Shown here: in pieces, positions 1 to 64,000 of the stretch
Layout of the letters: the number at the start of each line of letters is the position of its first letter
Position numbering within the stretch: the stretch's first letter is position 1
NCBI RefSeq assembly: GCF_041886205.1
Contig: NZ_CP169029.1
Source of the DNA: Escherichia coli
GTDB taxonomy: Bacteria > Pseudomonadota > Gammaproteobacteria > Enterobacterales > Enterobacteriaceae
Reading direction: 5' to 3' (one strand)
DNA length: 64,000 bases
Program-made: the position numbers and the translations under genes
Notes under the pieces: model-generated
Told to the model about the DNA's origin: nothing
Database searches by the model: none
The model's input: the letters and a program-made list of their open reading frames with translations, nothing else

Positions 1-710
1 CTGATTAGCCACTGCACGGTTACGGTCTGCATATTCACCGGGCCAGTAACCCGCACCTTTTCGGGGAGGGATAAGCGCGCTGATTTTCTTACGCCGCAGT
101 TCATCGTGACATAGCCGGGTATCGTAAGCGCCATCGGCGGCGGCTGACCTGATTTTCCGGTGGGTTTGCCGGATTAACCCGGGGAAGGCCTCTGAGTCCG
201 TAACGTTGTTCAGCGACAGGTCAGCGCAGATGATTTCATGTGTTTTACTGTCAACGGCGAGATGCAGCTTACGCCAGATACGGCGGCGTTCCTGGCCATG
301 CTTTTTGACTTTCCACTCGCCTTCACCGAAGACCTTCAGCCCGGTGGAATCAATTACCAGGTGTGCGATTTCACCCCGGGTGGGCGTTTTGAAACTGACA
401 TTAACCGACTTTGCCCGCCTGCTGACACAGCTGTAATCCGGGCAGCGTAGCGGAACGTTCATCAGAGAAAAAATGGAATCAATAAAGCCCTGCGCAGCGC
501 GCAGGGTCAGCCTGAATACGCGTTTAATGACCAGCACAGTCGTGATGGCAAGGTCAGAATAGCGCTGAGGTCTGCCTCGTGAAGAAGGTGTTGCTGACTC
601 ATACCAGGCCTGAATAGCTTCATCATCCAGCCAGAAAGTTATGGAGCCACGGTTGATGAGGGCTTTATTGTAGGTGGGCCAGTTGGTGATTTTGAACTTT
701 TGCTTTGCCA
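1..710 (-). CDS. IS903-family transposase, 3' end truncated by window edge (GTG start at 710)
   Basis: Minus-strand translation VAKQKFKITNWPTYNKALINRGS...DGAYDTRLCHDELRRKKISALIPPRKGAGYWPGEYADRNRAVANQ matches IS903 transposase as recalled; not in ORF track because it runs off the window. Confidence 0.8.
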
Positions 711-788
711 CGGAACGGTCTGCGTTGTCGGGAAGATACGTGATCTGATCCTTCAACTCAGCAAAAGTTCGATTTATTCAACAAAGCC
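1..788 (-). mobile_element. IS903-like insertion sequence (IS5 family), one end only; continues beyond window start
   Basis: Terminal inverted repeat GGCTTTGTTGAATAAATCGAACTTTTGCTGAG read on minus strand at 757-788; transposase ORF immediately inside. Confidence 0.8.
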
Positions 789-843
789 GTGCTTTGGCTG
801 AGGAACAGCATTAAATTCAACCATTTTATTCATAGGGATTAAA

Positions 844-1848
844 ATGCAAGATACAGACGTTTACGTATACATAGGCGATGTTCACCGCTCTGGTCATCAC
901 GACATCACCAAAGCGATTAAAGAAAGAAAAACTAACCATGGTTTACAAAAAAATGTTCTTTTTTGCGTCGCTACCTATGGCGGTGATCCCAGCGCAGGAT
1001 ATAGAATTGGCCGCGCTTTGCAACACAACTATGAACACATCACCGTTCTAGTTGTTGGCCCTTGCAAAAGTGCTGGAACCTTGATGGCTGTCGCCGCTCA
1101 TAAGCTCGTGATTGGTGATATGGGTGAGCTTGGTCCTCTAGACATCCAACTTAAGAAAAATGATGAGATCGGCGAATTGAGCTCGGGCCTTGTTATCGCA
1201 ACGGCGATTGATGAAATAAAAGAGTGCGCTATTTCGACCTTTAGATCATACGTACTTGATATAAAGTACAGAAACCAAATTAGCACGAAGATGTCTGCAG
1301 ATATTGCTGCTAAGCTTACTGAAGCAATCATATCGCCGATGGCCTCACAGATAGACCCCATCAAACTCGGGGAGCATCAACGAGCAATGAACATAGCGCT
1401 TTCCTATGGGGAGCGTTTGAATAGTCACTCGAAAAATCTTAAGGAAAGCTCCTTAGGCAAGTTGATCGCTGGATATCCAGCCCATGGTTTTGTGATAGAC
1501 CGTAAAGAGGCGAGGGAACTATTCAACCATGTTGAGAGTCCTACAGACTTTGCAGCCAACCTGTACGAAGTTCTTGGTGAGATGATTTCGTCAGGCGAAA
1601 TCTCTATCTTCGACAAACCGGTGATTAAAGATTTAACTCCTAAAAAACAATATGAAACAACTAACGCAGAGGAAGATTCCCATGACAACAGCAGAATTCA
1701 GGAAGGAGATGAAATCTCTGACCAAAATTCAGGAAGAGCAGAACCGCCAAGGGATGAACCTGTCCAGGGAAGCGATGGAAAACATGCGGAAATTGAAGAA
1801 GAGGCTGGAACCTTACCAGCAGAGCAACCAGATGAAGGCACTCAGTGA
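844..1848 (+). CDS. ClpP/S49-fold serine peptidase-like protein with long acidic C-terminal tail (cargo gene)
   Basis: 334-aa ORF; N-terminal region with GPCKSAGT motif resembling the ClpP nucleophile loop; C-terminus rich in D/E; AT-rich relative to flanks. Confidence 0.45.
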   Translation: MQDTDVYVYIGDVHRSGHHDITKAIKERKTNHGLQKNVLFCVATYGGDPSAGYRIGRALQHNYEHITVLVVGPCKSAGTLMAVAAHKLVIGDMGELGPLDIQLKKNDEIGELSSGLVIATAIDEIKECAISTFRSYVLDIKYRNQISTKMSADIAAKLTEAIISPMASQIDPIKLGEHQRAMNIALSYGERLNSHSKNLKESSLGKLIAGYPAHGFVIDRKEARELFNHVESPTDFAANLYEVLGEMISSGEISIFDKPVIKDLTPKKQYETTNAEEDSHDNSRIQEGDEISDQNSGRAEPPRDEPVQGSDGKHAEIEEEAGTLPAEQPDEGTQ

Positions 1849-1871
1849 ATATTGTAGTTTCTGATTGAGGA

Positions 1872-1900
1872 CCTCGGCTACTACGCCGGGGTCTCTTTTT
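1872..1900 (+). terminator. Putative intrinsic terminator downstream of 844-1848
   Basis: GC stem ~7 bp (cctcggc / gccgggg) with 6-nt loop followed by tctcttttt. Confidence 0.45.
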
Positions 1901-2280
1901 ACATCACTGGGCAGTCATCAAACTCCGCATTCCTAGCATCGTGATGATGTACGTGATTGCTCCGAATATTGAGTGTGAGTAATTGTAGCCACCACCATCA
2001 TCTGGCAGTGCTTCCGTTCTCCAGATTTATCAGGTGGGACTAAGGATGAGTACGATATCGCTTAATCCTGAAACTCCATTTCAGACAGGGACCCTATTAC
2101 AGACCGAAAGACCACAGATAAGTAGTTTGTTCATAAATTAATGCGTAGAATCAATAACGGCTGGAAATCATTCAATACTCGCACTATCGAAAGTTCGCCA
2201 GCCAGCCGCAGCACGTTCTTGCATACGACGTGGCTGCGGCTTCCAACATTAGACAAATAACTCTTTAAATTGCTTTTAAA

Positions 2281-2844
2281 TTATTTCGTTTGAATGCCAG
2301 TAACAGGAAATCGTTTATATAGGGTTGATAGCCCAACGTTATAGATACGTGCAACATAACGCCGTGATTTCCCTGCCGCTATGAGCGCTCCCATCTGTTG
2401 CCACTGCTCGTCGCTAAACTTCGGTCTACGCCCACCAATCCGGCCTTTGGATCTGGCAATAGCCAAACCAGCTAAAGTTCGCTCGCTATTCAAATCAGAT
2501 TCATACTGCGCAGCAGAAAGAATATTACGGAAATTATAGCGACCACTTGCTGTTTTCAGGTCTACACCATCTGTAATACTCCGAAAATTAACGCCTTTTT
2601 CGTGCAGATTTTGAAACATCAATAGCGCATGTAGCACATTTCTCCCTATCCGATCTAGCTTCCAGACAATCAACTCATCTCCACTTTTCATCACCGAAAT
2701 TAATTCCTTTAACACAGGGCGATTAGCTGTTCTGCCACTGGCATATTCTTCATAAATTCGCTCACAGCCAGCTGACTCAAGTGCAAGACGTTGCAACTCT
2801 GTATCCTGATGATTTGTTGATACACGAACATACCCGTAAATCAT
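2281..2844 (-). CDS. Serine-recombinase DNA invertase (Pin/Gin/Hin family)
   Basis: 187 aa; N-terminus MIYGYVRVSTNHQDTELQ with catalytic-Ser motif; C-terminal HTH; adjacent to inverted crossover sites. Confidence 0.9.
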   Translation of the reverse strand: MIYGYVRVSTNHQDTELQRLALESAGCERIYEEYASGRTANRPVLKELISVMKSGDELIVWKLDRIGRNVLHALLMFQNLHEKGVNFRSITDGVDLKTASGRYNFRNILSAAQYESDLNSERTLAGLAIARSKGRIGGRRPKFSDEQWQQMGALIAAGKSRRYVARIYNVGLSTLYKRFPVTGIQTK

Positions 2845-2903
2845 GAGTGCTTCTCCTGTTGTAAAAACAGGAGAAGAGGCGAAATATCACCTGATTCAGA
2901 AAA

Positions 2904-2929
2904 ATATTTGAAAGGTTGGTTTGGGAGAA
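2904..2929. other. Invertase crossover site A (gix/hix-like 12+2+12)
   Basis: atatttgaaagg-tt-ggtttgggagaa; inverted copy of the site at 4814-4839 (15 nt identical in reverse complement) with matching AA/TT core. Confidence 0.7.
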
Positions 2930-3415
2930 GGCTCAGCGTTACCCGTTGGTGTGCCTGTTCCGTGGCCTTCAGCCACACCACCAACAGGCTGGCTGAAATG
3001 CAACGGTGCACCTTTTTCTGCCGAAGAGTACCCAAAACTGGCAAAGGCTTACCCAAAGTTAAAATTACCGGATTTGCGCGGTGAGTTTATTCGCGGGTGG
3101 GATGATGGGCGAGGTGTTGATTCCGCGAGACTGCTGCTTTCAAGTCAGGCAGCATCTATCCTTGAACATAACCATGAAATGCATGGATGGACAGGGAACC
3201 CACTCATGGCTAGAGATGTTGGTGAATTAGGTACATCATCCGTATTTGCGGTGCAGTTGAGCATTGGCGATGGCGGGTTATTGTATTCGTGGAAGGATGG
3301 GAGTGGAACAACAAATGACAGTAAACGAATGGATAGAACAAATCATGTCAGTTCCGGCGCCGGTGATGGTAGCCCGCGAAACATTGCATTTAACTACATT
3401 GTGAGGGCTGCATAA
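2921..3415 (+). CDS. Alternative tail-fibre C-terminal variable segment (promoterless in current orientation; fused to constant part after inversion)
   Basis: ORF begins inside crossover site A; GLGEGSALPVGVPVPWPSATPPTGWLKCNGAPF tail-fibre C-terminal motifs. Confidence 0.65.
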   Translation: MGEGSALPVGVPVPWPSATPPTGWLKCNGAPFSAEEYPKLAKAYPKLKLPDLRGEFIRGWDDGRGVDSARLLLSSQAASILEHNHEMHGWTGNPLMARDVGELGTSSVFAVQLSIGDGGLLYSWKDGSGTTNDSKRMDRTNHVSSGAGDGSPRNIAFNYIVRAA

Positions 3416-4018
3416 ATGGAACAGGCTATTTTGGGAAAAGACGGTTACGCTTTAAATGATGGGGAAATCATCGTACATAACTATGATGGCGAAACGCGGG
3501 AATATATTTCTACATCAACTGAATATCTCGCTGTCGGAGTCGGTATCCCGGCATGTTCCTGTCTGGATGCACCAGGTACACATAAAGCTGGTTATGCAAT
3601 CTGTCGCTCTGTAGATTTAAATTCATGGGAATATGTGCCAGACCATCGCGGTGAAACGGTCTATAGCACCAAAACAGGAGAATCAAAAGAAATCACCGCT
3701 CCGGGTGATTACCCTGAAAATACAACCACTATCGCCCCATTAACGCCATACGATAAATGGGATGGTGAGAAATGGGTGACCGATACTGAGGCACAGCATA
3801 GCGCCGCAGTAGACGCGGCAGAAGCACAGCGCCAGTCACTGATTGATGCTGCAATGGCTTCCATTAGTCTGATTCAACTGAAATTGCAGGCCGGACGTAA
3901 ACTGACGCAGGCAGAAACAACCAGACTTAACGCTGTGCTGGATTACATTGACGCGGTGACGGCAACAGATACCAGCACCGCGCCGGATGTCATCTGGCCT
4001 GAACTGCCGGAGGCGTAG
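3416..4018 (+). CDS. Tail fibre assembly protein (alternative cassette, Tfa')
   Basis: 200 aa, starts 1 nt after the variable segment; C-terminal ...PDVIWPELPEA typical of Tfa family. Confidence 0.7.
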   Translation: MEQAILGKDGYALNDGEIIVHNYDGETREYISTSTEYLAVGVGIPACSCLDAPGTHKAGYAICRSVDLNSWEYVPDHRGETVYSTKTGESKEITAPGDYPENTTTIAPLTPYDKWDGEKWVTDTEAQHSAAVDAAEAQRQSLIDAAMASISLIQLKLQAGRKLTQAETTRLNAVLDYIDAVTATDTSTAPDVIWPELPEA

Positions 4019-4442
4019 GCCATTCAATATCTGGCGCACTGGAGGTATCAACCAGCTCCAGTGCATCCAGATAATCCAGCCACAAATTATATTGCGCCAG
4101 TTCCTCACCTTTCAGACGACCAATAGCGGCTTTACCGGGCCATTGCTTACTGTTCATGTATTCGTTGGCCTGGTTAATTAGTAGCTGTCTTTCTGATTCA
4201 GTAATTTCAATAAGCTCTTCATGCGTGGGTGGAGGAATATCTGCCCACGCAGGCAGCCCATCATCTCCGGCAATACGGATTTTTCCTTGTGGCGGTTCAG
4301 CCATAAACTCACTGATAATATTTTGATTTACTTCCTTAGCGTCTGATAAATCCCATCCCTCTGATTTATATTTATCAATCATATCCACAGGGAAAAAAGC
4401 ATTATGCCTTGCGCTATAAACATATTCGTTCATATAAATCAC
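3990..4442 (-). CDS. Tail fibre assembly protein (Tfa, active cassette)
   Basis: 150 aa; C-terminal ...PDIEWPTPP; 3' end overlaps convergent tfa' by 29 nt. Confidence 0.75.
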   Translation of the reverse strand: MIYMNEYVYSARHNAFFPVDMIDKYKSEGWDLSDAKEVNQNIISEFMAEPPQGKIRIAGDDGLPAWADIPPPTHEELIEITESERQLLINQANEYMNSKQWPGKAAIGRLKGEELAQYNLWLDYLDALELVDTSSAPDIEWPTPPAVQAR

Positions 4443-4453
4443 CCTGAATAAAA

Positions 4454-5116
4454 TTACTCACCAACAGCCCACCAACTGTAATTCATCGATACCGTGTCGC
4501 TGGTTGATGACGTTCTGTAAGCAGAATTAAAGCCGGTTAACGTTGGGCCTTCTGCAGTCATCACGAACCCTCGCCCAGCGCCTAAAGGCGCACCGCCATC
4601 ACCAGAATGAGTAAGCATGGCGCAGTCCGCTTTTTTGGGGAAAGGGATGCTGAATGTAATTCTCATTGTTTGCGTCGATAATGTCGGCGTAACCGCACCA
4701 CGACCATATTGCAGGATTTTCCCGTTGGGTAATTTCATCCATCCATCACCACTGGCAAAAGAGGCCATGTCCGGTATCTGATTTTCCCCTGTCCCCACAT
4801 CCCGTTTTGCCGCTTCTCCCAAACCAAGGTTTTCGAGAGCCGTTTTCACCGTGCCATCCGATTTGATATCGCCAAACGGATTCTTGCGGCTTAACAGCAG
4901 CGCACGAAGCGCGGTAAGCAGCTGGTCATGCCGCCCCTTCTCCAGGCTGGCACCGGATGCCTCCACCACGCTGCAAAGTTCCTCCTGCAACATGTCAAAG
5001 TAGTCATCATCCAGATCGGTGGCAGGCGTGCCGGTCTGGGGGTTACCACGGGTAAAACCGTTCTTACCCGCGCCGAACTTATCCTTCTGCGCGGTTTTCG
5101 TGTCTATACGATGCAT
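4454..5116 (-). CDS. Tail fibre protein (constant N-terminal part + current variable C-terminus)
   Basis: 220 aa; crossover site B lies in frame inside the gene (encodes [11 protein letters not shown]). Confidence 0.7.
4814..4839. other. Invertase crossover site B (gix/hix-like)
   Basis: ttctcccaaacc-aa-ggttttcgagag, close to recalled gix/hix consensus; inside tail fibre gene. Confidence 0.7.
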
Positions 5117-5119
5117 GAA

Positions 5120-5704
5120 TTACTCCGGATATTTAAAAATTACGTAGGTATGCGACGGGCAGAGTTTGTTAAGCACACACTCGACAACGGTGTCGCCCCA
5201 GATACGCAGTGCGGAATCACAGGGATCGCCACATGTCATCCAGGTGGTGTTGGTGGCGGCTGGCATGTTGACCTGCCAGTAATACCGCCATTCCGGCGCA
5301 TTCACAGCGTCAGTGCAGGCTGATGAGCAGGTGAACGTGCTTTTGTCGTATCGCGTGATGGTAGCGTCTGGTCTGCCCAGGGCAGCAAGCTGTGCAAGAT
5401 AAAAATCCTCGTTGATGCCGCCCGCCAGGTTAACCTTCGCATCCAGCCGTTGCTGACGCTGGCGAAGGGTCTGTGTCCCTGCGGGAATACATTCATCCGG
5501 CAGACCGCACAGACGCTCCCAGCGGTTTATCAGTTCAGTGGTGGTGCGCGGATCCAGCTCCCGCATCAGGGCATCCGCACGCTGATGAACGCGGGTTAAT
5601 GACGGTGCCGCACCGGCAATCGCCGGATCGCTGGCTGACCACGCCGGACCGGGGGGCAACAGTGCCGACAACAGACGGATGTAATCATCGTTTGTCACGT
5701 CCAT
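5120..5704 (-). CDS. Mu gp48-like tail protein (YmfQ/DUF2313-like)
   Basis: 194 aa; position between baseplate J and tail fibre. Confidence 0.55.
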
Positions 5705-6753
5705 GAAATCGTCCCCAGTACCGCCAGTTCATTTTTTGCAATGGAGATATTGTCTGCCGGTGCAAGCAACTGATGGCTGTATTCCCCGTTCGCACCGGAA
5801 ATCGCTTCACTGATACGCGACACCTTCAGTTCTCCCTGCGGATAACCATCACGCAGCAGGAACGAACGCAACTCGGCGGTGATGGCAGCCCGTATTTCTG
5901 GTGTATCCGGCGTCACACGGATATGAAAATCCACCGTATGCGCCACCGGCCTGAACACATACAAATCAGAGCCTGCCACCGGGGCCAGTGGCTCGATATG
6001 CAGCCTTGCCGCCGTTTCCGTTGATTCTTCCGGAATGGGATTAATCAGGTCGCTGCTGGCAATCATCACACCGACAGTCCCCGTTCCCATCCAGTGTCGG
6101 TATGTCCATGCGCGGGTAATGCCGGGAACTTCTTTAGCCCAGACGACATAGTCCCCGTCAGCCCCGCCCTGAGGCGTCCAGTAATACCGCTCAATGACGC
6201 GGGCGCGCCACATTTCCAGCTCTTCAGTATCAAATCCACCTGTCAGTGTATCTGCCACGCCGGAAGACGGCAGACCATTCACCGGCGTGACCAGGATTAA
6301 TGACGTACCGTCGTCAGCGTTACCGACCGCGCCTGCACTTGAGCAGGCGATCGGCACGCGCAGGACACCACCGGAGCTGGTTGCATCGGCAGTTGCCGTG
6401 TACTGCACCAGGTCATCGCGCTGAATAACACTCCCGGCGGTCACCTTCAGGCCATCGCTGACACCTTCCCAGCGCATATACCCGCTGGCAGCCGTGGCCC
6501 CCTTGCGCGGACACCGTTTCATCGCAGCATGTCGCGCCAGCCAGGACTCATCGCACAAGTCAGGCAGCATGTTCATTGCCAGATAATCGATGTACCCGTA
6601 AACCGTATGCAGCGCCGCCGCATACACCTTTGCCCGCACGTCTTCATCCATGCGCCGGAGCGTGTCGCTGACGTCCAGCCTGGCGAATAAATCGTTACGG
6701 AGCATACTGATATTTTCTGCCAGCGTCGGGCGCTGAAATTCACTGTCCGCCAT
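5695..6753 (-). CDS. Baseplate J-like protein (Mu gp47-like)
   Basis: 352 aa; position and size; overlapping start/stop with neighbours. Confidence 0.7.
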
Positions 6754-7168
6754 GCGTTATCGCACTCCACAGATCATCAAAAGAAATCATTACCGGTCCG
6801 TCACGACGCCAGAGAGTGATACTGTTACCCAGTTCATTAATCCCGGTGCGGCGGATATCCAGATCAATACGGGACACCACGCCATCATCAATCATCCATT
6901 GCAGGCATTCGCGGATATACCCCCTTACCGTCTGCACCAGCTGATTGGTCAGTTTGCTGCGCTGAAGCAGCCACAGTCGGGAGCCGTAACGGTCATTCTG
7001 TACCGCAGGCCAGGTATCCCCCCACCATCCCATCGGGACGCCGGCGTTGTCATCAGGCTCCGCCCGCCGCCAGGTAAACAGGGAAATCACCACGGCGCGG
7101 GTCAGCGGATCCAGCGGTGCGCTGGCGCAGGTGCGTTTACCGTTCACCGTCAGCCACAGTTCCATCAT
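6740..7168 (-). CDS. Mu gp46-like baseplate protein
   Basis: 142 aa; synteny within Mu-like baseplate cluster. Confidence 0.55.
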   Translation of the reverse strand: MMELWLTVNGKRTCASAPLDPLTRAVVISLFTWRRAEPDDNAGVPMGWWGDTWPAVQNDRYGSRLWLLQRSKLTNQLVQTVRGYIRECLQWMIDDGVVSRIDLDIRRTGINELGNSITLWRRDGPVMISFDDLWSAITHGGQ

Positions 7169-7713
7169 GCCTCCATCGCTTTATCAGGTTTGTCGGTGTT
7201 ACTGCCCTGACCGTTCTCTCTGTGACGATGCCCGTTATAGGCAAGCCGCATCGCTGACATGGTGGTGCCGCCGGAGTCGCACAGGTCTTTCACCTGTCCT
7301 GTCACTTCCAGGTCCATTTCAAAACGTGCCTTAGGCGCATTGCGAAACGTGATCGTTTTACCAGCACCGTCCACCACGATCCCCTCCCGGGTCAGCGTCA
7401 CGGACTGCCCCTGATCGTCATAGACAGCCACCTCCCCAGTCTGCAGCCCTTTCAGGCGGTAGCGACGGTCCGACACCGTAACAACCACCGCATGAGAACG
7501 GTCGCCATCCGGAAACAACACCACCGCTTCCGCACCGCTGTTTGCCCTTGCGGTAAAACCGTAGGGTTCAAGATGTTCAACCCCGGCTTTGGGTTCACCG
7601 GCAATCAGGGACACATCCACGGTCTGACATTTCGTGGCGGCACTGATGCTTTTCACCACGGCCCGCCCAATCAGGCCGAGGAGTTGTCGCTGCATGGCTT
7701 CAATCGTCCTCAT
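7165..7713 (-). CDS. Baseplate assembly protein V / spike (Mu gp45-like)
   Basis: 182 aa; synteny. Confidence 0.6.
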   Translation of the reverse strand: MRTIEAMQRQLLGLIGRAVVKSISAATKCQTVDVSLIAGEPKAGVEHLEPYGFTARANSGAEAVVLFPDGDRSHAVVVTVSDRRYRLKGLQTGEVAVYDDQGQSVTLTREGIVVDGAGKTITFRNAPKARFEMDLEVTGQVKDLCDSGGTTMSAMRLAYNGHRHRENGQGSNTDKPDKAMEA

Positions 7714-8792
7714 CAGAACGGGTCCTCCTGTACTCTGGCTTTTTTCTTTTTCCGCGCGCCGGGGTCTTCAGGTTCAGGCAGATAAGCATCAGGCGGGCCG
7801 ACACGGATTTCCGTCAGGGTGCCGTTCTGGTCCTGAGTAAACGTGACTTCCGAAACAAGCAGTTCGGTATTTTCGAAACCACAGACCGGATCAAAGACAA
7901 TCACCCGCTGGTTGGGCTGCCACAGCGTACCGTTACCCTGTCGCCAGCCCTGCACCACATAGGTGGTTTCATCCGTCCGCGCCGCCCGTTGTCGGGCTTC
8001 AAAGTCCGCACGGGCAATACAGCCTGCCCCCGTAGCCTGCCCTGTCTGCCTGATATACATCGGACGGTAACGGGCAATAAATGCGTCCTCTGTGCGGGCC
8101 CGCAGCGCGGTGGTGGTGGCCTCACCGAAATCATCGTCGTTTCCGGCACGCTGCCCCGCCACCTGGTAAACAGAAAACCGCTCCCGGATACTCTTCTCCG
8201 TATCGCAGGAAAGGATGTTTTCCCCAAGTACCAGCGCGGTATGTGCCCGCGTTGAGCCAATACCGCCAATCACCAGCCTGCCGTGCGGGTCGTCATAAGC
8301 CAGCGCCTGCTGCTGACCGAGTATTTTGTTAATCACCTCGATCACCGTTTCACCGTGATCAGGCTGGACATCAGGAATAACACCCGACGGCGCACCGCTG
8401 TTCACCACCTCAATACCGAAGGGCGCAGCAAGCGCCTGCGCAATCTGTACCAGTGATCGTCCGTTAAACTGTGTCGGTTCGGCTGCACAATCAATCAGGT
8501 CAGCGGTCAGACTGCGTCCGGCAATACCGGTGCTGACCGAACGGGCATCGTAACGAACGGGCGTCGCCTCCACCCAGCCGGTGATCACCAGCTCATCACC
8601 AATCAGCACCTCCACTTTTGAACCGTTTTTAATGCGCGGCTGAAGCATGGTGATACCCTCATCACCCGGCCACTGGCGAGTGATCTCCACACTGAAATCC
8701 CGCGCCAGCCGTTCAATACCGGCACCGATGCGCACCGATGTCCAGCCATTCCACTCCCGGCCATTTACCCGTAGCGTGACATTGTCGTTCAT
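7713..8792 (-). CDS. Mu gpP-like tail/baseplate hub protein
   Basis: 359 aa; follows DNA circulation protein as in Mu-like tails. Confidence 0.65.
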   Translation of the reverse strand: MNDNVTLRVNGREWNGWTSVRIGAGIERLARDFSVEITRQWPGDEGITMLQPRIKNGSKVEVLIGDELVITGWVEATPVRYDARSVSTGIAGRSLTADLIDCAAEPTQFNGRSLVQIAQALAAPFGIEVVNSGAPSGVIPDVQPDHGETVIEVINKILGQQQALAYDDPHGRLVIGGIGSTRAHTALVLGENILSCDTEKSIRERFSVYQVAGQRAGNDDDFGEATTTALRARTEDAFIARYRPMYIRQTGQATGAGCIARADFEARQRAARTDETTYVVQGWRQGNGTLWQPNQRVIVFDPVCGFENTELLVSEVTFTQDQNGTLTEIRVGPPDAYLPEPEDPGARKKKKARVQEDPF

Positions 8793-10162
8793 TGCACTGG
8801 CACCTTCAGAGGGATCACCGGCACAAAGCCGGGATGCGTAATGGCATTACGCCGGATAATGTCCGCGTCACGCGCCGCGTTATCAAACCAGGTCGCTGCC
8901 AGCACCAGCGCGGGTAAAACCTCATCCGGTGTGCGCTGAATGATCCGTGCAGACTGTTCAAGGCGCGTGTTGATATCCGCATTCAGATCTGCTTTCACCC
9001 GGCGCAGCGCCAGAAACAGCGCATCACTGGTTGTACGGGACAACTCCTTATCAATTGCCGTATTCAGTGTGTCGCGAATGTCAGTCAGTTCTTCCCACGT
9101 CGGCAGGTCAACCGTGTTTTTCACCGCCGGTGCATTGTTCAGTGCCGGATGCGTGACGGAAGGCCAGCCAGTGCTCTGCGCGGGTGTTGTTGCCTGCCCC
9201 ACTGCGGAATTCTGCATCACCGCGGAAGTTGTTGGCGCAGGCAATCGGGTGACGGCATACGCCGCTTCGCTGATTGCGGTCGTACGAAGGGTGCTGGCAA
9301 CCACGTTACGCTGCTGCGTAGCCGTGGCGGTGGTTTTACTGTCCGTTTTCCAGACGCCGCGCGGTTGCAGATCGCTGCCGAGGCTGACACCGGAAAGCGT
9401 TTTGATCATGGTGACCAGGTCGCTGGCGTTACCATAAAGGCGTTTCCCGGTACGCCACATTTTCTGCACCTGCTCAACGAAATTTTTGCCTGACGATGGC
9501 GGCGGCAGAAGTACCGAGATATCCCCCTGTAACAGCCTGGCGGCATCCGATACGGCAGAATCCACCACTTTCATCGCATCAGAAACATACCCCAGCATTA
9601 TGCTGGCATTACCGATAACGTCGTTCTGCACGAAATCCGCCACACCATCGATACTGAAACCGCTGAAGCTGTCACTGATGCAGTCATCCAGTGCAGAACA
9701 GGATGACATCAGCGTCTGCGCCGTCGCCGCACCTGATGTGGGGTAAGAGAGCTCTCCTGCTTCGACAAACTTCAGGTCAAAGCGGACAATACGTCCTTCA
9801 CTTTTCGATGTGCTGACCCGAACTTCCCCGTCAACACAGACTTTCAGCTCACCGTATGTCGGATGGACAAGCGTGCCGGGACCGGGTTTATTCAGCGCGT
9901 CAATCAGGCGATCGCGCTGGTCAAAACAGTCATCTCCCACCACATAAGCCGTGATGGACGGGCGGAAAGTGATTTTCCCCAGGTCTTCGGTATAGGGTTT
10001 GTCGCGGTTCGGGTATTCATGTGTTTCTACACGGCGACCGGTTCCCGCACTTTCTTCTTCAACCTTAAACGGCACACCTCGAAATGATGCTTCAAGTAGC
10101 TTTTCACGCCAGCCACTTCGAGAATCAGAGGATAGGTACGAAGAAATATGAGAAAAATCCAT
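8789..10162 (-). CDS. DNA circulation protein (Mu gpN-like)
   Basis: 457 aa; N-terminal ...WREKLLEASFRGVPFKVEEE...GRRVETHEYPNRDKPYTEDLG motif recalled from Mu N family. Confidence 0.75.
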   Translation of the reverse strand: MDFSHISSYLSSDSRSGWREKLLEASFRGVPFKVEEESAGTGRRVETHEYPNRDKPYTEDLGKITFRPSITAYVVGDDCFDQRDRLIDALNKPGPGTLVHPTYGELKVCVDGEVRVSTSKSEGRIVRFDLKFVEAGELSYPTSGAATAQTLMSSCSALDDCISDSFSGFSIDGVADFVQNDVIGNASIMLGYVSDAMKVVDSAVSDAARLLQGDISVLLPPPSSGKNFVEQVQKMWRTGKRLYGNASDLVTMIKTLSGVSLGSDLQPRGVWKTDSKTTATATQQRNVVASTLRTTAISEAAYAVTRLPAPTTSAVMQNSAVGQATTPAQSTGWPSVTHPALNNAPAVKNTVDLPTWEELTDIRDTLNTAIDKELSRTTSDALFLALRRVKADLNADINTRLEQSARIIQRTPDEVLPALVLAATWFDNAARDADIIRRNAITHPGFVPVIPLKVPVQ

Positions 10163-10176
10163 GGCGTCACCTCAAA

Positions 10177-10207
10177 TAAAAACCGCGTGTAAACGCGGTT
10201 TTTTATT
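10177..10207 (-). terminator. Intrinsic terminator (symmetrical, A-run/T-run flanked) after moron gene
   Basis: aaaaaccgcg-tgtaaa-cgcggtttttt perfect hairpin. Confidence 0.7.
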
Positions 10208-10218
10208 AGGTAATAAAA

Positions 10219-10707
10219 TTAACGATCATAATCAACATTATGAGTATCTATTCTACATGATGAATAAGTAATTCCGCTTTCACCACTAATATTTACGCCA
10301 GCCTTTACCTTCCCTGTTTTCGTAACATCAACAAAGAATTGCCCTCTTGGCATTTTAAATGCAAAAGAGAAACCAATAATTTCCGAGTCAAAGTTATTTT
10401 CATCCTCACTAATTGGTACAATAAAAGTCAATGGTGCAGATTGTGAGTTATTTTCAAAATCAAAAGCACCAATGCTTTTATTAAACTCGTAGGATGCTTT
10501 TTTTATTAAAAGAGTTCCACTTGCCGACTTTGCTGGGCATATTACATACAGTCTATTTATTCCCTCTACATCTAGATCTATATTCTTATCCGCTGAAGTT
10601 TTAACGTTATCTATAAAGTATGTAGCAAGCTGCTTTTCCGTTACTGGCTTCGCAAAGGAGTTTAATGGCAGTCCTACAGCCAACAACAATATAAACATTT
10701 TCTTCAT
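10219..10707 (-). CDS. Moron: secreted/periplasmic protein of unknown function (signal peptide MKKMFILLLAVGLPLNSFA)
   Basis: AT-rich ORF inserted between tape-measure and DNA-circulation genes; own terminator; N-terminal hydrophobic signal with SFA cleavage motif; ORF-track start 10740 probably upstream of true start. Confidence 0.6.
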   Translation of the reverse strand: MKKMFILLLAVGLPLNSFAKPVTEKQLATYFIDNVKTSADKNIDLDVEGINRLYVICPAKSASGTLLIKKASYEFNKSIGAFDFENNSQSAPLTFIVPISEDENNFDSEIIGFSFAFKMPRGQFFVDVTKTGKVKAGVNISGESGITYSSCRIDTHNVDYDR

Positions 10708-10771
10708 ATTCTCTCCTACATTCAGCACAAACTTTACCACTCAATAACCCTACTTGATTAAAGTAGTTATA

Positions 10772-12673
10772 TTATCGTCTGAATGGAGAATACCCCACAT
10801 CGTGCGTGATTTTCATCAGGGGATCGGCTTTGCCCGGTACATCAATTATCTTCATACCTGGCGGAGCATTCTCGAACGTGACTTTCAGCTCGCTGTGCTG
10901 TGTCATGGAAGAAGATGGATTCAACAGCGGAACATTGGGTTTGTACTGACTCAGGCTGGCCTGATACTGCTCGTACTCTTTACGATCAAAAAAAGGCGTC
11001 CAGTCTGAAGCCAGAAACAGCCCTTTATTATCCAGCCAGTTAACCGTATCTTCAGGAACAACACTTTCCAGAGTATCTTTAACCGGCTCATACATCAGGG
11101 TTCCCAGAAAACCATATACCCCGGCCTTCCCGATAAAGCCGCGCCCTTTCCCCATCAATCCCGTTTCTGCCGATACCTTCCCCAGCGTACGCATCTCTCT
11201 GGTCACTGCGGTAATGGATTTGGTAACGTCAGCAACCCATTTGGTTGCCATAAACAGGGCAATCGCTTTCAGAACAGTTTCCCATCCCCCCATCGCCTGC
11301 GCCGTTTCATCCACCACGTGCCAGACTTTTTTTATGACAGGACCTACGGTTTCCCAATTATCAATAATGAGGTAAGCGCCACCAACCAGAAGAGCAATCA
11401 GCCCCTTAGCAGGCGTCATATTCATCACACCGCCGAGAACTTTCATGATTCTGGACAAAGAGCCTGCAGCGGCCCCCACTGTCAGTAAAGCCAGACCGAT
11501 TTTAGCAATGGTCTTAACGAGCTCCGGGTTTTCACGGACAAACGTTCTCACTTCCTCAAGGAGCGGTTTTACCGCTTCAAGACCATCATTAACCTCAGGA
11601 AGAAACGTTTCCCCCAGAGTGGAAGAAATGGCATCAAGTTGATTTTGCAGAAGTAAAAGCTGGTTTTCCGTCGTCGCTGCCCTCGAAGCATATTCCTTCT
11701 GCATCGAACTGCCATACTGCTGGGAATCCGCAACCCGCCTGAAGTTGGTACGCAACAAATCAAGGTTAGTCAGCAGAGGTGCTATCGCGCCCAGAGACTC
11801 TTTCCCGAACAGGGCATTCAGCACAGCTGCCTGTTTTTCTTTAGGCACTTTAGACATCGCATCCAGTACAGACAGCATGGTTCCCCGGGCATCTTTCTGC
11901 ATATCAGCAGCTAATTTCTTCGGATTGATCCGCAGAAAACGTAATGCCTGTTTCTGCGATTTTGTCGCGGAATTTCCCGCGGTCAGGGAAAGCATGAAGT
12001 TCTTGATCCCTGTGGCGGCAATTTCTGACTCCACGCCCATCCCGGCAATGGTTGCCCCCATTGCCGCGATTTCGCCGGAAGCCACACCTGCAACACCACC
12101 TAAAGGACCAATACGCGTAACAATATCGGAGATTTTCTTCGCATTCGCCGGACCGGTATTACCAAGGTAGTTGATTTTGTCAGCCAGCCCGGCCACTTCA
12201 TCCTGCGTCATATTAAACGCAGTACGCCACTGGGCCATCATCTGCCCGGACTCTTCAGCCGTGGTATCAAAGGCCACGCCCATCTTCACCGCATCAGTGG
12301 CAAACTGCATCAGTTCATCACGTGCAATCCCGGCCTGACCGCCAGCCGCCACAATTTCCGCGATCCCGTCTGCAGACATGGGAAGCTCAGTAGACAAAGC
12401 GCGTACCTGCTCCGTCATGGCCTTAAACGCATCCGGCGTATCCAGACCGTCCACCACTTTGCGGACATCAGCCATCTTCGATTCAAGGGTGATGGCTGAT
12501 TTTACAGGGAGTGCCAGTGCCCCCATTATTGCAGTACCCGCCCCGGCAGCGCCCAGAGCAAGGCTGGAGACTTCTTTCTGAAACCCCTTAAGCTGACGCT
12601 GCATACCTTTAAGCGGGCCGGATAGCCTGTCAACGGCGGTGATGATGGCTTTCAGCTGAAAATTATCAGCCAT
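10772..12673 (-). CDS. Tail tape measure protein
   Basis: 633 aa, Ala/Gly-rich with hydrophobic central segments, located after tail tube/chaperone. Confidence 0.8.
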   Translation of the reverse strand: MADNFQLKAIITAVDRLSGPLKGMQRQLKGFQKEVSSLALGAAGAGTAIMGALALPVKSAITLESKMADVRKVVDGLDTPDAFKAMTEQVRALSTELPMSADGIAEIVAAGGQAGIARDELMQFATDAVKMGVAFDTTAEESGQMMAQWRTAFNMTQDEVAGLADKINYLGNTGPANAKKISDIVTRIGPLGGVAGVASGEIAAMGATIAGMGVESEIAATGIKNFMLSLTAGNSATKSQKQALRFLRINPKKLAADMQKDARGTMLSVLDAMSKVPKEKQAAVLNALFGKESLGAIAPLLTNLDLLRTNFRRVADSQQYGSSMQKEYASRAATTENQLLLLQNQLDAISSTLGETFLPEVNDGLEAVKPLLEEVRTFVRENPELVKTIAKIGLALLTVGAAAGSLSRIMKVLGGVMNMTPAKGLIALLVGGAYLIIDNWETVGPVIKKVWHVVDETAQAMGGWETVLKAIALFMATKWVADVTKSITAVTREMRTLGKVSAETGLMGKGRGFIGKAGVYGFLGTLMYEPVKDTLESVVPEDTVNWLDNKGLFLASDWTPFFDRKEYEQYQASLSQYKPNVPLLNPSSSMTQHSELKVTFENAPPGMKIIDVPGKADPLMKITHDVGYSPFRR

Positions 12674-12757
12674 GCTTCATCTCCTCATTTATACGGACGG
12701 CCTCTGCCTCCAGATCAGCAAAGTGGGAAATAGCCGTCCGGCGAAGTTCAAGGGGGT

Positions 12758-13081
12758 TTAATTTCCAGAACCACGCGACATTGTAGAATCGCTTCCGGAG
12801 GTCTCTTCCGTCTCCAAGCCGGTAAAAAAACGCATTACAATCATGCCTGCCTTGAAAATATCCAGCTTCGTCATCTGCGCTGCAGACGAGCGCGGGATCC
12901 CGGCCAGAAGCGGGATATATTTCAGCGCTACCTGACTGTCCATTTTCATACCACCATCAGGCGAAACAGAGAAAGGGAACCCCAGCGCCTCAATCTCGTC
13001 ATACGTAGGCTCACGTATTTCCAGCACATGCAGTGTTTCTTTGTGGGCGATGATCGGTTTTTTAAGTACAAGCTCAATCAC
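12758..13081 (-). CDS. Tail assembly chaperone-like protein
   Basis: 107 aa between tube and tape measure. Confidence 0.5.
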   Translation of the reverse strand: MIELVLKKPIIAHKETLHVLEIREPTYDEIEALGFPFSVSPDGGMKMDSQVALKYIPLLAGIPRSSAAQMTKLDIFKAGMIVMRFFTGLETEETSGSDSTMSRGSGN

Positions 13082-13434
13082 TGGTAATCCCCTTCTTCAC
13101 CGTGGAACTCAAGATCAACCGTACCTTCTTCGGCATTATGGTTCGCTTCGCCGTGCAGCCAGGCTGACGACAATACATAGACCTGACCGTTCGCCAGCTC
13201 GGCAGTGATGGTCATCTCATCAGACGAGGTGATTTTGCTCACCGGAAAATTCTTCGGCACCTTGAAGGTCCCTTTGACATAAGGCGCACGGTGAGTTTCC
13301 TTGCGGTCCACTGAACCGTCCAGGCCGATGATGTCATCATTGACCGTCCTGTTCATGGGCACCTCAATGCCGCCGGTCAGCGATAGCTGCTGACCGTCAA
13401 TTTTGAAATAACAGGTTCCCCCGATACGGGCCAT
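13078..13434 (-). CDS. Tail tube protein (Mu gpM-like)
   Basis: 118 aa immediately after sheath gene, overlapping stop/start. Confidence 0.7.
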   Translation of the reverse strand: MARIGGTCYFKIDGQQLSLTGGIEVPMNRTVNDDIIGLDGSVDRKETHRAPYVKGTFKVPKNFPVSKITSSDEMTITAELANGQVYVLSSAWLHGEANHNAEEGTVDLEFHGEEGDYQ

Positions 13435-14930
13435 TATGCAGACTCCTCTGAATACTGAAGACGGAACTGGTTAACCACGGCAAAGACACGCAACTGGTTA
13501 ACATAGTCAGGCGGGAACAGCGTGTTCAGGCGGTTCGGATCGCTGGCATCACGCTCCACAACCAGGTACTGCTTAAACAGTTCGTAGTTTTCCACGATCC
13601 CCGCACGCTCAAGCTGACGGTAGGTTGCCAGCAGTTCCCCTTTGATTACCGCCGGAGTGACAATCGCCTGACCGGGACCAAAGCGGGTACCGTCGCTGGC
13701 AAGCTTGTGACGCCCGTACTTACTGGTAATGACGGATTTCAGTTTGCGCAGTACATACGCACTGGTATGCAGCGTCTCGCTGTCGAGGTAGCTGTTATCC
13801 GCAACCCCGTAAGCATTTTTCCTGTACGTGGTGACATCACGCTGAATGCGCAGCACCCCGCTTTCGACATACGCCGTTGCCACGCCATGAGACAGCAGGG
13901 TCTGTTGCTCGGTCATCGTGAACCGTTTCCCCTTCGGCGCAGGCAGCATCCCCACCAGCTCACCGGTCTGCGTGGGACGTGCCGGATCGTTGCGAATAAA
14001 CACAGCTGCGCGGGCGGTACGGCTTGCCGCCAGCTCGTCGGCTGGCGTCTGAGTGTCTTTTTCGTATCCCGCCAGGGTAATGTGCTGCTGGTTAAACTGG
14101 TCACCTGCGGTCACCAGTTCTGACAGCGTGCCGATCTTTGCCGTATACACATGACCATACAGCTGACGCGCATAGCTCCAGCGACCGCTGGTATCGTTCA
14201 TCTCGGTCACCAGCGTGTTAACGGAGGCCGTGTCGTTGAACGGCAGGCCGATATAATCAAACGGCTCATCCGCCATTGCAGCCACCGCGCCGGTGAGAAC
14301 AGGAGCGCCCGTTCCGGCGGTACCCGTCGCCACGGCAATCTGTACGCCCGCTGGCAGCACTTCGCCCCCACCAAAGCCGTAGTAATTGAGGCTGACAGGA
14401 ATTTCATTCCCGCAAAGCCCCTTATGACGCGCGGTCAGTGTGACCACGCCTGCCGAAGATGAGGCCGTAAACGGCAGGGCCGGAACGGCATTAATGGCAT
14501 CCTGGATACTGCTGGCAATCGTCGCGACGTTATCGCCGTTGGTCACCGGTGCCTGCACGCGGGTACGTCCCACATAAACATTCACCGTGCCAGTTTCGGT
14601 TGCCGCCCCGGTCACCGTCAGCGTAACCGTTGCCGCCGCGCCTGTGGCTTCCGGAACGGCAATCACATACAGCTCGCCAAACGGGTCGGTCTGGCGATAA
14701 GCCTCGACCATACGCGCCAGCTGACTTCCCGCACCACAAATCTGGCGTGCATAGTCTGCCGACGGCATCAGCACCAGACTGTTGGCAACAATCTCTGCAC
14801 CGTTATTGGCGTGACCAATCAGCAACGATGCCCCGCTGTCCTGTGCAGTATTCGCCGCCTGGTTATCCATTTCCGCATAAAACAGCGGAACCAGCGTATT
14901 CGACGGAATGGTGTTAAAGCTTATCGTCAT
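13434..14930 (-). CDS. Contractile tail sheath protein (Mu gpL-like)
   Basis: 498 aa; size/synteny. Confidence 0.8.
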   Translation of the reverse strand: MTISFNTIPSNTLVPLFYAEMDNQAANTAQDSGASLLIGHANNGAEIVANSLVLMPSADYARQICGAGSQLARMVEAYRQTDPFGELYVIAVPEATGAAATVTLTVTGAATETGTVNVYVGRTRVQAPVTNGDNVATIASSIQDAINAVPALPFTASSSAGVVTLTARHKGLCGNEIPVSLNYYGFGGGEVLPAGVQIAVATGTAGTGAPVLTGAVAAMADEPFDYIGLPFNDTASVNTLVTEMNDTSGRWSYARQLYGHVYTAKIGTLSELVTAGDQFNQQHITLAGYEKDTQTPADELAASRTARAAVFIRNDPARPTQTGELVGMLPAPKGKRFTMTEQQTLLSHGVATAYVESGVLRIQRDVTTYRKNAYGVADNSYLDSETLHTSAYVLRKLKSVITSKYGRHKLASDGTRFGPGQAIVTPAVIKGELLATYRQLERAGIVENYELFKQYLVVERDASDPNRLNTLFPPDYVNQLRVFAVVNQFRLQYSEESA

Positions 14931-15092
14931 CGGTGTTCACCTTTTTATTCACGCGCCGGATATCACCCGCTGCTTCACGGCGCAGCCAGTAGTTGTTCTC
15001 GTCAACATTTCGCCCTTCGGTGGGCAAAAGGTCACCGCGGGCAGGGTCAGGCACTGACCGCCCTTTAACAGGTTTCACAAACATGAAGATTC

Positions 15093-15653
15093 TCAGGAAG
15101 GAAGGGTTATTTCGGTGTGATGTTCGATATCGCCGTCAGGCCCGTTACCGGGATCGAGATAATCAACATCAATCGCCAGCGTTCGCAGTTCATCCAGACT
15201 GTTCAGGTCATCCTGCTGGCGGGTATCGTCTTCGGTCAGCTCGCTGATGACCGAAAAATCGAACTGATAAATCAGCTCATGACGATTCAGATCCAGCAGC
15301 GTGCCGCCGTCATAGTTAATCGGGTTACCGCACGCTTCCGGGTTCCAGCCCAGCAGGGCCTTAAAGAGCATCTGCCGGACATCGTCCACCACATCATACG
15401 AGGCAAACTGACCGCGCTCATCACGCCCGTTACTCAGTATGACAACCACGGAGAAGCCCTCTTTCAGCTCCTGCCAGTAGTCGGTATGGCTTTTGTTTTC
15501 TCCCGGAGAATCATCCCCCGGTACCACATATGCCGCCGGGAGTTTCAGCTTTCCGACCTCCGGCAGATTTTTGAACTGGGCCGCGCCTGCCACCCGGTTT
15601 TCAAAATACGGGCAGCGGGCACGCAGCGCAGCAATAACAGGCGTCAGTTTCAT
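15093..15653 (-). CDS. Tail terminator/completion-like protein
   Basis: 186 aa between head-tail joining genes and sheath. Confidence 0.4.
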   Translation of the reverse strand: MKLTPVIAALRARCPYFENRVAGAAQFKNLPEVGKLKLPAAYVVPGDDSPGENKSHTDYWQELKEGFSVVVILSNGRDERGQFASYDVVDDVRQMLFKALLGWNPEACGNPINYDGGTLLDLNRHELIYQFDFSVISELTEDDTRQQDDLNSLDELRTLAIDVDYLDPGNGPDGDIEHHTEITLPS

Positions 15654-16204
15654 GTTTTTTTCCTTCTTACAGGACGTAATGACCGCTGTAACTCACGGGA
15701 CAGTAACTTTTGTGTCCAGTAACGACGCTGGTCGATGACATCAGCCATAAAGTTATTACGTGGTGCCAGCCGCCAGCGGGATGAATGCTGCTTTTTCTGG
15801 CGCTTATCCTTTTTGCTCATCCCGTATGCGGCATGACGCACACCGTAATACAGAAACGCCGGATAATACGCAGAACCTTCAGGAAAACGCCGGTTACCCT
15901 GCCCGTTTTTCTGGTTAGGGGAAATCCTGACCATCAGGCCAGAACGACGGGAGCTTTTACGGGGGACGTAATAACCTATAGAACGCGCAAGTCGTCCGGT
16001 CTGATAGCCGGGGTTTTCACCTGGAGCAGACCGACCACGTCGCATCACCAGCCGCCGGGCATCACGCATATAGACACGCCCGATTTGAACAAATGCCCTT
16101 CGGAGCCTGGCACGATTAAACTCCATCTCCTCCGGTTGTTTGAAATCAACGTGTAAAAATGCTGTCTGCTCCACTGCGTCCTCCCATTTGTTCTTCGGCA
16201 CCAA
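15650..16204 (-). CDS. Head-tail joining protein (HK97 gp10-like)
   Basis: 184 aa basic protein; synteny. Confidence 0.4.
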   Translation of the reverse strand: MVPKNKWEDAVEQTAFLHVDFKQPEEMEFNRARLRRAFVQIGRVYMRDARRLVMRRGRSAPGENPGYQTGRLARSIGYYVPRKSSRRSGLMVRISPNQKNGQGNRRFPEGSAYYPAFLYYGVRHAAYGMSKKDKRQKKQHSSRWRLAPRNNFMADVIDQRRYWTQKLLSRELQRSLRPVRRKKT

Positions 16205-16556
16205 GTTCCGTACACTCCAGCAGCAGAAAGCGCCGCGCCCCGTTCAGATCACGCTGACGTTTCACCCGGTACACACTGTCATCACAGACCACCTCATAAT
16301 CAGCAGTGATCCCCCGGCGGTAGCGAATGGTGATGTAATGGGTGATGGCGTCTCCGATCTGCGCGGTTTCCTGCCAGGTGGTGGCACTGGTCTGGATAAC
16401 CTTCGCCCATGCCCGGAACGCAACCGGGTATTGAGGCTCCACGCCAAAGTTATCCGCGGGCATATCCACCCGCTGGCGGATCAGGACGCGTTTATTCAGC
16501 TCGCCTGGGTCAGGCAGAATGTAGGTTGCGCTGGTCTGCGCCTGACGAATTTTCAT
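16146..16556 (-). CDS. Head closure / head-tail adaptor protein
   Basis: 136 aa; synteny after capsid gene. Confidence 0.45.
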   Translation of the reverse strand: MKIRQAQTSATYILPDPGELNKRVLIRQRVDMPADNFGVEPQYPVAFRAWAKVIQTSATTWQETAQIGDAITHYITIRYRRGITADYEVVCDDSVYRVKRQRDLNGARRFLLLECTELGAEEQMGGRSGADSIFTR

Positions 16557-16921
16557 AGTGGTATAAGGCGATAAGGAGCAACCAACCAGTTAAAGCTCAT
16601 TGGCAACTCCATTTTCTCAACGTCTGTAACCGTTGAGCGGTTTTCGTAGAAATGGCTGACAAGTAGCAGGAGCGCCAGCTTCACATCATCAGATATCACA
16701 AGCCCATCAGGATCATCCGCAGGCCTGTCATCTGCGGTTGCATACAACGTACGGTTAAGGAAGTTTTCCGTCCGACTCTGAGCGGCCTTCCCAAGTAGTT
16801 CAAGCAACTCATCTTCATCAGAGAAATCATCATCCAGACGAAGCTGAAGCTTAATCTCTTCCATTTTTAACAGCATAAAACCTCCTGTGCCCGCCAGAAC
16901 GCGGGCACAAAAAAACCGCAT
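16553..16921 (-). CDS. Head-tail connector protein (gp6-like); true start possibly at internal Met
   Basis: 122 aa ORF directly after major capsid gene. Confidence 0.45.
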   Translation of the reverse strand: MRFFCARVLAGTGGFMLLKMEEIKLQLRLDDDFSDEDELLELLGKAAQSRTENFLNRTLYATADDRPADDPDGLVISDDVKLALLLLVSHFYENRSTVTDVEKMELPMSFNWLVAPYRLIPL

Positions 16922-16954
16922 TACGCGGCGTGCTGTATTACGTAAAAAGACTAA

Positions 16955-18184
16955 TCAACCACCAACGCTACCTTTCCCCACCAGCGCTTTAATGGCAGAG
17001 GTGTCTTCCAGGATACAGTCAAAACGATGGAAGGCCAGAAAACCGGTCTGATCATATTCCGCGTAACGCTCAACCAGACGTTTAAGAATCATGTATCGCA
17101 CACGACGGATAATGAAGCGATCAAAGTCACCACAGAACATGAATTTTTTACCCGCCCCGATATCATCAATTTCCTGATCAATGACATACGGTACATTCAA
17201 CACTGAAGCAGGGGCCACACCAACAATATCCGGCAACCATAAAGGGCGTCCCTGACCGTCTTCCATCTCACTGATCAGTTTCAGCGTATTATCGTTAAAC
17301 GCCAGGCGGAATTTCGGTCCGCGACGATATGCAGGATCAATGCTGTGTTTCAGAGCCAGAATTTCCTGCCACTTCACAGCATTTGCCGCGGCAGTCTGTG
17401 TTGTGCCGGTCACTGATGCTGCCAGCCCTTTGGGTTGTTTAGGCGTACCAGCACCCGTCCCCTGAATCAGATAACGGGCTTCACCACGACCAATACGTTC
17501 AGCAATGCGACGGGCAAGATAAGCTTCCATATCGATCGCGCTGTCCTGCAGCAACTCATTAGACACACGAATTATTTTCGATGTCATTTTGAGCGCCCCA
17601 AGGCTTCCCATACCGAAATCGGTGTCTTCTTCACCGGCTTCTTCATTTTCGCCCAGCAGAACACCAACTTCGGAAGTACCATCAGCTGTTGCCCACTCCA
17701 TAGTGCGACCGTCAGAAGTGGTAAGAATCTGCGCCACACTGGCGATGCCACCGTAGGATTTCATCTTCTCAACAACTTTCGCCAGGAATGTTTCTGGTAC
17801 GGTATATCCACCCTTTTCATCCTGAGCTACGCCCTGGGCACGAAGTTCACGCAACGCCTTTCGTTCTTCTGATGTCAGCTCACTGGCACCGTGACGCATC
17901 CACTTATCAAAAACCTGAGCTCGTTTCTCATCCTGTTGTGGATTGTTTTCCGGATCAAGATTCTGACGCTGCTCTTCCTCATTGCTTTCAATGTACGCCT
18001 GATCCTGACGACGTAGTTCTTCTTCGCGAGCAATTCGTTCATCAAGCGCTTCCAGTTCGGATTTTGCTTTGTTCCACTCAGTGCGCTGCTCTTCCGTCCA
18101 TGCGTTATCACCAATTTTTTCATTCAGGGCGCGCATGTCAGTTGCGATAGTATTACGTTTCTGTTTCAGTTCATGCAGTTTCAT
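16955..18184 (-). CDS. Major capsid protein (HK97 fold) with N-terminal coiled-coil delta/scaffold domain
   Basis: 409 aa; N-terminal charged coiled-coil then capsid body; follows prohead protease. Confidence 0.8.
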   Translation of the reverse strand: MKLHELKQKRNTIATDMRALNEKIGDNAWTEEQRTEWNKAKSELEALDERIAREEELRRQDQAYIESNEEEQRQNLDPENNPQQDEKRAQVFDKWMRHGASELTSEERKALRELRAQGVAQDEKGGYTVPETFLAKVVEKMKSYGGIASVAQILTTSDGRTMEWATADGTSEVGVLLGENEEAGEEDTDFGMGSLGALKMTSKIIRVSNELLQDSAIDMEAYLARRIAERIGRGEARYLIQGTGAGTPKQPKGLAASVTGTTQTAAANAVKWQEILALKHSIDPAYRRGPKFRLAFNDNTLKLISEMEDGQGRPLWLPDIVGVAPASVLNVPYVIDQEIDDIGAGKKFMFCGDFDRFIIRRVRYMILKRLVERYAEYDQTGFLAFHRFDCILEDTSAIKALVGKGSVGG

Positions 18185-18194
18185 GATGTTTCCT

Positions 18195-18812
18195 TTACGC
18201 GTTAAGAAGGGTCAGGACGCGTTCACGCGCCATACGTTGATTAATGGCTTTCTGTAGCGCGCCGCTGTTGCGCGCCTCCTGCCATGCTTTCATGGAGCGA
18301 ACAGCCGAGTCAGCCTCCTGATAGGCAGGATATGTCACAGGACTGACATCCAGCAGACGGGAAAAGCGGGTTATCTCGCGAATAACAACCCCGTCCTCAT
18401 CCTGATACCACTCCTCGCCGTCACGGGCGACACGGAAAGCAAAAGATGACTGGTTAATATCTCCACGTTGCATCGGGGCCAGCACCAGATCACGAATGGT
18501 CTGTGTCTCCGGAGCCTGGATGTCATAGCGCAATCCGCGCTCATCAACTGAAAGATTCAGCGTGCCTGCTGCACTACGCCCAAGAATAAAATTAGGATCG
18601 TGGTTAAACAGTGCGCGTACATCATCACCAAGCACATCGTCAAAAGCGCCGGGCCGGATGATTTCGCGGAATGAACCGAATATCAGCTCAGAACGACAGT
18701 CAAACACCGATCCATAACCGATAATGTGCGCCGGGTTATCGTCATGCCGCTCAGCACGCACCTCACCGCTGTAACAACGGATTTCACGGTCATTCATTGG
18801 TTTTTCCCTCAT
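18195..18812 (-). CDS. Prohead protease (HK97 family)
   Basis: 205 aa between portal and capsid. Confidence 0.75.
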   Translation of the reverse strand: MREKPMNDREIRCYSGEVRAERHDDNPAHIIGYGSVFDCRSELIFGSFREIIRPGAFDDVLGDDVRALFNHDPNFILGRSAAGTLNLSVDERGLRYDIQAPETQTIRDLVLAPMQRGDINQSSFAFRVARDGEEWYQDEDGVVIREITRFSRLLDVSPVTYPAYQEADSAVRSMKAWQEARNSGALQKAINQRMARERVLTLLNA

Positions 18813-20064
18813 CGTTTTTTGGGGGCTTAAAATCTCCTGCCGGGTTAGCAGCGTTCACGCTTACCAGCATCTCATCCAGCCCTTCAACCGGATTCATATC
18901 CTCGAATGCGCGGGCCTCATTACGGCTCATCCATCCATCGGTAATAGCGAAGTGATAGAATTGCGCGCGCTCCTGCGGAGTTCCGCGTAAAAGCCCCGTC
19001 AGATTGAACCTGACGTAATACCCGGCGGCTAACTCAGCGCGGGTAAACAAGCGACGGTTAAGCTCCTGCTCCCAGTTCGTCACCCACGGCATCATCGTGT
19101 AGCGGACAAACTGAATCGCCTGCGCAGAAATATTGGAGAAGGTGGCTTTTTCGAGGTCATTAATCATGTGCGCAGGAATATTGAAAATACCGGCAATCAT
19201 TGAACGGTTCAGTTTCATCATGTCAATGATCTGAGCGTCAACTGGCGACACAGTCAGTGCCTTGTAATCCAGATCGGCTGGCAGCAGCATGGTTTTGTTT
19301 TCCTGGCGGCGTAACGCCTGCGATGCCTTCTGCCACTGATCTTTAAGCCAGCCCCAGCTTTCCTTATTGAGTCCGCTTTTAACGGATACTATCCCCGCCG
19401 GACGGGCATTACCGCTGAAGAAGCTTTCTGTGTACTTCTGACCGCTCATCCCCATGCCTATTGTTTCGGCATGTTGCATAATCGGACTCAGCCCCATCTT
19501 CTGATTATTACCCAGCGCACGGATGTGGATCATATCGTCCGGACTGATCGCAAACGCCCCATATTCGTTGTACAAACCGTAGGTATATCGGCCACCAGTA
19601 TTCATCAGCGTCGTTTCCCACGGCATACAGCAATCCAGGGATATGACTTCACCGCGACGATTACGTTTCACCCAGGTATACCCATTCCCCCAGCCAAGGA
19701 TGTGACGTTGCTTCAGTTCGCGCCATTTGTAGCTGGTTTGCCAGGTATTGGGCTCATCATGAACCAGATAAAACGCCGGATGATCGCGTGCGGGTTCAAC
19801 CTTCCCCTTGTGCCTGCGCATAACATGCAACGGCATCTGGGCAAGGCTGGAAGACAGGACATAGATACAGGAATACACCGCAGCCAGTTTCATCGCAGTC
19901 TCAGGACTGACATAAACGTCTGCCCGGAACAGCCCATCAGTATCAACGGCATCACCGGTTATCGGGGTGGAAGGATTCTCCAGTGATTTACTTCTGAACA
20001 GAGCATCAAGCAGCACGCGTCCCCCTTCTGGCCATAGCCAGTGCGCCCACCAGCAGTAAAGCAC
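18790..20064 (-). CDS. Portal protein
   Basis: 424 aa after terminase large subunit. Confidence 0.8.
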   Translation of the reverse strand: MLYCWWAHWLWPEGGRVLLDALFRSKSLENPSTPITGDAVDTDGLFRADVYVSPETAMKLAAVYSCIYVLSSSLAQMPLHVMRRHKGKVEPARDHPAFYLVHDEPNTWQTSYKWRELKQRHILGWGNGYTWVKRNRRGEVISLDCCMPWETTLMNTGGRYTYGLYNEYGAFAISPDDMIHIRALGNNQKMGLSPIMQHAETIGMGMSGQKYTESFFSGNARPAGIVSVKSGLNKESWGWLKDQWQKASQALRRQENKTMLLPADLDYKALTVSPVDAQIIDMMKLNRSMIAGIFNIPAHMINDLEKATFSNISAQAIQFVRYTMMPWVTNWEQELNRRLFTRAELAAGYYVRFNLTGLLRGTPQERAQFYHFAITDGWMSRNEARAFEDMNPVEGLDEMLVSVNAANPAGDFKPPKNDEGKTNE

Positions 20065-20167
20065 CGGACAAAATCAGAGCCGGAGCCATACCAAACTGCA
20101 GGTAAACCCCGCACGTAAGCAGGCCAAAACCAGCCAGCCCGATAACATCAGCAATTAGTGATTTCAT
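20006..20167 (-). CDS. Small hydrophobic protein (53 aa) overlapping terminase stop and portal start
   Basis: ATGA overlap with terminase stop; [53 protein letters not shown]; below ORF-track length cutoff. Confidence 0.3.
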
Positions 20168-21897
20168 AGAATTAAGAGATCATCGTCCGGATCAAGAGAT
20201 GAGAGGAAATCGTCAGGTTCTTTGAGCATTGCCCGACCGATCGTCATAATCAGTGCAACCGCACCATCGATTTTGTTTTCCGCCTGCTCCTTGACGGGCT
20301 TCACTAAATCATCGTTACCTGGCATGTTTTTGCCGACCACATTACCGATACACCAGGTCATGATGGGATTGCCGTCATGATGAAAGCGTCCCGATTCAAT
20401 CGCTGCTTCCAGCTCTTTCATCGGATCGGACATATTGGCGAAGTTCTGGACGATAGTGACGGGATTCAGATCTTCATCAGCAAGGTCATGTGACAGCCCG
20501 GTCGCCCCGAAGGGGTCGATGGGTGACTCACTGACCGGGCTGATTTTGTTCGCCGCTTTGGCCTCCTCGAGGATGTAGCGATAATCCACCTCTGCACCAT
20601 CGGTAACGGTCAGGACGCCCATTTCCACCCATTTCTGAAAGCGTTCGGCTGTCCGTCTATCTTCATTTTTCTCGACGCTGTACACCGTGTCATACGGTAC
20701 CCAGAAGCGCGGGGCCACACTGTAGTAATGCGTTTTACCGTCAATCTCGCGGGTATAAAGTCGCGCCATGCTGTTCATATCCAGCTTACGCGCCAGGTCA
20801 AAGGCCAGAATGCACGGCTGCCCCTCGAACTGCTCAAGGGTCAGTGATTTATCCTCGCAGCTCTGCCAGCTCACCAGGTTGAAATACGCCGAACGCGCCG
20901 ACACCCAGATATTGAGGTGTTTTGTTTTAAAGACGTTTGCCAGACGGGCGTTATTTTTCGCACGCTGCTGCTGACTTAACAAAAATTCGCGATAAACCGA
21001 CACGCCAATATTTGGATTGGCTTTTTCCAGCACCTGCGGGTCGGTCCAGTCGTCACCTTCATCAACGGTATAGATGATCCCGAACAGTTCATCGTTAGGC
21101 ACCGAGCCGTTGAGCATCTCGATGACTTCCCGCCGCTTGTCGTAGCACGGCCCCTCAATGTTGTACCCGGCGGTGGTGATGGCCCACATCAGTGGCTGAC
21201 GTCGCGCCCCCATCCCTGTAAGCATTGTGGTATAAAGCGCATCGGTGGCGTGCTCGTGATATTCATCAACCACGGCACAGTGGGGTGATGAACCATCACC
21301 GGGATTGCCGATCAGCGGTTCAAACCGCGCGCCATCCTCCGGACGGTTCATGTTTGAGGCGTTAACCTCAATCCCGAACGCTTCCGTCAGCATGGGTGTG
21401 CGTTTACACATCAGTCGCGCCGGGCGAAAGACTTCCCACGCCTGTTTCTCTGTCGTGGCACCGGAATACACTTCCGCGCCAAACTCGTTATCACAGGCAA
21501 AACAATACAGGGCAACACCGGCAGAGATTGCTGATTTGCCGTTCTTACGGGGGATTTCGGTGTACACCTCCCGGAAGCGGCGCAACCGGGTGCCTTTATT
21601 GACCCAGCCAAACGCACAGCAGATCACAAATAGCTGCCACGGCTCCAGCGTGATGGGCATCCGTTTGAATGCCCACTCCCCCTTGGTGTGCGGCAACAGC
21701 TGAATAAATTTCGCAGCCCGTTCAGCCAGGTCCTTATCGAAGCGGTAACGAAACGACTTACTTTTTTCCGCCATCAGGTCATCAAGATGGCGCTGGCAGG
21801 CCTGAATCACAAACTGGCAGGCAACAATCTTTCCGCGCACGACATCCCGGGCATACTGATTGGCAGCATTTACGTTGGGGTAAGATTTCCGGCTCAT
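20164..21897 (-). CDS. Terminase large subunit
   Basis: 577 aa; ATPase/nuclease size, follows small subunit with overlapping stop/start. Confidence 0.85.
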
Positions 21898-22397
21898 GAC
21901 TCGATGATTTTCAGAAACGGGTTAGTGGCTTTCTTCTGCCCCGCCAGGCCAATCAGACGCTGGCGGCTGCTGGGGTCGAGTCCGAGCATTGCCCCCGTGC
22001 TGCTCATCTCGGACTCCTGTTCTTTCTTGGCGGTCAGCTCCGGGTTTTTGACCCTGCCGCCCATTGCACCGGTAATGGTGTTGCCCTGGCTGGCAATATT
22101 TTTCACGGCACGTCGCCAGAACTCATAGGCCACGCACCACCGCTCAAGCACCGCGAGGTCAGTCACGCACAGCAGGCCCTGACCGCAGAGTTCTTTGGTT
22201 GTCAGTTGCCACATGATCGTGGCGAGAGGGAGATCTTCTTCAGCGAACCATTCCGGTGGCTCAACACCTTTGATGGGCGTAAAAACAGGTTCATCTTTAT
22301 TCAGGGCTCGCTTGCCGGGGTTTCCGGCCAGCGCCTTGCGCGCCGTTGGCTTGGGGCGACGCCCGGAACGCCCCGCCGTTCCAGCCATATGCGGCAC
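21894..22397 (-). CDS. Terminase small subunit (P27-like)
   Basis: 167 aa basic N-terminus; precedes large subunit. Confidence 0.7.
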
Positions 22398-22514
22398 TCC
22401 TGGTTAAATTTCATTTTTCGCGGGTATAAAAAAACGATGGGGCGGGCAGTCCGGAAGACGTCAGGTCACAGGGATTTGACCCGCCCCTCCCTCACAGACA
22501 GTTGAGAATTATTA
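22398..22514. other. Candidate cos/packaging-site region between HNH and terminase genes
   Basis: GC-rich inverted repeat ggggcgggc...gacccgcccc; HNH-terminase systems usually place cos here. Confidence 0.3.
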
Positions 22515-22865
22515 TCACTTTAACCGTTCACGGGCCGTCTTCGCCTTATGGCAGGGCCAGCACAGACTCTGCAGATTACTGTCGGCATCAGTGCCGCCAT
22601 GCGCTTTAGGGATGATGTGGTCAACGGTTTTCGCCTCGCGCACCACACCAGCACGCAAACACAACTGACACAGGCCTTTGTCACGCTTCAGTACTCGCAC
22701 CCGGATACCGTCCCACTTCGAACCATAACCACGCTGATGGCGGGACTGGCCCGACTTGTATTGCTTCCAGCCCTCGCTTTTGTGGCTTTCGCAGTAGCCT
22801 GACGGGTCAGTCGTGGTATTGCGGCAGCCGCGAACACGGCAGGCTTTTGGGATTCGAGGAGGCAT
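22515..22865 (-). CDS. HNH endonuclease (terminase-associated)
   Basis: 116 aa with CxxC...CxxC and HxxxH motifs (GCRNTT...CESH; CQLC...HIIPKAHGG...CWPCH). Confidence 0.8.
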   Translation of the reverse strand: MPPRIPKACRVRGCRNTTTDPSGYCESHKSEGWKQYKSGQSRHQRGYGSKWDGIRVRVLKRDKGLCQLCLRAGVVREAKTVDHIIPKAHGGTDADSNLQSLCWPCHKAKTARERLK

Positions 22866-22891
22866 AAATATATTCCTGTTCTTTGTCCAGA

Positions 22892-23164
22892 CTATTTGCC
22901 TGCTGCCAGCAAAGCGTTACGGCGCATCTCGATACTTCGAATTCCCGCTTTGTCAATATTGCATTGTCCCAACGCTGACAACAGACTCACATTCAACTCC
23001 AGACTGGCACCATACGTCAGCGGATTGGGTATAAACGGTACAGGAGTATCAGAAGTCAGGCTGGCTGGCAGTGGTGCCACCGGAACGCTCACGTAAACCG
23101 TTCGCGAATTTCCGCAACCGGTCAGCAGCGGCAGCAGGCACAGGACGTGAAGCACAATCATCAT
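22892..23164 (-). CDS. Rz1-like o-spanin lipoprotein (overlapping Rz in another frame)
   Basis: Internal start MMIVLHVLCLLPLLTGC gives lipobox LLTGC; overlaps 3' part of Rz. Confidence 0.55.
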   Translation of the reverse strand: MMIVLHVLCLLPLLTGCGNSRTVYVSVPVAPLPASLTSDTPVPFIPNPLTYGASLELNVSLLSALGQCNIDKAGIRSIEMRRNALLAAGK

Positions 23165-23441
23165 CCGCAACAGCCACTTTGATATCTTCCTGGGTTCTCT
23201 GTGACTCCAGTGCGATCTGCTGTTTTGCATGTTGATTCGCCTCCTGAATGATGTTCGTTATTGCCATAGTACGCAGAACATTCGCGGTGATAGCCTCAGT
23301 AGAATCAGCTCGCTGTTCCGCAGCGTCAGCACGCTTCTGTTCCTTCAGAAACTTTCCGTGGTAGTGATTAGCTGACCAGACAAGACCACCAGCAATACAA
23401 GCAATAAACGTTAAAATGAGCGCCCAATAACTCATCTTCAT
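23049..23441 (-). CDS. Rz-like i-spanin
   Basis: 130 aa; N-terminal TM helix then coiled-coil; follows endolysin. Confidence 0.7.
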   Translation of the reverse strand: MKMSYWALILTFIACIAGGLVWSANHYHGKFLKEQKRADAAEQRADSTEAITANVLRTMAITNIIQEANQHAKQQIALESQRTQEDIKVAVADDDCASRPVPAAAADRLRKFANGLRERSGGTTASQPDF

Positions 23442-24052
23442 ACCAGCAGCGCCGCCCGCGCCTTGTTGTATCGAACCTTACGATCCTCAATACCGTTCAG
23501 ACCGCCGTTAATGATGCGCGTAACACGATTAATATCAGCACCGTAGACCATGCAGCCTTTAGAGGTGTAGAACCATGCAGCTGAGCGCGCGGCCTGTAGC
23601 TCCTGCTCCAGTTGTTCAGGTGAGGTCACCAGATCTAACTTCAGCGCCGCGCCACAGATGCGATAATTATGAAGGCCAGTGATTTGAATTAATCCTCTAC
23701 CACGATATTTCCAGCCATCACCGGGTGCTTTGTTACCCAGTCGGTTGCTATACACCAGATTGGCAATAGCATCCTGACGAGCTGCATGTCCGGATGTTCT
23801 GCCAAGGGCATCAGCCTGCTGCTGTGTGATCCTCTTTCCGAACGTCGCCACCAGCGCAGATGGTGTGTAGTTAAAATTTTCAACTACGGCGCTAAACCCC
23901 ATCGACTCATGGCCTACCTGAGCGATAAACATTGCCTGATCCGCTGGTGCTGTAATGCCGAATTCCTTCATCGCCGCATCAATGTGCGGAAACCAGCGCG
24001 CAGCCAGCCCGGCGCTAATACCAGCCGCCTTTTGAAATAATTGTTGGTTCAT
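23438..24052 (-). CDS. Endolysin, glycoside hydrolase family 19 (chitinase-like)
   Basis: 204 aa; motifs QVGHESMGF and GRGLIQITG. Confidence 0.8.
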   Translation of the reverse strand: MNQQLFQKAAGISAGLAARWFPHIDAAMKEFGITAPADQAMFIAQVGHESMGFSAVVENFNYTPSALVATFGKRITQQQADALGRTSGHAARQDAIANLVYSNRLGNKAPGDGWKYRGRGLIQITGLHNYRICGAALKLDLVTSPEQLEQELQAARSAAWFYTSKGCMVYGADINRVTRIINGGLNGIEDRKVRYNKARAALLV

Positions 24053-24333
24053 TAGTGCCTCAGATGATCAACCAGACGTGCAACGTTGCCTCTGACGGCC
24101 ACCAGCACGGAAAGAAAAATAGTGTTCGCCACGATAATGGGCCATGAGGAATGAGGATAAATCCCACAGAGATAGGCCAACGGAACAGCACTGTATGTAA
24201 CAGTAATCAGCCAGGCTAAACGTGAAACCCAAGGACGATGCCGCGAATCACCACGACGATAAAACATCAGAGTAATAACAACACAAGCACATAACAGCGC
24301 ATTTATAGTTGCTGTCGGGTCATTTAGCTCCAC
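24052..24333 (-). CDS. Holin/antiholin-like membrane protein
   Basis: 93 aa with multiple TM segments immediately upstream of endolysin. Confidence 0.5.
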   Translation of the reverse strand: MELNDPTATINALLCACVVITLMFYRRGDSRHRPWVSRLAWLITVTYSAVPLAYLCGIYPHSSWPIIVANTIFLSVLVAVRGNVARLVDHLRH

Positions 24334-24706
24334 CTGAACCTCCCCGGCGCGTTATGAGCGCCACCAGCGAGCCGATATCCTGATTATTCAGGAACGTCAG
24401 GATCTTAACGGCTAAAGCAGAGACGATTACGGCACCAATAGCATCCAGAGGTTTATCACTGTATCCGGTCAAGTTCGCCAGCTTGGAGCCAACCAACCCA
24501 GAGCAAAGAATCCCGGCAATATATGACACGATAAAATATGCCAGTCGGCGCGATGCACTCAGATCTGCTGCTGTTGCTATGTAGAATACAGCCCCTGCAA
24601 ATGCGCCAAATACAACGCCGTAATCAGTTCCGGTCAGCAGTCCATAAACACTGGCACCCGTCAGGGCACCACCAGCCAGCCCAGTACCGGAAATCGGATC
24701 GGACAT
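24320..24706 (-). CDS. Putative holin
   Basis: 128 aa Gly/Ala-rich TM protein at start of lysis cassette. Confidence 0.5.
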   Translation of the reverse strand: MSDPISGTGLAGGALTGASVYGLLTGTDYGVVFGAFAGAVFYIATAADLSASRRLAYFIVSYIAGILCSGLVGSKLANLTGYSDKPLDAIGAVIVSALAVKILTFLNNQDIGSLVALITRRGGSGGAK

Positions 24707-24785
24707 TTAGCCCCCTCTTAATTGCTGTTGGTCCTCTCAGATATGAGGGGAAGGGATCTTAATGACAGTCTGTTTATTATTTCAG

Positions 24786-25043
24786 TCAAATACTACCCTG
24801 TTGATGATTTCTCAGAAGCGAACTTGACTCCCAGGGGAAACTCAACTTTCCGTTAAAACCACCAGCAGACATTCGTTCAATTTCCACAGAAATATCACTG
24901 AGCCGTTCTTCAAGCTCTGCTTTTTCTTTTACCAGACGGTTATAGCGGCTTAGATGAAGCTTTTGCTGCTCCAGCCAGTCTTCAAGCTGTTCAACAGTCA
25001 TACCAGGGTTAAAAAAATATGGCTGCTGCTTTTCGCCCTGCAT
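24786..25043 (-). CDS. Hypothetical protein (first late gene; start moved to internal Met with GGAGG RBS)
   Basis: ORF-track ORF 24786-25112 overlaps predicted terminator; internal ATG at 25043 has RBS. Confidence 0.35.
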   Translation of the reverse strand: MQGEKQQPYFFNPGMTVEQLEDWLEQQKLHLSRYNRLVKEKAELEERLSDISVEIERMSAGGFNGKLSFPWESSSLLRNHQQGSI

Positions 25044-25062
25044 TATTGACCTCCAGAAAAGC

Positions 25063-25085
25063 AAAAACCCCGCCGAAGCGAGGTT
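25063..25085 (-). terminator. tR'-like intrinsic terminator with UUCG tetraloop downstream of late promoter
   Basis: minus strand cctcgc-ttcg-gcgggg followed by ttttt. Confidence 0.5.
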
Positions 25086-25130
25086 TGTTATGATTTCGTT
25101 AACGGCAGACATACAAAGCCCATCGTTAGG

Positions 25131-25170
25131 AGAATCCTAACCATATTTTTTGAAAAATGCAAGCATCATG
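25131..25170 (-). promoter_or_regulatory. Candidate late promoter (PR'-like) between Q and lysis genes
   Basis: minus strand TTGCAT - 17 nt - TAGGAT; palindrome ttaggagaatcctaa near predicted start. Confidence 0.3.
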
Positions 25171-25193
25171 TCGCCATCTTCGGCGAAAATCAT

Positions 25194-25946
25194 TTATCTT
25201 GTCACTTTTCTCAATTGTGTCTCTGCATATGCTTCTTCCTGCCAGCACTTTGTAACCAGTTTATCAATGACATCTGCATATCCTTTGTACCACTGATAAT
25301 CCGTCAGGTCTGGTACCAGCTTCTGGACATGATGCCGCGCCAGTGTGGTTGGTAAACGGCTAAACCGGTTTCCATTGCAACGCCCACAAATCTTATAAAC
25401 AGGCGTGCCATGAAGCCGGGTCCTTTTTTCATCCAGGACAATACCTTTACCCTTACACCCTCTGCACGCTGTGCTGACTTCTCCCTTACCATGACAATGC
25501 TGACATAGTTCCTTCACCCACTCTTCCTTGATAACAGATTCCCCGCTTCTGGAGTGTTTCACCACTTCGCGCAATACATTATGAAATCCAGTACCAGCAC
25601 AATGCTCACAGCGAGCCTTACTTGCCGCAGACCTGGAATAATCAGCAAAGGCAAAATTCACAAGGTAAGGAATAATCTGTAGCCGGGTTTCTTCACTCAA
25701 TTTATTCAATGTCGGGCTATCCAGTGCCATCGCGTAATTGAGCAGACCTTCAATCGCAAACTGAGGATCCTGAACACCAACTTTTGCCAGGAATAAGGCA
25801 AACCCAAGCGGTGCTTTCGACTGCACCATCCCCTGCGCAGCCATCACATCCGTAATTGTTAAACCACCAGAGCCTGTCGCCGGTGCGTCATCGCTCAATT
25901 TTGGAGATTTTGGGGAGTAATATTTCGGTAAGGCTTCAAGGTTCAT
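25194..25946 (-). CDS. Late antiterminator Q-like protein (multi-CxxC zinc-finger type)
   Basis: 250 aa with four CxxC pairs; located immediately upstream of late promoter/lysis cassette. Confidence 0.6.
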   Translation of the reverse strand: MNLEALPKYYSPKSPKLSDDAPATGSGGLTITDVMAAQGMVQSKAPLGFALFLAKVGVQDPQFAIEGLLNYAMALDSPTLNKLSEETRLQIIPYLVNFAFADYSRSAASKARCEHCAGTGFHNVLREVVKHSRSGESVIKEEWVKELCQHCHGKGEVSTACRGCKGKGIVLDEKRTRLHGTPVYKICGRCNGNRFSRLPTTLARHHVQKLVPDLTDYQWYKGYADVIDKLVTKCWQEEAYAETQLRKVTR

Positions 25947-25959
25947 GCTCGTTCTCCAC

Positions 25960-26955
25960 TTACGCCAGTACGCCTATTGCCAGCGCACGATCGATAAAAC
26001 GAAATATCAGCTCCAGCTGGGAGCCATACTTCTCTTCAAATGCCACGGTATCCGCATGCAGCTCGTCGTGATGCTTTCTGCACAAAGGCAACACAAAGAG
26101 GTCATGCGCTTTTGTTCCCATTCCACCCTGACCGTGACCTATCAGGTGGTGGGGATCATCAGCAGGCTTTCCACAACATGCACACGGCTGTGTCTTAACC
26201 CAGCGCGTGTACTTTTCATTAACCCAGCGGCGACGTTTTGGGCGTAACATAAAAGACTCCGGCGACTCCGGATCCACTTTCAGCGCCAGCACCTTTTTCG
26301 CTTTATCCTGGATAATGCTGGTGGCAGGAACCGAAGGCACAAGGTCACTTTCCCGGGTGACAGACGGCACAACAGGTTTCGGTAATCTCAGTGCCTTACG
26401 GGCTGCGCTTTCAGGTAAGGCATCCGCCAGGTCATTACGAATCAGCCACCAGCACAGTTCCGGCATTGTCACGGCATGGTTATCATCAAAACCGAGATCC
26501 CGACGGACTACAGACAACACCCAACGGGCACAGTTATCCGTTGCCATTGATTCCAGCCGCTCCGTGAACTGATCACGTAACTGATTATCGCAGTGCCAGC
26601 ACAAACGGATTGCTCCCGGCGCGTGACGCATTGTGGTCATGTTCTCGCTGTGCCAGTCGGAATGAGGCCACTGGCAGCCTTTTTCACGAAGTAACCAGCT
26701 TTCAAGACATTCCACGCCACCAGCACGACGGATCACTGCCTCATTGCGGAACACGGCCCGAACGGCAGGATCATCCGCCAGCGGTTGTGATGCCGCCGGA
26801 ACGGCACCACTGGCGAAAGATGAATAACGCTCCGGCTCAGGCTCCAGCAGGACACGCCCCTGCATAAACAGGGGCATCAGCTCTGAACCTGGCCTGAACA
26901 ATACGATCCCCATACGCGGGGCAATTTCAGGGGTCAGTAGTGCTCTCACGGTCAC
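25960..26955 (-). CDS. DUF968-like phage protein
   Basis: 331 aa; C-terminal Cys/His-rich region; sits next to Q as in some E. coli lambdoid prophages (recalled). Confidence 0.45.
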   Translation of the reverse strand: MTVRALLTPEIAPRMGIVLFRPGSELMPLFMQGRVLLEPEPERYSSFASGAVPAASQPLADDPAVRAVFRNEAVIRRAGGVECLESWLLREKGCQWPHSDWHSENMTTMRHAPGAIRLCWHCDNQLRDQFTERLESMATDNCARWVLSVVRRDLGFDDNHAVTMPELCWWLIRNDLADALPESAARKALRLPKPVVPSVTRESDLVPSVPATSIIQDKAKKVLALKVDPESPESFMLRPKRRRWVNEKYTRWVKTQPCACCGKPADDPHHLIGHGQGGMGTKAHDLFVLPLCRKHHDELHADTVAFEEKYGSQLELIFRFIDRALAIGVLA

Positions 26956-26956
26956 C

Positions 26957-27766
26957 TCAATGAACGGTATCGAGCAGCTTTAACAGCTCAGGGAATCGGG
27001 ATTCGAAGAAATGCGGCTGCGTCTCGCGCGGATTTGCGGGACTGGTGATGTTCTTGCCGAACATGCAACCTTTCGCTGTCAGCGACCAGAATTTTTTGAT
27101 GTTGTTAATCGCGGTACGGCTGTATCGTTCGCGCTGCTCGACGATCCCCAGCTTCACCATCTGGTGATATGCCTGATTAGCCGTCAGGCGGATACCATAC
27201 TGTTTCAGCAGTGCACTCAGTGACAGTGTCGGGCGACTTGAGCCATCAGGCGCGTCAGCAGGAGCATCAATGGCATAGCGCGGTGCCAGATTCGGTAAGC
27301 CAACAGCCTCCTGGAGTTTCTGACAGGCCCCAAGCACAGATGAGTTAGACAGGTTTAACTCCCGACGCATAAAGTCCAGCAGAATCACACCAGCCTGCAT
27401 CTTGTCAGCAGCCTGTCCGGATAATTTTTCCGGTGCACTGGTTACCATATCGAAAGTACGGATCACCTTCAGATGGAATGACGGGCTGATCCACATTGCA
27501 TAGGCATACACCAGTTCTTTGCAGACATACGTCCCCTGGTTATTTCCGCCATTAATGACGCTAACTGGTTGATTTTGTTCCAGAGGCGTAATTCCACCCT
27601 CGGTGAAAAGTTGTTCAATCAATTCACAGGTTTGCTTATTGGAGAGCCAGTATTTCGGGCGGTTTTTTTGTTCTCCCCCGGCTGCCCTGTGCAGATCGTT
27701 CAGGCTGTAACGCCCATAAGCATCACGACGAACTTCAATACCATCAATGACCATCAGATTATTCAT
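26957..27766 (-). CDS. KilA-N domain protein (antirepressor-like)
   Basis: N-terminal MNNLMVIDGIEVRRDAYGRYSLNDLHRAAG... typical KilA-N start. Confidence 0.6.
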   Translation of the reverse strand: MNNLMVIDGIEVRRDAYGRYSLNDLHRAAGGEQKNRPKYWLSNKQTCELIEQLFTEGGITPLEQNQPVSVINGGNNQGTYVCKELVYAYAMWISPSFHLKVIRTFDMVTSAPEKLSGQAADKMQAGVILLDFMRRELNLSNSSVLGACQKLQEAVGLPNLAPRYAIDAPADAPDGSSRPTLSLSALLKQYGIRLTANQAYHQMVKLGIVEQRERYSRTAINNIKKFWSLTAKGCMFGKNITSPANPRETQPHFFESRFPELLKLLDTVH

Positions 27767-27785
27767 ACTTCGTTTCTCCTCTTAA

Positions 27786-28175
27786 TCAGGCGGCTGCACC
27801 CGCCGTTTTCTCGTACTTACTGATAGTGATCTCGACCTTCCCTTCCGGGATAACCGGTCCCCACTCCACCAGCATTCTTTTCACCTGGCTGTCGTCTTCC
27901 CACACACCCGCGTGGGTCAGGGCGTCAAACAGCGCCTTGTTATAGTTGTCCAGATCGCGGATCCGGTTATCCGGAGGAAACAACACGATCTCCACTGAAG
28001 CAAGTACCGACGTTGGTTTTGGCAGACGACGTAACTGCTCAACTATTGCTGCGCACGCCGCGCTCTGGAATTTTCGCCCCGCCGCGCTTATCAGGCTCTT
28101 ACCAGCAAACGCCCCTTTGTTGGGGTGTCGCCAGTACGTGTTCACGCTGGGCGGAAAAGGCAGGATCAGCTTCAT
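27786..28175 (-). CDS. rusA: RusA Holliday junction resolvase
   Basis: 129 aa; MKLILPFPPSVNTYWRH N-terminus characteristic of RusA. Confidence 0.8.
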   Translation of the reverse strand: MKLILPFPPSVNTYWRHPNKGAFAGKSLISAAGRKFQSAACAAIVEQLRRLPKPTSVLASVEIVLFPPDNRIRDLDNYNKALFDALTHAGVWEDDSQVKRMLVEWGPVIPEGKVEITISKYEKTAGAAA

Positions 28176-28498
28176 ACTTTCAGGCCCCTCTCATGTAACC
28201 AGTGGGTTGCACGCAGCCTTGCGTTTTCCTCACCGGCAAGCAGTGCGCGGATAATCCCGACCGCCTCGCTGTCGTCGTCCTTCACCGCGGTATGAAGCGT
28301 TATCCCCCGGGCCACGCCACGCTTTATCGTGATGACGCCTTTTTTCTCCAGTGCGCGAAGATGCTCTACCGCTGCATTCACTGAACGGTATCCCAGCATG
28401 GTTGCCACCTCCTGATTGGTTGGCGGAAAGCCACGCTCTTTCTGATAAGAAATCAGCATATCCAGCACCTGCTGCTGGCATTGAGTTAACGTCGTCAT
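28172..28498 (-). CDS. LexA DNA-binding-domain-like protein lacking S24 peptidase domain (start at internal Met MTTLTQ)
   Basis: Aligns by eye to host LexA residues 1-70 (e.g. GFPPTNQEVATMLGYRSVNAAVEHLRALEKKGVI vs [34 protein letters not shown]); ~108 aa total. Confidence 0.6.
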   Translation of the reverse strand: MTTLTQCQQQVLDMLISYQKERGFPPTNQEVATMLGYRSVNAAVEHLRALEKKGVITIKRGVARGITLHTAVKDDDSEAVGIIRALLAGEENARLRATHWLHERGLKV

Positions 28499-28992
28499 TA
28501 CGCCCCCACGTAATTCCCTGACAGATACCACTCATCACTCGATACAGCGCGCTTGCTGCTTTTCCGTAAACACTGCTCACGACGCGCCAGAAAATTGTTT
28601 CGTTCTGGCTGGGAGTGGCTTTCACGGAATGCCGCCATCCACACCGTTGCAGCACGACGGTATAAGCCCCTGGACTCCAGTTCTTCAGCCTGGCGGGTCA
28701 GGCACAAAATCTCCCGCGGGTCGTTAGTGCCGACATAGAAATTGCGCACAGGTCTGGTTTCACGAACTGGTTGCGGTTCTGCCTCCTGCGCTCTCTCAGT
28801 CAGGCGCGGGAAATGTCTGCGTGTATCCCCTTCACAACGGTGAGCCACACGACCACTCTGACGTAACTTGCTTGCTGACTGCAGAACGCGCTGCCGTGAG
28901 TAACCTGCAAAAGCATCCGCAATGTCTCTGGAAGTACACCCCGGATGGGCTTCAATGTATTTCTGAACTTCATTCAAAAGACTCATGATCAC
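28498..28992 (-). CDS. Winged-helix + PerC-like C-terminal domain protein (possible transcription regulator)
   Basis: 164 aa; C-terminal AEELESRGLYRRAATVWMAAF resembles PerC-family motif as recalled. Confidence 0.35.
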   Translation of the reverse strand: MIMSLLNEVQKYIEAHPGCTSRDIADAFAGYSRQRVLQSASKLRQSGRVAHRCEGDTRRHFPRLTERAQEAEPQPVRETRPVRNFYVGTNDPREILCLTRQAEELESRGLYRRAATVWMAAFRESHSQPERNNFLARREQCLRKSSKRAVSSDEWYLSGNYVGA

Positions 28993-29990
28993 CCCCTGAA
29001 TCCTGCTGGGATCTGGCTGTAGTCCACGTTGTCGTAACTGGCTTTGAAGTACGGGTCTTCGCGTTTTTCTGTGTACGTGCTGACGGACGGCGATAAGCGC
29101 AGGGAAAGCTCATCCCATTTTTCCCGCAGCTTCGACGGGCTGAGCACGTTACGGCACCAGAACGGATCGCGGCTGACGCGGCTGTACATCTCGCAGATTT
29201 GTTTGTGAGTACGACCATCCTGCACACACATCAGGCGAATTTCGTTTGCCCAGGCTGTCCAGTTCGGTTCTTTGGGACGAACCACCTCGCCGTCACATTC
29301 GGCAGCCTGCTCGTACAGGGCGATGATTTTTTTCCAGAGCCACTGTGCGCAGGTCAAATCATCCTGCGTCCCCCACTGGCGCTTTTTAGGGCTGAATACA
29401 ACCGCATCAGGATGGCGAGTTAAAAAATCCTGTTCAGCCGTCTGCGTGTCCGGTTGCGAAGAGTCCGGACGAGAAGGTTTTTTATCTGACGGATCATGTT
29501 TTGATTTTACTGACGGATCCCCGCCAGATTCTGACGGGTGAAAACCCGCTTTTTTGCCAGATTTCGACGCATCAAATTTTGACGGGTCAGATTTTGATGC
29601 GTCAGATTTTGACGGGTCAGATTTTGATGCGTCAGATTTTGACGGGTCAGATTTTGATGCGTCAGATTTTGACGGGTCAGAATCTGACAGTTGAGAAAAT
29701 GCCGCTGCCTGAAGCTTCGCAACGTTAAGCTGATAAACATTCGACGCATTGCGGTTACCCTGGCGACGCGCCTTACGCGTTAACCAGCCTTCTGCTTCCA
29801 GCCGTGCGATAGCCGTTCTGACGGTACTCATCCCCGCGCCAATCTGGCGTGCAATGGTTTCAATTGATGGCCAACACACACCTTCGTCATTACTGAAATC
29901 AGCCAGGCGGGCCATAATTGCCACGCTGGATAGCTTCATGCCTGACGCAGCGCAACCATCCCATACATAGCCGGTTAATTTAGTGCTCAT
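28989..29990 (-). CDS. Replication initiator-like protein with internal iterons
   Basis: 333 aa; N-terminal HTH-like segment; central (DASKSDPSKS)n repeat encoded by tandem DNA repeats. Confidence 0.55.
   Translation of the reverse strand: MSTKLTGYVWDGCAASGMKLSSVAIMARLADFSNDEGVCWPSIETIARQIGAGMSTVRTAIARLEAEGWLTRKARRQGNRNASNVYQLNVAKLQAAAFSQLSDSDPSKSDASKSDPSKSDASKSDPSKSDASKSDPSKFDASKSGKKAGFHPSESGGDPSVKSKHDPSDKKPSRPDSSQPDTQTAEQDFLTRHPDAVVFSPKKRQWGTQDDLTCAQWLWKKIIALYEQAAECDGEVVRPKEPNWTAWANEIRLMCVQDGRTHKQICEMYSRVSRDPFWCRNVLSPSKLREKWDELSLRLSPSVSTYTEKREDPYFKASYDNVDYSQIPAGFRG
29521..29690. repeat. Tandem direct repeats (30-bp unit x3 perfect plus degenerate flanking copies): candidate replication origin iterons
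   Basis: gacgggtcagattttgatgcgtcagatttt repeated at 29581-29670, partial copies either side. Confidence 0.65.
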
Positions 29991-29999
29991 GACCGACCT

Positions 30000-30338
30000 C
30001 TATTTCCCTGAATTTACGACGAAACTGTTCGAGCGGGCTGAAGCACTCATGCTCATAGCCTTCGCGGAGGTAGATAACCCGTTGTGTTTCCGGTTCCCAA
30101 CGAATGACTCTGACGGGCACTCCGTAGTGATCTTTGAACCAGCGGTTAACTTGTTGCAAAGGACTGTCTCCTTCTGCCGGTTGAAATCACCCACAGCCCA
30201 CTCTGCAAAGCTGTGGGTTACAATTTCCCTGTCACCTGGTACATTCACTGCATAGCAATACTCCACCTTCGCTTTTCCACCCGGTACAGGAAGCGCAATC
30301 AGTTGCGAGCGACGGTAGTGTGTTGTTAAACTGTTCAT
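30000..30338 (-). CDS. Hypothetical protein
   Basis: 112-aa ORF filling gap between regulatory gene and replication gene with 4-nt overlaps. Confidence 0.35.
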
Positions 30339-30919
30339 GCGTTAGTTTCTCCACAACCAGAAGCAATCGACGCCACGACGCCCGGAGCTGCACACTCGCG
30401 GGCGTTACTCTTTTCCGGCGCACAAAAAACACGAAATAACAGTGTTAAATGCTCCTGCCACTTCGCCATTACTTGGTAGCTGTTCTCTTCGATTTGCTCA
30501 CGCTCAGCCTGGTCAATAACTCCATCAGCAGTTGCCTTGCGTAAGTACTGGGAATGCTTGCCAATCCATTCTATTGACTCCATCAGCCGCTGATTAATGT
30601 CACCATTGTCAATGTCATCAATGACCACCAGCGGCACAAACACCCCATTACTACGACGGGCTATTGCATCTGTTACATGCCTGGTACCACTGGCATCCTG
30701 TAAAACCATGGCCCACTCAAGTGGAAAAATTTGATCCCCACCGCTACGCAGTCTGTTATGCAATTGATCTTTTGCTGGGGTGATATCATCAGATTTATAC
30801 AAACCAAGAATTTCTGCTGCTTCCTCATAGCCATGAGGTAAATCAGCAATCGTTCTTCGTATTGCTGCCACCAGCCATGCTGGTTGTTTATCAACTTTCC
30901 ATTCAGGTTCTTTACCCAC
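30335..30919 (-). CDS. Early regulatory protein in CII position (YdaT-like, uncertain)
   Basis: 194 aa directly downstream of Cro-like gene. Confidence 0.35.
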
Positions 30920-30946
30920 GGTTAATTCCTCATTTCTGTGGTGTTT

Positions 30947-31144
30947 TTATGCCGCAGCACTGTTAGTCTTTTGATATAAAGACACGTCAACTTTCAGTTT
31001 CCCGTTAGTAATTTTTTCTAACTGGTACGCTCGGCCTTCAGGAATAATCTCAGGCCACTCTGAAACAGACGGATGCTTAATACCTAGGGCTTCGGCGGTT
31101 TTACAAACTCCGCCGAAATAATTAATCACGTCGGATTTCCGCAT
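30947..31144 (-). CDS. Cro-like HTH regulator (YdaS-like)
   Basis: 65 aa; divergent from CI-like repressor across operator region. Confidence 0.65.
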   Translation of the reverse strand: MRKSDVINYFGGVCKTAEALGIKHPSVSEWPEIIPEGRAYQLEKITNGKLKVDVSLYQKTNSAAA

Positions 31145-31239
31145 TTCTGTCTCCCGTTAAATTACGTTAAGCAGAAATGTAGGATATCCAACATGCAAAT
31201 GTCAAGAATCCTACATGGGCATGTGGTAGGATTGCCTAC
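31145..31239. promoter_or_regulatory. OR-like region: 18-bp palindromic operator (31177-31194) inside PR (-35 TTGACA at 31200-31205, -10 TACATT at 31176-31181 on minus strand) plus further half-sites
   Basis: atgtaggatatccaacat operator repeated three times around the repressor gene; promoter hexamers 18 nt apart. Confidence 0.6.
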
Positions 31240-31893
31240 ATGATGAACATGAGTGATCGTATTCGCCAAAGGCGAAAAGAACTGAACCTGACACAACAAG
31301 CACTGGCTGATTTGACTGGTGTGAACCGTGTCACGGTTACTGGATGGGAAAAGGACGACTACCAACCAAATGGAGCCAACCTTCAAGCCCTAGCCAACGC
31401 ACTTAAATGCGATCCTCTGTGGCTTGTTAGCGGAAAAGGCTCGCCTGAACCAAAGATAAATCTAAAACCTGAAATATTCGCAGTTAAAAAAGTCCCCCTA
31501 ATCTCGTGGGTTCAGGCGGGTTCATGGACAATGACGGAGCCTGGTGTCAGGAAAGAAGATGCTGAAGAGTGGGTTTATACTACCGCCCTTGTATCAGAAA
31601 TGGCATTTGCACTACGGGTCCGTGGTGATTCAATGACCAATCCCCTCGGCTCACCATCGATACCAGAAGGTTCTATCGTTATCGTAGAGCCAGATATTAT
31701 TGATACAGAGTGTATTAACGGAAAAATCGTTGTTGCCCATATCAATGGTGGGCAAGAAGCGACACTCAAAAAATTTGTTGAGGACTGGCCGAACAGGTAT
31801 CTCGTCCCACTAAATCCTAACTATAAAACTATTGAATGCGGTGAGAACTGCAGAATAGTTGGTCTTGTCAAACAAGTAATAATGGATTTTTGA
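31240..31893 (+). CDS. CI-like repressor (HTH + LexA-like S24 autopeptidase domain)
   Basis: 217 aa; N-terminal HTH (RRKELNLTQQALADLTGVNRVTVTGWE); C-terminal GDSM serine and downstream Lys typical of S24. Confidence 0.85.
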   Translation: MMNMSDRIRQRRKELNLTQQALADLTGVNRVTVTGWEKDDYQPNGANLQALANALKCDPLWLVSGKGSPEPKINLKPEIFAVKKVPLISWVQAGSWTMTEPGVRKEDAEEWVYTTALVSEMAFALRVRGDSMTNPLGSPSIPEGSIVIVEPDIIDTECINGKIVVAHINGGQEATLKKFVEDWPNRYLVPLNPNYKTIECGENCRIVGLVKQVIMDF

Positions 31894-31955
31894 CACATCT
31901 TCCTCACTATCGCAAAACCGGGGTATCCCCGGTTTTTTTATGAGCCTATCTTTTT

Positions 31956-32009
31956 ATGTAGGATAACCAACATAAACTCTTGACACTCACATGTTGGATA
32001 TCCTACATT
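31956..32009 (+). promoter_or_regulatory. OL-like region: two 18-bp operators (31956-31973, 31991-32008) bracketing PL (-35 TTGACA 31980-31985, -10 TACATT 32004-32009)
   Basis: atgtaggataaccaacat and atgttggatatcctacat; same promoter-operator arrangement as OR. Confidence 0.6.
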
Positions 32010-32352
32010 TGTTTTTAGAGTTGTGGTGAATGCGCAGGCTGATGCGCGAAAGACATTGCAGCTATTGCGGAAAAGAGCTGTTCGGCGGGGCAATTAAACG
32101 CCCGTGAGAGTCTGAAATAACCGCAAGCCGGAGATCAGCACCGGTCACCACAACAGCCACTGCTTTGGCGGTACCAGTTTGTACACTTGCTTCCGGCTGG
32201 TACCGCTCTTTTTACAAAACAGAGAAGAGCATCACCGGACGACGGGCTCATAACCCAATCCATCCGGGCGGCTGCCACCGCAGGTGTTCTTCTCTGTTTT
32301 GTGGAGAAACCAACCGACCTTACAGGGTCGATATGATGAGGAGCAGCAAAAT

Positions 32353-32713
32353 GGCTAGCGAACGCAGTACTGATGTGCAGGCATTTATCGGGGAGCTGGA
32401 CGGCGGCGTATTTGAAACCAAAATCGGCGCTGTTCTCAGTGAAGTCGCTTCCGGTGTGATGAACACGAAAACCAAAGGTAAGGTCTCGCTCAACCTGGAA
32501 ATCGAACCGTTTGATGAGAACCGTGTGAAAATCAAACACAAACTCTCATATGTTCGCCCGACTAACCGCGGGAAAATTTCCGAAGAAGACACCACCGAAA
32601 CGCCGATGTATGTCAATCGCGGTGGTCGCCTGACTATTCTGCAGGAAGACCAGGGACAATTACTGACTCTTGCCGGTGAACCTGACGGAAAACTCCGCGC
32701 AGCAGGTCATTAA
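32353..32713 (+). CDS. Hypothetical early protein (YfdP-like size; start uncertain)
   Basis: ORF-track ORF 32165-32713; shortened to internal Met to give ~120 aa. Confidence 0.35.
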
Positions 32714-32778
32714 TATCGTTCTTAATTAACTGATTATTTATCTCATCACTGAATATCTTTATATAGTGAGGACTTATT

Positions 32779-33603
32779 ATGTCTCAGAACTTAGACGCAA
32801 CCGCAATTAATCAAATCCATGCTCTTATTTCTGCTCAGGGTGTTAATGAAATTATCAGTAAGATTGGTGCCGATGCTGTGGCATTGCCTGAGAATTTCCG
32901 CATTCATGATCTGGAAAAATTTAATTTAAATCGCTTCCGTTTCCGTGGCGCGCTTTCCACTGCCAGCATCGATGATTTTACCCGTTATTCTAAAGATCTT
33001 GCAGATGAAGGCACCCGCTGCTTTATCGATGCTGATAATATGCGTGCCGTCAGTGTGCTTAACCTGGGTACTATTGATGAACCAGGTCACGCAGATAACA
33101 CCGCCACTCTCAAACTGAAAAAGACAGCACCGTTCTCTGCTCTGTTGTCTGTTAACGGCGAGCGTAACTCCCAGAAGTCACTGGCAGAATGGATTGAAGA
33201 CTGGGCCGACTACCTTGTAGGCTTTGATGCTAATGGTGACGCTATTCAGGCAACAAAAGCGGCTGCGGCTGTCCGTAAAATCACGATTGAAGCAAACCAG
33301 ACCGCTGATTTTGAAGATAATGACTTCAGCGGCAAACGCTCCCTGATGGAGTCTGTCGAAGCGAAGACCAAAGACATTATGCCAGTGGCATTTGAATTTA
33401 AATGCGTTCCGTTTGAAGGTCTGAAAGAACGTCCGTTTAAATTACGCCTCAGCATTATCACTGGCGATCGTCCTGTACTGGTTCTGCGCATTATTCAGCT
33501 GGAAGCGATGCAGGAAGAAATGGCTAACGAATTTCGTGATCTGCTTGTTGAGAAATTCAAAGACAGCAAAGTAGAAACCTTTATTGGTACTTTCACCGCC
33601 TGA
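32779..33603 (+). CDS. DUF2303-like early protein (YfdQ-like)
   Basis: 274 aa; size and position relative to HD-domain gene match CPS-53 yfdQ-yfdR arrangement as recalled. Confidence 0.45.
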
Positions 33604-33731
33604 TTTCATTACTGCAAATGCCCCTGCGGGGGCATTTATGGAAACGTAATTAACTCAATAATCACCGGATGGTGAGAGCTTCCTTTTAGCAGAATTCAGC
33701 GCGGTGCAGCGCATATAAAGTGGAGAACGAA

Positions 33732-34268
33732 ATGTCATTTATTAAAACTTTTTCCGGGAAGCATTTTTATTATGACAAGATAAATAAAGACGACATCGTG
33801 ATTAACGATATCGCAGTTTCCCTTTCAAATATCTGTCGCTTTGCAGGACATCTTTCACACTTCTACAGCGTCGCCCAGCATGCGGTGCTTTGCAGCCAGC
33901 TGGTACCGCAGGAATTTGCTTTTGAAGCGTTAATGCATGATGCAACAGAAGCATATTGCCAGGACATCCCCGCTCCACTGAAACGCCTTCTTCCTGACTA
34001 TAAACGGATGGAAGAAAAAATAGATGCCGTAATCCGTGAGAAATACGGGTTACCCCAGGTTATGAGCACGCCTGTGAAATATGCCGATCTCATCATGCTG
34101 GCAACCGAACGCCGCGATCTCGGGCTTGATGATGGCTCTTTCTGGCCTGTACTGGAAGGTATCCCGGCAACAGAGATGTTCAACGTGATTCCACTGGCTC
34201 CAGGCCATGCCTACGGGATGTTTATGGAACGCTTTAACGAATTATCGGAGTTACGCAAATGCGCATGA
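33732..34268 (+). CDS. HD-domain 5'-deoxynucleotidase-like protein (YfdR-like)
   Basis: HD motif (H...LMHDATEAY); ~178 aa from MSFIKT. Confidence 0.6.
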   Translation: MSFIKTFSGKHFYYDKINKDDIVINDIAVSLSNICRFAGHLSHFYSVAQHAVLCSQLVPQEFAFEALMHDATEAYCQDIPAPLKRLLPDYKRMEEKIDAVIREKYGLPQVMSTPVKYADLIMLATERRDLGLDDGSFWPVLEGIPATEMFNVIPLAPGHAYGMFMERFNELSELRKCA

Positions 34269-34771
34269 ATGTTTTCGAAATGGAAGGATTTCTTCGCGGG
34301 AAATGTGTACCGCGAGATCTGAAAGTGAATGAAACGGATGCTGAATATCTGGTGCGTAAATTTGCTGAAGCGGAGGCCAAGATTTCGGCTCTGTCCGAAG
34401 ACCAGCAGAGAGCGATTGAGTCAATTAAGCAGGCTGATGCAGCTGTAAAGTTGACACACGAGAAGTTTTCGGCGCTTGCGGCGGAGAATGAGCTGGCTCG
34501 TAAGGCAGTTCAGGCATTCTGCGATGTTGTTGGCGACAACACCGAGGTTATCGCTGAGGTGGTTGGGAGAGATGGCGTTCTGGTTATTTTGGAGGCCATG
34601 AAGGCAACAGGAAATATGCCTGCCACCGATGCTTTCCTGACTGAAGTCCGGGCGCATGGCGTGGAGATGGCTATGGAGCATATGCAGTCGAGCGGTTCGT
34701 TAACATTTGGAGATTGCTACATATCACTTAACGAGTTCGCCGCCCAGCTTCGCAAAGGAGGCGACCAGTGA
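34259..34771 (+). CDS. Hypothetical early protein
   Basis: 170-aa ORF overlapping neighbours by a few nt. Confidence 0.35.
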   Translation: MRMNVFEMEGFLRGKCVPRDLKVNETDAEYLVRKFAEAEAKISALSEDQQRAIESIKQADAAVKLTHEKFSALAAENELARKAVQAFCDVVGDNTEVIAEVVGRDGVLVILEAMKATGNMPATDAFLTEVRAHGVEMAMEHMQSSGSLTFGDCYISLNEFAAQLRKGGDQ

Positions 34772-35175
34772 GCAAGATTGACTATCAGGCACTGCGTGAG
34801 GCGGCAGAGAAAGCCGGTGAAGATAAGTGGCAGGCTAAAAAAATAAATGGTGATTTTTTCGTTATTCGTCACGGTAGTTATACAAGACAGCATGGCTACA
34901 CATCGTATCAACCCATTGCGGAGATTGATTGTAAGCCAGTCCGGGATTTTGTTGCCAAGGCTAATCCGGCTACCGTGCTGGAATTACTGGATGAACTGGA
35001 AGCAGCAAAAAAGCGCATAGCAGAACTGGAGGAGCGGGAAATACTGCTCCCGGAACGTAGCAGCATGCTTCATCGAACAGATTTTCACGATGATTACCAA
35101 ACGGTAATGGCATACAAAGTTTCTGAAGTCATCGATGCAATCCGCGCTACTGGCATTCGCATCAAAGGAGAGTGA
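34768..35175 (+). CDS. Hypothetical early protein
   Basis: 135-aa ORF, overlapping start. Confidence 0.35.
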   Translation: MSKIDYQALREAAEKAGEDKWQAKKINGDFFVIRHGSYTRQHGYTSYQPIAEIDCKPVRDFVAKANPATVLELLDELEAAKKRIAELEEREILLPERSSMLHRTDFHDDYQTVMAYKVSEVIDAIRATGIRIKGE

Positions 35176-35176
35176 T

Positions 35177-35440
35177 ATGGCAACTTTGACAAAAAAGGAA
35201 CAGGCATGGTTGAGCGAATTACAGAACGTTCTTGATCGCTGCCCGTCACCGAAAAAAATTGGTTTTTACACCATTGGCGATAAAAACATTTACCTGTATG
35301 ACCTACGCCGCATGGATGAAATCATGGAGGCTCTTGATAATCGTTCGTCAATGGATTGGTGTGTTGCTGTCCATGATATGAATGCCGGATTTGAAGAAAA
35401 GATTTTGTTCCCCTCGTCAGTTGAAAGCACAGCGGGTTAA
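35177..35440 (+). CDS. Hypothetical early protein (start at MATLTKK with GGAG RBS)
   Basis: ORF-track ORF 35135-35440 trimmed to Met with RBS. Confidence 0.3.
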   Translation: MATLTKKEQAWLSELQNVLDRCPSPKKIGFYTIGDKNIYLYDLRRMDEIMEALDNRSSMDWCVAVHDMNAGFEEKILFPSSVESTAG

Positions 35441-35450
35441 GGACTAACAC

Positions 35451-36467
35451 ATGACAACGTTCACCGACAAAGAACTGATTAAAGAAATCAAAGAGCGCAT
35501 AGGCAGCCTGGACGTTCGAGACAATATTGAGCGCCGGGCTTATGAAATAGCGTTAGCCTCGCTGGAAGCAGAACCGGTGGCCTGGCTGCATTCAGACAAC
35601 GGCTTAGGTATTCCGGCAATAACCCGGAGTAAAAACATTGCTGACAGTTGGTTATCGAATGGCTGGTATGTTCAGCCGCTATATATAGCCCAGCCAGTAC
35701 CGGTAATTCCTGATGAGGTGTTGTCCGCAATCCGGGAGGTTGCCAGGATTCGCGCCGATTTCGATGATTTTGACGGTGACAGGCGAGGTATCGGTGATTG
35801 TCTGGATGAGGCCGAGCAAGAGCTTATCGTTACCATTAACAAATATGCCAGTCAGTTGGCAGTAGAGCCGGTAGTGCCTGCTGTTCTGGAACGTTTGCGA
35901 ACCATTGTAGCGGACCCACGCGCATTACCTCGCAGAAAAGAATGGGTTAGTGGGCAGCAGTACAGTTACGTACTTCTCGAAAACGTAGAAGCTATGGTTG
36001 ATGAAGCCTGCCACGCTGCCATGCTTCAGGGTAGCCAACCTGTAAGCCAAACTTACAACTTGCCAGAATTAATCGAAGGCATGGAAGTTTCCATTGATGT
36101 AAGCACTTGTGATGCTGATTTAGGTAATCGCTATTTCGGCACCGTCACCGAGGCGTTAGAACTTGATACAGCCAAGAATGGTTACATCCTCCTGGTTCAG
36201 GACGCAGAGCCAAACTTCGATGTAAATGGCAACTCTCCGGGAACTCCGGATAGTTGGATAAGCTGTAGTGATCGAATGCCTGAAAAGGGCCAGAACGTGC
36301 TTATTTCGGTGAATTTCGATAGCTCTCTGGTTGAACCGCTAATATGCTCCGCACGCTATACCGGAAGCACCTTTCGGCGCGGAGATGCAACGATTAAGCC
36401 GGGTAATGGTATTGAGCAAGCAACTCACTGGATGCCGCTACCGGAACCGCCGCAGGAGGTGAAGTGA
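35451..36467 (+). CDS. Early protein with C-terminal DUF551-like domain
   Basis: 338 aa; C-terminal ...ATHWMPLPEPP motif. Confidence 0.35.
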   Translation: MTTFTDKELIKEIKERIGSLDVRDNIERRAYEIALASLEAEPVAWLHSDNGLGIPAITRSKNIADSWLSNGWYVQPLYIAQPVPVIPDEVLSAIREVARIRADFDDFDGDRRGIGDCLDEAEQELIVTINKYASQLAVEPVVPAVLERLRTIVADPRALPRRKEWVSGQQYSYVLLENVEAMVDEACHAAMLQGSQPVSQTYNLPELIEGMEVSIDVSTCDADLGNRYFGTVTEALELDTAKNGYILLVQDAEPNFDVNGNSPGTPDSWISCSDRMPEKGQNVLISVNFDSSLVEPLICSARYTGSTFRRGDATIKPGNGIEQATHWMPLPEPPQEVK

Positions 36468-37039
36468 TGAACAACTTAATGATCGACCTTGAGACGATGG
36501 GGAAAAATAAGGATGCACCGATCGTTTCCATTGGCGCGGTGTTCTTCACTCCAGAAACTGGAGACATCGGACAAGAATTCTATACGGTTGTTAGCCTGGA
36601 AAGTGCTATGGGGCAAGGAGCTACACCTGACGGCGATACCATCCTGTGGTGGTTGAAACAAAGCCCTGAAGCACGAGCTGCAATCTGTATTGATGATACT
36701 TTGTCGATCAGCGATGCTCTCTCAGAACTAAATCATTTCATTAACCGGCACGCAGCCAATACGAAATATTTAAAAGTCTGGGGTAACGGGGCCACCTTCG
36801 ACAACGTAATTTTACGTGGAGCTTATGAGCGAGCAGGACAAATCTGCCCGTGGGCATACTGGAATGACCACGATGTACGCACGATCGTTACGCTTGGGCG
36901 TTCCATCGGATTCGACCCCAAAATGGACATGCCTTTCGATGGCGAACGGCACAACGCCCTAGCCGATGCCCGTCATCAGGCAAAATATGTTTCCGCTATC
37001 TGGCAGAAATTAATTCCTGCCACCAGCACAGAATTATGA
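36464..37039 (+). CDS. DEDDh-type 3'-5' exonuclease
   Basis: 191 aa; MIDLETMG (D-x-E), internal acidic motifs and H-x4-D (HNALADARH). Confidence 0.65.
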   Translation: MMNNLMIDLETMGKNKDAPIVSIGAVFFTPETGDIGQEFYTVVSLESAMGQGATPDGDTILWWLKQSPEARAAICIDDTLSISDALSELNHFINRHAANTKYLKVWGNGATFDNVILRGAYERAGQICPWAYWNDHDVRTIVTLGRSIGFDPKMDMPFDGERHNALADARHQAKYVSAIWQKLIPATSTEL

Positions 37040-37075
37040 TTTTCCCGGGTGCAGCCGGTTTTGATGGAGAAAATT

Positions 37076-37348
37076 ATGAATACCTTGTTTTTACTGATGG
37101 CTGAATTCAATACCCCTAACATTGAACTCTCAGCAGTTAGCCAAAAGTACTTTGGCATGAGTCCAGCCACGGCAGAAGCAAAAGCAAACGCTTGTAAGTT
37201 GCCCGTTCCAACATATCGCATCGGCACATCACAAAAAGCAAAACGTTGCATCAATATTCAGGATCTTGCGGAATACATAGACAAAAGGCGAGAAGAAGGG
37301 CGTGCTGAGTGGGAAAGGGTCAGAACCCATAAACAAAGGCTCATTTAA
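37076..37348 (+). CDS. Small DNA-binding protein, excisionase/PrtN-like (uncertain)
   Basis: ~90 aa from MNTLFLL; FGMSPATAEAKANACKLPVPTYRIG resembles PrtN-type HTH as recalled; last gene before element terminus. Confidence 0.35.
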   Translation: MNTLFLLMAEFNTPNIELSAVSQKYFGMSPATAEAKANACKLPVPTYRIGTSQKAKRCINIQDLAEYIDKRREEGRAEWERVRTHKQRLI

Positions 37349-37356
37349 ATAGAATA

Positions 37357-37388
37357 TGAATAAACCCATCCAAAGATGGGTTTATTCA
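37357..37388. terminator. Bidirectional hairpin terminator between convergent genes
   Basis: tgaataaacccatc-caaa-gatgggtttattca, 14-bp perfect stem. Confidence 0.6.
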
Positions 37389-37852
37389 TAATGTTGAAGA
37401 GCAGCGAGTATCAGTTTTTTATGCCGTTTAACCATAGTTTTAGATATCTCAACTGCACATCGAACTTGTCTCATACAATGATCTGTAATGCGACCTTTTA
37501 GCACGTCACCATATTGGATGGCTATTTTCTCTTTAATAATTTCAAGATCGAAAGCAGCATGAGCCTCAATGCAATTAACAAATGAGTCCCATTTAAGAAA
37601 ATCATGGTCCTCTCTATTAATTTCGACCTGACAAGCCATAAGATCATTGTTTCTCTTAATAAATTCATTTATATCTGAATTTATTAGAAGAACTAAAAGA
37701 GGTTCACAGCAAACAACCACCATATATTTTACTTTAGGTGGGGTCGTAAAATCACAATGAAGATACAATACATCACCGGGTGATATACCTCTTTCACGAC
37801 TAAAATTAGCCTTAAAATCAGGAGGGAAACAATCACCCAGCATAAGTATCAA
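37382..37852 (-). CDS. Unknown 156-aa protein, downstream partner of Panacea-domain gene (candidate toxin/effector)
   Basis: 4-nt overlap with upstream gene; no recognisable family by eye; no predicted TM helix. Confidence 0.4.
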   Translation of the reverse strand: MILMLGDCFPPDFKANFSRERGISPGDVLYLHCDFTTPPKVKYMVVVCCEPLLVLLINSDINEFIKRNNDLMACQVEINREDHDFLKWDSFVNCIEAHAAFDLEIIKEKIAIQYGDVLKGRITDHCMRQVRCAVEISKTMVKRHKKLILAALQHYE

Positions 37853-38430
37853 TATCCGTTCTTCAGATAATCCAGTATTAATTTGCTATTTTTTAGCTGT
37901 GCAACTATCGATTCCAAAGACATCTCACCATTGTGATCTGCCTGTTCCCATGCCGCGTCATGGCTCATGGTTCTGATAGCTTCAAAGGACATGTTTCCAA
38001 GCATCGCGATAGACTTATCAATACACTCTAAATCTGAGTCACTAAAAAAGTCTTCATCAGCTTCACGGCTCGGCACAATCGTCATACCTGATACAGAAAA
38101 TGCTTTTCGCACAGAATCGACATCACAACCATTAGGAATGTAACGTCCATCTCCACGAGCAATTTTTATAATATCGTATGTGTTGCTTGCTACAGGCCCA
38201 TCCTTCATAGCGTTATAGTGATCGCCCGTTATGAGGCGTCCAAAACTTTCAAGGTGAAACCTGTCAGCATAATAAAGAATTTTTCCGACATGATAGATAT
38301 CTGGGATCGGTGCTTTAGAGGCGACGTACAGAATGGCCTCTAAAGCCTTTTCTGAATCAAACCTTACATTTAGCATCAATACACCCTTCATCCAAACAAC
38401 ATCGTCAAGCTCTGGCAAATGCAACCGCAT
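37849..38430 (-). CDS. Panacea/DUF4065 (SocA-like antitoxin) domain protein; true start may be internal Met
   Basis: Segment ALEAILYVASK...VGKILYYADRFHLESFGRLITGDHYNAMKDGPVASNTY fits the Panacea signature (LQKLLYYAQ...GPV) as recalled. Confidence 0.55.
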   Translation of the reverse strand: MRLHLPELDDVVWMKGVLMLNVRFDSEKALEAILYVASKAPIPDIYHVGKILYYADRFHLESFGRLITGDHYNAMKDGPVASNTYDIIKIARGDGRYIPNGCDVDSVRKAFSVSGMTIVPSREADEDFFSDSDLECIDKSIAMLGNMSFEAIRTMSHDAAWEQADHNGEMSLESIVAQLKNSKLILDYLKNGY

Positions 38431-38549
38431 CCGCCTTCTACAATCTTAAAGTCTTCACCTACGCTAGGTCAATTGAAGTGATGAGCAAATGATGCTTTCT
38501 AAGAAGAACAGGTTCCCAATAGGCTCCCACAAAGTGTATAACTACTTGT

Positions 38550-38675
38550 TTTTCAAAAACGGTACATCCTATCGAGCATTGGTGCAACGCTAAACCGACC
38601 ACTCCAGTGAACGTCAGTTTTTTCAGGCATTGCGCTGGTTTGGTTGATTTTTTGCATTTCAGAATTACCGTGCAT
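38550..38675 (-). pseudogene. dusA: Displaced 5' end of dusA (first ~35 codons) at the prophage attachment junction
   Basis: Minus-strand translation MHGNSEMQKINQTSAMPEKTDVHWSGRFSVAPMLD matches recalled DusA N-terminus, then diverges (RMYRF-stop). Confidence 0.6.
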
Positions 38676-38969
38676 TTTCAAATGTAGAGATTATTTTATC
38701 GATATATCATGGGGTTATGTTATTCAGCATCACTGTTCAGGAGGCTCAATAGCGGGGTACTATACCATAACAACAGGAAGCGCCTGTCTCATTGCAAAAG
38801 AAAATTGAGATCCTCTCAAGGCATGAAGCTCTCACGAAGTGATGGAAATAATCTTATTAGCCGTTAACTTTGTTAAGGCCAATGATAAACAATCCAGGTT
38901 CGACGATAAATAAAAAATCACACATTAAACTCCGGTGATATCTCCCCCTGCTAATAGCATTGATAGAGA

Positions 38970-39003
38970 AAAAAGAACCCAATAAATATTGGGTCCTTTT
39001 ATA
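38970..39003 (-). terminator. Intrinsic terminator downstream of 39038-40024
   Basis: minus strand ggacccaata-ttt-attgggttc hairpin followed by ttttttctc. Confidence 0.55.
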
Positions 39004-39037
39004 TAATGCCTTCCATACTATCGAAGAACTTCACATA

Positions 39038-40024
39038 TTATTTCTCCGATTTAACCCCGAACAAATCATAAATTAATTTAGAAGTGTCTGTAAGTATTTT
39101 AATCTCTTCCTTTGAGGTTGGGTCAAACGACTTCGCGAAGCTAATTAATTGTGGTGCAGCATCTCGCATTTTGCTTAAAATATCAGGATCGAGCGTTCCT
39201 TCATTCACCAGATGTGACATCTTATCCAGATAGCCATCAAAATTCATTTCTCCCCCATCAGCCAGACGCTTCATCTCTCCCAGGTACTTCTTCATATCAC
39301 GTTGAGATAATTTTTCAAACTGAGCTTTCAGGTAGCTCTCATTATTTTCATTAATATACACTGTTTCTGATAAATCTGCGTAGGCACTAGAATATGAAAG
39401 TGAAATTAACAGCGAAGCAAATAATTTTAAGCTGTTGTCATCATGTTCCTGGCAGGCATTAACAAACGTTAAAAAACCAGAACCTATTGCTTGAAAATGT
39501 ATATTCGCTAAAGGTTCATTATCCTTAGATTCCTCATAAAATAGCTGAACCGTGGAGGGAAGGTCATTCTTAGTTTCTACATCAAAAGTACATTGTTCAA
39601 TGGGCATTGCATCTTTATTATCCCCAAGATTACATATACTATTAATCGCGAAATGAAAAATAGCCCGGTCAACAACTGATGCAATAAAGTCACGATCGTT
39701 TAAATCCTCATCAGTGCAATCGTCAATATACTTATTGACCCACATTTTGAGATCATTTATTTGCTTAAGTAACATCACATTTTTTTTACGTGCATGCCAT
39801 AAATTATGCGTGATTCGTTGAATAAACAAATCTATTTTTGCAATAATTATATCCCGATGACGCAGCGCTGCATAATCAATAGATTTACCATATATATTAT
39901 TTAATTTACCTTTGATTGAACCTCTATTATCTAATTTATCTTTGATTGCATCTTCATTATCGAATTGATTTGAATTGAGTGTTTTATTAAAGTATCTAGT
40001 TGCACCGGGTATTATCTTCAACAT
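39038..40024 (-). CDS. AT-rich hypothetical protein on host side of att junction (occupies yjbL/yjbM position next to zur)
   Basis: 328-aa ORF, Asn/Lys/Asp-rich, low GC. Confidence 0.4.
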
Positions 40025-40341
40025 GATTCATCTACCTTTTTTGTCGTACCGTGTCCTCCTTATAATTCTTTTGCCATCTGGTCACTATCAAAAATCGCTC
40101 ATAATTTCTGAACTACAGGTATGCGTTTAAACCCAGTTAAATAAATAGCGAGTTAACTTGAAGCAATTTATTTAAAAATGAATTATTAATTATTATCGTG
40201 TTGATAATGGTACGACAAGGCAACACAACACCTTACCTACAAAACAGAAAATCAACATTACGGCAACAATAAGGGTTCTCGGTGTTTTTCCTGGAACATG
40301 GTAAAGTAAGGACATTCTTAACCCCCACTTTGAGGTGCCCG

Positions 40342-40857
40342 ATGGAAAAGACCACAACGCAGGAGTTATTAGCGCAGGCTGAAAAAATCTGCGCGCAGCG
40401 TAATGTGCGCCTGACCCCACAGCGCCTGGAAGTGTTGCGCCTGATGAGTCTGCAGGATGGCGCTATCAGCGCTTATGATCTGCTTGATTTACTGCGCGAA
40501 GCTGAACCGCAAGCCAAGCCGCCAACGGTTTATCGCGCGCTGGATTTTCTGCTTGAGCAAGGTTTTGTGCATAAGGTGGAATCCACCAACAGTTATGTGC
40601 TCTGTCATCTGTTCGACCAGCCCACCCATACGTCAGCCATGTTTATTTGCGATCGCTGCGGCGCGGTGAAAGAAGAGTGTGCTGAAGGCGTGGAAGACAT
40701 CATGCATACGTTGGCGGCAAAAATGGGTTTTGCCCTGCGGCATAATGTGATTGAAGCACATGGGCTCTGTGCGGCATGCGTGGAAGTGGAAGCGTGTCGT
40801 CATCCTGAACAGTGCCAGCATGATCACTCTGTGCAGGTGAAAAAGAAACCGCGTTAA
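40342..40857 (+). CDS. zur: Zinc uptake regulator Zur
   Basis: 171 aa from MEKTTTQELL...; Fur-family; ORF-track start 40282 is an upstream extension. Confidence 0.9.
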   Translation: MEKTTTQELLAQAEKICAQRNVRLTPQRLEVLRLMSLQDGAISAYDLLDLLREAEPQAKPPTVYRALDFLLEQGFVHKVESTNSYVLCHLFDQPTHTSAMFICDRCGAVKEECAEGVEDIMHTLAAKMGFALRHNVIEAHGLCAACVEVEACRHPEQCQHDHSVQVKKKPR

Positions 40858-40898
40858 GAGGGCGTACATCCTTGTACACGTCGGGCAGGAGGGATTAA

Positions 40899-41108
40899 TT
40901 ACCAGCGATATTCATTGCGGGTTTCCCAATCCACGACCTCTTTTTCTGCCTGATCTTTCTGATAACCATAACGTTCCTGGATTTTACCGACCAGTTGATC
41001 ACGTTTACCTTCAATGATCGTCATATCATCATCGGTCAGTTTGCCCCATTGCTCTTTCACTTTACCTTTAAACTGTTTCCAGTTACCGCCGGCTTCATCT
41101 TTATTCAT
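40899..41108 (-). CDS. yjbJ: CsbD-like stress protein YjbJ
   Basis: 69 aa MNKDEAGGNWKQFKGKVKEQWGKLTDDD... Confidence 0.85.
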   Translation of the reverse strand: MNKDEAGGNWKQFKGKVKEQWGKLTDDDMTIIEGKRDQLVGKIQERYGYQKDQAEKEVVDWETRNEYRW

Positions 41109-41223
41109 AATCAAGACCTCATCGTTAGGTTGTGAATAAGAGTACGTTCACTTTTCTTCTGAACGTGAGATTAAGTGTAGTCAGCAATTTGGCTTAGGAT
41201 TATTTATTCAGAATTTTTAACCG

Positions 41224-42603
41224 TCACGTTGCGGCAAACCAGGTACCGTTGCGCCAGTGACGCCGCCAGATAGCCGCCAGAGAAAGCCCGCGCAACGCCA
41301 GAAAGACGGTTAATGCCAGCCACAAACCATGATTACCCAGCCACGGCAGCGTAAGGAGCGTCAGCGCAAAACCTGCGGCGGCCACCGCCATACTGTTACG
41401 CATTTCGGCGGCACGCGTTGCGCCTATAAACATGCCGTCCAGCAGATAACACCAGACGCCAACCAACGGCAAAATCACCTGCCAGATAAGATAGCGGTCG
41501 GCCAGCTCCTGAATCTGGGTTAACGACGTCAGTAACGCAATGATGTGTTCCCCTGCCAGCAAATAAACCACCGAAAACAGTAGCGCTACGATCCCCGACT
41601 GGCGGCACGCTGCCCGCCAGACATCCAGCAACTGGCTACCGTCGCGCGCACCGTATGCCTGACCGGAATGTGCTTCAACCGCGTAGGCAAAACCATCCAG
41701 CGCATAGGCGGTAAAGGTGAGTAGCGTCATCAGAACCGCGTTAACAGCGATAATGTCACTCCCCAGTCGCGCACCAAGTACGGTGATCGCGCCGAAACAG
41801 AGTTGCAACAACAGCGAACGCAGCATGATATCGCGGTTAAGCGCCAGCAAGCGACGGAAGTTTCCTCGCCAGGCAGTTTTCAGCATTTCGCCGGAAATTC
41901 CGCGTAGTTTGAGGATTTTACGCACCATTAGCAGACCAATCAGCAATGTTGCATATTCCGCAATAACCGTCGCCAGCGCCGCGCCCTGCACGTTCATATG
42001 CAGCCCCATCACCAGCCAGACATCCAGCACAATGTTGAGGATATTGCCGACCACTAACAAAATTACTGGCGCACGGGCATATTGCACGCCGAGTAACCAA
42101 CCGAGTAATACCAGATTCGCCAGCGACGCCGGAGCGCTTAACCAGCGGATTTCAAGAAAGCGCCGCGCCTGTTCCAGGACCGCTTCACTACCGCCAACAA
42201 TATGCAGCGCCAGATCGATAATCGGTGTACGCAGCAGCGCAATTAACGCCCCAGCCCCCAACGCCAACAGCAACGGTTGCACCAGCGCACGGGCTAATGC
42301 CTGAGGATTTTTGGCACCATAAGCCTGCGCAGTCAGCCCGGTGGTGCTCATGCGTAAAAACAGCAACAGCATAAAGAGAAAGCTGGTCGCCGTTGCACCA
42401 ACCGCCACGCCGCCCAAATAAACCGGGCTATCAAGATGACCAATTACCGCCGTATCGACCAGTCCCAGCAACGGAACGGTGATATTGGAGAAAATCATGG
42501 GTAAGGCGAGATGCCAGAGTGCTTTATCAGATGAAGTGAGGAATGCCATGCAGACAAGCCTGATGAAGAGAGATGAAAAACAAACCGCGACGCCTGGCGG
42601 CAT
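41224..42603 (-). CDS. dinF: MATE-family efflux protein DinF
   Basis: 459 aa polytopic membrane protein immediately downstream of lexA. Confidence 0.85.
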   Translation of the reverse strand: MPPGVAVCFSSLFIRLVCMAFLTSSDKALWHLALPMIFSNITVPLLGLVDTAVIGHLDSPVYLGGVAVGATATSFLFMLLLFLRMSTTGLTAQAYGAKNPQALARALVQPLLLALGAGALIALLRTPIIDLALHIVGGSEAVLEQARRFLEIRWLSAPASLANLVLLGWLLGVQYARAPVILLVVGNILNIVLDVWLVMGLHMNVQGAALATVIAEYATLLIGLLMVRKILKLRGISGEMLKTAWRGNFRRLLALNRDIMLRSLLLQLCFGAITVLGARLGSDIIAVNAVLMTLLTFTAYALDGFAYAVEAHSGQAYGARDGSQLLDVWRAACRQSGIVALLFSVVYLLAGEHIIALLTSLTQIQELADRYLIWQVILPLVGVWCYLLDGMFIGATRAAEMRNSMAVAAAGFALTLLTLPWLGNHGLWLALTVFLALRGLSLAAIWRRHWRNGTWFAAT

Positions 42604-42621
42604 CGCGGTCTCAGAGATATG

Positions 42622-43230
42622 TTACAGCCAGTCGCCGTTGCGAATAACCCCAACCGCCAGCCCTTCAATGGTGAAGCTCTGCTGACGAAGGTCAACGACA
42701 ATTGGTTTAAACTCGCTATTTTCTGGCAACAGTTCGACTTTATTGCCCTGTTTTTTCAGGCGCTTAACGGTAACTTCGTCATCAATACGTGCGACAACGA
42801 CCTGACCGTTACGTACATCCTGAGTTTTATGCACTGCCAGCAAGTCGCCATCCATAATGCCGATATCTTTCATCGACATCCCGCTGACGCGCAGCAGGAA
42901 ATCAGCATTCGGCTTGAACAAGGAAGGATCGACCTGATAATGACCTTCAATATGCTGTTGCGCCAGAAGCGGTTCACCGGCAGCCACACGACCTACCAGC
43001 GGCAACCCTTCTTCCTCTTCCTGCAACAGACGAATCCCGCGTGATGCGCCGGAAACAATTTCAATAACGCCTTTGCGTGCCAGCGCCTTCAGATGTTCTT
43101 CAGCCGCGTTTGGGGAACGGAACCCCAAACGCTGCGCGATTTCCGCACGCGTCGGCGGCATACCTGTCTGGCTGATGTGATCACGGATGAGATCAAACAC
43201 CTCTTGTTGCCTGGCCGTTAACGCTTTCAT
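42622..43230 (-). CDS. lexA: LexA SOS repressor
   Basis: 202 aa [69 protein letters not shown]... Confidence 0.95.
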
Positions 43231-43238
43231 TCCGCCCC

Positions 43239-43275
43239 CTGGGTGTATATACAGTTATGCTGTGAGTATATACAG
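43239..43275 (-). promoter_or_regulatory. Two LexA boxes (CTGT-N8-ACAG) in lexA promoter
   Basis: ctgggtgtatatacag (43239-43254) and ctgtgagtatatacag (43260-43275). Confidence 0.85.
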
Positions 43276-43339
43276 CAAAAGGCGATTTTGGAACCATAAA
43301 CTGCACAATAAACCAGAGATTTATCGAAATCTGGAAGGG

Positions 43340-43708
43340 TTATCCAAAATGCGACCATAACAGGATGCACCAGGTTATCACGGCGACGATAATCGCAATC
43401 AGCACCGCGGCGGATCCCATATCTTTAGCGCGTCCGGAAAGCTCATGGTATTCAGAGCCAATTCGGTCAACCACTGCTTCGATGGCGCTATTGAGGATTT
43501 CCACAATCATCACCAGCATCACGGAGCTGATAAGCAGCACGCGGGTAATTGCGTCCACATCCAGCCAGCAGGCGATGACCACCGCCAACAATACCGCTAC
43601 GCCTTCCTGACGGAATGCCGCTTCGTTGATCCATGCAGCGCGTAAACCTTTCCAGGAATAGCCAGCAGCTTTGATAATTCGGGTGAATCCAGTGGTATTA
43701 TTGGCCAT
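43340..43708 (-). CDS. dgkA: Diacylglycerol kinase
   Basis: 122 aa MANNTTGFTRIIKAAGYSWKGLRAAW... Confidence 0.9.
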   Translation of the reverse strand: MANNTTGFTRIIKAAGYSWKGLRAAWINEAAFRQEGVAVLLAVVIACWLDVDAITRVLLISSVMLVMIVEILNSAIEAVVDRIGSEYHELSGRAKDMGSAAVLIAIIVAVITWCILLWSHFG

Positions 43709-43878
43709 TGAAAGAACCTTTTTACATTATGAGCGTCAATATCAGTGTACCGTTAAATCCGATGATTCGGGTTTGCGTAACGCCGCGCGAAACATGAGCG
43801 GATACCACAGAATTTCACATGACTTTCTGCTATCCTTGCCGCGCATTTGCATTATTAACCAGAGGCTTTACATCGTTT

Positions 43879-46302
43879 ATGTCCGGCTGGCCACGAATTT
43901 ACTACAAATTACTGAATTTACCATTAAGCATCCTGGTAAAAAGCAAGTCTATTCCGGCAGATCCTGCCCCGGAACTGGGGCTGGATACCTCTCGTCCAAT
44001 TATGTACGTTTTACCGTACAACTCGAAAGCAGATTTGCTGACGTTACGCGCCCAGTGTCTGGCTCATGACTTGCCTGACCCGTTAGAGCCGCTGGAAATC
44101 GACGGCACGCTACTGCCGCGCTATGTGTTCATTCACGGCGGGCCGCGTGTATTCACCTATTACACGCCGAAAGAAGAGTCTATTAAGCTGTTCCACGACT
44201 ATCTCGATTTGCACCGTAGCAACCCAAATCTGGATGTGCAGATGGTGCCAGTATCGGTGATGTTTGGTCGCGCGCCGGGGCGTGAAAAAGGCGAAGTAAA
44301 CCCGCCGCTGCGTATGCTTAACGGCGTACAGAAATTTTTCGCCGTACTGTGGCTCGGTCGCGACAGTTTTGTGCGTTTCTCGCCGTCAGTTTCGCTGCGC
44401 CGTATGGCGGATGAACACGGCACGGATAAAACTATCGCACAGAAACTGGCGCGCGTGGCGCGTATGCACTTTGCCCGTCAACGTCTGGCTGCTGTGGGCC
44501 CACGTCTGCCTGCTCGTCAGGATCTGTTTAATAAGCTGCTCGCCTCCCGCGCCATTGCCAAAGCGGTAGAAGATGAAGCGCGCAGCAAAAAAATCTCCCA
44601 TGAAAAAGCGCAGCAGAACGCGATTGCGCTGATGGAAGAGATTGCGGCGAATTTCTCTTACGAGATGATTCGCCTGACTGACCGTATTCTGGGCTTCACC
44701 TGGAACCGCCTTTACCAGGGCATCAACGTCCATAACGCCGAGCGCGTTCGCCAGCTGGCCCACGACGGTCATGAGCTGGTATATGTGCCTTGCCACCGCA
44801 GCCACATGGACTACCTGCTGCTTTCTTACGTGCTGTATCACCAGGGGCTGGTGCCGCCGCATATCGCCGCTGGGATCAACCTGAACTTCTGGCCGGCCGG
44901 GCCGATTTTCCGCCGTCTGGGAGCGTTCTTTATTCGCCGTACTTTTAAAGGCAATAAACTTTATTCCACCGTTTTCCGTGAGTATCTCGGCGAACTGTTC
45001 AGCCGTGGTTATTCCGTCGAGTACTTCGTGGAAGGCGGTCGTTCCCGCACGGGGCGTTTGCTGGATCCGAAAACCGGTACGCTGTCGATGACCATTCAGG
45101 CGATGCTGCGTGGCGGCACGCGTCCGATTACGCTGATTCCGATCTACATCGGTTATGAGCACGTCATGGAAGTGGGTACTTACGCCAAAGAACTGCGCGG
45201 CGCGACGAAAGAGAAAGAGAGCCTGCCGCAGATGCTGCGCGGTTTAAGCAAGCTGCGTAATCTCGGTCAGGGTTACGTCAACTTCGGTGAACCAATGCCG
45301 TTGATGACCTACCTTAACCAGCACGTACCAGACTGGCGTGAATCTATCGATCCCATCGAAGCGGTGCGTCCGGCATGGTTAACGCCGACGGTCAATAATA
45401 TTGCTGCCGATCTGATGGTACGCATTAACAACGCAGGCGCGGCAAACGCCATGAACCTGTGCTGTACTGCGCTTCTGGCGTCACGTCAGCGCTCACTCAC
45501 CCGCGAGCAGTTAACCGAGCAACTCAACTGCTACCTGGATCTGATGCGCAACGTACCTTACTCCACGGACTCTACCGTTCCTTCAGCCAGCGCCAGCGAG
45601 CTTATCGATCACGCGCTGCAAATGAACAAGTTTGAAGTCGAGAAAGACACAATCGGCGACATCATCATTCTGCCGCGCGAGCAAGCGGTGCTGATGACCT
45701 ACTATCGCAACAACATTGCGCATATGTTGGTGCTGCCTTCGCTGATGGCGGCAATCGTCACCCAGCATCGCCACATCTCCCGCGACGTATTGATGGAGCA
45801 CGTCAATGTGCTTTACCCAATGCTGAAAGCGGAGCTGTTCCTGCGCTGGGATCGCGACGAGTTGCCGGACGTTATTGATGCGCTGGCAAATGAGATGCAA
45901 CGTCAGGGGCTGATTACCCTGCAAGATGATGAGTTGCATATCAACCCGGCGCATTCTCGCACGCTACAGCTGCTGGCCGCAGGCGCGCGCGAAACGCTGC
46001 AACGTTATGCCATCACCTTCTGGTTGTTGAGTGCCAACCCGTCGATCAACCGCGGTACGCTGGAGAAAGAGAGCCGCACCGTCGCGCAACGTCTCTCCGT
46101 GCTGCACGGCATCAACGCGCCGGAGTTCTTCGACAAGGCGGTGTTCAGTTCTCTGGTGCTGACACTGCGTGATGAAGGGTATATCAGCGATAGCGGCGAT
46201 GCCGAACCGGCAGAAACGATGAAGGTTTATCAGTTGCTGGCGGAGTTGATTACATCAGACGTGCGTTTGACGATTGAGAGTGCGACGCAGGGCGAAGGGT
46301 AA
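43879..46302 (+). CDS. plsB: Glycerol-3-phosphate acyltransferase PlsB
   Basis: ~807 aa from [16 protein letters not shown]; HxxxxD acyltransferase motif ([10 protein letters not shown]); ORF-track start 43819 is upstream extension. Confidence 0.9.
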
Positions 46303-46313
46303 TCAGAGAGAAT

Positions 46314-46449
46314 TGCCGGATGCGGCGAAAACGCCTTATCCGGCCTTCCATAATCTGCAAATTCAATAAATTGCGATCTGTTGTGTAGGCCTGAGAAGCG
46401 CCGCGCATCAGGCAACCCAGAAGAAAGCCGGATGATCATCCGGCTTTTT
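46314..46449. repeat. REP/BIME elements plus hairpin terminator between plsB and ubiA
   Basis: gccggatgcggcg...cgccttatccggcc REP consensus; agccggatgatcatccggctttttt hairpin. Confidence 0.65.
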
Positions 46450-46456
46450 TACATCA

Positions 46457-47329
46457 TCAGAAATGCCAGTAACTCATTGCCAGCCCTAAAAATAGTACCA
46501 GACCAACATAGTTATTATTCATAAATGCTTTAAAGCAGGCTTCACGCTCGCGGTTGGCAATCAGTTTTTGTTGATAAACAAACAGCGCGCCAGCCACCAG
46601 AATTGACCAGTAATATCCCCAGCCTAAGCCATTTAACTCACCGATGATCGCCATCAGTGCCAGTACGCCAATCTGCAAAATACCAATAATCAATTTATCG
46701 TATTGGCCGAACAGGATTGCCGTGGATTTAATGCCAATCTTCACATCATCATCGCGGTCAACCATCGCATACTGCGTGTCGTAAGCCACCGCCCAGAGAA
46801 TATTGGCGAGGAACATTAACCAGCAACTCAATGGCACCGACTCACTCACAGCGGCAAAAGCCATTGGAATCGACCAGCCAAACGCCGCGCCCAGCACCAC
46901 TTGCGGTAGATGGGTATACCGCTTCATAAACGGGTACACCCACGCCAGCGCTAGCGCGGCAATCGACAACAGAATGGTCATCGTATTCAGCGTCAGCACC
47001 AGTAAAAACGAAATCAGTACCAGCACGACAAACAGCGCGCGCGCCTCTTTCTCTGTTACCGCGCCGCTGGGAAGTGGTCGGTTCGCCGTGCGCTTAACAT
47101 GACCATCAAACTTGCGGTCAGCATAATCATTCACCACACATCCGGCAGCGCGCATCAGCCAGACACCCGCGACAAACACCGCCAGGATCCAGAGCTGGGG
47201 AACGCCCGGTGTCGCCACCCACAACGCCCATAATGTTGGCCAGAGCAGCAGTAACGCGCCAATTGGCTTATCCGTACGCATTAAGCGATGAAACGCCAGC
47301 AGCTTATTCTGCGTCAGACTCCACTCCAT
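46457..47329 (-). CDS. ubiA: 4-hydroxybenzoate octaprenyltransferase UbiA
   Basis: 290 aa [28 protein letters not shown]... Confidence 0.9.
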
Positions 47330-47341
47330 ATTTTTTTCCTC

Positions 47342-47839
47342 TTAGTACAACGGTGACGCCGGTAAAAACAGTTCTGTTAACAACAGCGGTTTACCGCTTA
47401 ATCGCAGGCGGGAACGTCGCCCCCACAGCCCGGCATCACGGCCTATCTCAATAAAGTCCCGGGTTAATGTCGATGATGTGAACAGATAGCGTCCTAACGG
47501 CGTTTTACCCAATTTTTGTAACGCCAGCTCCGGCCCGCTTAACGTTGACACAGGAACGACGGTACGACCGGCAAGCCACGGTTCACCATCGGCACATAAC
47601 AAAATTTCACGTAACCAGTAACGAGACTCTTTCGGCAGCAGCGGCAGTTCTTCGGGGATTTCATTCTGCTCGACAAACCCTTCGCGGATCATCGTCACGC
47701 TTACCGTTTTTCCCTGCTGTTCAAAACGTTTTGTCATGGAATCCTCCAGCAACAGCCAGTCGAGCAGTTGCGGTTCCAGGGCAGGGATCTCTTTAAAATA
47801 GCGCAGCGCACGCAGTTGCGTTAACGCGGGGTGTGACAT
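47342..47839 (-). CDS. ubiC: Chorismate pyruvate-lyase UbiC
   Basis: 165 aa from [19 protein letters not shown]; ORF-track ORF extends upstream to 47950. Confidence 0.9.
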
Positions 47840-48061
47840 GCCGAACTCTCCGTTACATAACGTAAAGGCATTGTATCGCAGAAAAGTGTTTACGGGAGAT
47901 GTAAAGCAAATTAAGTGATCTAATGCGCAACAAAAACGCAACAATCGCATGAAGTGGTAAAACGCTGTTGAACCTTACGCTTTGCCGATGCCCGTGCTGG
48001 CGAGGGCAACCATAGGGGCATCACCGCCCATGATGCCAGGAACGGTGATGTTTTCCTTTAC

Positions 48062-64000: not shown

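What the first reader, a model, noticed from the sequence alone, without database searches (positions are those of the whole stretch)
37382..38430. Panacea(SocA-like)-domain two-gene module at the prophage terminus: candidate toxin-antitoxin / anti-phage cargo
Two minus-strand genes overlap by 4 nt (37849-37852) and sit between the last phage gene and the att junction, a classic cargo/defence hotspot. The upstream product carries a Panacea/DUF4065-like signature (VGKILYYADRFHLESFGRLITGDHYNAMKDGPV); by established knowledge Panacea domains act as antitoxins that pair with very diverse toxins. The 156-aa partner (MILMLGDCFPPDFKANFSRERGISPGDVLYLHCDF...) matches no family I recognise, so it may be an undescribed toxin/effector. 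A strong convergent hairpin (37357-37388) insulates the pair from the phage operon.
Basis: partly seen in the sequence, partly recalled or inferred. Interest (0 to 1): 0.8.

Follow-up and report, generated by a model that had tools for sequence, protein, structure and literature searches.

The report
Prophage PanAT pair with MazF-fold toxin
This is a real two-gene toxin-antitoxin-like module at the end of an E. coli prophage, but its "orphan" partner is a divergent MazF/PemK-fold protein from a toxin cluster (PanT T5) catalogued in 2022, so it is an untested member of a known kind rather than a new effector.

The parts
37849..38376 (-). panA: stand-alone Panacea (DUF4065) antitoxin-like gene, 175 aa plus TGA stop, with a ~30-aa helical C-terminal extension beyond the Pfam domain
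   Evidence: Pfam PF13274 E 9.1e-20, residues 50-161 of the 193-aa ORF; phrog_1281 E 1.6e-20; GPV motif invariant across pairs; conserved start MLNVRFDSEKA with an SD-like GAAGGG 7 nt upstream
38377..38430 (-).
   Evidence: Homologous PanA proteins are 170-179 aa and all start at the downstream Met
37382..37843 (-). panT: 153-aa MazF/PemK-fold protein of PanT cluster T5 (putative toxin), plus TAA stop
37844..37848 (-). 5-nt spacer between the panA stop (TGA, 37849-37851) and the panT ATG; the alternative TTG at 37852 would give the 4-nt overlap
   Evidence: Sequence; spacing -1 to +11 nt in Enterobacterales-type homologous loci; PGAP model
37355..37390 (-). Intrinsic-terminator hairpin closing the panAT operon, convergent with the PrtN-family gene
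   Evidence: 16-bp stem, 4-nt loop, dG -23 kcal/mol, z -7.4
38443..38472 (-). Weak sigma-70-like site (TTGACC-18-TAAGAT) upstream of panA; speculative
   Evidence: Matches 9 of 12 positions; the number of such sites in the region is not above shuffled expectation
38553..38681 (-). Native dusA 5' remnant (42-codon ORF; PGAP pseudogene 38571-38675) with the att crossover at its 3' end. It reads toward panA, and no terminator is predicted in between
   Evidence: RefSeq annotation of the identical locus; alignment with the phage-supplied dusA 5' end; terminator scan
37049..37348 (+). Last phage gene (pyocin activator PrtN family), convergent with panT; context only

Best explanation
A PanAT-type toxin-antitoxin module carried as an accessory gene pair (a moron) at the att-proximal end of a dusA-integrating lambdoid prophage. 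panA encodes a stand-alone Panacea-domain protein. panT, translationally coupled 5 nt downstream, encodes a 153-aa protein with a MazF/PemK beta-barrel core plus extra helices (PanT cluster T5). Inferred mechanism: PanT is a growth-arresting toxin, most likely a sequence-specific endoribonuclease. Invariant Lys39 and Asn55-Ser56 would occupy the positions of MazF Arg29 and Thr52, and Ser87 is also invariant. PanA holds PanT inactive by direct binding, in type II fashion. Loss or titration of PanA, for example on prophage loss or infection by another phage, would free the toxin. That would give prophage addiction and/or abortive-infection defence. Shown here: domain identity, fold, strict synteny, purifying selection and mobility between phage accessory slots. 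Inferred: toxicity, RNase chemistry, direct neutralisation and the biological role.
Against: There are no functional data for this protein or for any validated T5 pair; in the one tested T5 case the PanA was itself toxic. Eight of 25 tested PanTs were not toxic in E. coli. There is no sequence-level link to MazF in my hands: Pfam PemK matched 0 of 60 members, the HMM search against PDB found nothing, and hhalign against four MazF/Kid sequences gave E 0.029 and probability 1.7%. The canonical Arg/Thr catalytic pair is replaced by Lys and Asn-Ser, and that equivalence rests on strand register rather than a superposition I could inspect. No PADLOC defence family matched. I found no autoregulatory operator or convincing promoter. 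PanA evolves more slowly than PanT, which is unusual for antitoxins. No PAE was available for the fused model.
Confidence: 0.6

Rival explanations
1. The MazF-fold partner acts like CcdB, poisoning DNA gyrase and blocking replication, rather than cleaving RNA. PanA would still neutralise it by binding.
Confidence: 0.1
2. A type VI SocAB-like system: PanA does not inhibit by binding alone but acts as an adaptor that delivers PanT to ClpXP for continuous degradation.
For: SocA is the founding Panacea protein. A weak local match to the NCBIfam SocA_antitoxin model exists (E 0.0028). Kurata et al. note that the two modes may not be mutually exclusive.
Against: The SocA equivalog score is 17.4 bits against a cut-off of 190. 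The partner is T5, not SocB (T10). The tested PanAs neutralised without ClpXP or Lon and formed stable complexes. The fused model suggests a docked complex.
Confidence: 0.07
3. The pair is not a toxin-antitoxin system. It would be a conserved two-protein phage accessory unit, for example a regulator or RNA-binding factor with a Panacea partner, that causes no growth arrest, and the MazF fold would be catalytically inert.
For: About a third of predicted PanTs were non-toxic in E. coli. The canonical catalytic residues are substituted. No T5 pair has been validated. The pair sits in accessory slots of phages, as many non-TA morons do.
Against: One T5 member is toxic. Polar residues at the MazF active-site positions are strictly invariant across 1,246 clusters. 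Co-occurrence with the antitoxin domain is obligate, 42 of 42. Decay is toxin-first in two Photorhabdus loci.
Confidence: 0.2

Closest known systems
PanAT systems, toxin cluster T5 (Kurata et al. 2022, PNAS; PMC8832971)
   Different: This E. coli dusA-prophage pair was not found in the stored part of their dataset, which was cut when stored. The E. coli pairs they tested belong to T1 (not toxic) and T3 (membrane toxin). No T5 pair has been validated, and none has been tested for phage defence.
MazEF and Kis-Kid/PemIK type II TA systems
   Different: The antitoxin is a globular Panacea domain, not a MazE/Kis AbrB-type or swapped-hairpin protein with a disordered tail. The toxin is ~40 aa longer, with N-terminal, internal and C-terminal helices. 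There is no Pfam PemK_toxin match. The catalytic pair is Lys and Asn-Ser instead of Arg and Thr.
SocAB (Caulobacter crescentus), type VI TA
   Same: The antitoxin-side protein carries the same Panacea domain.
   Different: The toxin family differs (SocB is T10 and targets the beta clamp). SocA works as a ClpXP adaptor. The NCBIfam SocA model scores far below its cut-off (17 against 190 bits).
ToxIN / CptIN / AbiQ type III TA toxins
   Different: Those toxins are neutralised by a tandem-repeat RNA. No tandem repeat or Rfam family is present here, and a protein partner is strictly conserved.
CcdAB
   Different: It scores lower than every MazF/Kid hit. The antitoxin type and the target (gyrase) differ.

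Membership tests
PanAT (Panacea antitoxin plus associated toxin) | One partner carries the Panacea/DUF4065 domain (Pfam PF13274) | tested here: met
   E 9.1e-20, 72.1 bits, model positions 3-112 of 113
PanAT (Panacea antitoxin plus associated toxin) | Conserved GPV signature motif of Panacea | tested here: met
   The sequence MKDGPVAS is present; G60, P61 and V62 are invariant in 16 diverged PanA sequences; the motif is described in PMC8832971
PanAT (Panacea antitoxin plus associated toxin) | [quoted passage not shown] | tested here: met
   The gap is 5 nt. 42 of 42 loci from many genera keep the pair, while the flanking genes differ
PanAT (Panacea antitoxin plus associated toxin) | Reciprocity: relatives of the putative toxin are themselves next to PanA | tested here: met
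   Every relative with upstream DNA has a PanA neighbour. Kurata scores the Photorhabdus T5 entries 5|5
PanAT (Panacea antitoxin plus associated toxin) | The toxin arrests growth and the cognate PanA neutralises it | not testable with these tools
   This needs expression assays. The only T5 precedent is C. bovis, where the toxin was toxic and the PanA was also toxic
PanAT (Panacea antitoxin plus associated toxin) | PanA and PanT form a physical complex | tested here: inconclusive
   The fused-chain AF2 model has pTM 0.79 with the linker below pLDDT 50. No PAE and no negative control were available
PanT cluster T5 | Homology to proteins listed as T5 in Dataset S1 | tested here: met
   WP_054475897.1 (P0073) shares a 90% cluster with P0033, which is 53% identical to the window PanT, and it is listed as T5. 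Other T5-listed Photorhabdus species were recovered as 54-56% identical loci. AFDB full-length matches come from T5-list organisms
MazF/PemK (CcdB/MazF superfamily) toxins | SH3-like barrel fold of MazF/Kid | tested here: met
MazF/PemK (CcdB/MazF superfamily) toxins | Match to the family sequence profile (Pfam PF02452 PemK_toxin) | tested here: not met
   There is no Pfam hit for the protein or for any of 60 relatives; hhalign against MazF/Kid was not significant; the HMM search against PDB was empty. HHpred significance is reported only by Kurata, for another T5 member
MazF/PemK (CcdB/MazF superfamily) toxins | Catalytic Arg (MazF R29) and Thr/Ser (T52) pair | tested here: inconclusive
   By strand register and the hhalign register the equivalent positions are K39 (60/60) and N55/S56 (59/60 and 55/60). 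The chemistry is plausible but non-canonical, and I could not inspect a superposition
MazF/PemK (CcdB/MazF superfamily) toxins | Ribosome-independent endoribonuclease activity | not testable with these tools
   Requires biochemistry
SocAB type VI TA | SocA equivalog (NCBIfam NF047745) with a SocB partner | tested here: not met
   17.4 bits against a cut-off of 190; the partner is T5 rather than T10
Type III ToxIN-like TA | Tandem-repeat antitoxin RNA upstream of the toxin gene | tested here: not met
   No tandem repeats and no Rfam match
Catalogued anti-phage defence systems (PADLOC-DB v2) | Match to a defence-system protein model | tested here: not met
   PanA has no hit; PanT has only a weak hit to PDC-M02B (E 0.017)

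The most novel reading that the evidence does not exclude
T5-type PanAT is a prophage-borne abortive-infection system. Its extended MazF-fold toxin would use a non-canonical Lys/Asn-Ser/Ser active site, and the stand-alone Panacea domain would act as the sensor of an incoming-phage cue. In this E. coli lysogen the pair would be switched on by integration itself, because the orphaned host dusA promoter and 5' remnant read straight into panAT with no terminator in between.
Probability: 0.2. Interest if true: 0.55.

Novelty: new member of a known kind. Interest (0 to 1): 0.3.

Why it matters
If confirmed, this would be the first validated TA pair of the T5 cluster, one of the larger PanA-associated toxin clusters. 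T5 is an extended MazF-like family of more than 1,200 sequence clusters that Pfam, NCBIfam and PADLOC do not recognise. It would also give an E. coli-native, genetically tractable model for two questions: how a globular Panacea domain neutralises a MazF-fold toxin, and whether it senses a phage cue as Ernits et al. 2023 proposed. The pair recurs in phage accessory and defence slots, so it is a reasonable candidate for phage-challenge screens. Practically, annotation pipelines leave the toxin as 'hypothetical' and over-extend the PanA start, and the corrected gene models matter for cloning.

Tried and rejected
1. Sequence-only routes to a family for the partner all failed: Pfam, NCBIfam, PADLOC (only E 0.017 to PDC-M02B), PHROGs (E 0.009 to an unknown-function family), an HMM of the family against PDB sequences, and hhalign against a hand-typed four-sequence MazF/Kid alignment (E 0.029, probability 1.7%). 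Only the fold comparison and the literature resolved it.
2. I checked whether the E. coli pairs tested by Kurata et al. were this module. They are not: MOD1 is T1 and STEC O31 is T3.
3. The NetFlax supplement held none of the accessions I searched; the file was cut when stored.
4. The search for related loci with the broad alignment A2 failed for lack of a conserved stretch; I reran it with A1.
5. Looking up distant representatives gave no organism names.
6. I looked for an autoregulatory operator or promoter. There are no inverted or direct repeats upstream of panA, and promoter-like sites are not above shuffled expectation.
7. I considered a type III RNA antitoxin because of the ToxN/CptN/AbiQ fold hits, and rejected it: there are no tandem repeats and no Rfam hits.
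8. I considered a plasmid origin and rejected it: there is no plasmid hit.
9. The literature search found no phage-defence test of a Panacea/MazF-like pair.
10. dS was saturated for most pairwise comparisons, so only a few dN/dS values are usable.

Full report
OBSERVATION. The window is E. coli chromosome. zur (40282-40857) and yjbJ lie to the right. The native 5' end of dusA survives as a 42-codon remnant at 38553-38681(-), which RefSeq annotates as an incomplete tRNA-dihydrouridine synthase in an identical locus of strain ACN002. I aligned this remnant with the intact dusA 5' end on the integrase side of the ACN002 prophage. That places the att crossover at about 38553-38575, so the upstream gene begins only ~180 nt inside the prophage. 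The last phage gene, a PrtN-family gene at 37049-37348(+), is convergent with the pair. The hairpin between them is real: a 16-bp perfect stem with a 4-nt loop at 37355-37390, dG -23 kcal/mol, z -7.4, with 0 of 200 shuffles as stable. It contains the partner's TAA stop and scores as a minus-strand intrinsic terminator.

GENE MODELS. The 4-nt overlap comes from extending each ORF to its first possible start. Sixteen diverged homologues of the upstream protein all begin at the equivalent of MLNVRFDSEKA. In the window this is ATG 38376, preceded by GAAGGG 7 nt upstream, giving 175 aa. The homologues are 170-179 aa. The closest homologues of the partner begin MLGD, which is ATG 37843 and gives 153 aa; PGAP chose the same start. 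This leaves a 5-nt spacer after the upstream TGA. In the Enterobacterales-type loci the spacing is -1 to +11 nt, and it is 42 nt in Idiomarina. The two genes are therefore tightly coupled, probably translationally, but they most likely do not overlap.

THE UPSTREAM PROTEIN. Pfam gives SocA_Panacea (PF13274) at E 9.1e-20 over nearly the whole model. PHROGs gives phrog_1281 at E 1.6e-20. The GPV motif, which Kurata et al. describe as the Panacea signature critical for neutralisation, is present (MKDGPVAS) and invariant among the homologues. The protein is not a SocA orthologue: the NCBIfam SocA_antitoxin model scores 17.4 bits against a cut-off of 190. It has no N-terminal DNA-binding or accessory domain, only a helical C-terminal extension of about 30 aa.

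THE PARTNER. Pfam gave nothing even at E 10, NCBIfam gave nothing, and PADLOC and PHROGs gave only marginal hits. But the family is already described. A word-indexed search found 41 clusters, all labelled 'hypothetical' and 152-157 aa, mostly from Enterobacterales. One of them, Photorhabdus heterorhabditis WP_054475897.1, is in the same 90% cluster as P0033, which is 53% identical to the window protein. Dataset S1 of Kurata et al. 2022 (PMC8832971) lists it as predicted toxin cluster T5, in antitoxin-toxin order, with a 3-nt gap and reciprocity 5|5. For a T5 representative that dataset reports HHpred probabilities of 99.5% for MazF/EndoA/PemK and 98.5% for CcdB. It also flags the Chryseobacterium bovis T5 member as toxic in E. 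coli. Table S1 adds that the C. bovis PanA was also toxic, so that pair was not validated.

IS IT A MODULE? Yes. Every locus that retains DNA upstream of a partner homologue has a Panacea gene immediately upstream on the same strand. That is 38 of 38 among the genome and viral-contig loci. The nine loci without one all start at the toxin gene itself. It is also 4 of 4 among distant members at 25-39% identity. The flanks differ from locus to locus. Both genes are under purifying selection: dN/dS is 0.029 for panA and 0.127 for panT in the least saturated comparison. Two Photorhabdus loci carry a broken panT beside an intact panA. A single-chain PanA-(G4S)6-PanT model built on a paired alignment reaches pTM 0.79 although the linker is disordered. 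That fits a docked complex, but I had no PAE and no control, so it is only supportive.

MECHANISM. The best-supported reading is a type II PanAT pair. Kurata et al. showed that PanA and PanT co-purify and that neutralisation does not need ClpXP or Lon. Ernits et al. 2023 (PMC10440598) showed that stand-alone Panacea domains neutralise directly, and proposed that Panacea also acts as a sensor. By analogy with MazF/Kid, the toxin is most likely an endoribonuclease. In the model, the strand order and the only register hhalign found put invariant Lys39 at the position of MazF Arg29 and Asn55-Ser56 at Thr52-Thr53. Ser87 is also invariant. The counts in 60 sequences are K39 60/60, S87 60/60, N55 59/60 and S56 55/60 plus 4 Thr. 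This step is inference: I could not inspect a superposition, and the residues are non-canonical.

BIOLOGICAL ROLE. The module is AT-rich (35-41% GC, against 48-50% for the adjacent phage genes). It appears in four different phage accessory positions. The first is the att-distal-from-integrase end of dusA prophages in E. coli. The second is next to the integrase at dusA in Morganella. The third is the gap between gpA and portal of a P2-like prophage in Rahnella, beside an AbiJ-like gene. The fourth is between antiterminator Q and the methylase/lysis genes of the isolated Serratia phage vB_SspS_OS31. Distant members sit beside restriction-modification genes. This pattern fits a defence or addiction moron, but it is only association. 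PADLOC does not recognise the pair, and I found no paper testing such a pair against phages. In complete E. coli genomes the module is rare: 45 of 5,426, all chromosomal and at least 98.5% identical. The same count, 45 genomes, carries it together with the dusA junction, and there are no plasmid copies.

VERDICT. The Panacea and TA-module parts of the interpretation hold. The claim of an undescribed toxin does not hold, because the partner belongs to PanT cluster T5 and has the MazF/PemK fold. It is a new, untested E. coli member of a known but unvalidated PanAT subtype. I score interest at about 0.3. The remaining value lies in T5 never having been validated, in its non-canonical active-site residues, and in possible expression from the orphaned dusA promoter.

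Noticed in passing
window 38431-38720 (minus strand): The native dusA promoter region and the first ~35 codons are left pointing into the prophage. No terminator is predicted between this remnant and panA, so integration itself may place panAT under the host dusA promoter. This is inference only.
   Followed up: partly
window 39038-40024 (minus strand): A 328-aa DUF2713-family gene sits in very AT-rich DNA (29-37% GC) between the dusA remnant and zur. This islet replaces the yjbL/yjbM genes that I recall at this position in K-12.
   Followed up: no
window 2281-4442: A Hin/Pin-like serine invertase gene (2281-2844, minus strand) lies next to oppositely oriented tail-fibre C-terminal and assembly ORFs, which looks like an invertible host-range switch. 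Strain ACN002 has an identical early arm and panAT but a lambda-like gpJ tail, so these prophages are mosaics that share the att-proximal arm.
   Followed up: partly
window 844-1848 (plus strand): A 334-aa SDH-family Clp-fold serine proteinase gene lies beyond the tail-fibre region near the left end of the window. It may be another accessory gene. The integrase end of the prophage lies outside the window.
   Followed up: partly
L015 (Photorhabdus australis) 3989-4461 and L016 (P. tasmaniensis) 948-1301: panT is split or truncated while the upstream panA ORF is intact. This toxin-first decay is consistent with a deleterious toxin.
   Followed up: partly
L004 (Rahnella aceris CP002505) 4471-6688: panAT is followed by a 305-aa AbiJ_NTD4-domain gene, between the P2-like gpA and portal genes. 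This looks like a small stacked defence islet in the P2 accessory hotspot.
   Followed up: no
L050 (Serratia phage vB_SspS_OS31, MT843276) 4444-5474: This is the only deposited cultured phage carrying the pair (p23/p24, both annotated as hypothetical). The pair sits between antiterminator Q and a DNA methylase/holin, which is the slot that stx genes occupy in Stx phages.
   Followed up: partly
L052 3582-6459 and L053 3461-6450: Distant T5-type pairs from MAGs lie directly beside restriction-modification genes: N6_N4 methylases plus ResIII in one, and type I Methylase_S plus N6_Mtase in the other.
   Followed up: no
panA versus panT across loci: PanA is consistently more conserved than PanT (for example 85% against 75% and 86% against 66% amino-acid identity in the same locus pairs). 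This is the reverse of the usual pattern, in which the antitoxin evolves faster.
   Followed up: no

Follow-up and report, generated by a model that had tools for sequence, protein, structure and literature searches.

The window, a 64,000-nt stretch of Escherichia coli DNA, opens inside an IS903B element and continues through the portion of an SfV-like lambdoid myovirus prophage that it contains into the chromosomal surroundings of dusA (Table 1). The last prophage genes before the chromosome encode a Panacea-domain protein and a 156-aa partner. Beyond them lies a 40-codon minus-strand ORF, which starts with the ATG at 38675..38673, reads MHGNSEMQKINQTSAMPEKTDVHWSGRFSVAPMLD and then RMYRF, and ends with a stop codon at 38555..38553. 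To the right of this fragment lie the DUF2713 gene, zur, yjbJ and dinF, which are the native neighbours of dusA.

Table 1. Features of the prophage, its right attachment site and the adjoining chromosome, in window coordinates.
Feature	Coordinates	Strand	Remarks
IS903B (IS5 family), cut by the window edge	1..788	-	99.6-99.7% to IS903B copies over 1-796/801
Visible part of SfV-like lambdoid myovirus prophage	789..38571	.	tail, head, lysis, Q, replication, cro/cI and early-left genes, plus cargo
SDH-family Clp-fold serine protease, cargo gene	844..1848	+	NCBIfam NF047768, E = 5e-9; 35.9 bits, below the curated cut-off of 250 bits
Pin/Gin-like serine DNA invertase	2281..2844	-	phrog_125, E = 6e-72; adjoins alternative tail-fibre segments
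PrtN-family winged-helix protein	37049..37348	+	PF11112, E = 4.7e-23; last gene of the early-left operon
Terminator-like hairpin closing the Panacea cassette	37355..37390	-	16-bp stem, T-rich tail; from a consensus scan only
156-aa Panacea partner, presumed toxin	37382..37852	-	start overlaps the Panacea stop codon by 4 nt
Panacea (SocA-like) domain protein, putative antitoxin	37849..38430	-	PF13274, E = 9.1e-20; first prophage gene from attR
Conserved phage arm P'	38508..38571	-	ends in tandem 11-mers TGGGAGCCTAT (38529..38519) and TGGGAACCTGT (38518..38508)
Displaced native dusA 5' end	38553..38675	-	35 native codons (38675..38571), 5 phage-encoded codons (RMYRF) and stop
Crossover core ATGCTCGA	38572..38579	-	dusA nt 97-104; identical in attB, attP, attL and attR
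att repeat within dusA, TTTAGCGTTGCACCAATGCTCGA	38572..38594	-	one copy in the window; corresponds to the semiconserved 21-bp repeat of Farrugia et al., 2015 (PMC4482086)
Native dusA upstream (promoter) region	38676..38970	-	kept at attR, now faces prophage cargo; ~99% to unoccupied loci
Host DUF2713 gene (yjbL/yjbM in K-12)	39038..40024	-	first chromosomal gene right of attR

Two features of the chromosomal flank are recorded here in their own right. The DUF2713 gene is intact and encodes 328 aa; in K-12 MG1655 and several other strains it is frameshifted according to the annotation. Farther to the right, malK (52356-53560, minus strand) is split into ORFs of 138 and 263 aa, with the break at about 53145-53153. 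The first ORF ends in ...AGAKKR and a stop, and the second resumes with INQRVNQ..., at a point where we take the MalK sequence to continue as ...AGAKKEVINQ.... Because the break falls in the A-run of gcaaaaaagaggtga, a 1-nt indel is likely, either as a real frameshift or as a homopolymer sequencing error.

The fragment is the native 5' end of dusA

In a tblastn search of the window with K-12 DusA, residues 1-35 match 38675..38571 at 100% identity (E = 2.6e-18), and the rest of the protein has no match in the window. The DNA of the 35-codon fragment is identical to codons 1-35 of K-12 dusA. Immediately upstream (38676-38760) there is one mismatch to K-12 over 85 aligned bases, and the fragment together with its upstream sequence, up to about 39100, matches unoccupied dusA loci of E. 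coli genomes at about 99%. The original prediction, made from the letters of this DNA, had taken the first 35 codons for the DusA N-terminus and gave the translation exactly as we find it; alignment of the fragment with intact dusA bears this out and identifies it as the native, K-12-identical 5' end of the gene. In every lysogen annotation that we inspected, PGAP has marked the corresponding 105 nt as a partial pseudogene for tRNA-dihydrouridine synthase.

The junction is fixed to the base and the crossover lies in an 8-nt core

We compared the junction with 5426 complete E. coli genomes, using an 801-nt query and a 200-nt query centred on the junction, both of which span the fragment. With both queries the match to unoccupied dusA ends at the position of window 38572 in most such genomes, which number in the thousands, and the boundary therefore falls between 38572 and 38571. 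A right prophage boundary had been predicted near 38565. There is indeed a junction there; however, its first phage-specific base is 38571, so the predicted position was 6-7 nt off. When a genome is counted if its match to the 200-nt query passes 38572 and covers at least 80% of the query, the junction is present in 662 of the 5426 genomes (at least 12%, or about one in eight).

An alignment of four att sites, namely attB of K-12, attR of the window, attL of the lysogen PigCaeca_2 and attP of the free phage SKA5, shows the pattern of reciprocal recombinants: attR equals attB to the left of ATGCTCGA and attP to its right, and the reverse holds for attL. We therefore place the crossover within ATGCTCGA. 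The breakpoint is dusA nt 104/105, the core lies inside TTTAGCGTTGCACCAATGCTCGA, and it contains the 7-base core region that has been reported for phage Phi1720a-02. The 23-nt att motif TTTAGCRTTGCWCCWATGCTCGA has a single match in the window, with 0 expected by chance, and a search for a second att copy or attL in the window, with up to three mismatches allowed, found none. Both copies of the att repeat are present in PigCaeca_2 (L004, positions 1553 and 39108); the window has the attR copy only. As a separate observation, two of ten attL sequences (L008 and L010) have the host-type CCA at dusA codon 32, just left of ATGCTCGA, and not the phage-type CCT. Either the attP of those phages differs or the exchange point lay slightly further left.

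A fragment this short (105 nt), with an early stop after it, might also be a partial duplication or a decayed dusA pseudogene that stands among phage genes by coincidence. We regard this as extremely improbable. The fragment stands where dusA itself belongs, preceded by its native upstream sequence and among its native neighbours; its end is, to the base, the crossover core reported for a dusA-integrating phage, and what lies beyond is identical to that phage's attP arm; and the same junction recurs in the 662 genomes. The four-way att alignment refutes such an origin. The fragment is best understood as one half of a phage attachment site.

The phage half of that site is conserved. From 38579 to 38510, that is, over the core and the P' arm, the window is 100% identical to Phi1720a-02; the two diverge beyond 38510, and the shared arm stops right after the second of the tandem 11-mers. 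The arm is conserved in SKA5, Lys8385Vzw and mEp460 as well. Its repeats belong to a motif, GGGA(A/G/T)CC(T/C), that occurs twice in tandem in the window (38529-38510) and three times in the P arm of SKA5 and PigCaeca_2, an 88-nt intergenic region between int and the phage dusA'. Across a 6.2-kb SKA5 locus, all five matches to the motif lie within 170 bp of the attP core, on both sides of it. GGGAACC-type 9-11-mers lie beside the att core at 38508-38529 in the window, at 2897-2933 and 3112-3133 in L005 and at 1689-1725 in L004. Judged by their sequence and placement, the GGGAACC repeats, including TGGGAGCCTATTGGGAACCTGT, are candidate arm-type integrase sites. The three that lie between int and the start of the phage dusA' could allow the integrase to regulate both divergent promoters.

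The prophage is SfV-like

From 4815 to 38571 the window is collinear with the dusA prophage of PigCaeca_2, at 96.5-99% identity. Gene order in the latter is dusA (345 aa), int, DinI, tail, head, lysis, Q, replication, cro/cI, early left, PrtN, hypothetical, Panacea, partial dusA, DUF2713 and zur. Collinearity throughout was considered and rejected: at the left end tail-fibre and cargo genes have been replaced, and the two elements run together only from 4815. Among phages, SKA5 covers 85% of window 4800-29000 at 97.5% and SfV covers 79% at 97.3%. Since these are the closest sequenced phages, we assign the prophage to the SfV-like lambdoid myoviruses, whose morphogenesis and early-gene modules it shares in nucleotide sequence. 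The DinI gene, int and attL of its left end lie outside the window. In the attP layout of SKA5, invertase and DinI genes are followed by int (minus), a 40-codon dusA-like ORF (plus) and cargo. With prophage DNA of this kind to the left of a junction that falls at the reported dusA-phage core, the original reading of a dusA-integrated prophage is upheld.

The only recombinase gene found in the window is that of the Pin-like invertase, homologues of which are annotated as 'recombinase family protein' or 'DNA invertase'. It stands beside oppositely oriented genes for a tail-fibre tip and tail-fibre assembly, and this stretch (2281-4442) is probably an invertible host-range segment; it diverges from PigCaeca_2 and matches L011, an IS-free relative, in part. 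The PrtN-family gene has the same position in five of six annotated lysogens examined, the stretch from the sixth (SEC470) having ended before that position. Its product is a likely candidate for the excisionase (recombination directionality factor).

The left end probably lies behind an IS903B insertion

The IS903B copy sits in the cargo region of the left end of the prophage, with 55 nt between it and the SDH-protease gene downstream. L011, one of the ten protease-encoding contigs described below, aligns with window 789-2931 at 99.86%. Its collinearity starts at 789, in keeping with a simple IS insertion 214 nt to the right of DinI. Searches by tblastn found no integrase, DinI or dusA body in the window beyond DusA residues 1-35, and PHROGs, applied to the unassigned ORFs of the early region, returned the serine DNA invertase only and no integrase. 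The window thus lacks an integrase gene, as had been noted at the outset.

Where the gene should be is indicated by relatives. A protease identical to the 334-aa protein of the window is encoded in many public contigs, and in 10 of the 10 contigs examined its left neighbours are DinI, a 365-aa PF00589 tyrosine integrase and a 345-aa Dus protein, with pspG, qorA and dnaB beyond. The integrase gene is divergent from dusA in these relatives. In all ten contigs, as in PigCaeca_2, dusA starts with the phage-type MHDNHETQ..., fused in frame to the dusA body. Because of this consistent linkage, the integrase is predicted 0.8-1.9 kb to the left of position 1; that it lies to the left of position 1 is strongly supported by the gene order of the relatives. 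The distance, and that of about 2.1 kb for attL, would hold for a simple insertion of a full-length IS903B, which is 1057 bp long, and on the same assumptions the prophage would be about 40.7 kb in length. Such an insertion should have left, to the left of position 1, the remaining ~269 bp of IS903B, a 9-bp target duplication GTGCTTTGG, DinI, int and dusA. The predicted attL of this copy would read ATGCACGATAATCATGAA... fused at ATGCTCGA to the dusA body. Since the left junction is outside the window and IS903B stands at its edge, we infer the int-attL-dusA arrangement of this copy from its relatives.

That edge leaves room for another reading, in which attR is genuine and the left end has been truncated or rearranged through an IS903B-mediated deletion or inversion, with the loss or displacement of int, attL or the dusA body. 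An element of this kind would be locked at its site, and the integrase could not be expected just beyond the window edge. The first bases of the window do belong to an IS903B that disrupts the left cargo region, IS elements may give rise to deletions or inversions, and none of the 5426 complete E. coli genomes covers as much as 80% of window 1-4500. However, the sequence to the right of the IS is seamless with that of the IS-free relative, the break is intergenic, as expected of a simple insertion, and the remaining prophage is collinear with a complete dusA prophage. We therefore consider a rearranged left end quite unlikely, and prefer a simple insertion into an otherwise ordinary left end.

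One relative of the left end lies at another site. In strain 23CRST011 (NZ_AP045770.1 4294957-4312292), the same module of DinI, SDH protease, invertase and tail genes is found beside prfC, with no integrase at that end. Tail and cargo modules thus travel between phages with different integration sites. For this reason we rejected similarity of tail and cargo genes alone as proof of the integration site; our argument uses the linkage in the ten contigs and the sequence of attR.

A variable cargo slot adjoins attR

Both genes of the Panacea pair lie between the PrtN-family gene and attR, and hence inside the element, in accord with the original prediction. The Panacea domain (PF13274 / DUF4065; E = 9e-20) and the overlapping 156-aa ORF would suit a putative toxin-antitoxin pair of the Panacea (PanA / SocA-like) type; the 156-aa protein matches no known toxin family and has no hit in Pfam, NCBIfam or PHROGs. 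The PigCaeca_2 counterpart is likewise annotated as a Panacea domain protein.

The slot that the pair occupies differs between relatives. On the Panacea side of the 801-nt query at most 41 genomes match, compared with the 662 that have the junction. In a comparison of window 37382-38470 with L004, L005 and L016-L020, each lineage examined has a different cassette of two to three genes in this slot, which runs from the PrtN-family gene to attR. The cassettes of the other lysogens and of SKA5 are two further Panacea pairs, a hypothetical gene with a YafO-family toxin, and hypothetical pairs; the att-proximal cassettes often carry toxin-antitoxin genes. All six different cassettes examined are co-oriented with dusA'.

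A consensus scan found no terminator-like site between dusA' and the Panacea gene, and read-through from the native dusA promoter into the cassette is therefore possible. A -35-like TTGACC at 38472-38467 marks an alternative possible promoter for the cassette. Our promoter scans did not find such sites more often than in shuffled sequence, so we rest no promoter claim on them.

Discussion

Our data indicate that 38571-38675 is very probably the attR of a temperate SfV-like phage that has inserted into E. coli dusA at its 5' end, with attL, int and DinI about 0.8-2.1 kb to the left of position 1. The phage attP carries an imperfect copy of the start of dusA, made up of a promoter region and 35 codons reading MHDNHETQKINQTSVMPEKTGVYWNSRFSIAPMLD, with the same residue as the host gene in 26 of the 35 codons. 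A tyrosine integrase would exchange strands within the shared core ATGCTCGA (dusA nt 97-104). Integration joins the dusA body to the phage-supplied 5' end at attL, beside int; at attR it strands the promoter of the host gene with its 35 initial codons, now part of a 40-codon ORF that faces the Panacea pair. Recombination within the 8-nt block of identity keeps dusA in frame at attL.

A comparable economy is seen in e14 and phage 21, which integrate in icd: attP carries a diverged end of the target gene, so that integration preserves the gene and a short piece of its displaced end remains at the other junction. These elements replace the 3' end of their target, whereas the dusA phages replace a 5' end together with its promoter. 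Shigella phage SfV resembles the prophage in its morphogenesis genes and much of its early region; unlike the prophage in dusA, SfV integrates in a tRNA-Thr gene. The free phage SKA5 (OR670062.1) has the same int-attP module, including the 40-codon dusA-like ORF; it differs in its att-proximal cargo genes and is without the SDH protease and IS903B.

Integration of this type was described by Farrugia et al., who defined the dusA-associated tyrosine integrases (DAI family). The prophages and islands that encode them target a semiconserved 21-bp repeat in the 5' end of dusA, and element-borne sequence replaces that end of the gene; excision was shown by PCR, and the elements tested came from Acinetobacter and Pseudomonas (Farrugia et al., 2015; NAR 43:4547, PMC4482086). 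The original prediction had invoked just such integrases, and the paper describes both their target and the replacement 5' end. Like these elements, the prophage in the window is inserted at the att repeat in the 5' end of dusA (nt 104/105), and its relatives have the replacement 5' end, int beside the restored dusA and the native 5' end at the far junction. We see no difference of substance; here the element is an SfV-like phage of E. coli, and the integrase of this copy lies outside the window.

A closer parallel is the Stx phage Phi1720a-02, which inserts some 100 bp inside dusA and restores the gene with a dusA' of its own; its 7-base core lies inside ...TCGAGCAT..., and regenerated attP was seen in sequencing reads (Balasubramanian et al., 2019; PMC6328086). 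Its deposited sequence (Escherichia phage 1720a-02, Phi-stx2dact, KF030445.1) has the same crossover core as the window and a P' arm that is 100% identical over 38579..38510. By this identity the window junction is the same sequence as the published att site. The phages themselves differ, Phi1720a-02 being a 47-kb Stx2-converting lambdoid phage with other cargo beside attR and with divergence beyond 38510.

Junctions of this kind are common and have been described before: the mechanism has been in print since 2015 and the core of a closely related att site since 2019. Our analysis is useful for annotation of the window and adds nothing new to that mechanism. It fixes the right prophage boundary at 38572/38571, explains the lack of an integrase in the window, and puts the Panacea pair in a mobile element as att-proximal cargo. 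The one mildly novel angle is possible read-through, or a promoter swap, into the cargo cassette. In the attP state the dusA-like promoter of the phage and its 40-codon leader ORF would stand upstream of this cassette. On integration the phage promoter would pass to the body of host dusA, and the native dusA promoter, with its stranded leader ORF, would come to drive whichever cassette occupies the variable slot. We put this forward tentatively, as something that may well not hold; if it does, integration would place the variable, often toxin-antitoxin cargo of these phages under the promoter of the host gene.
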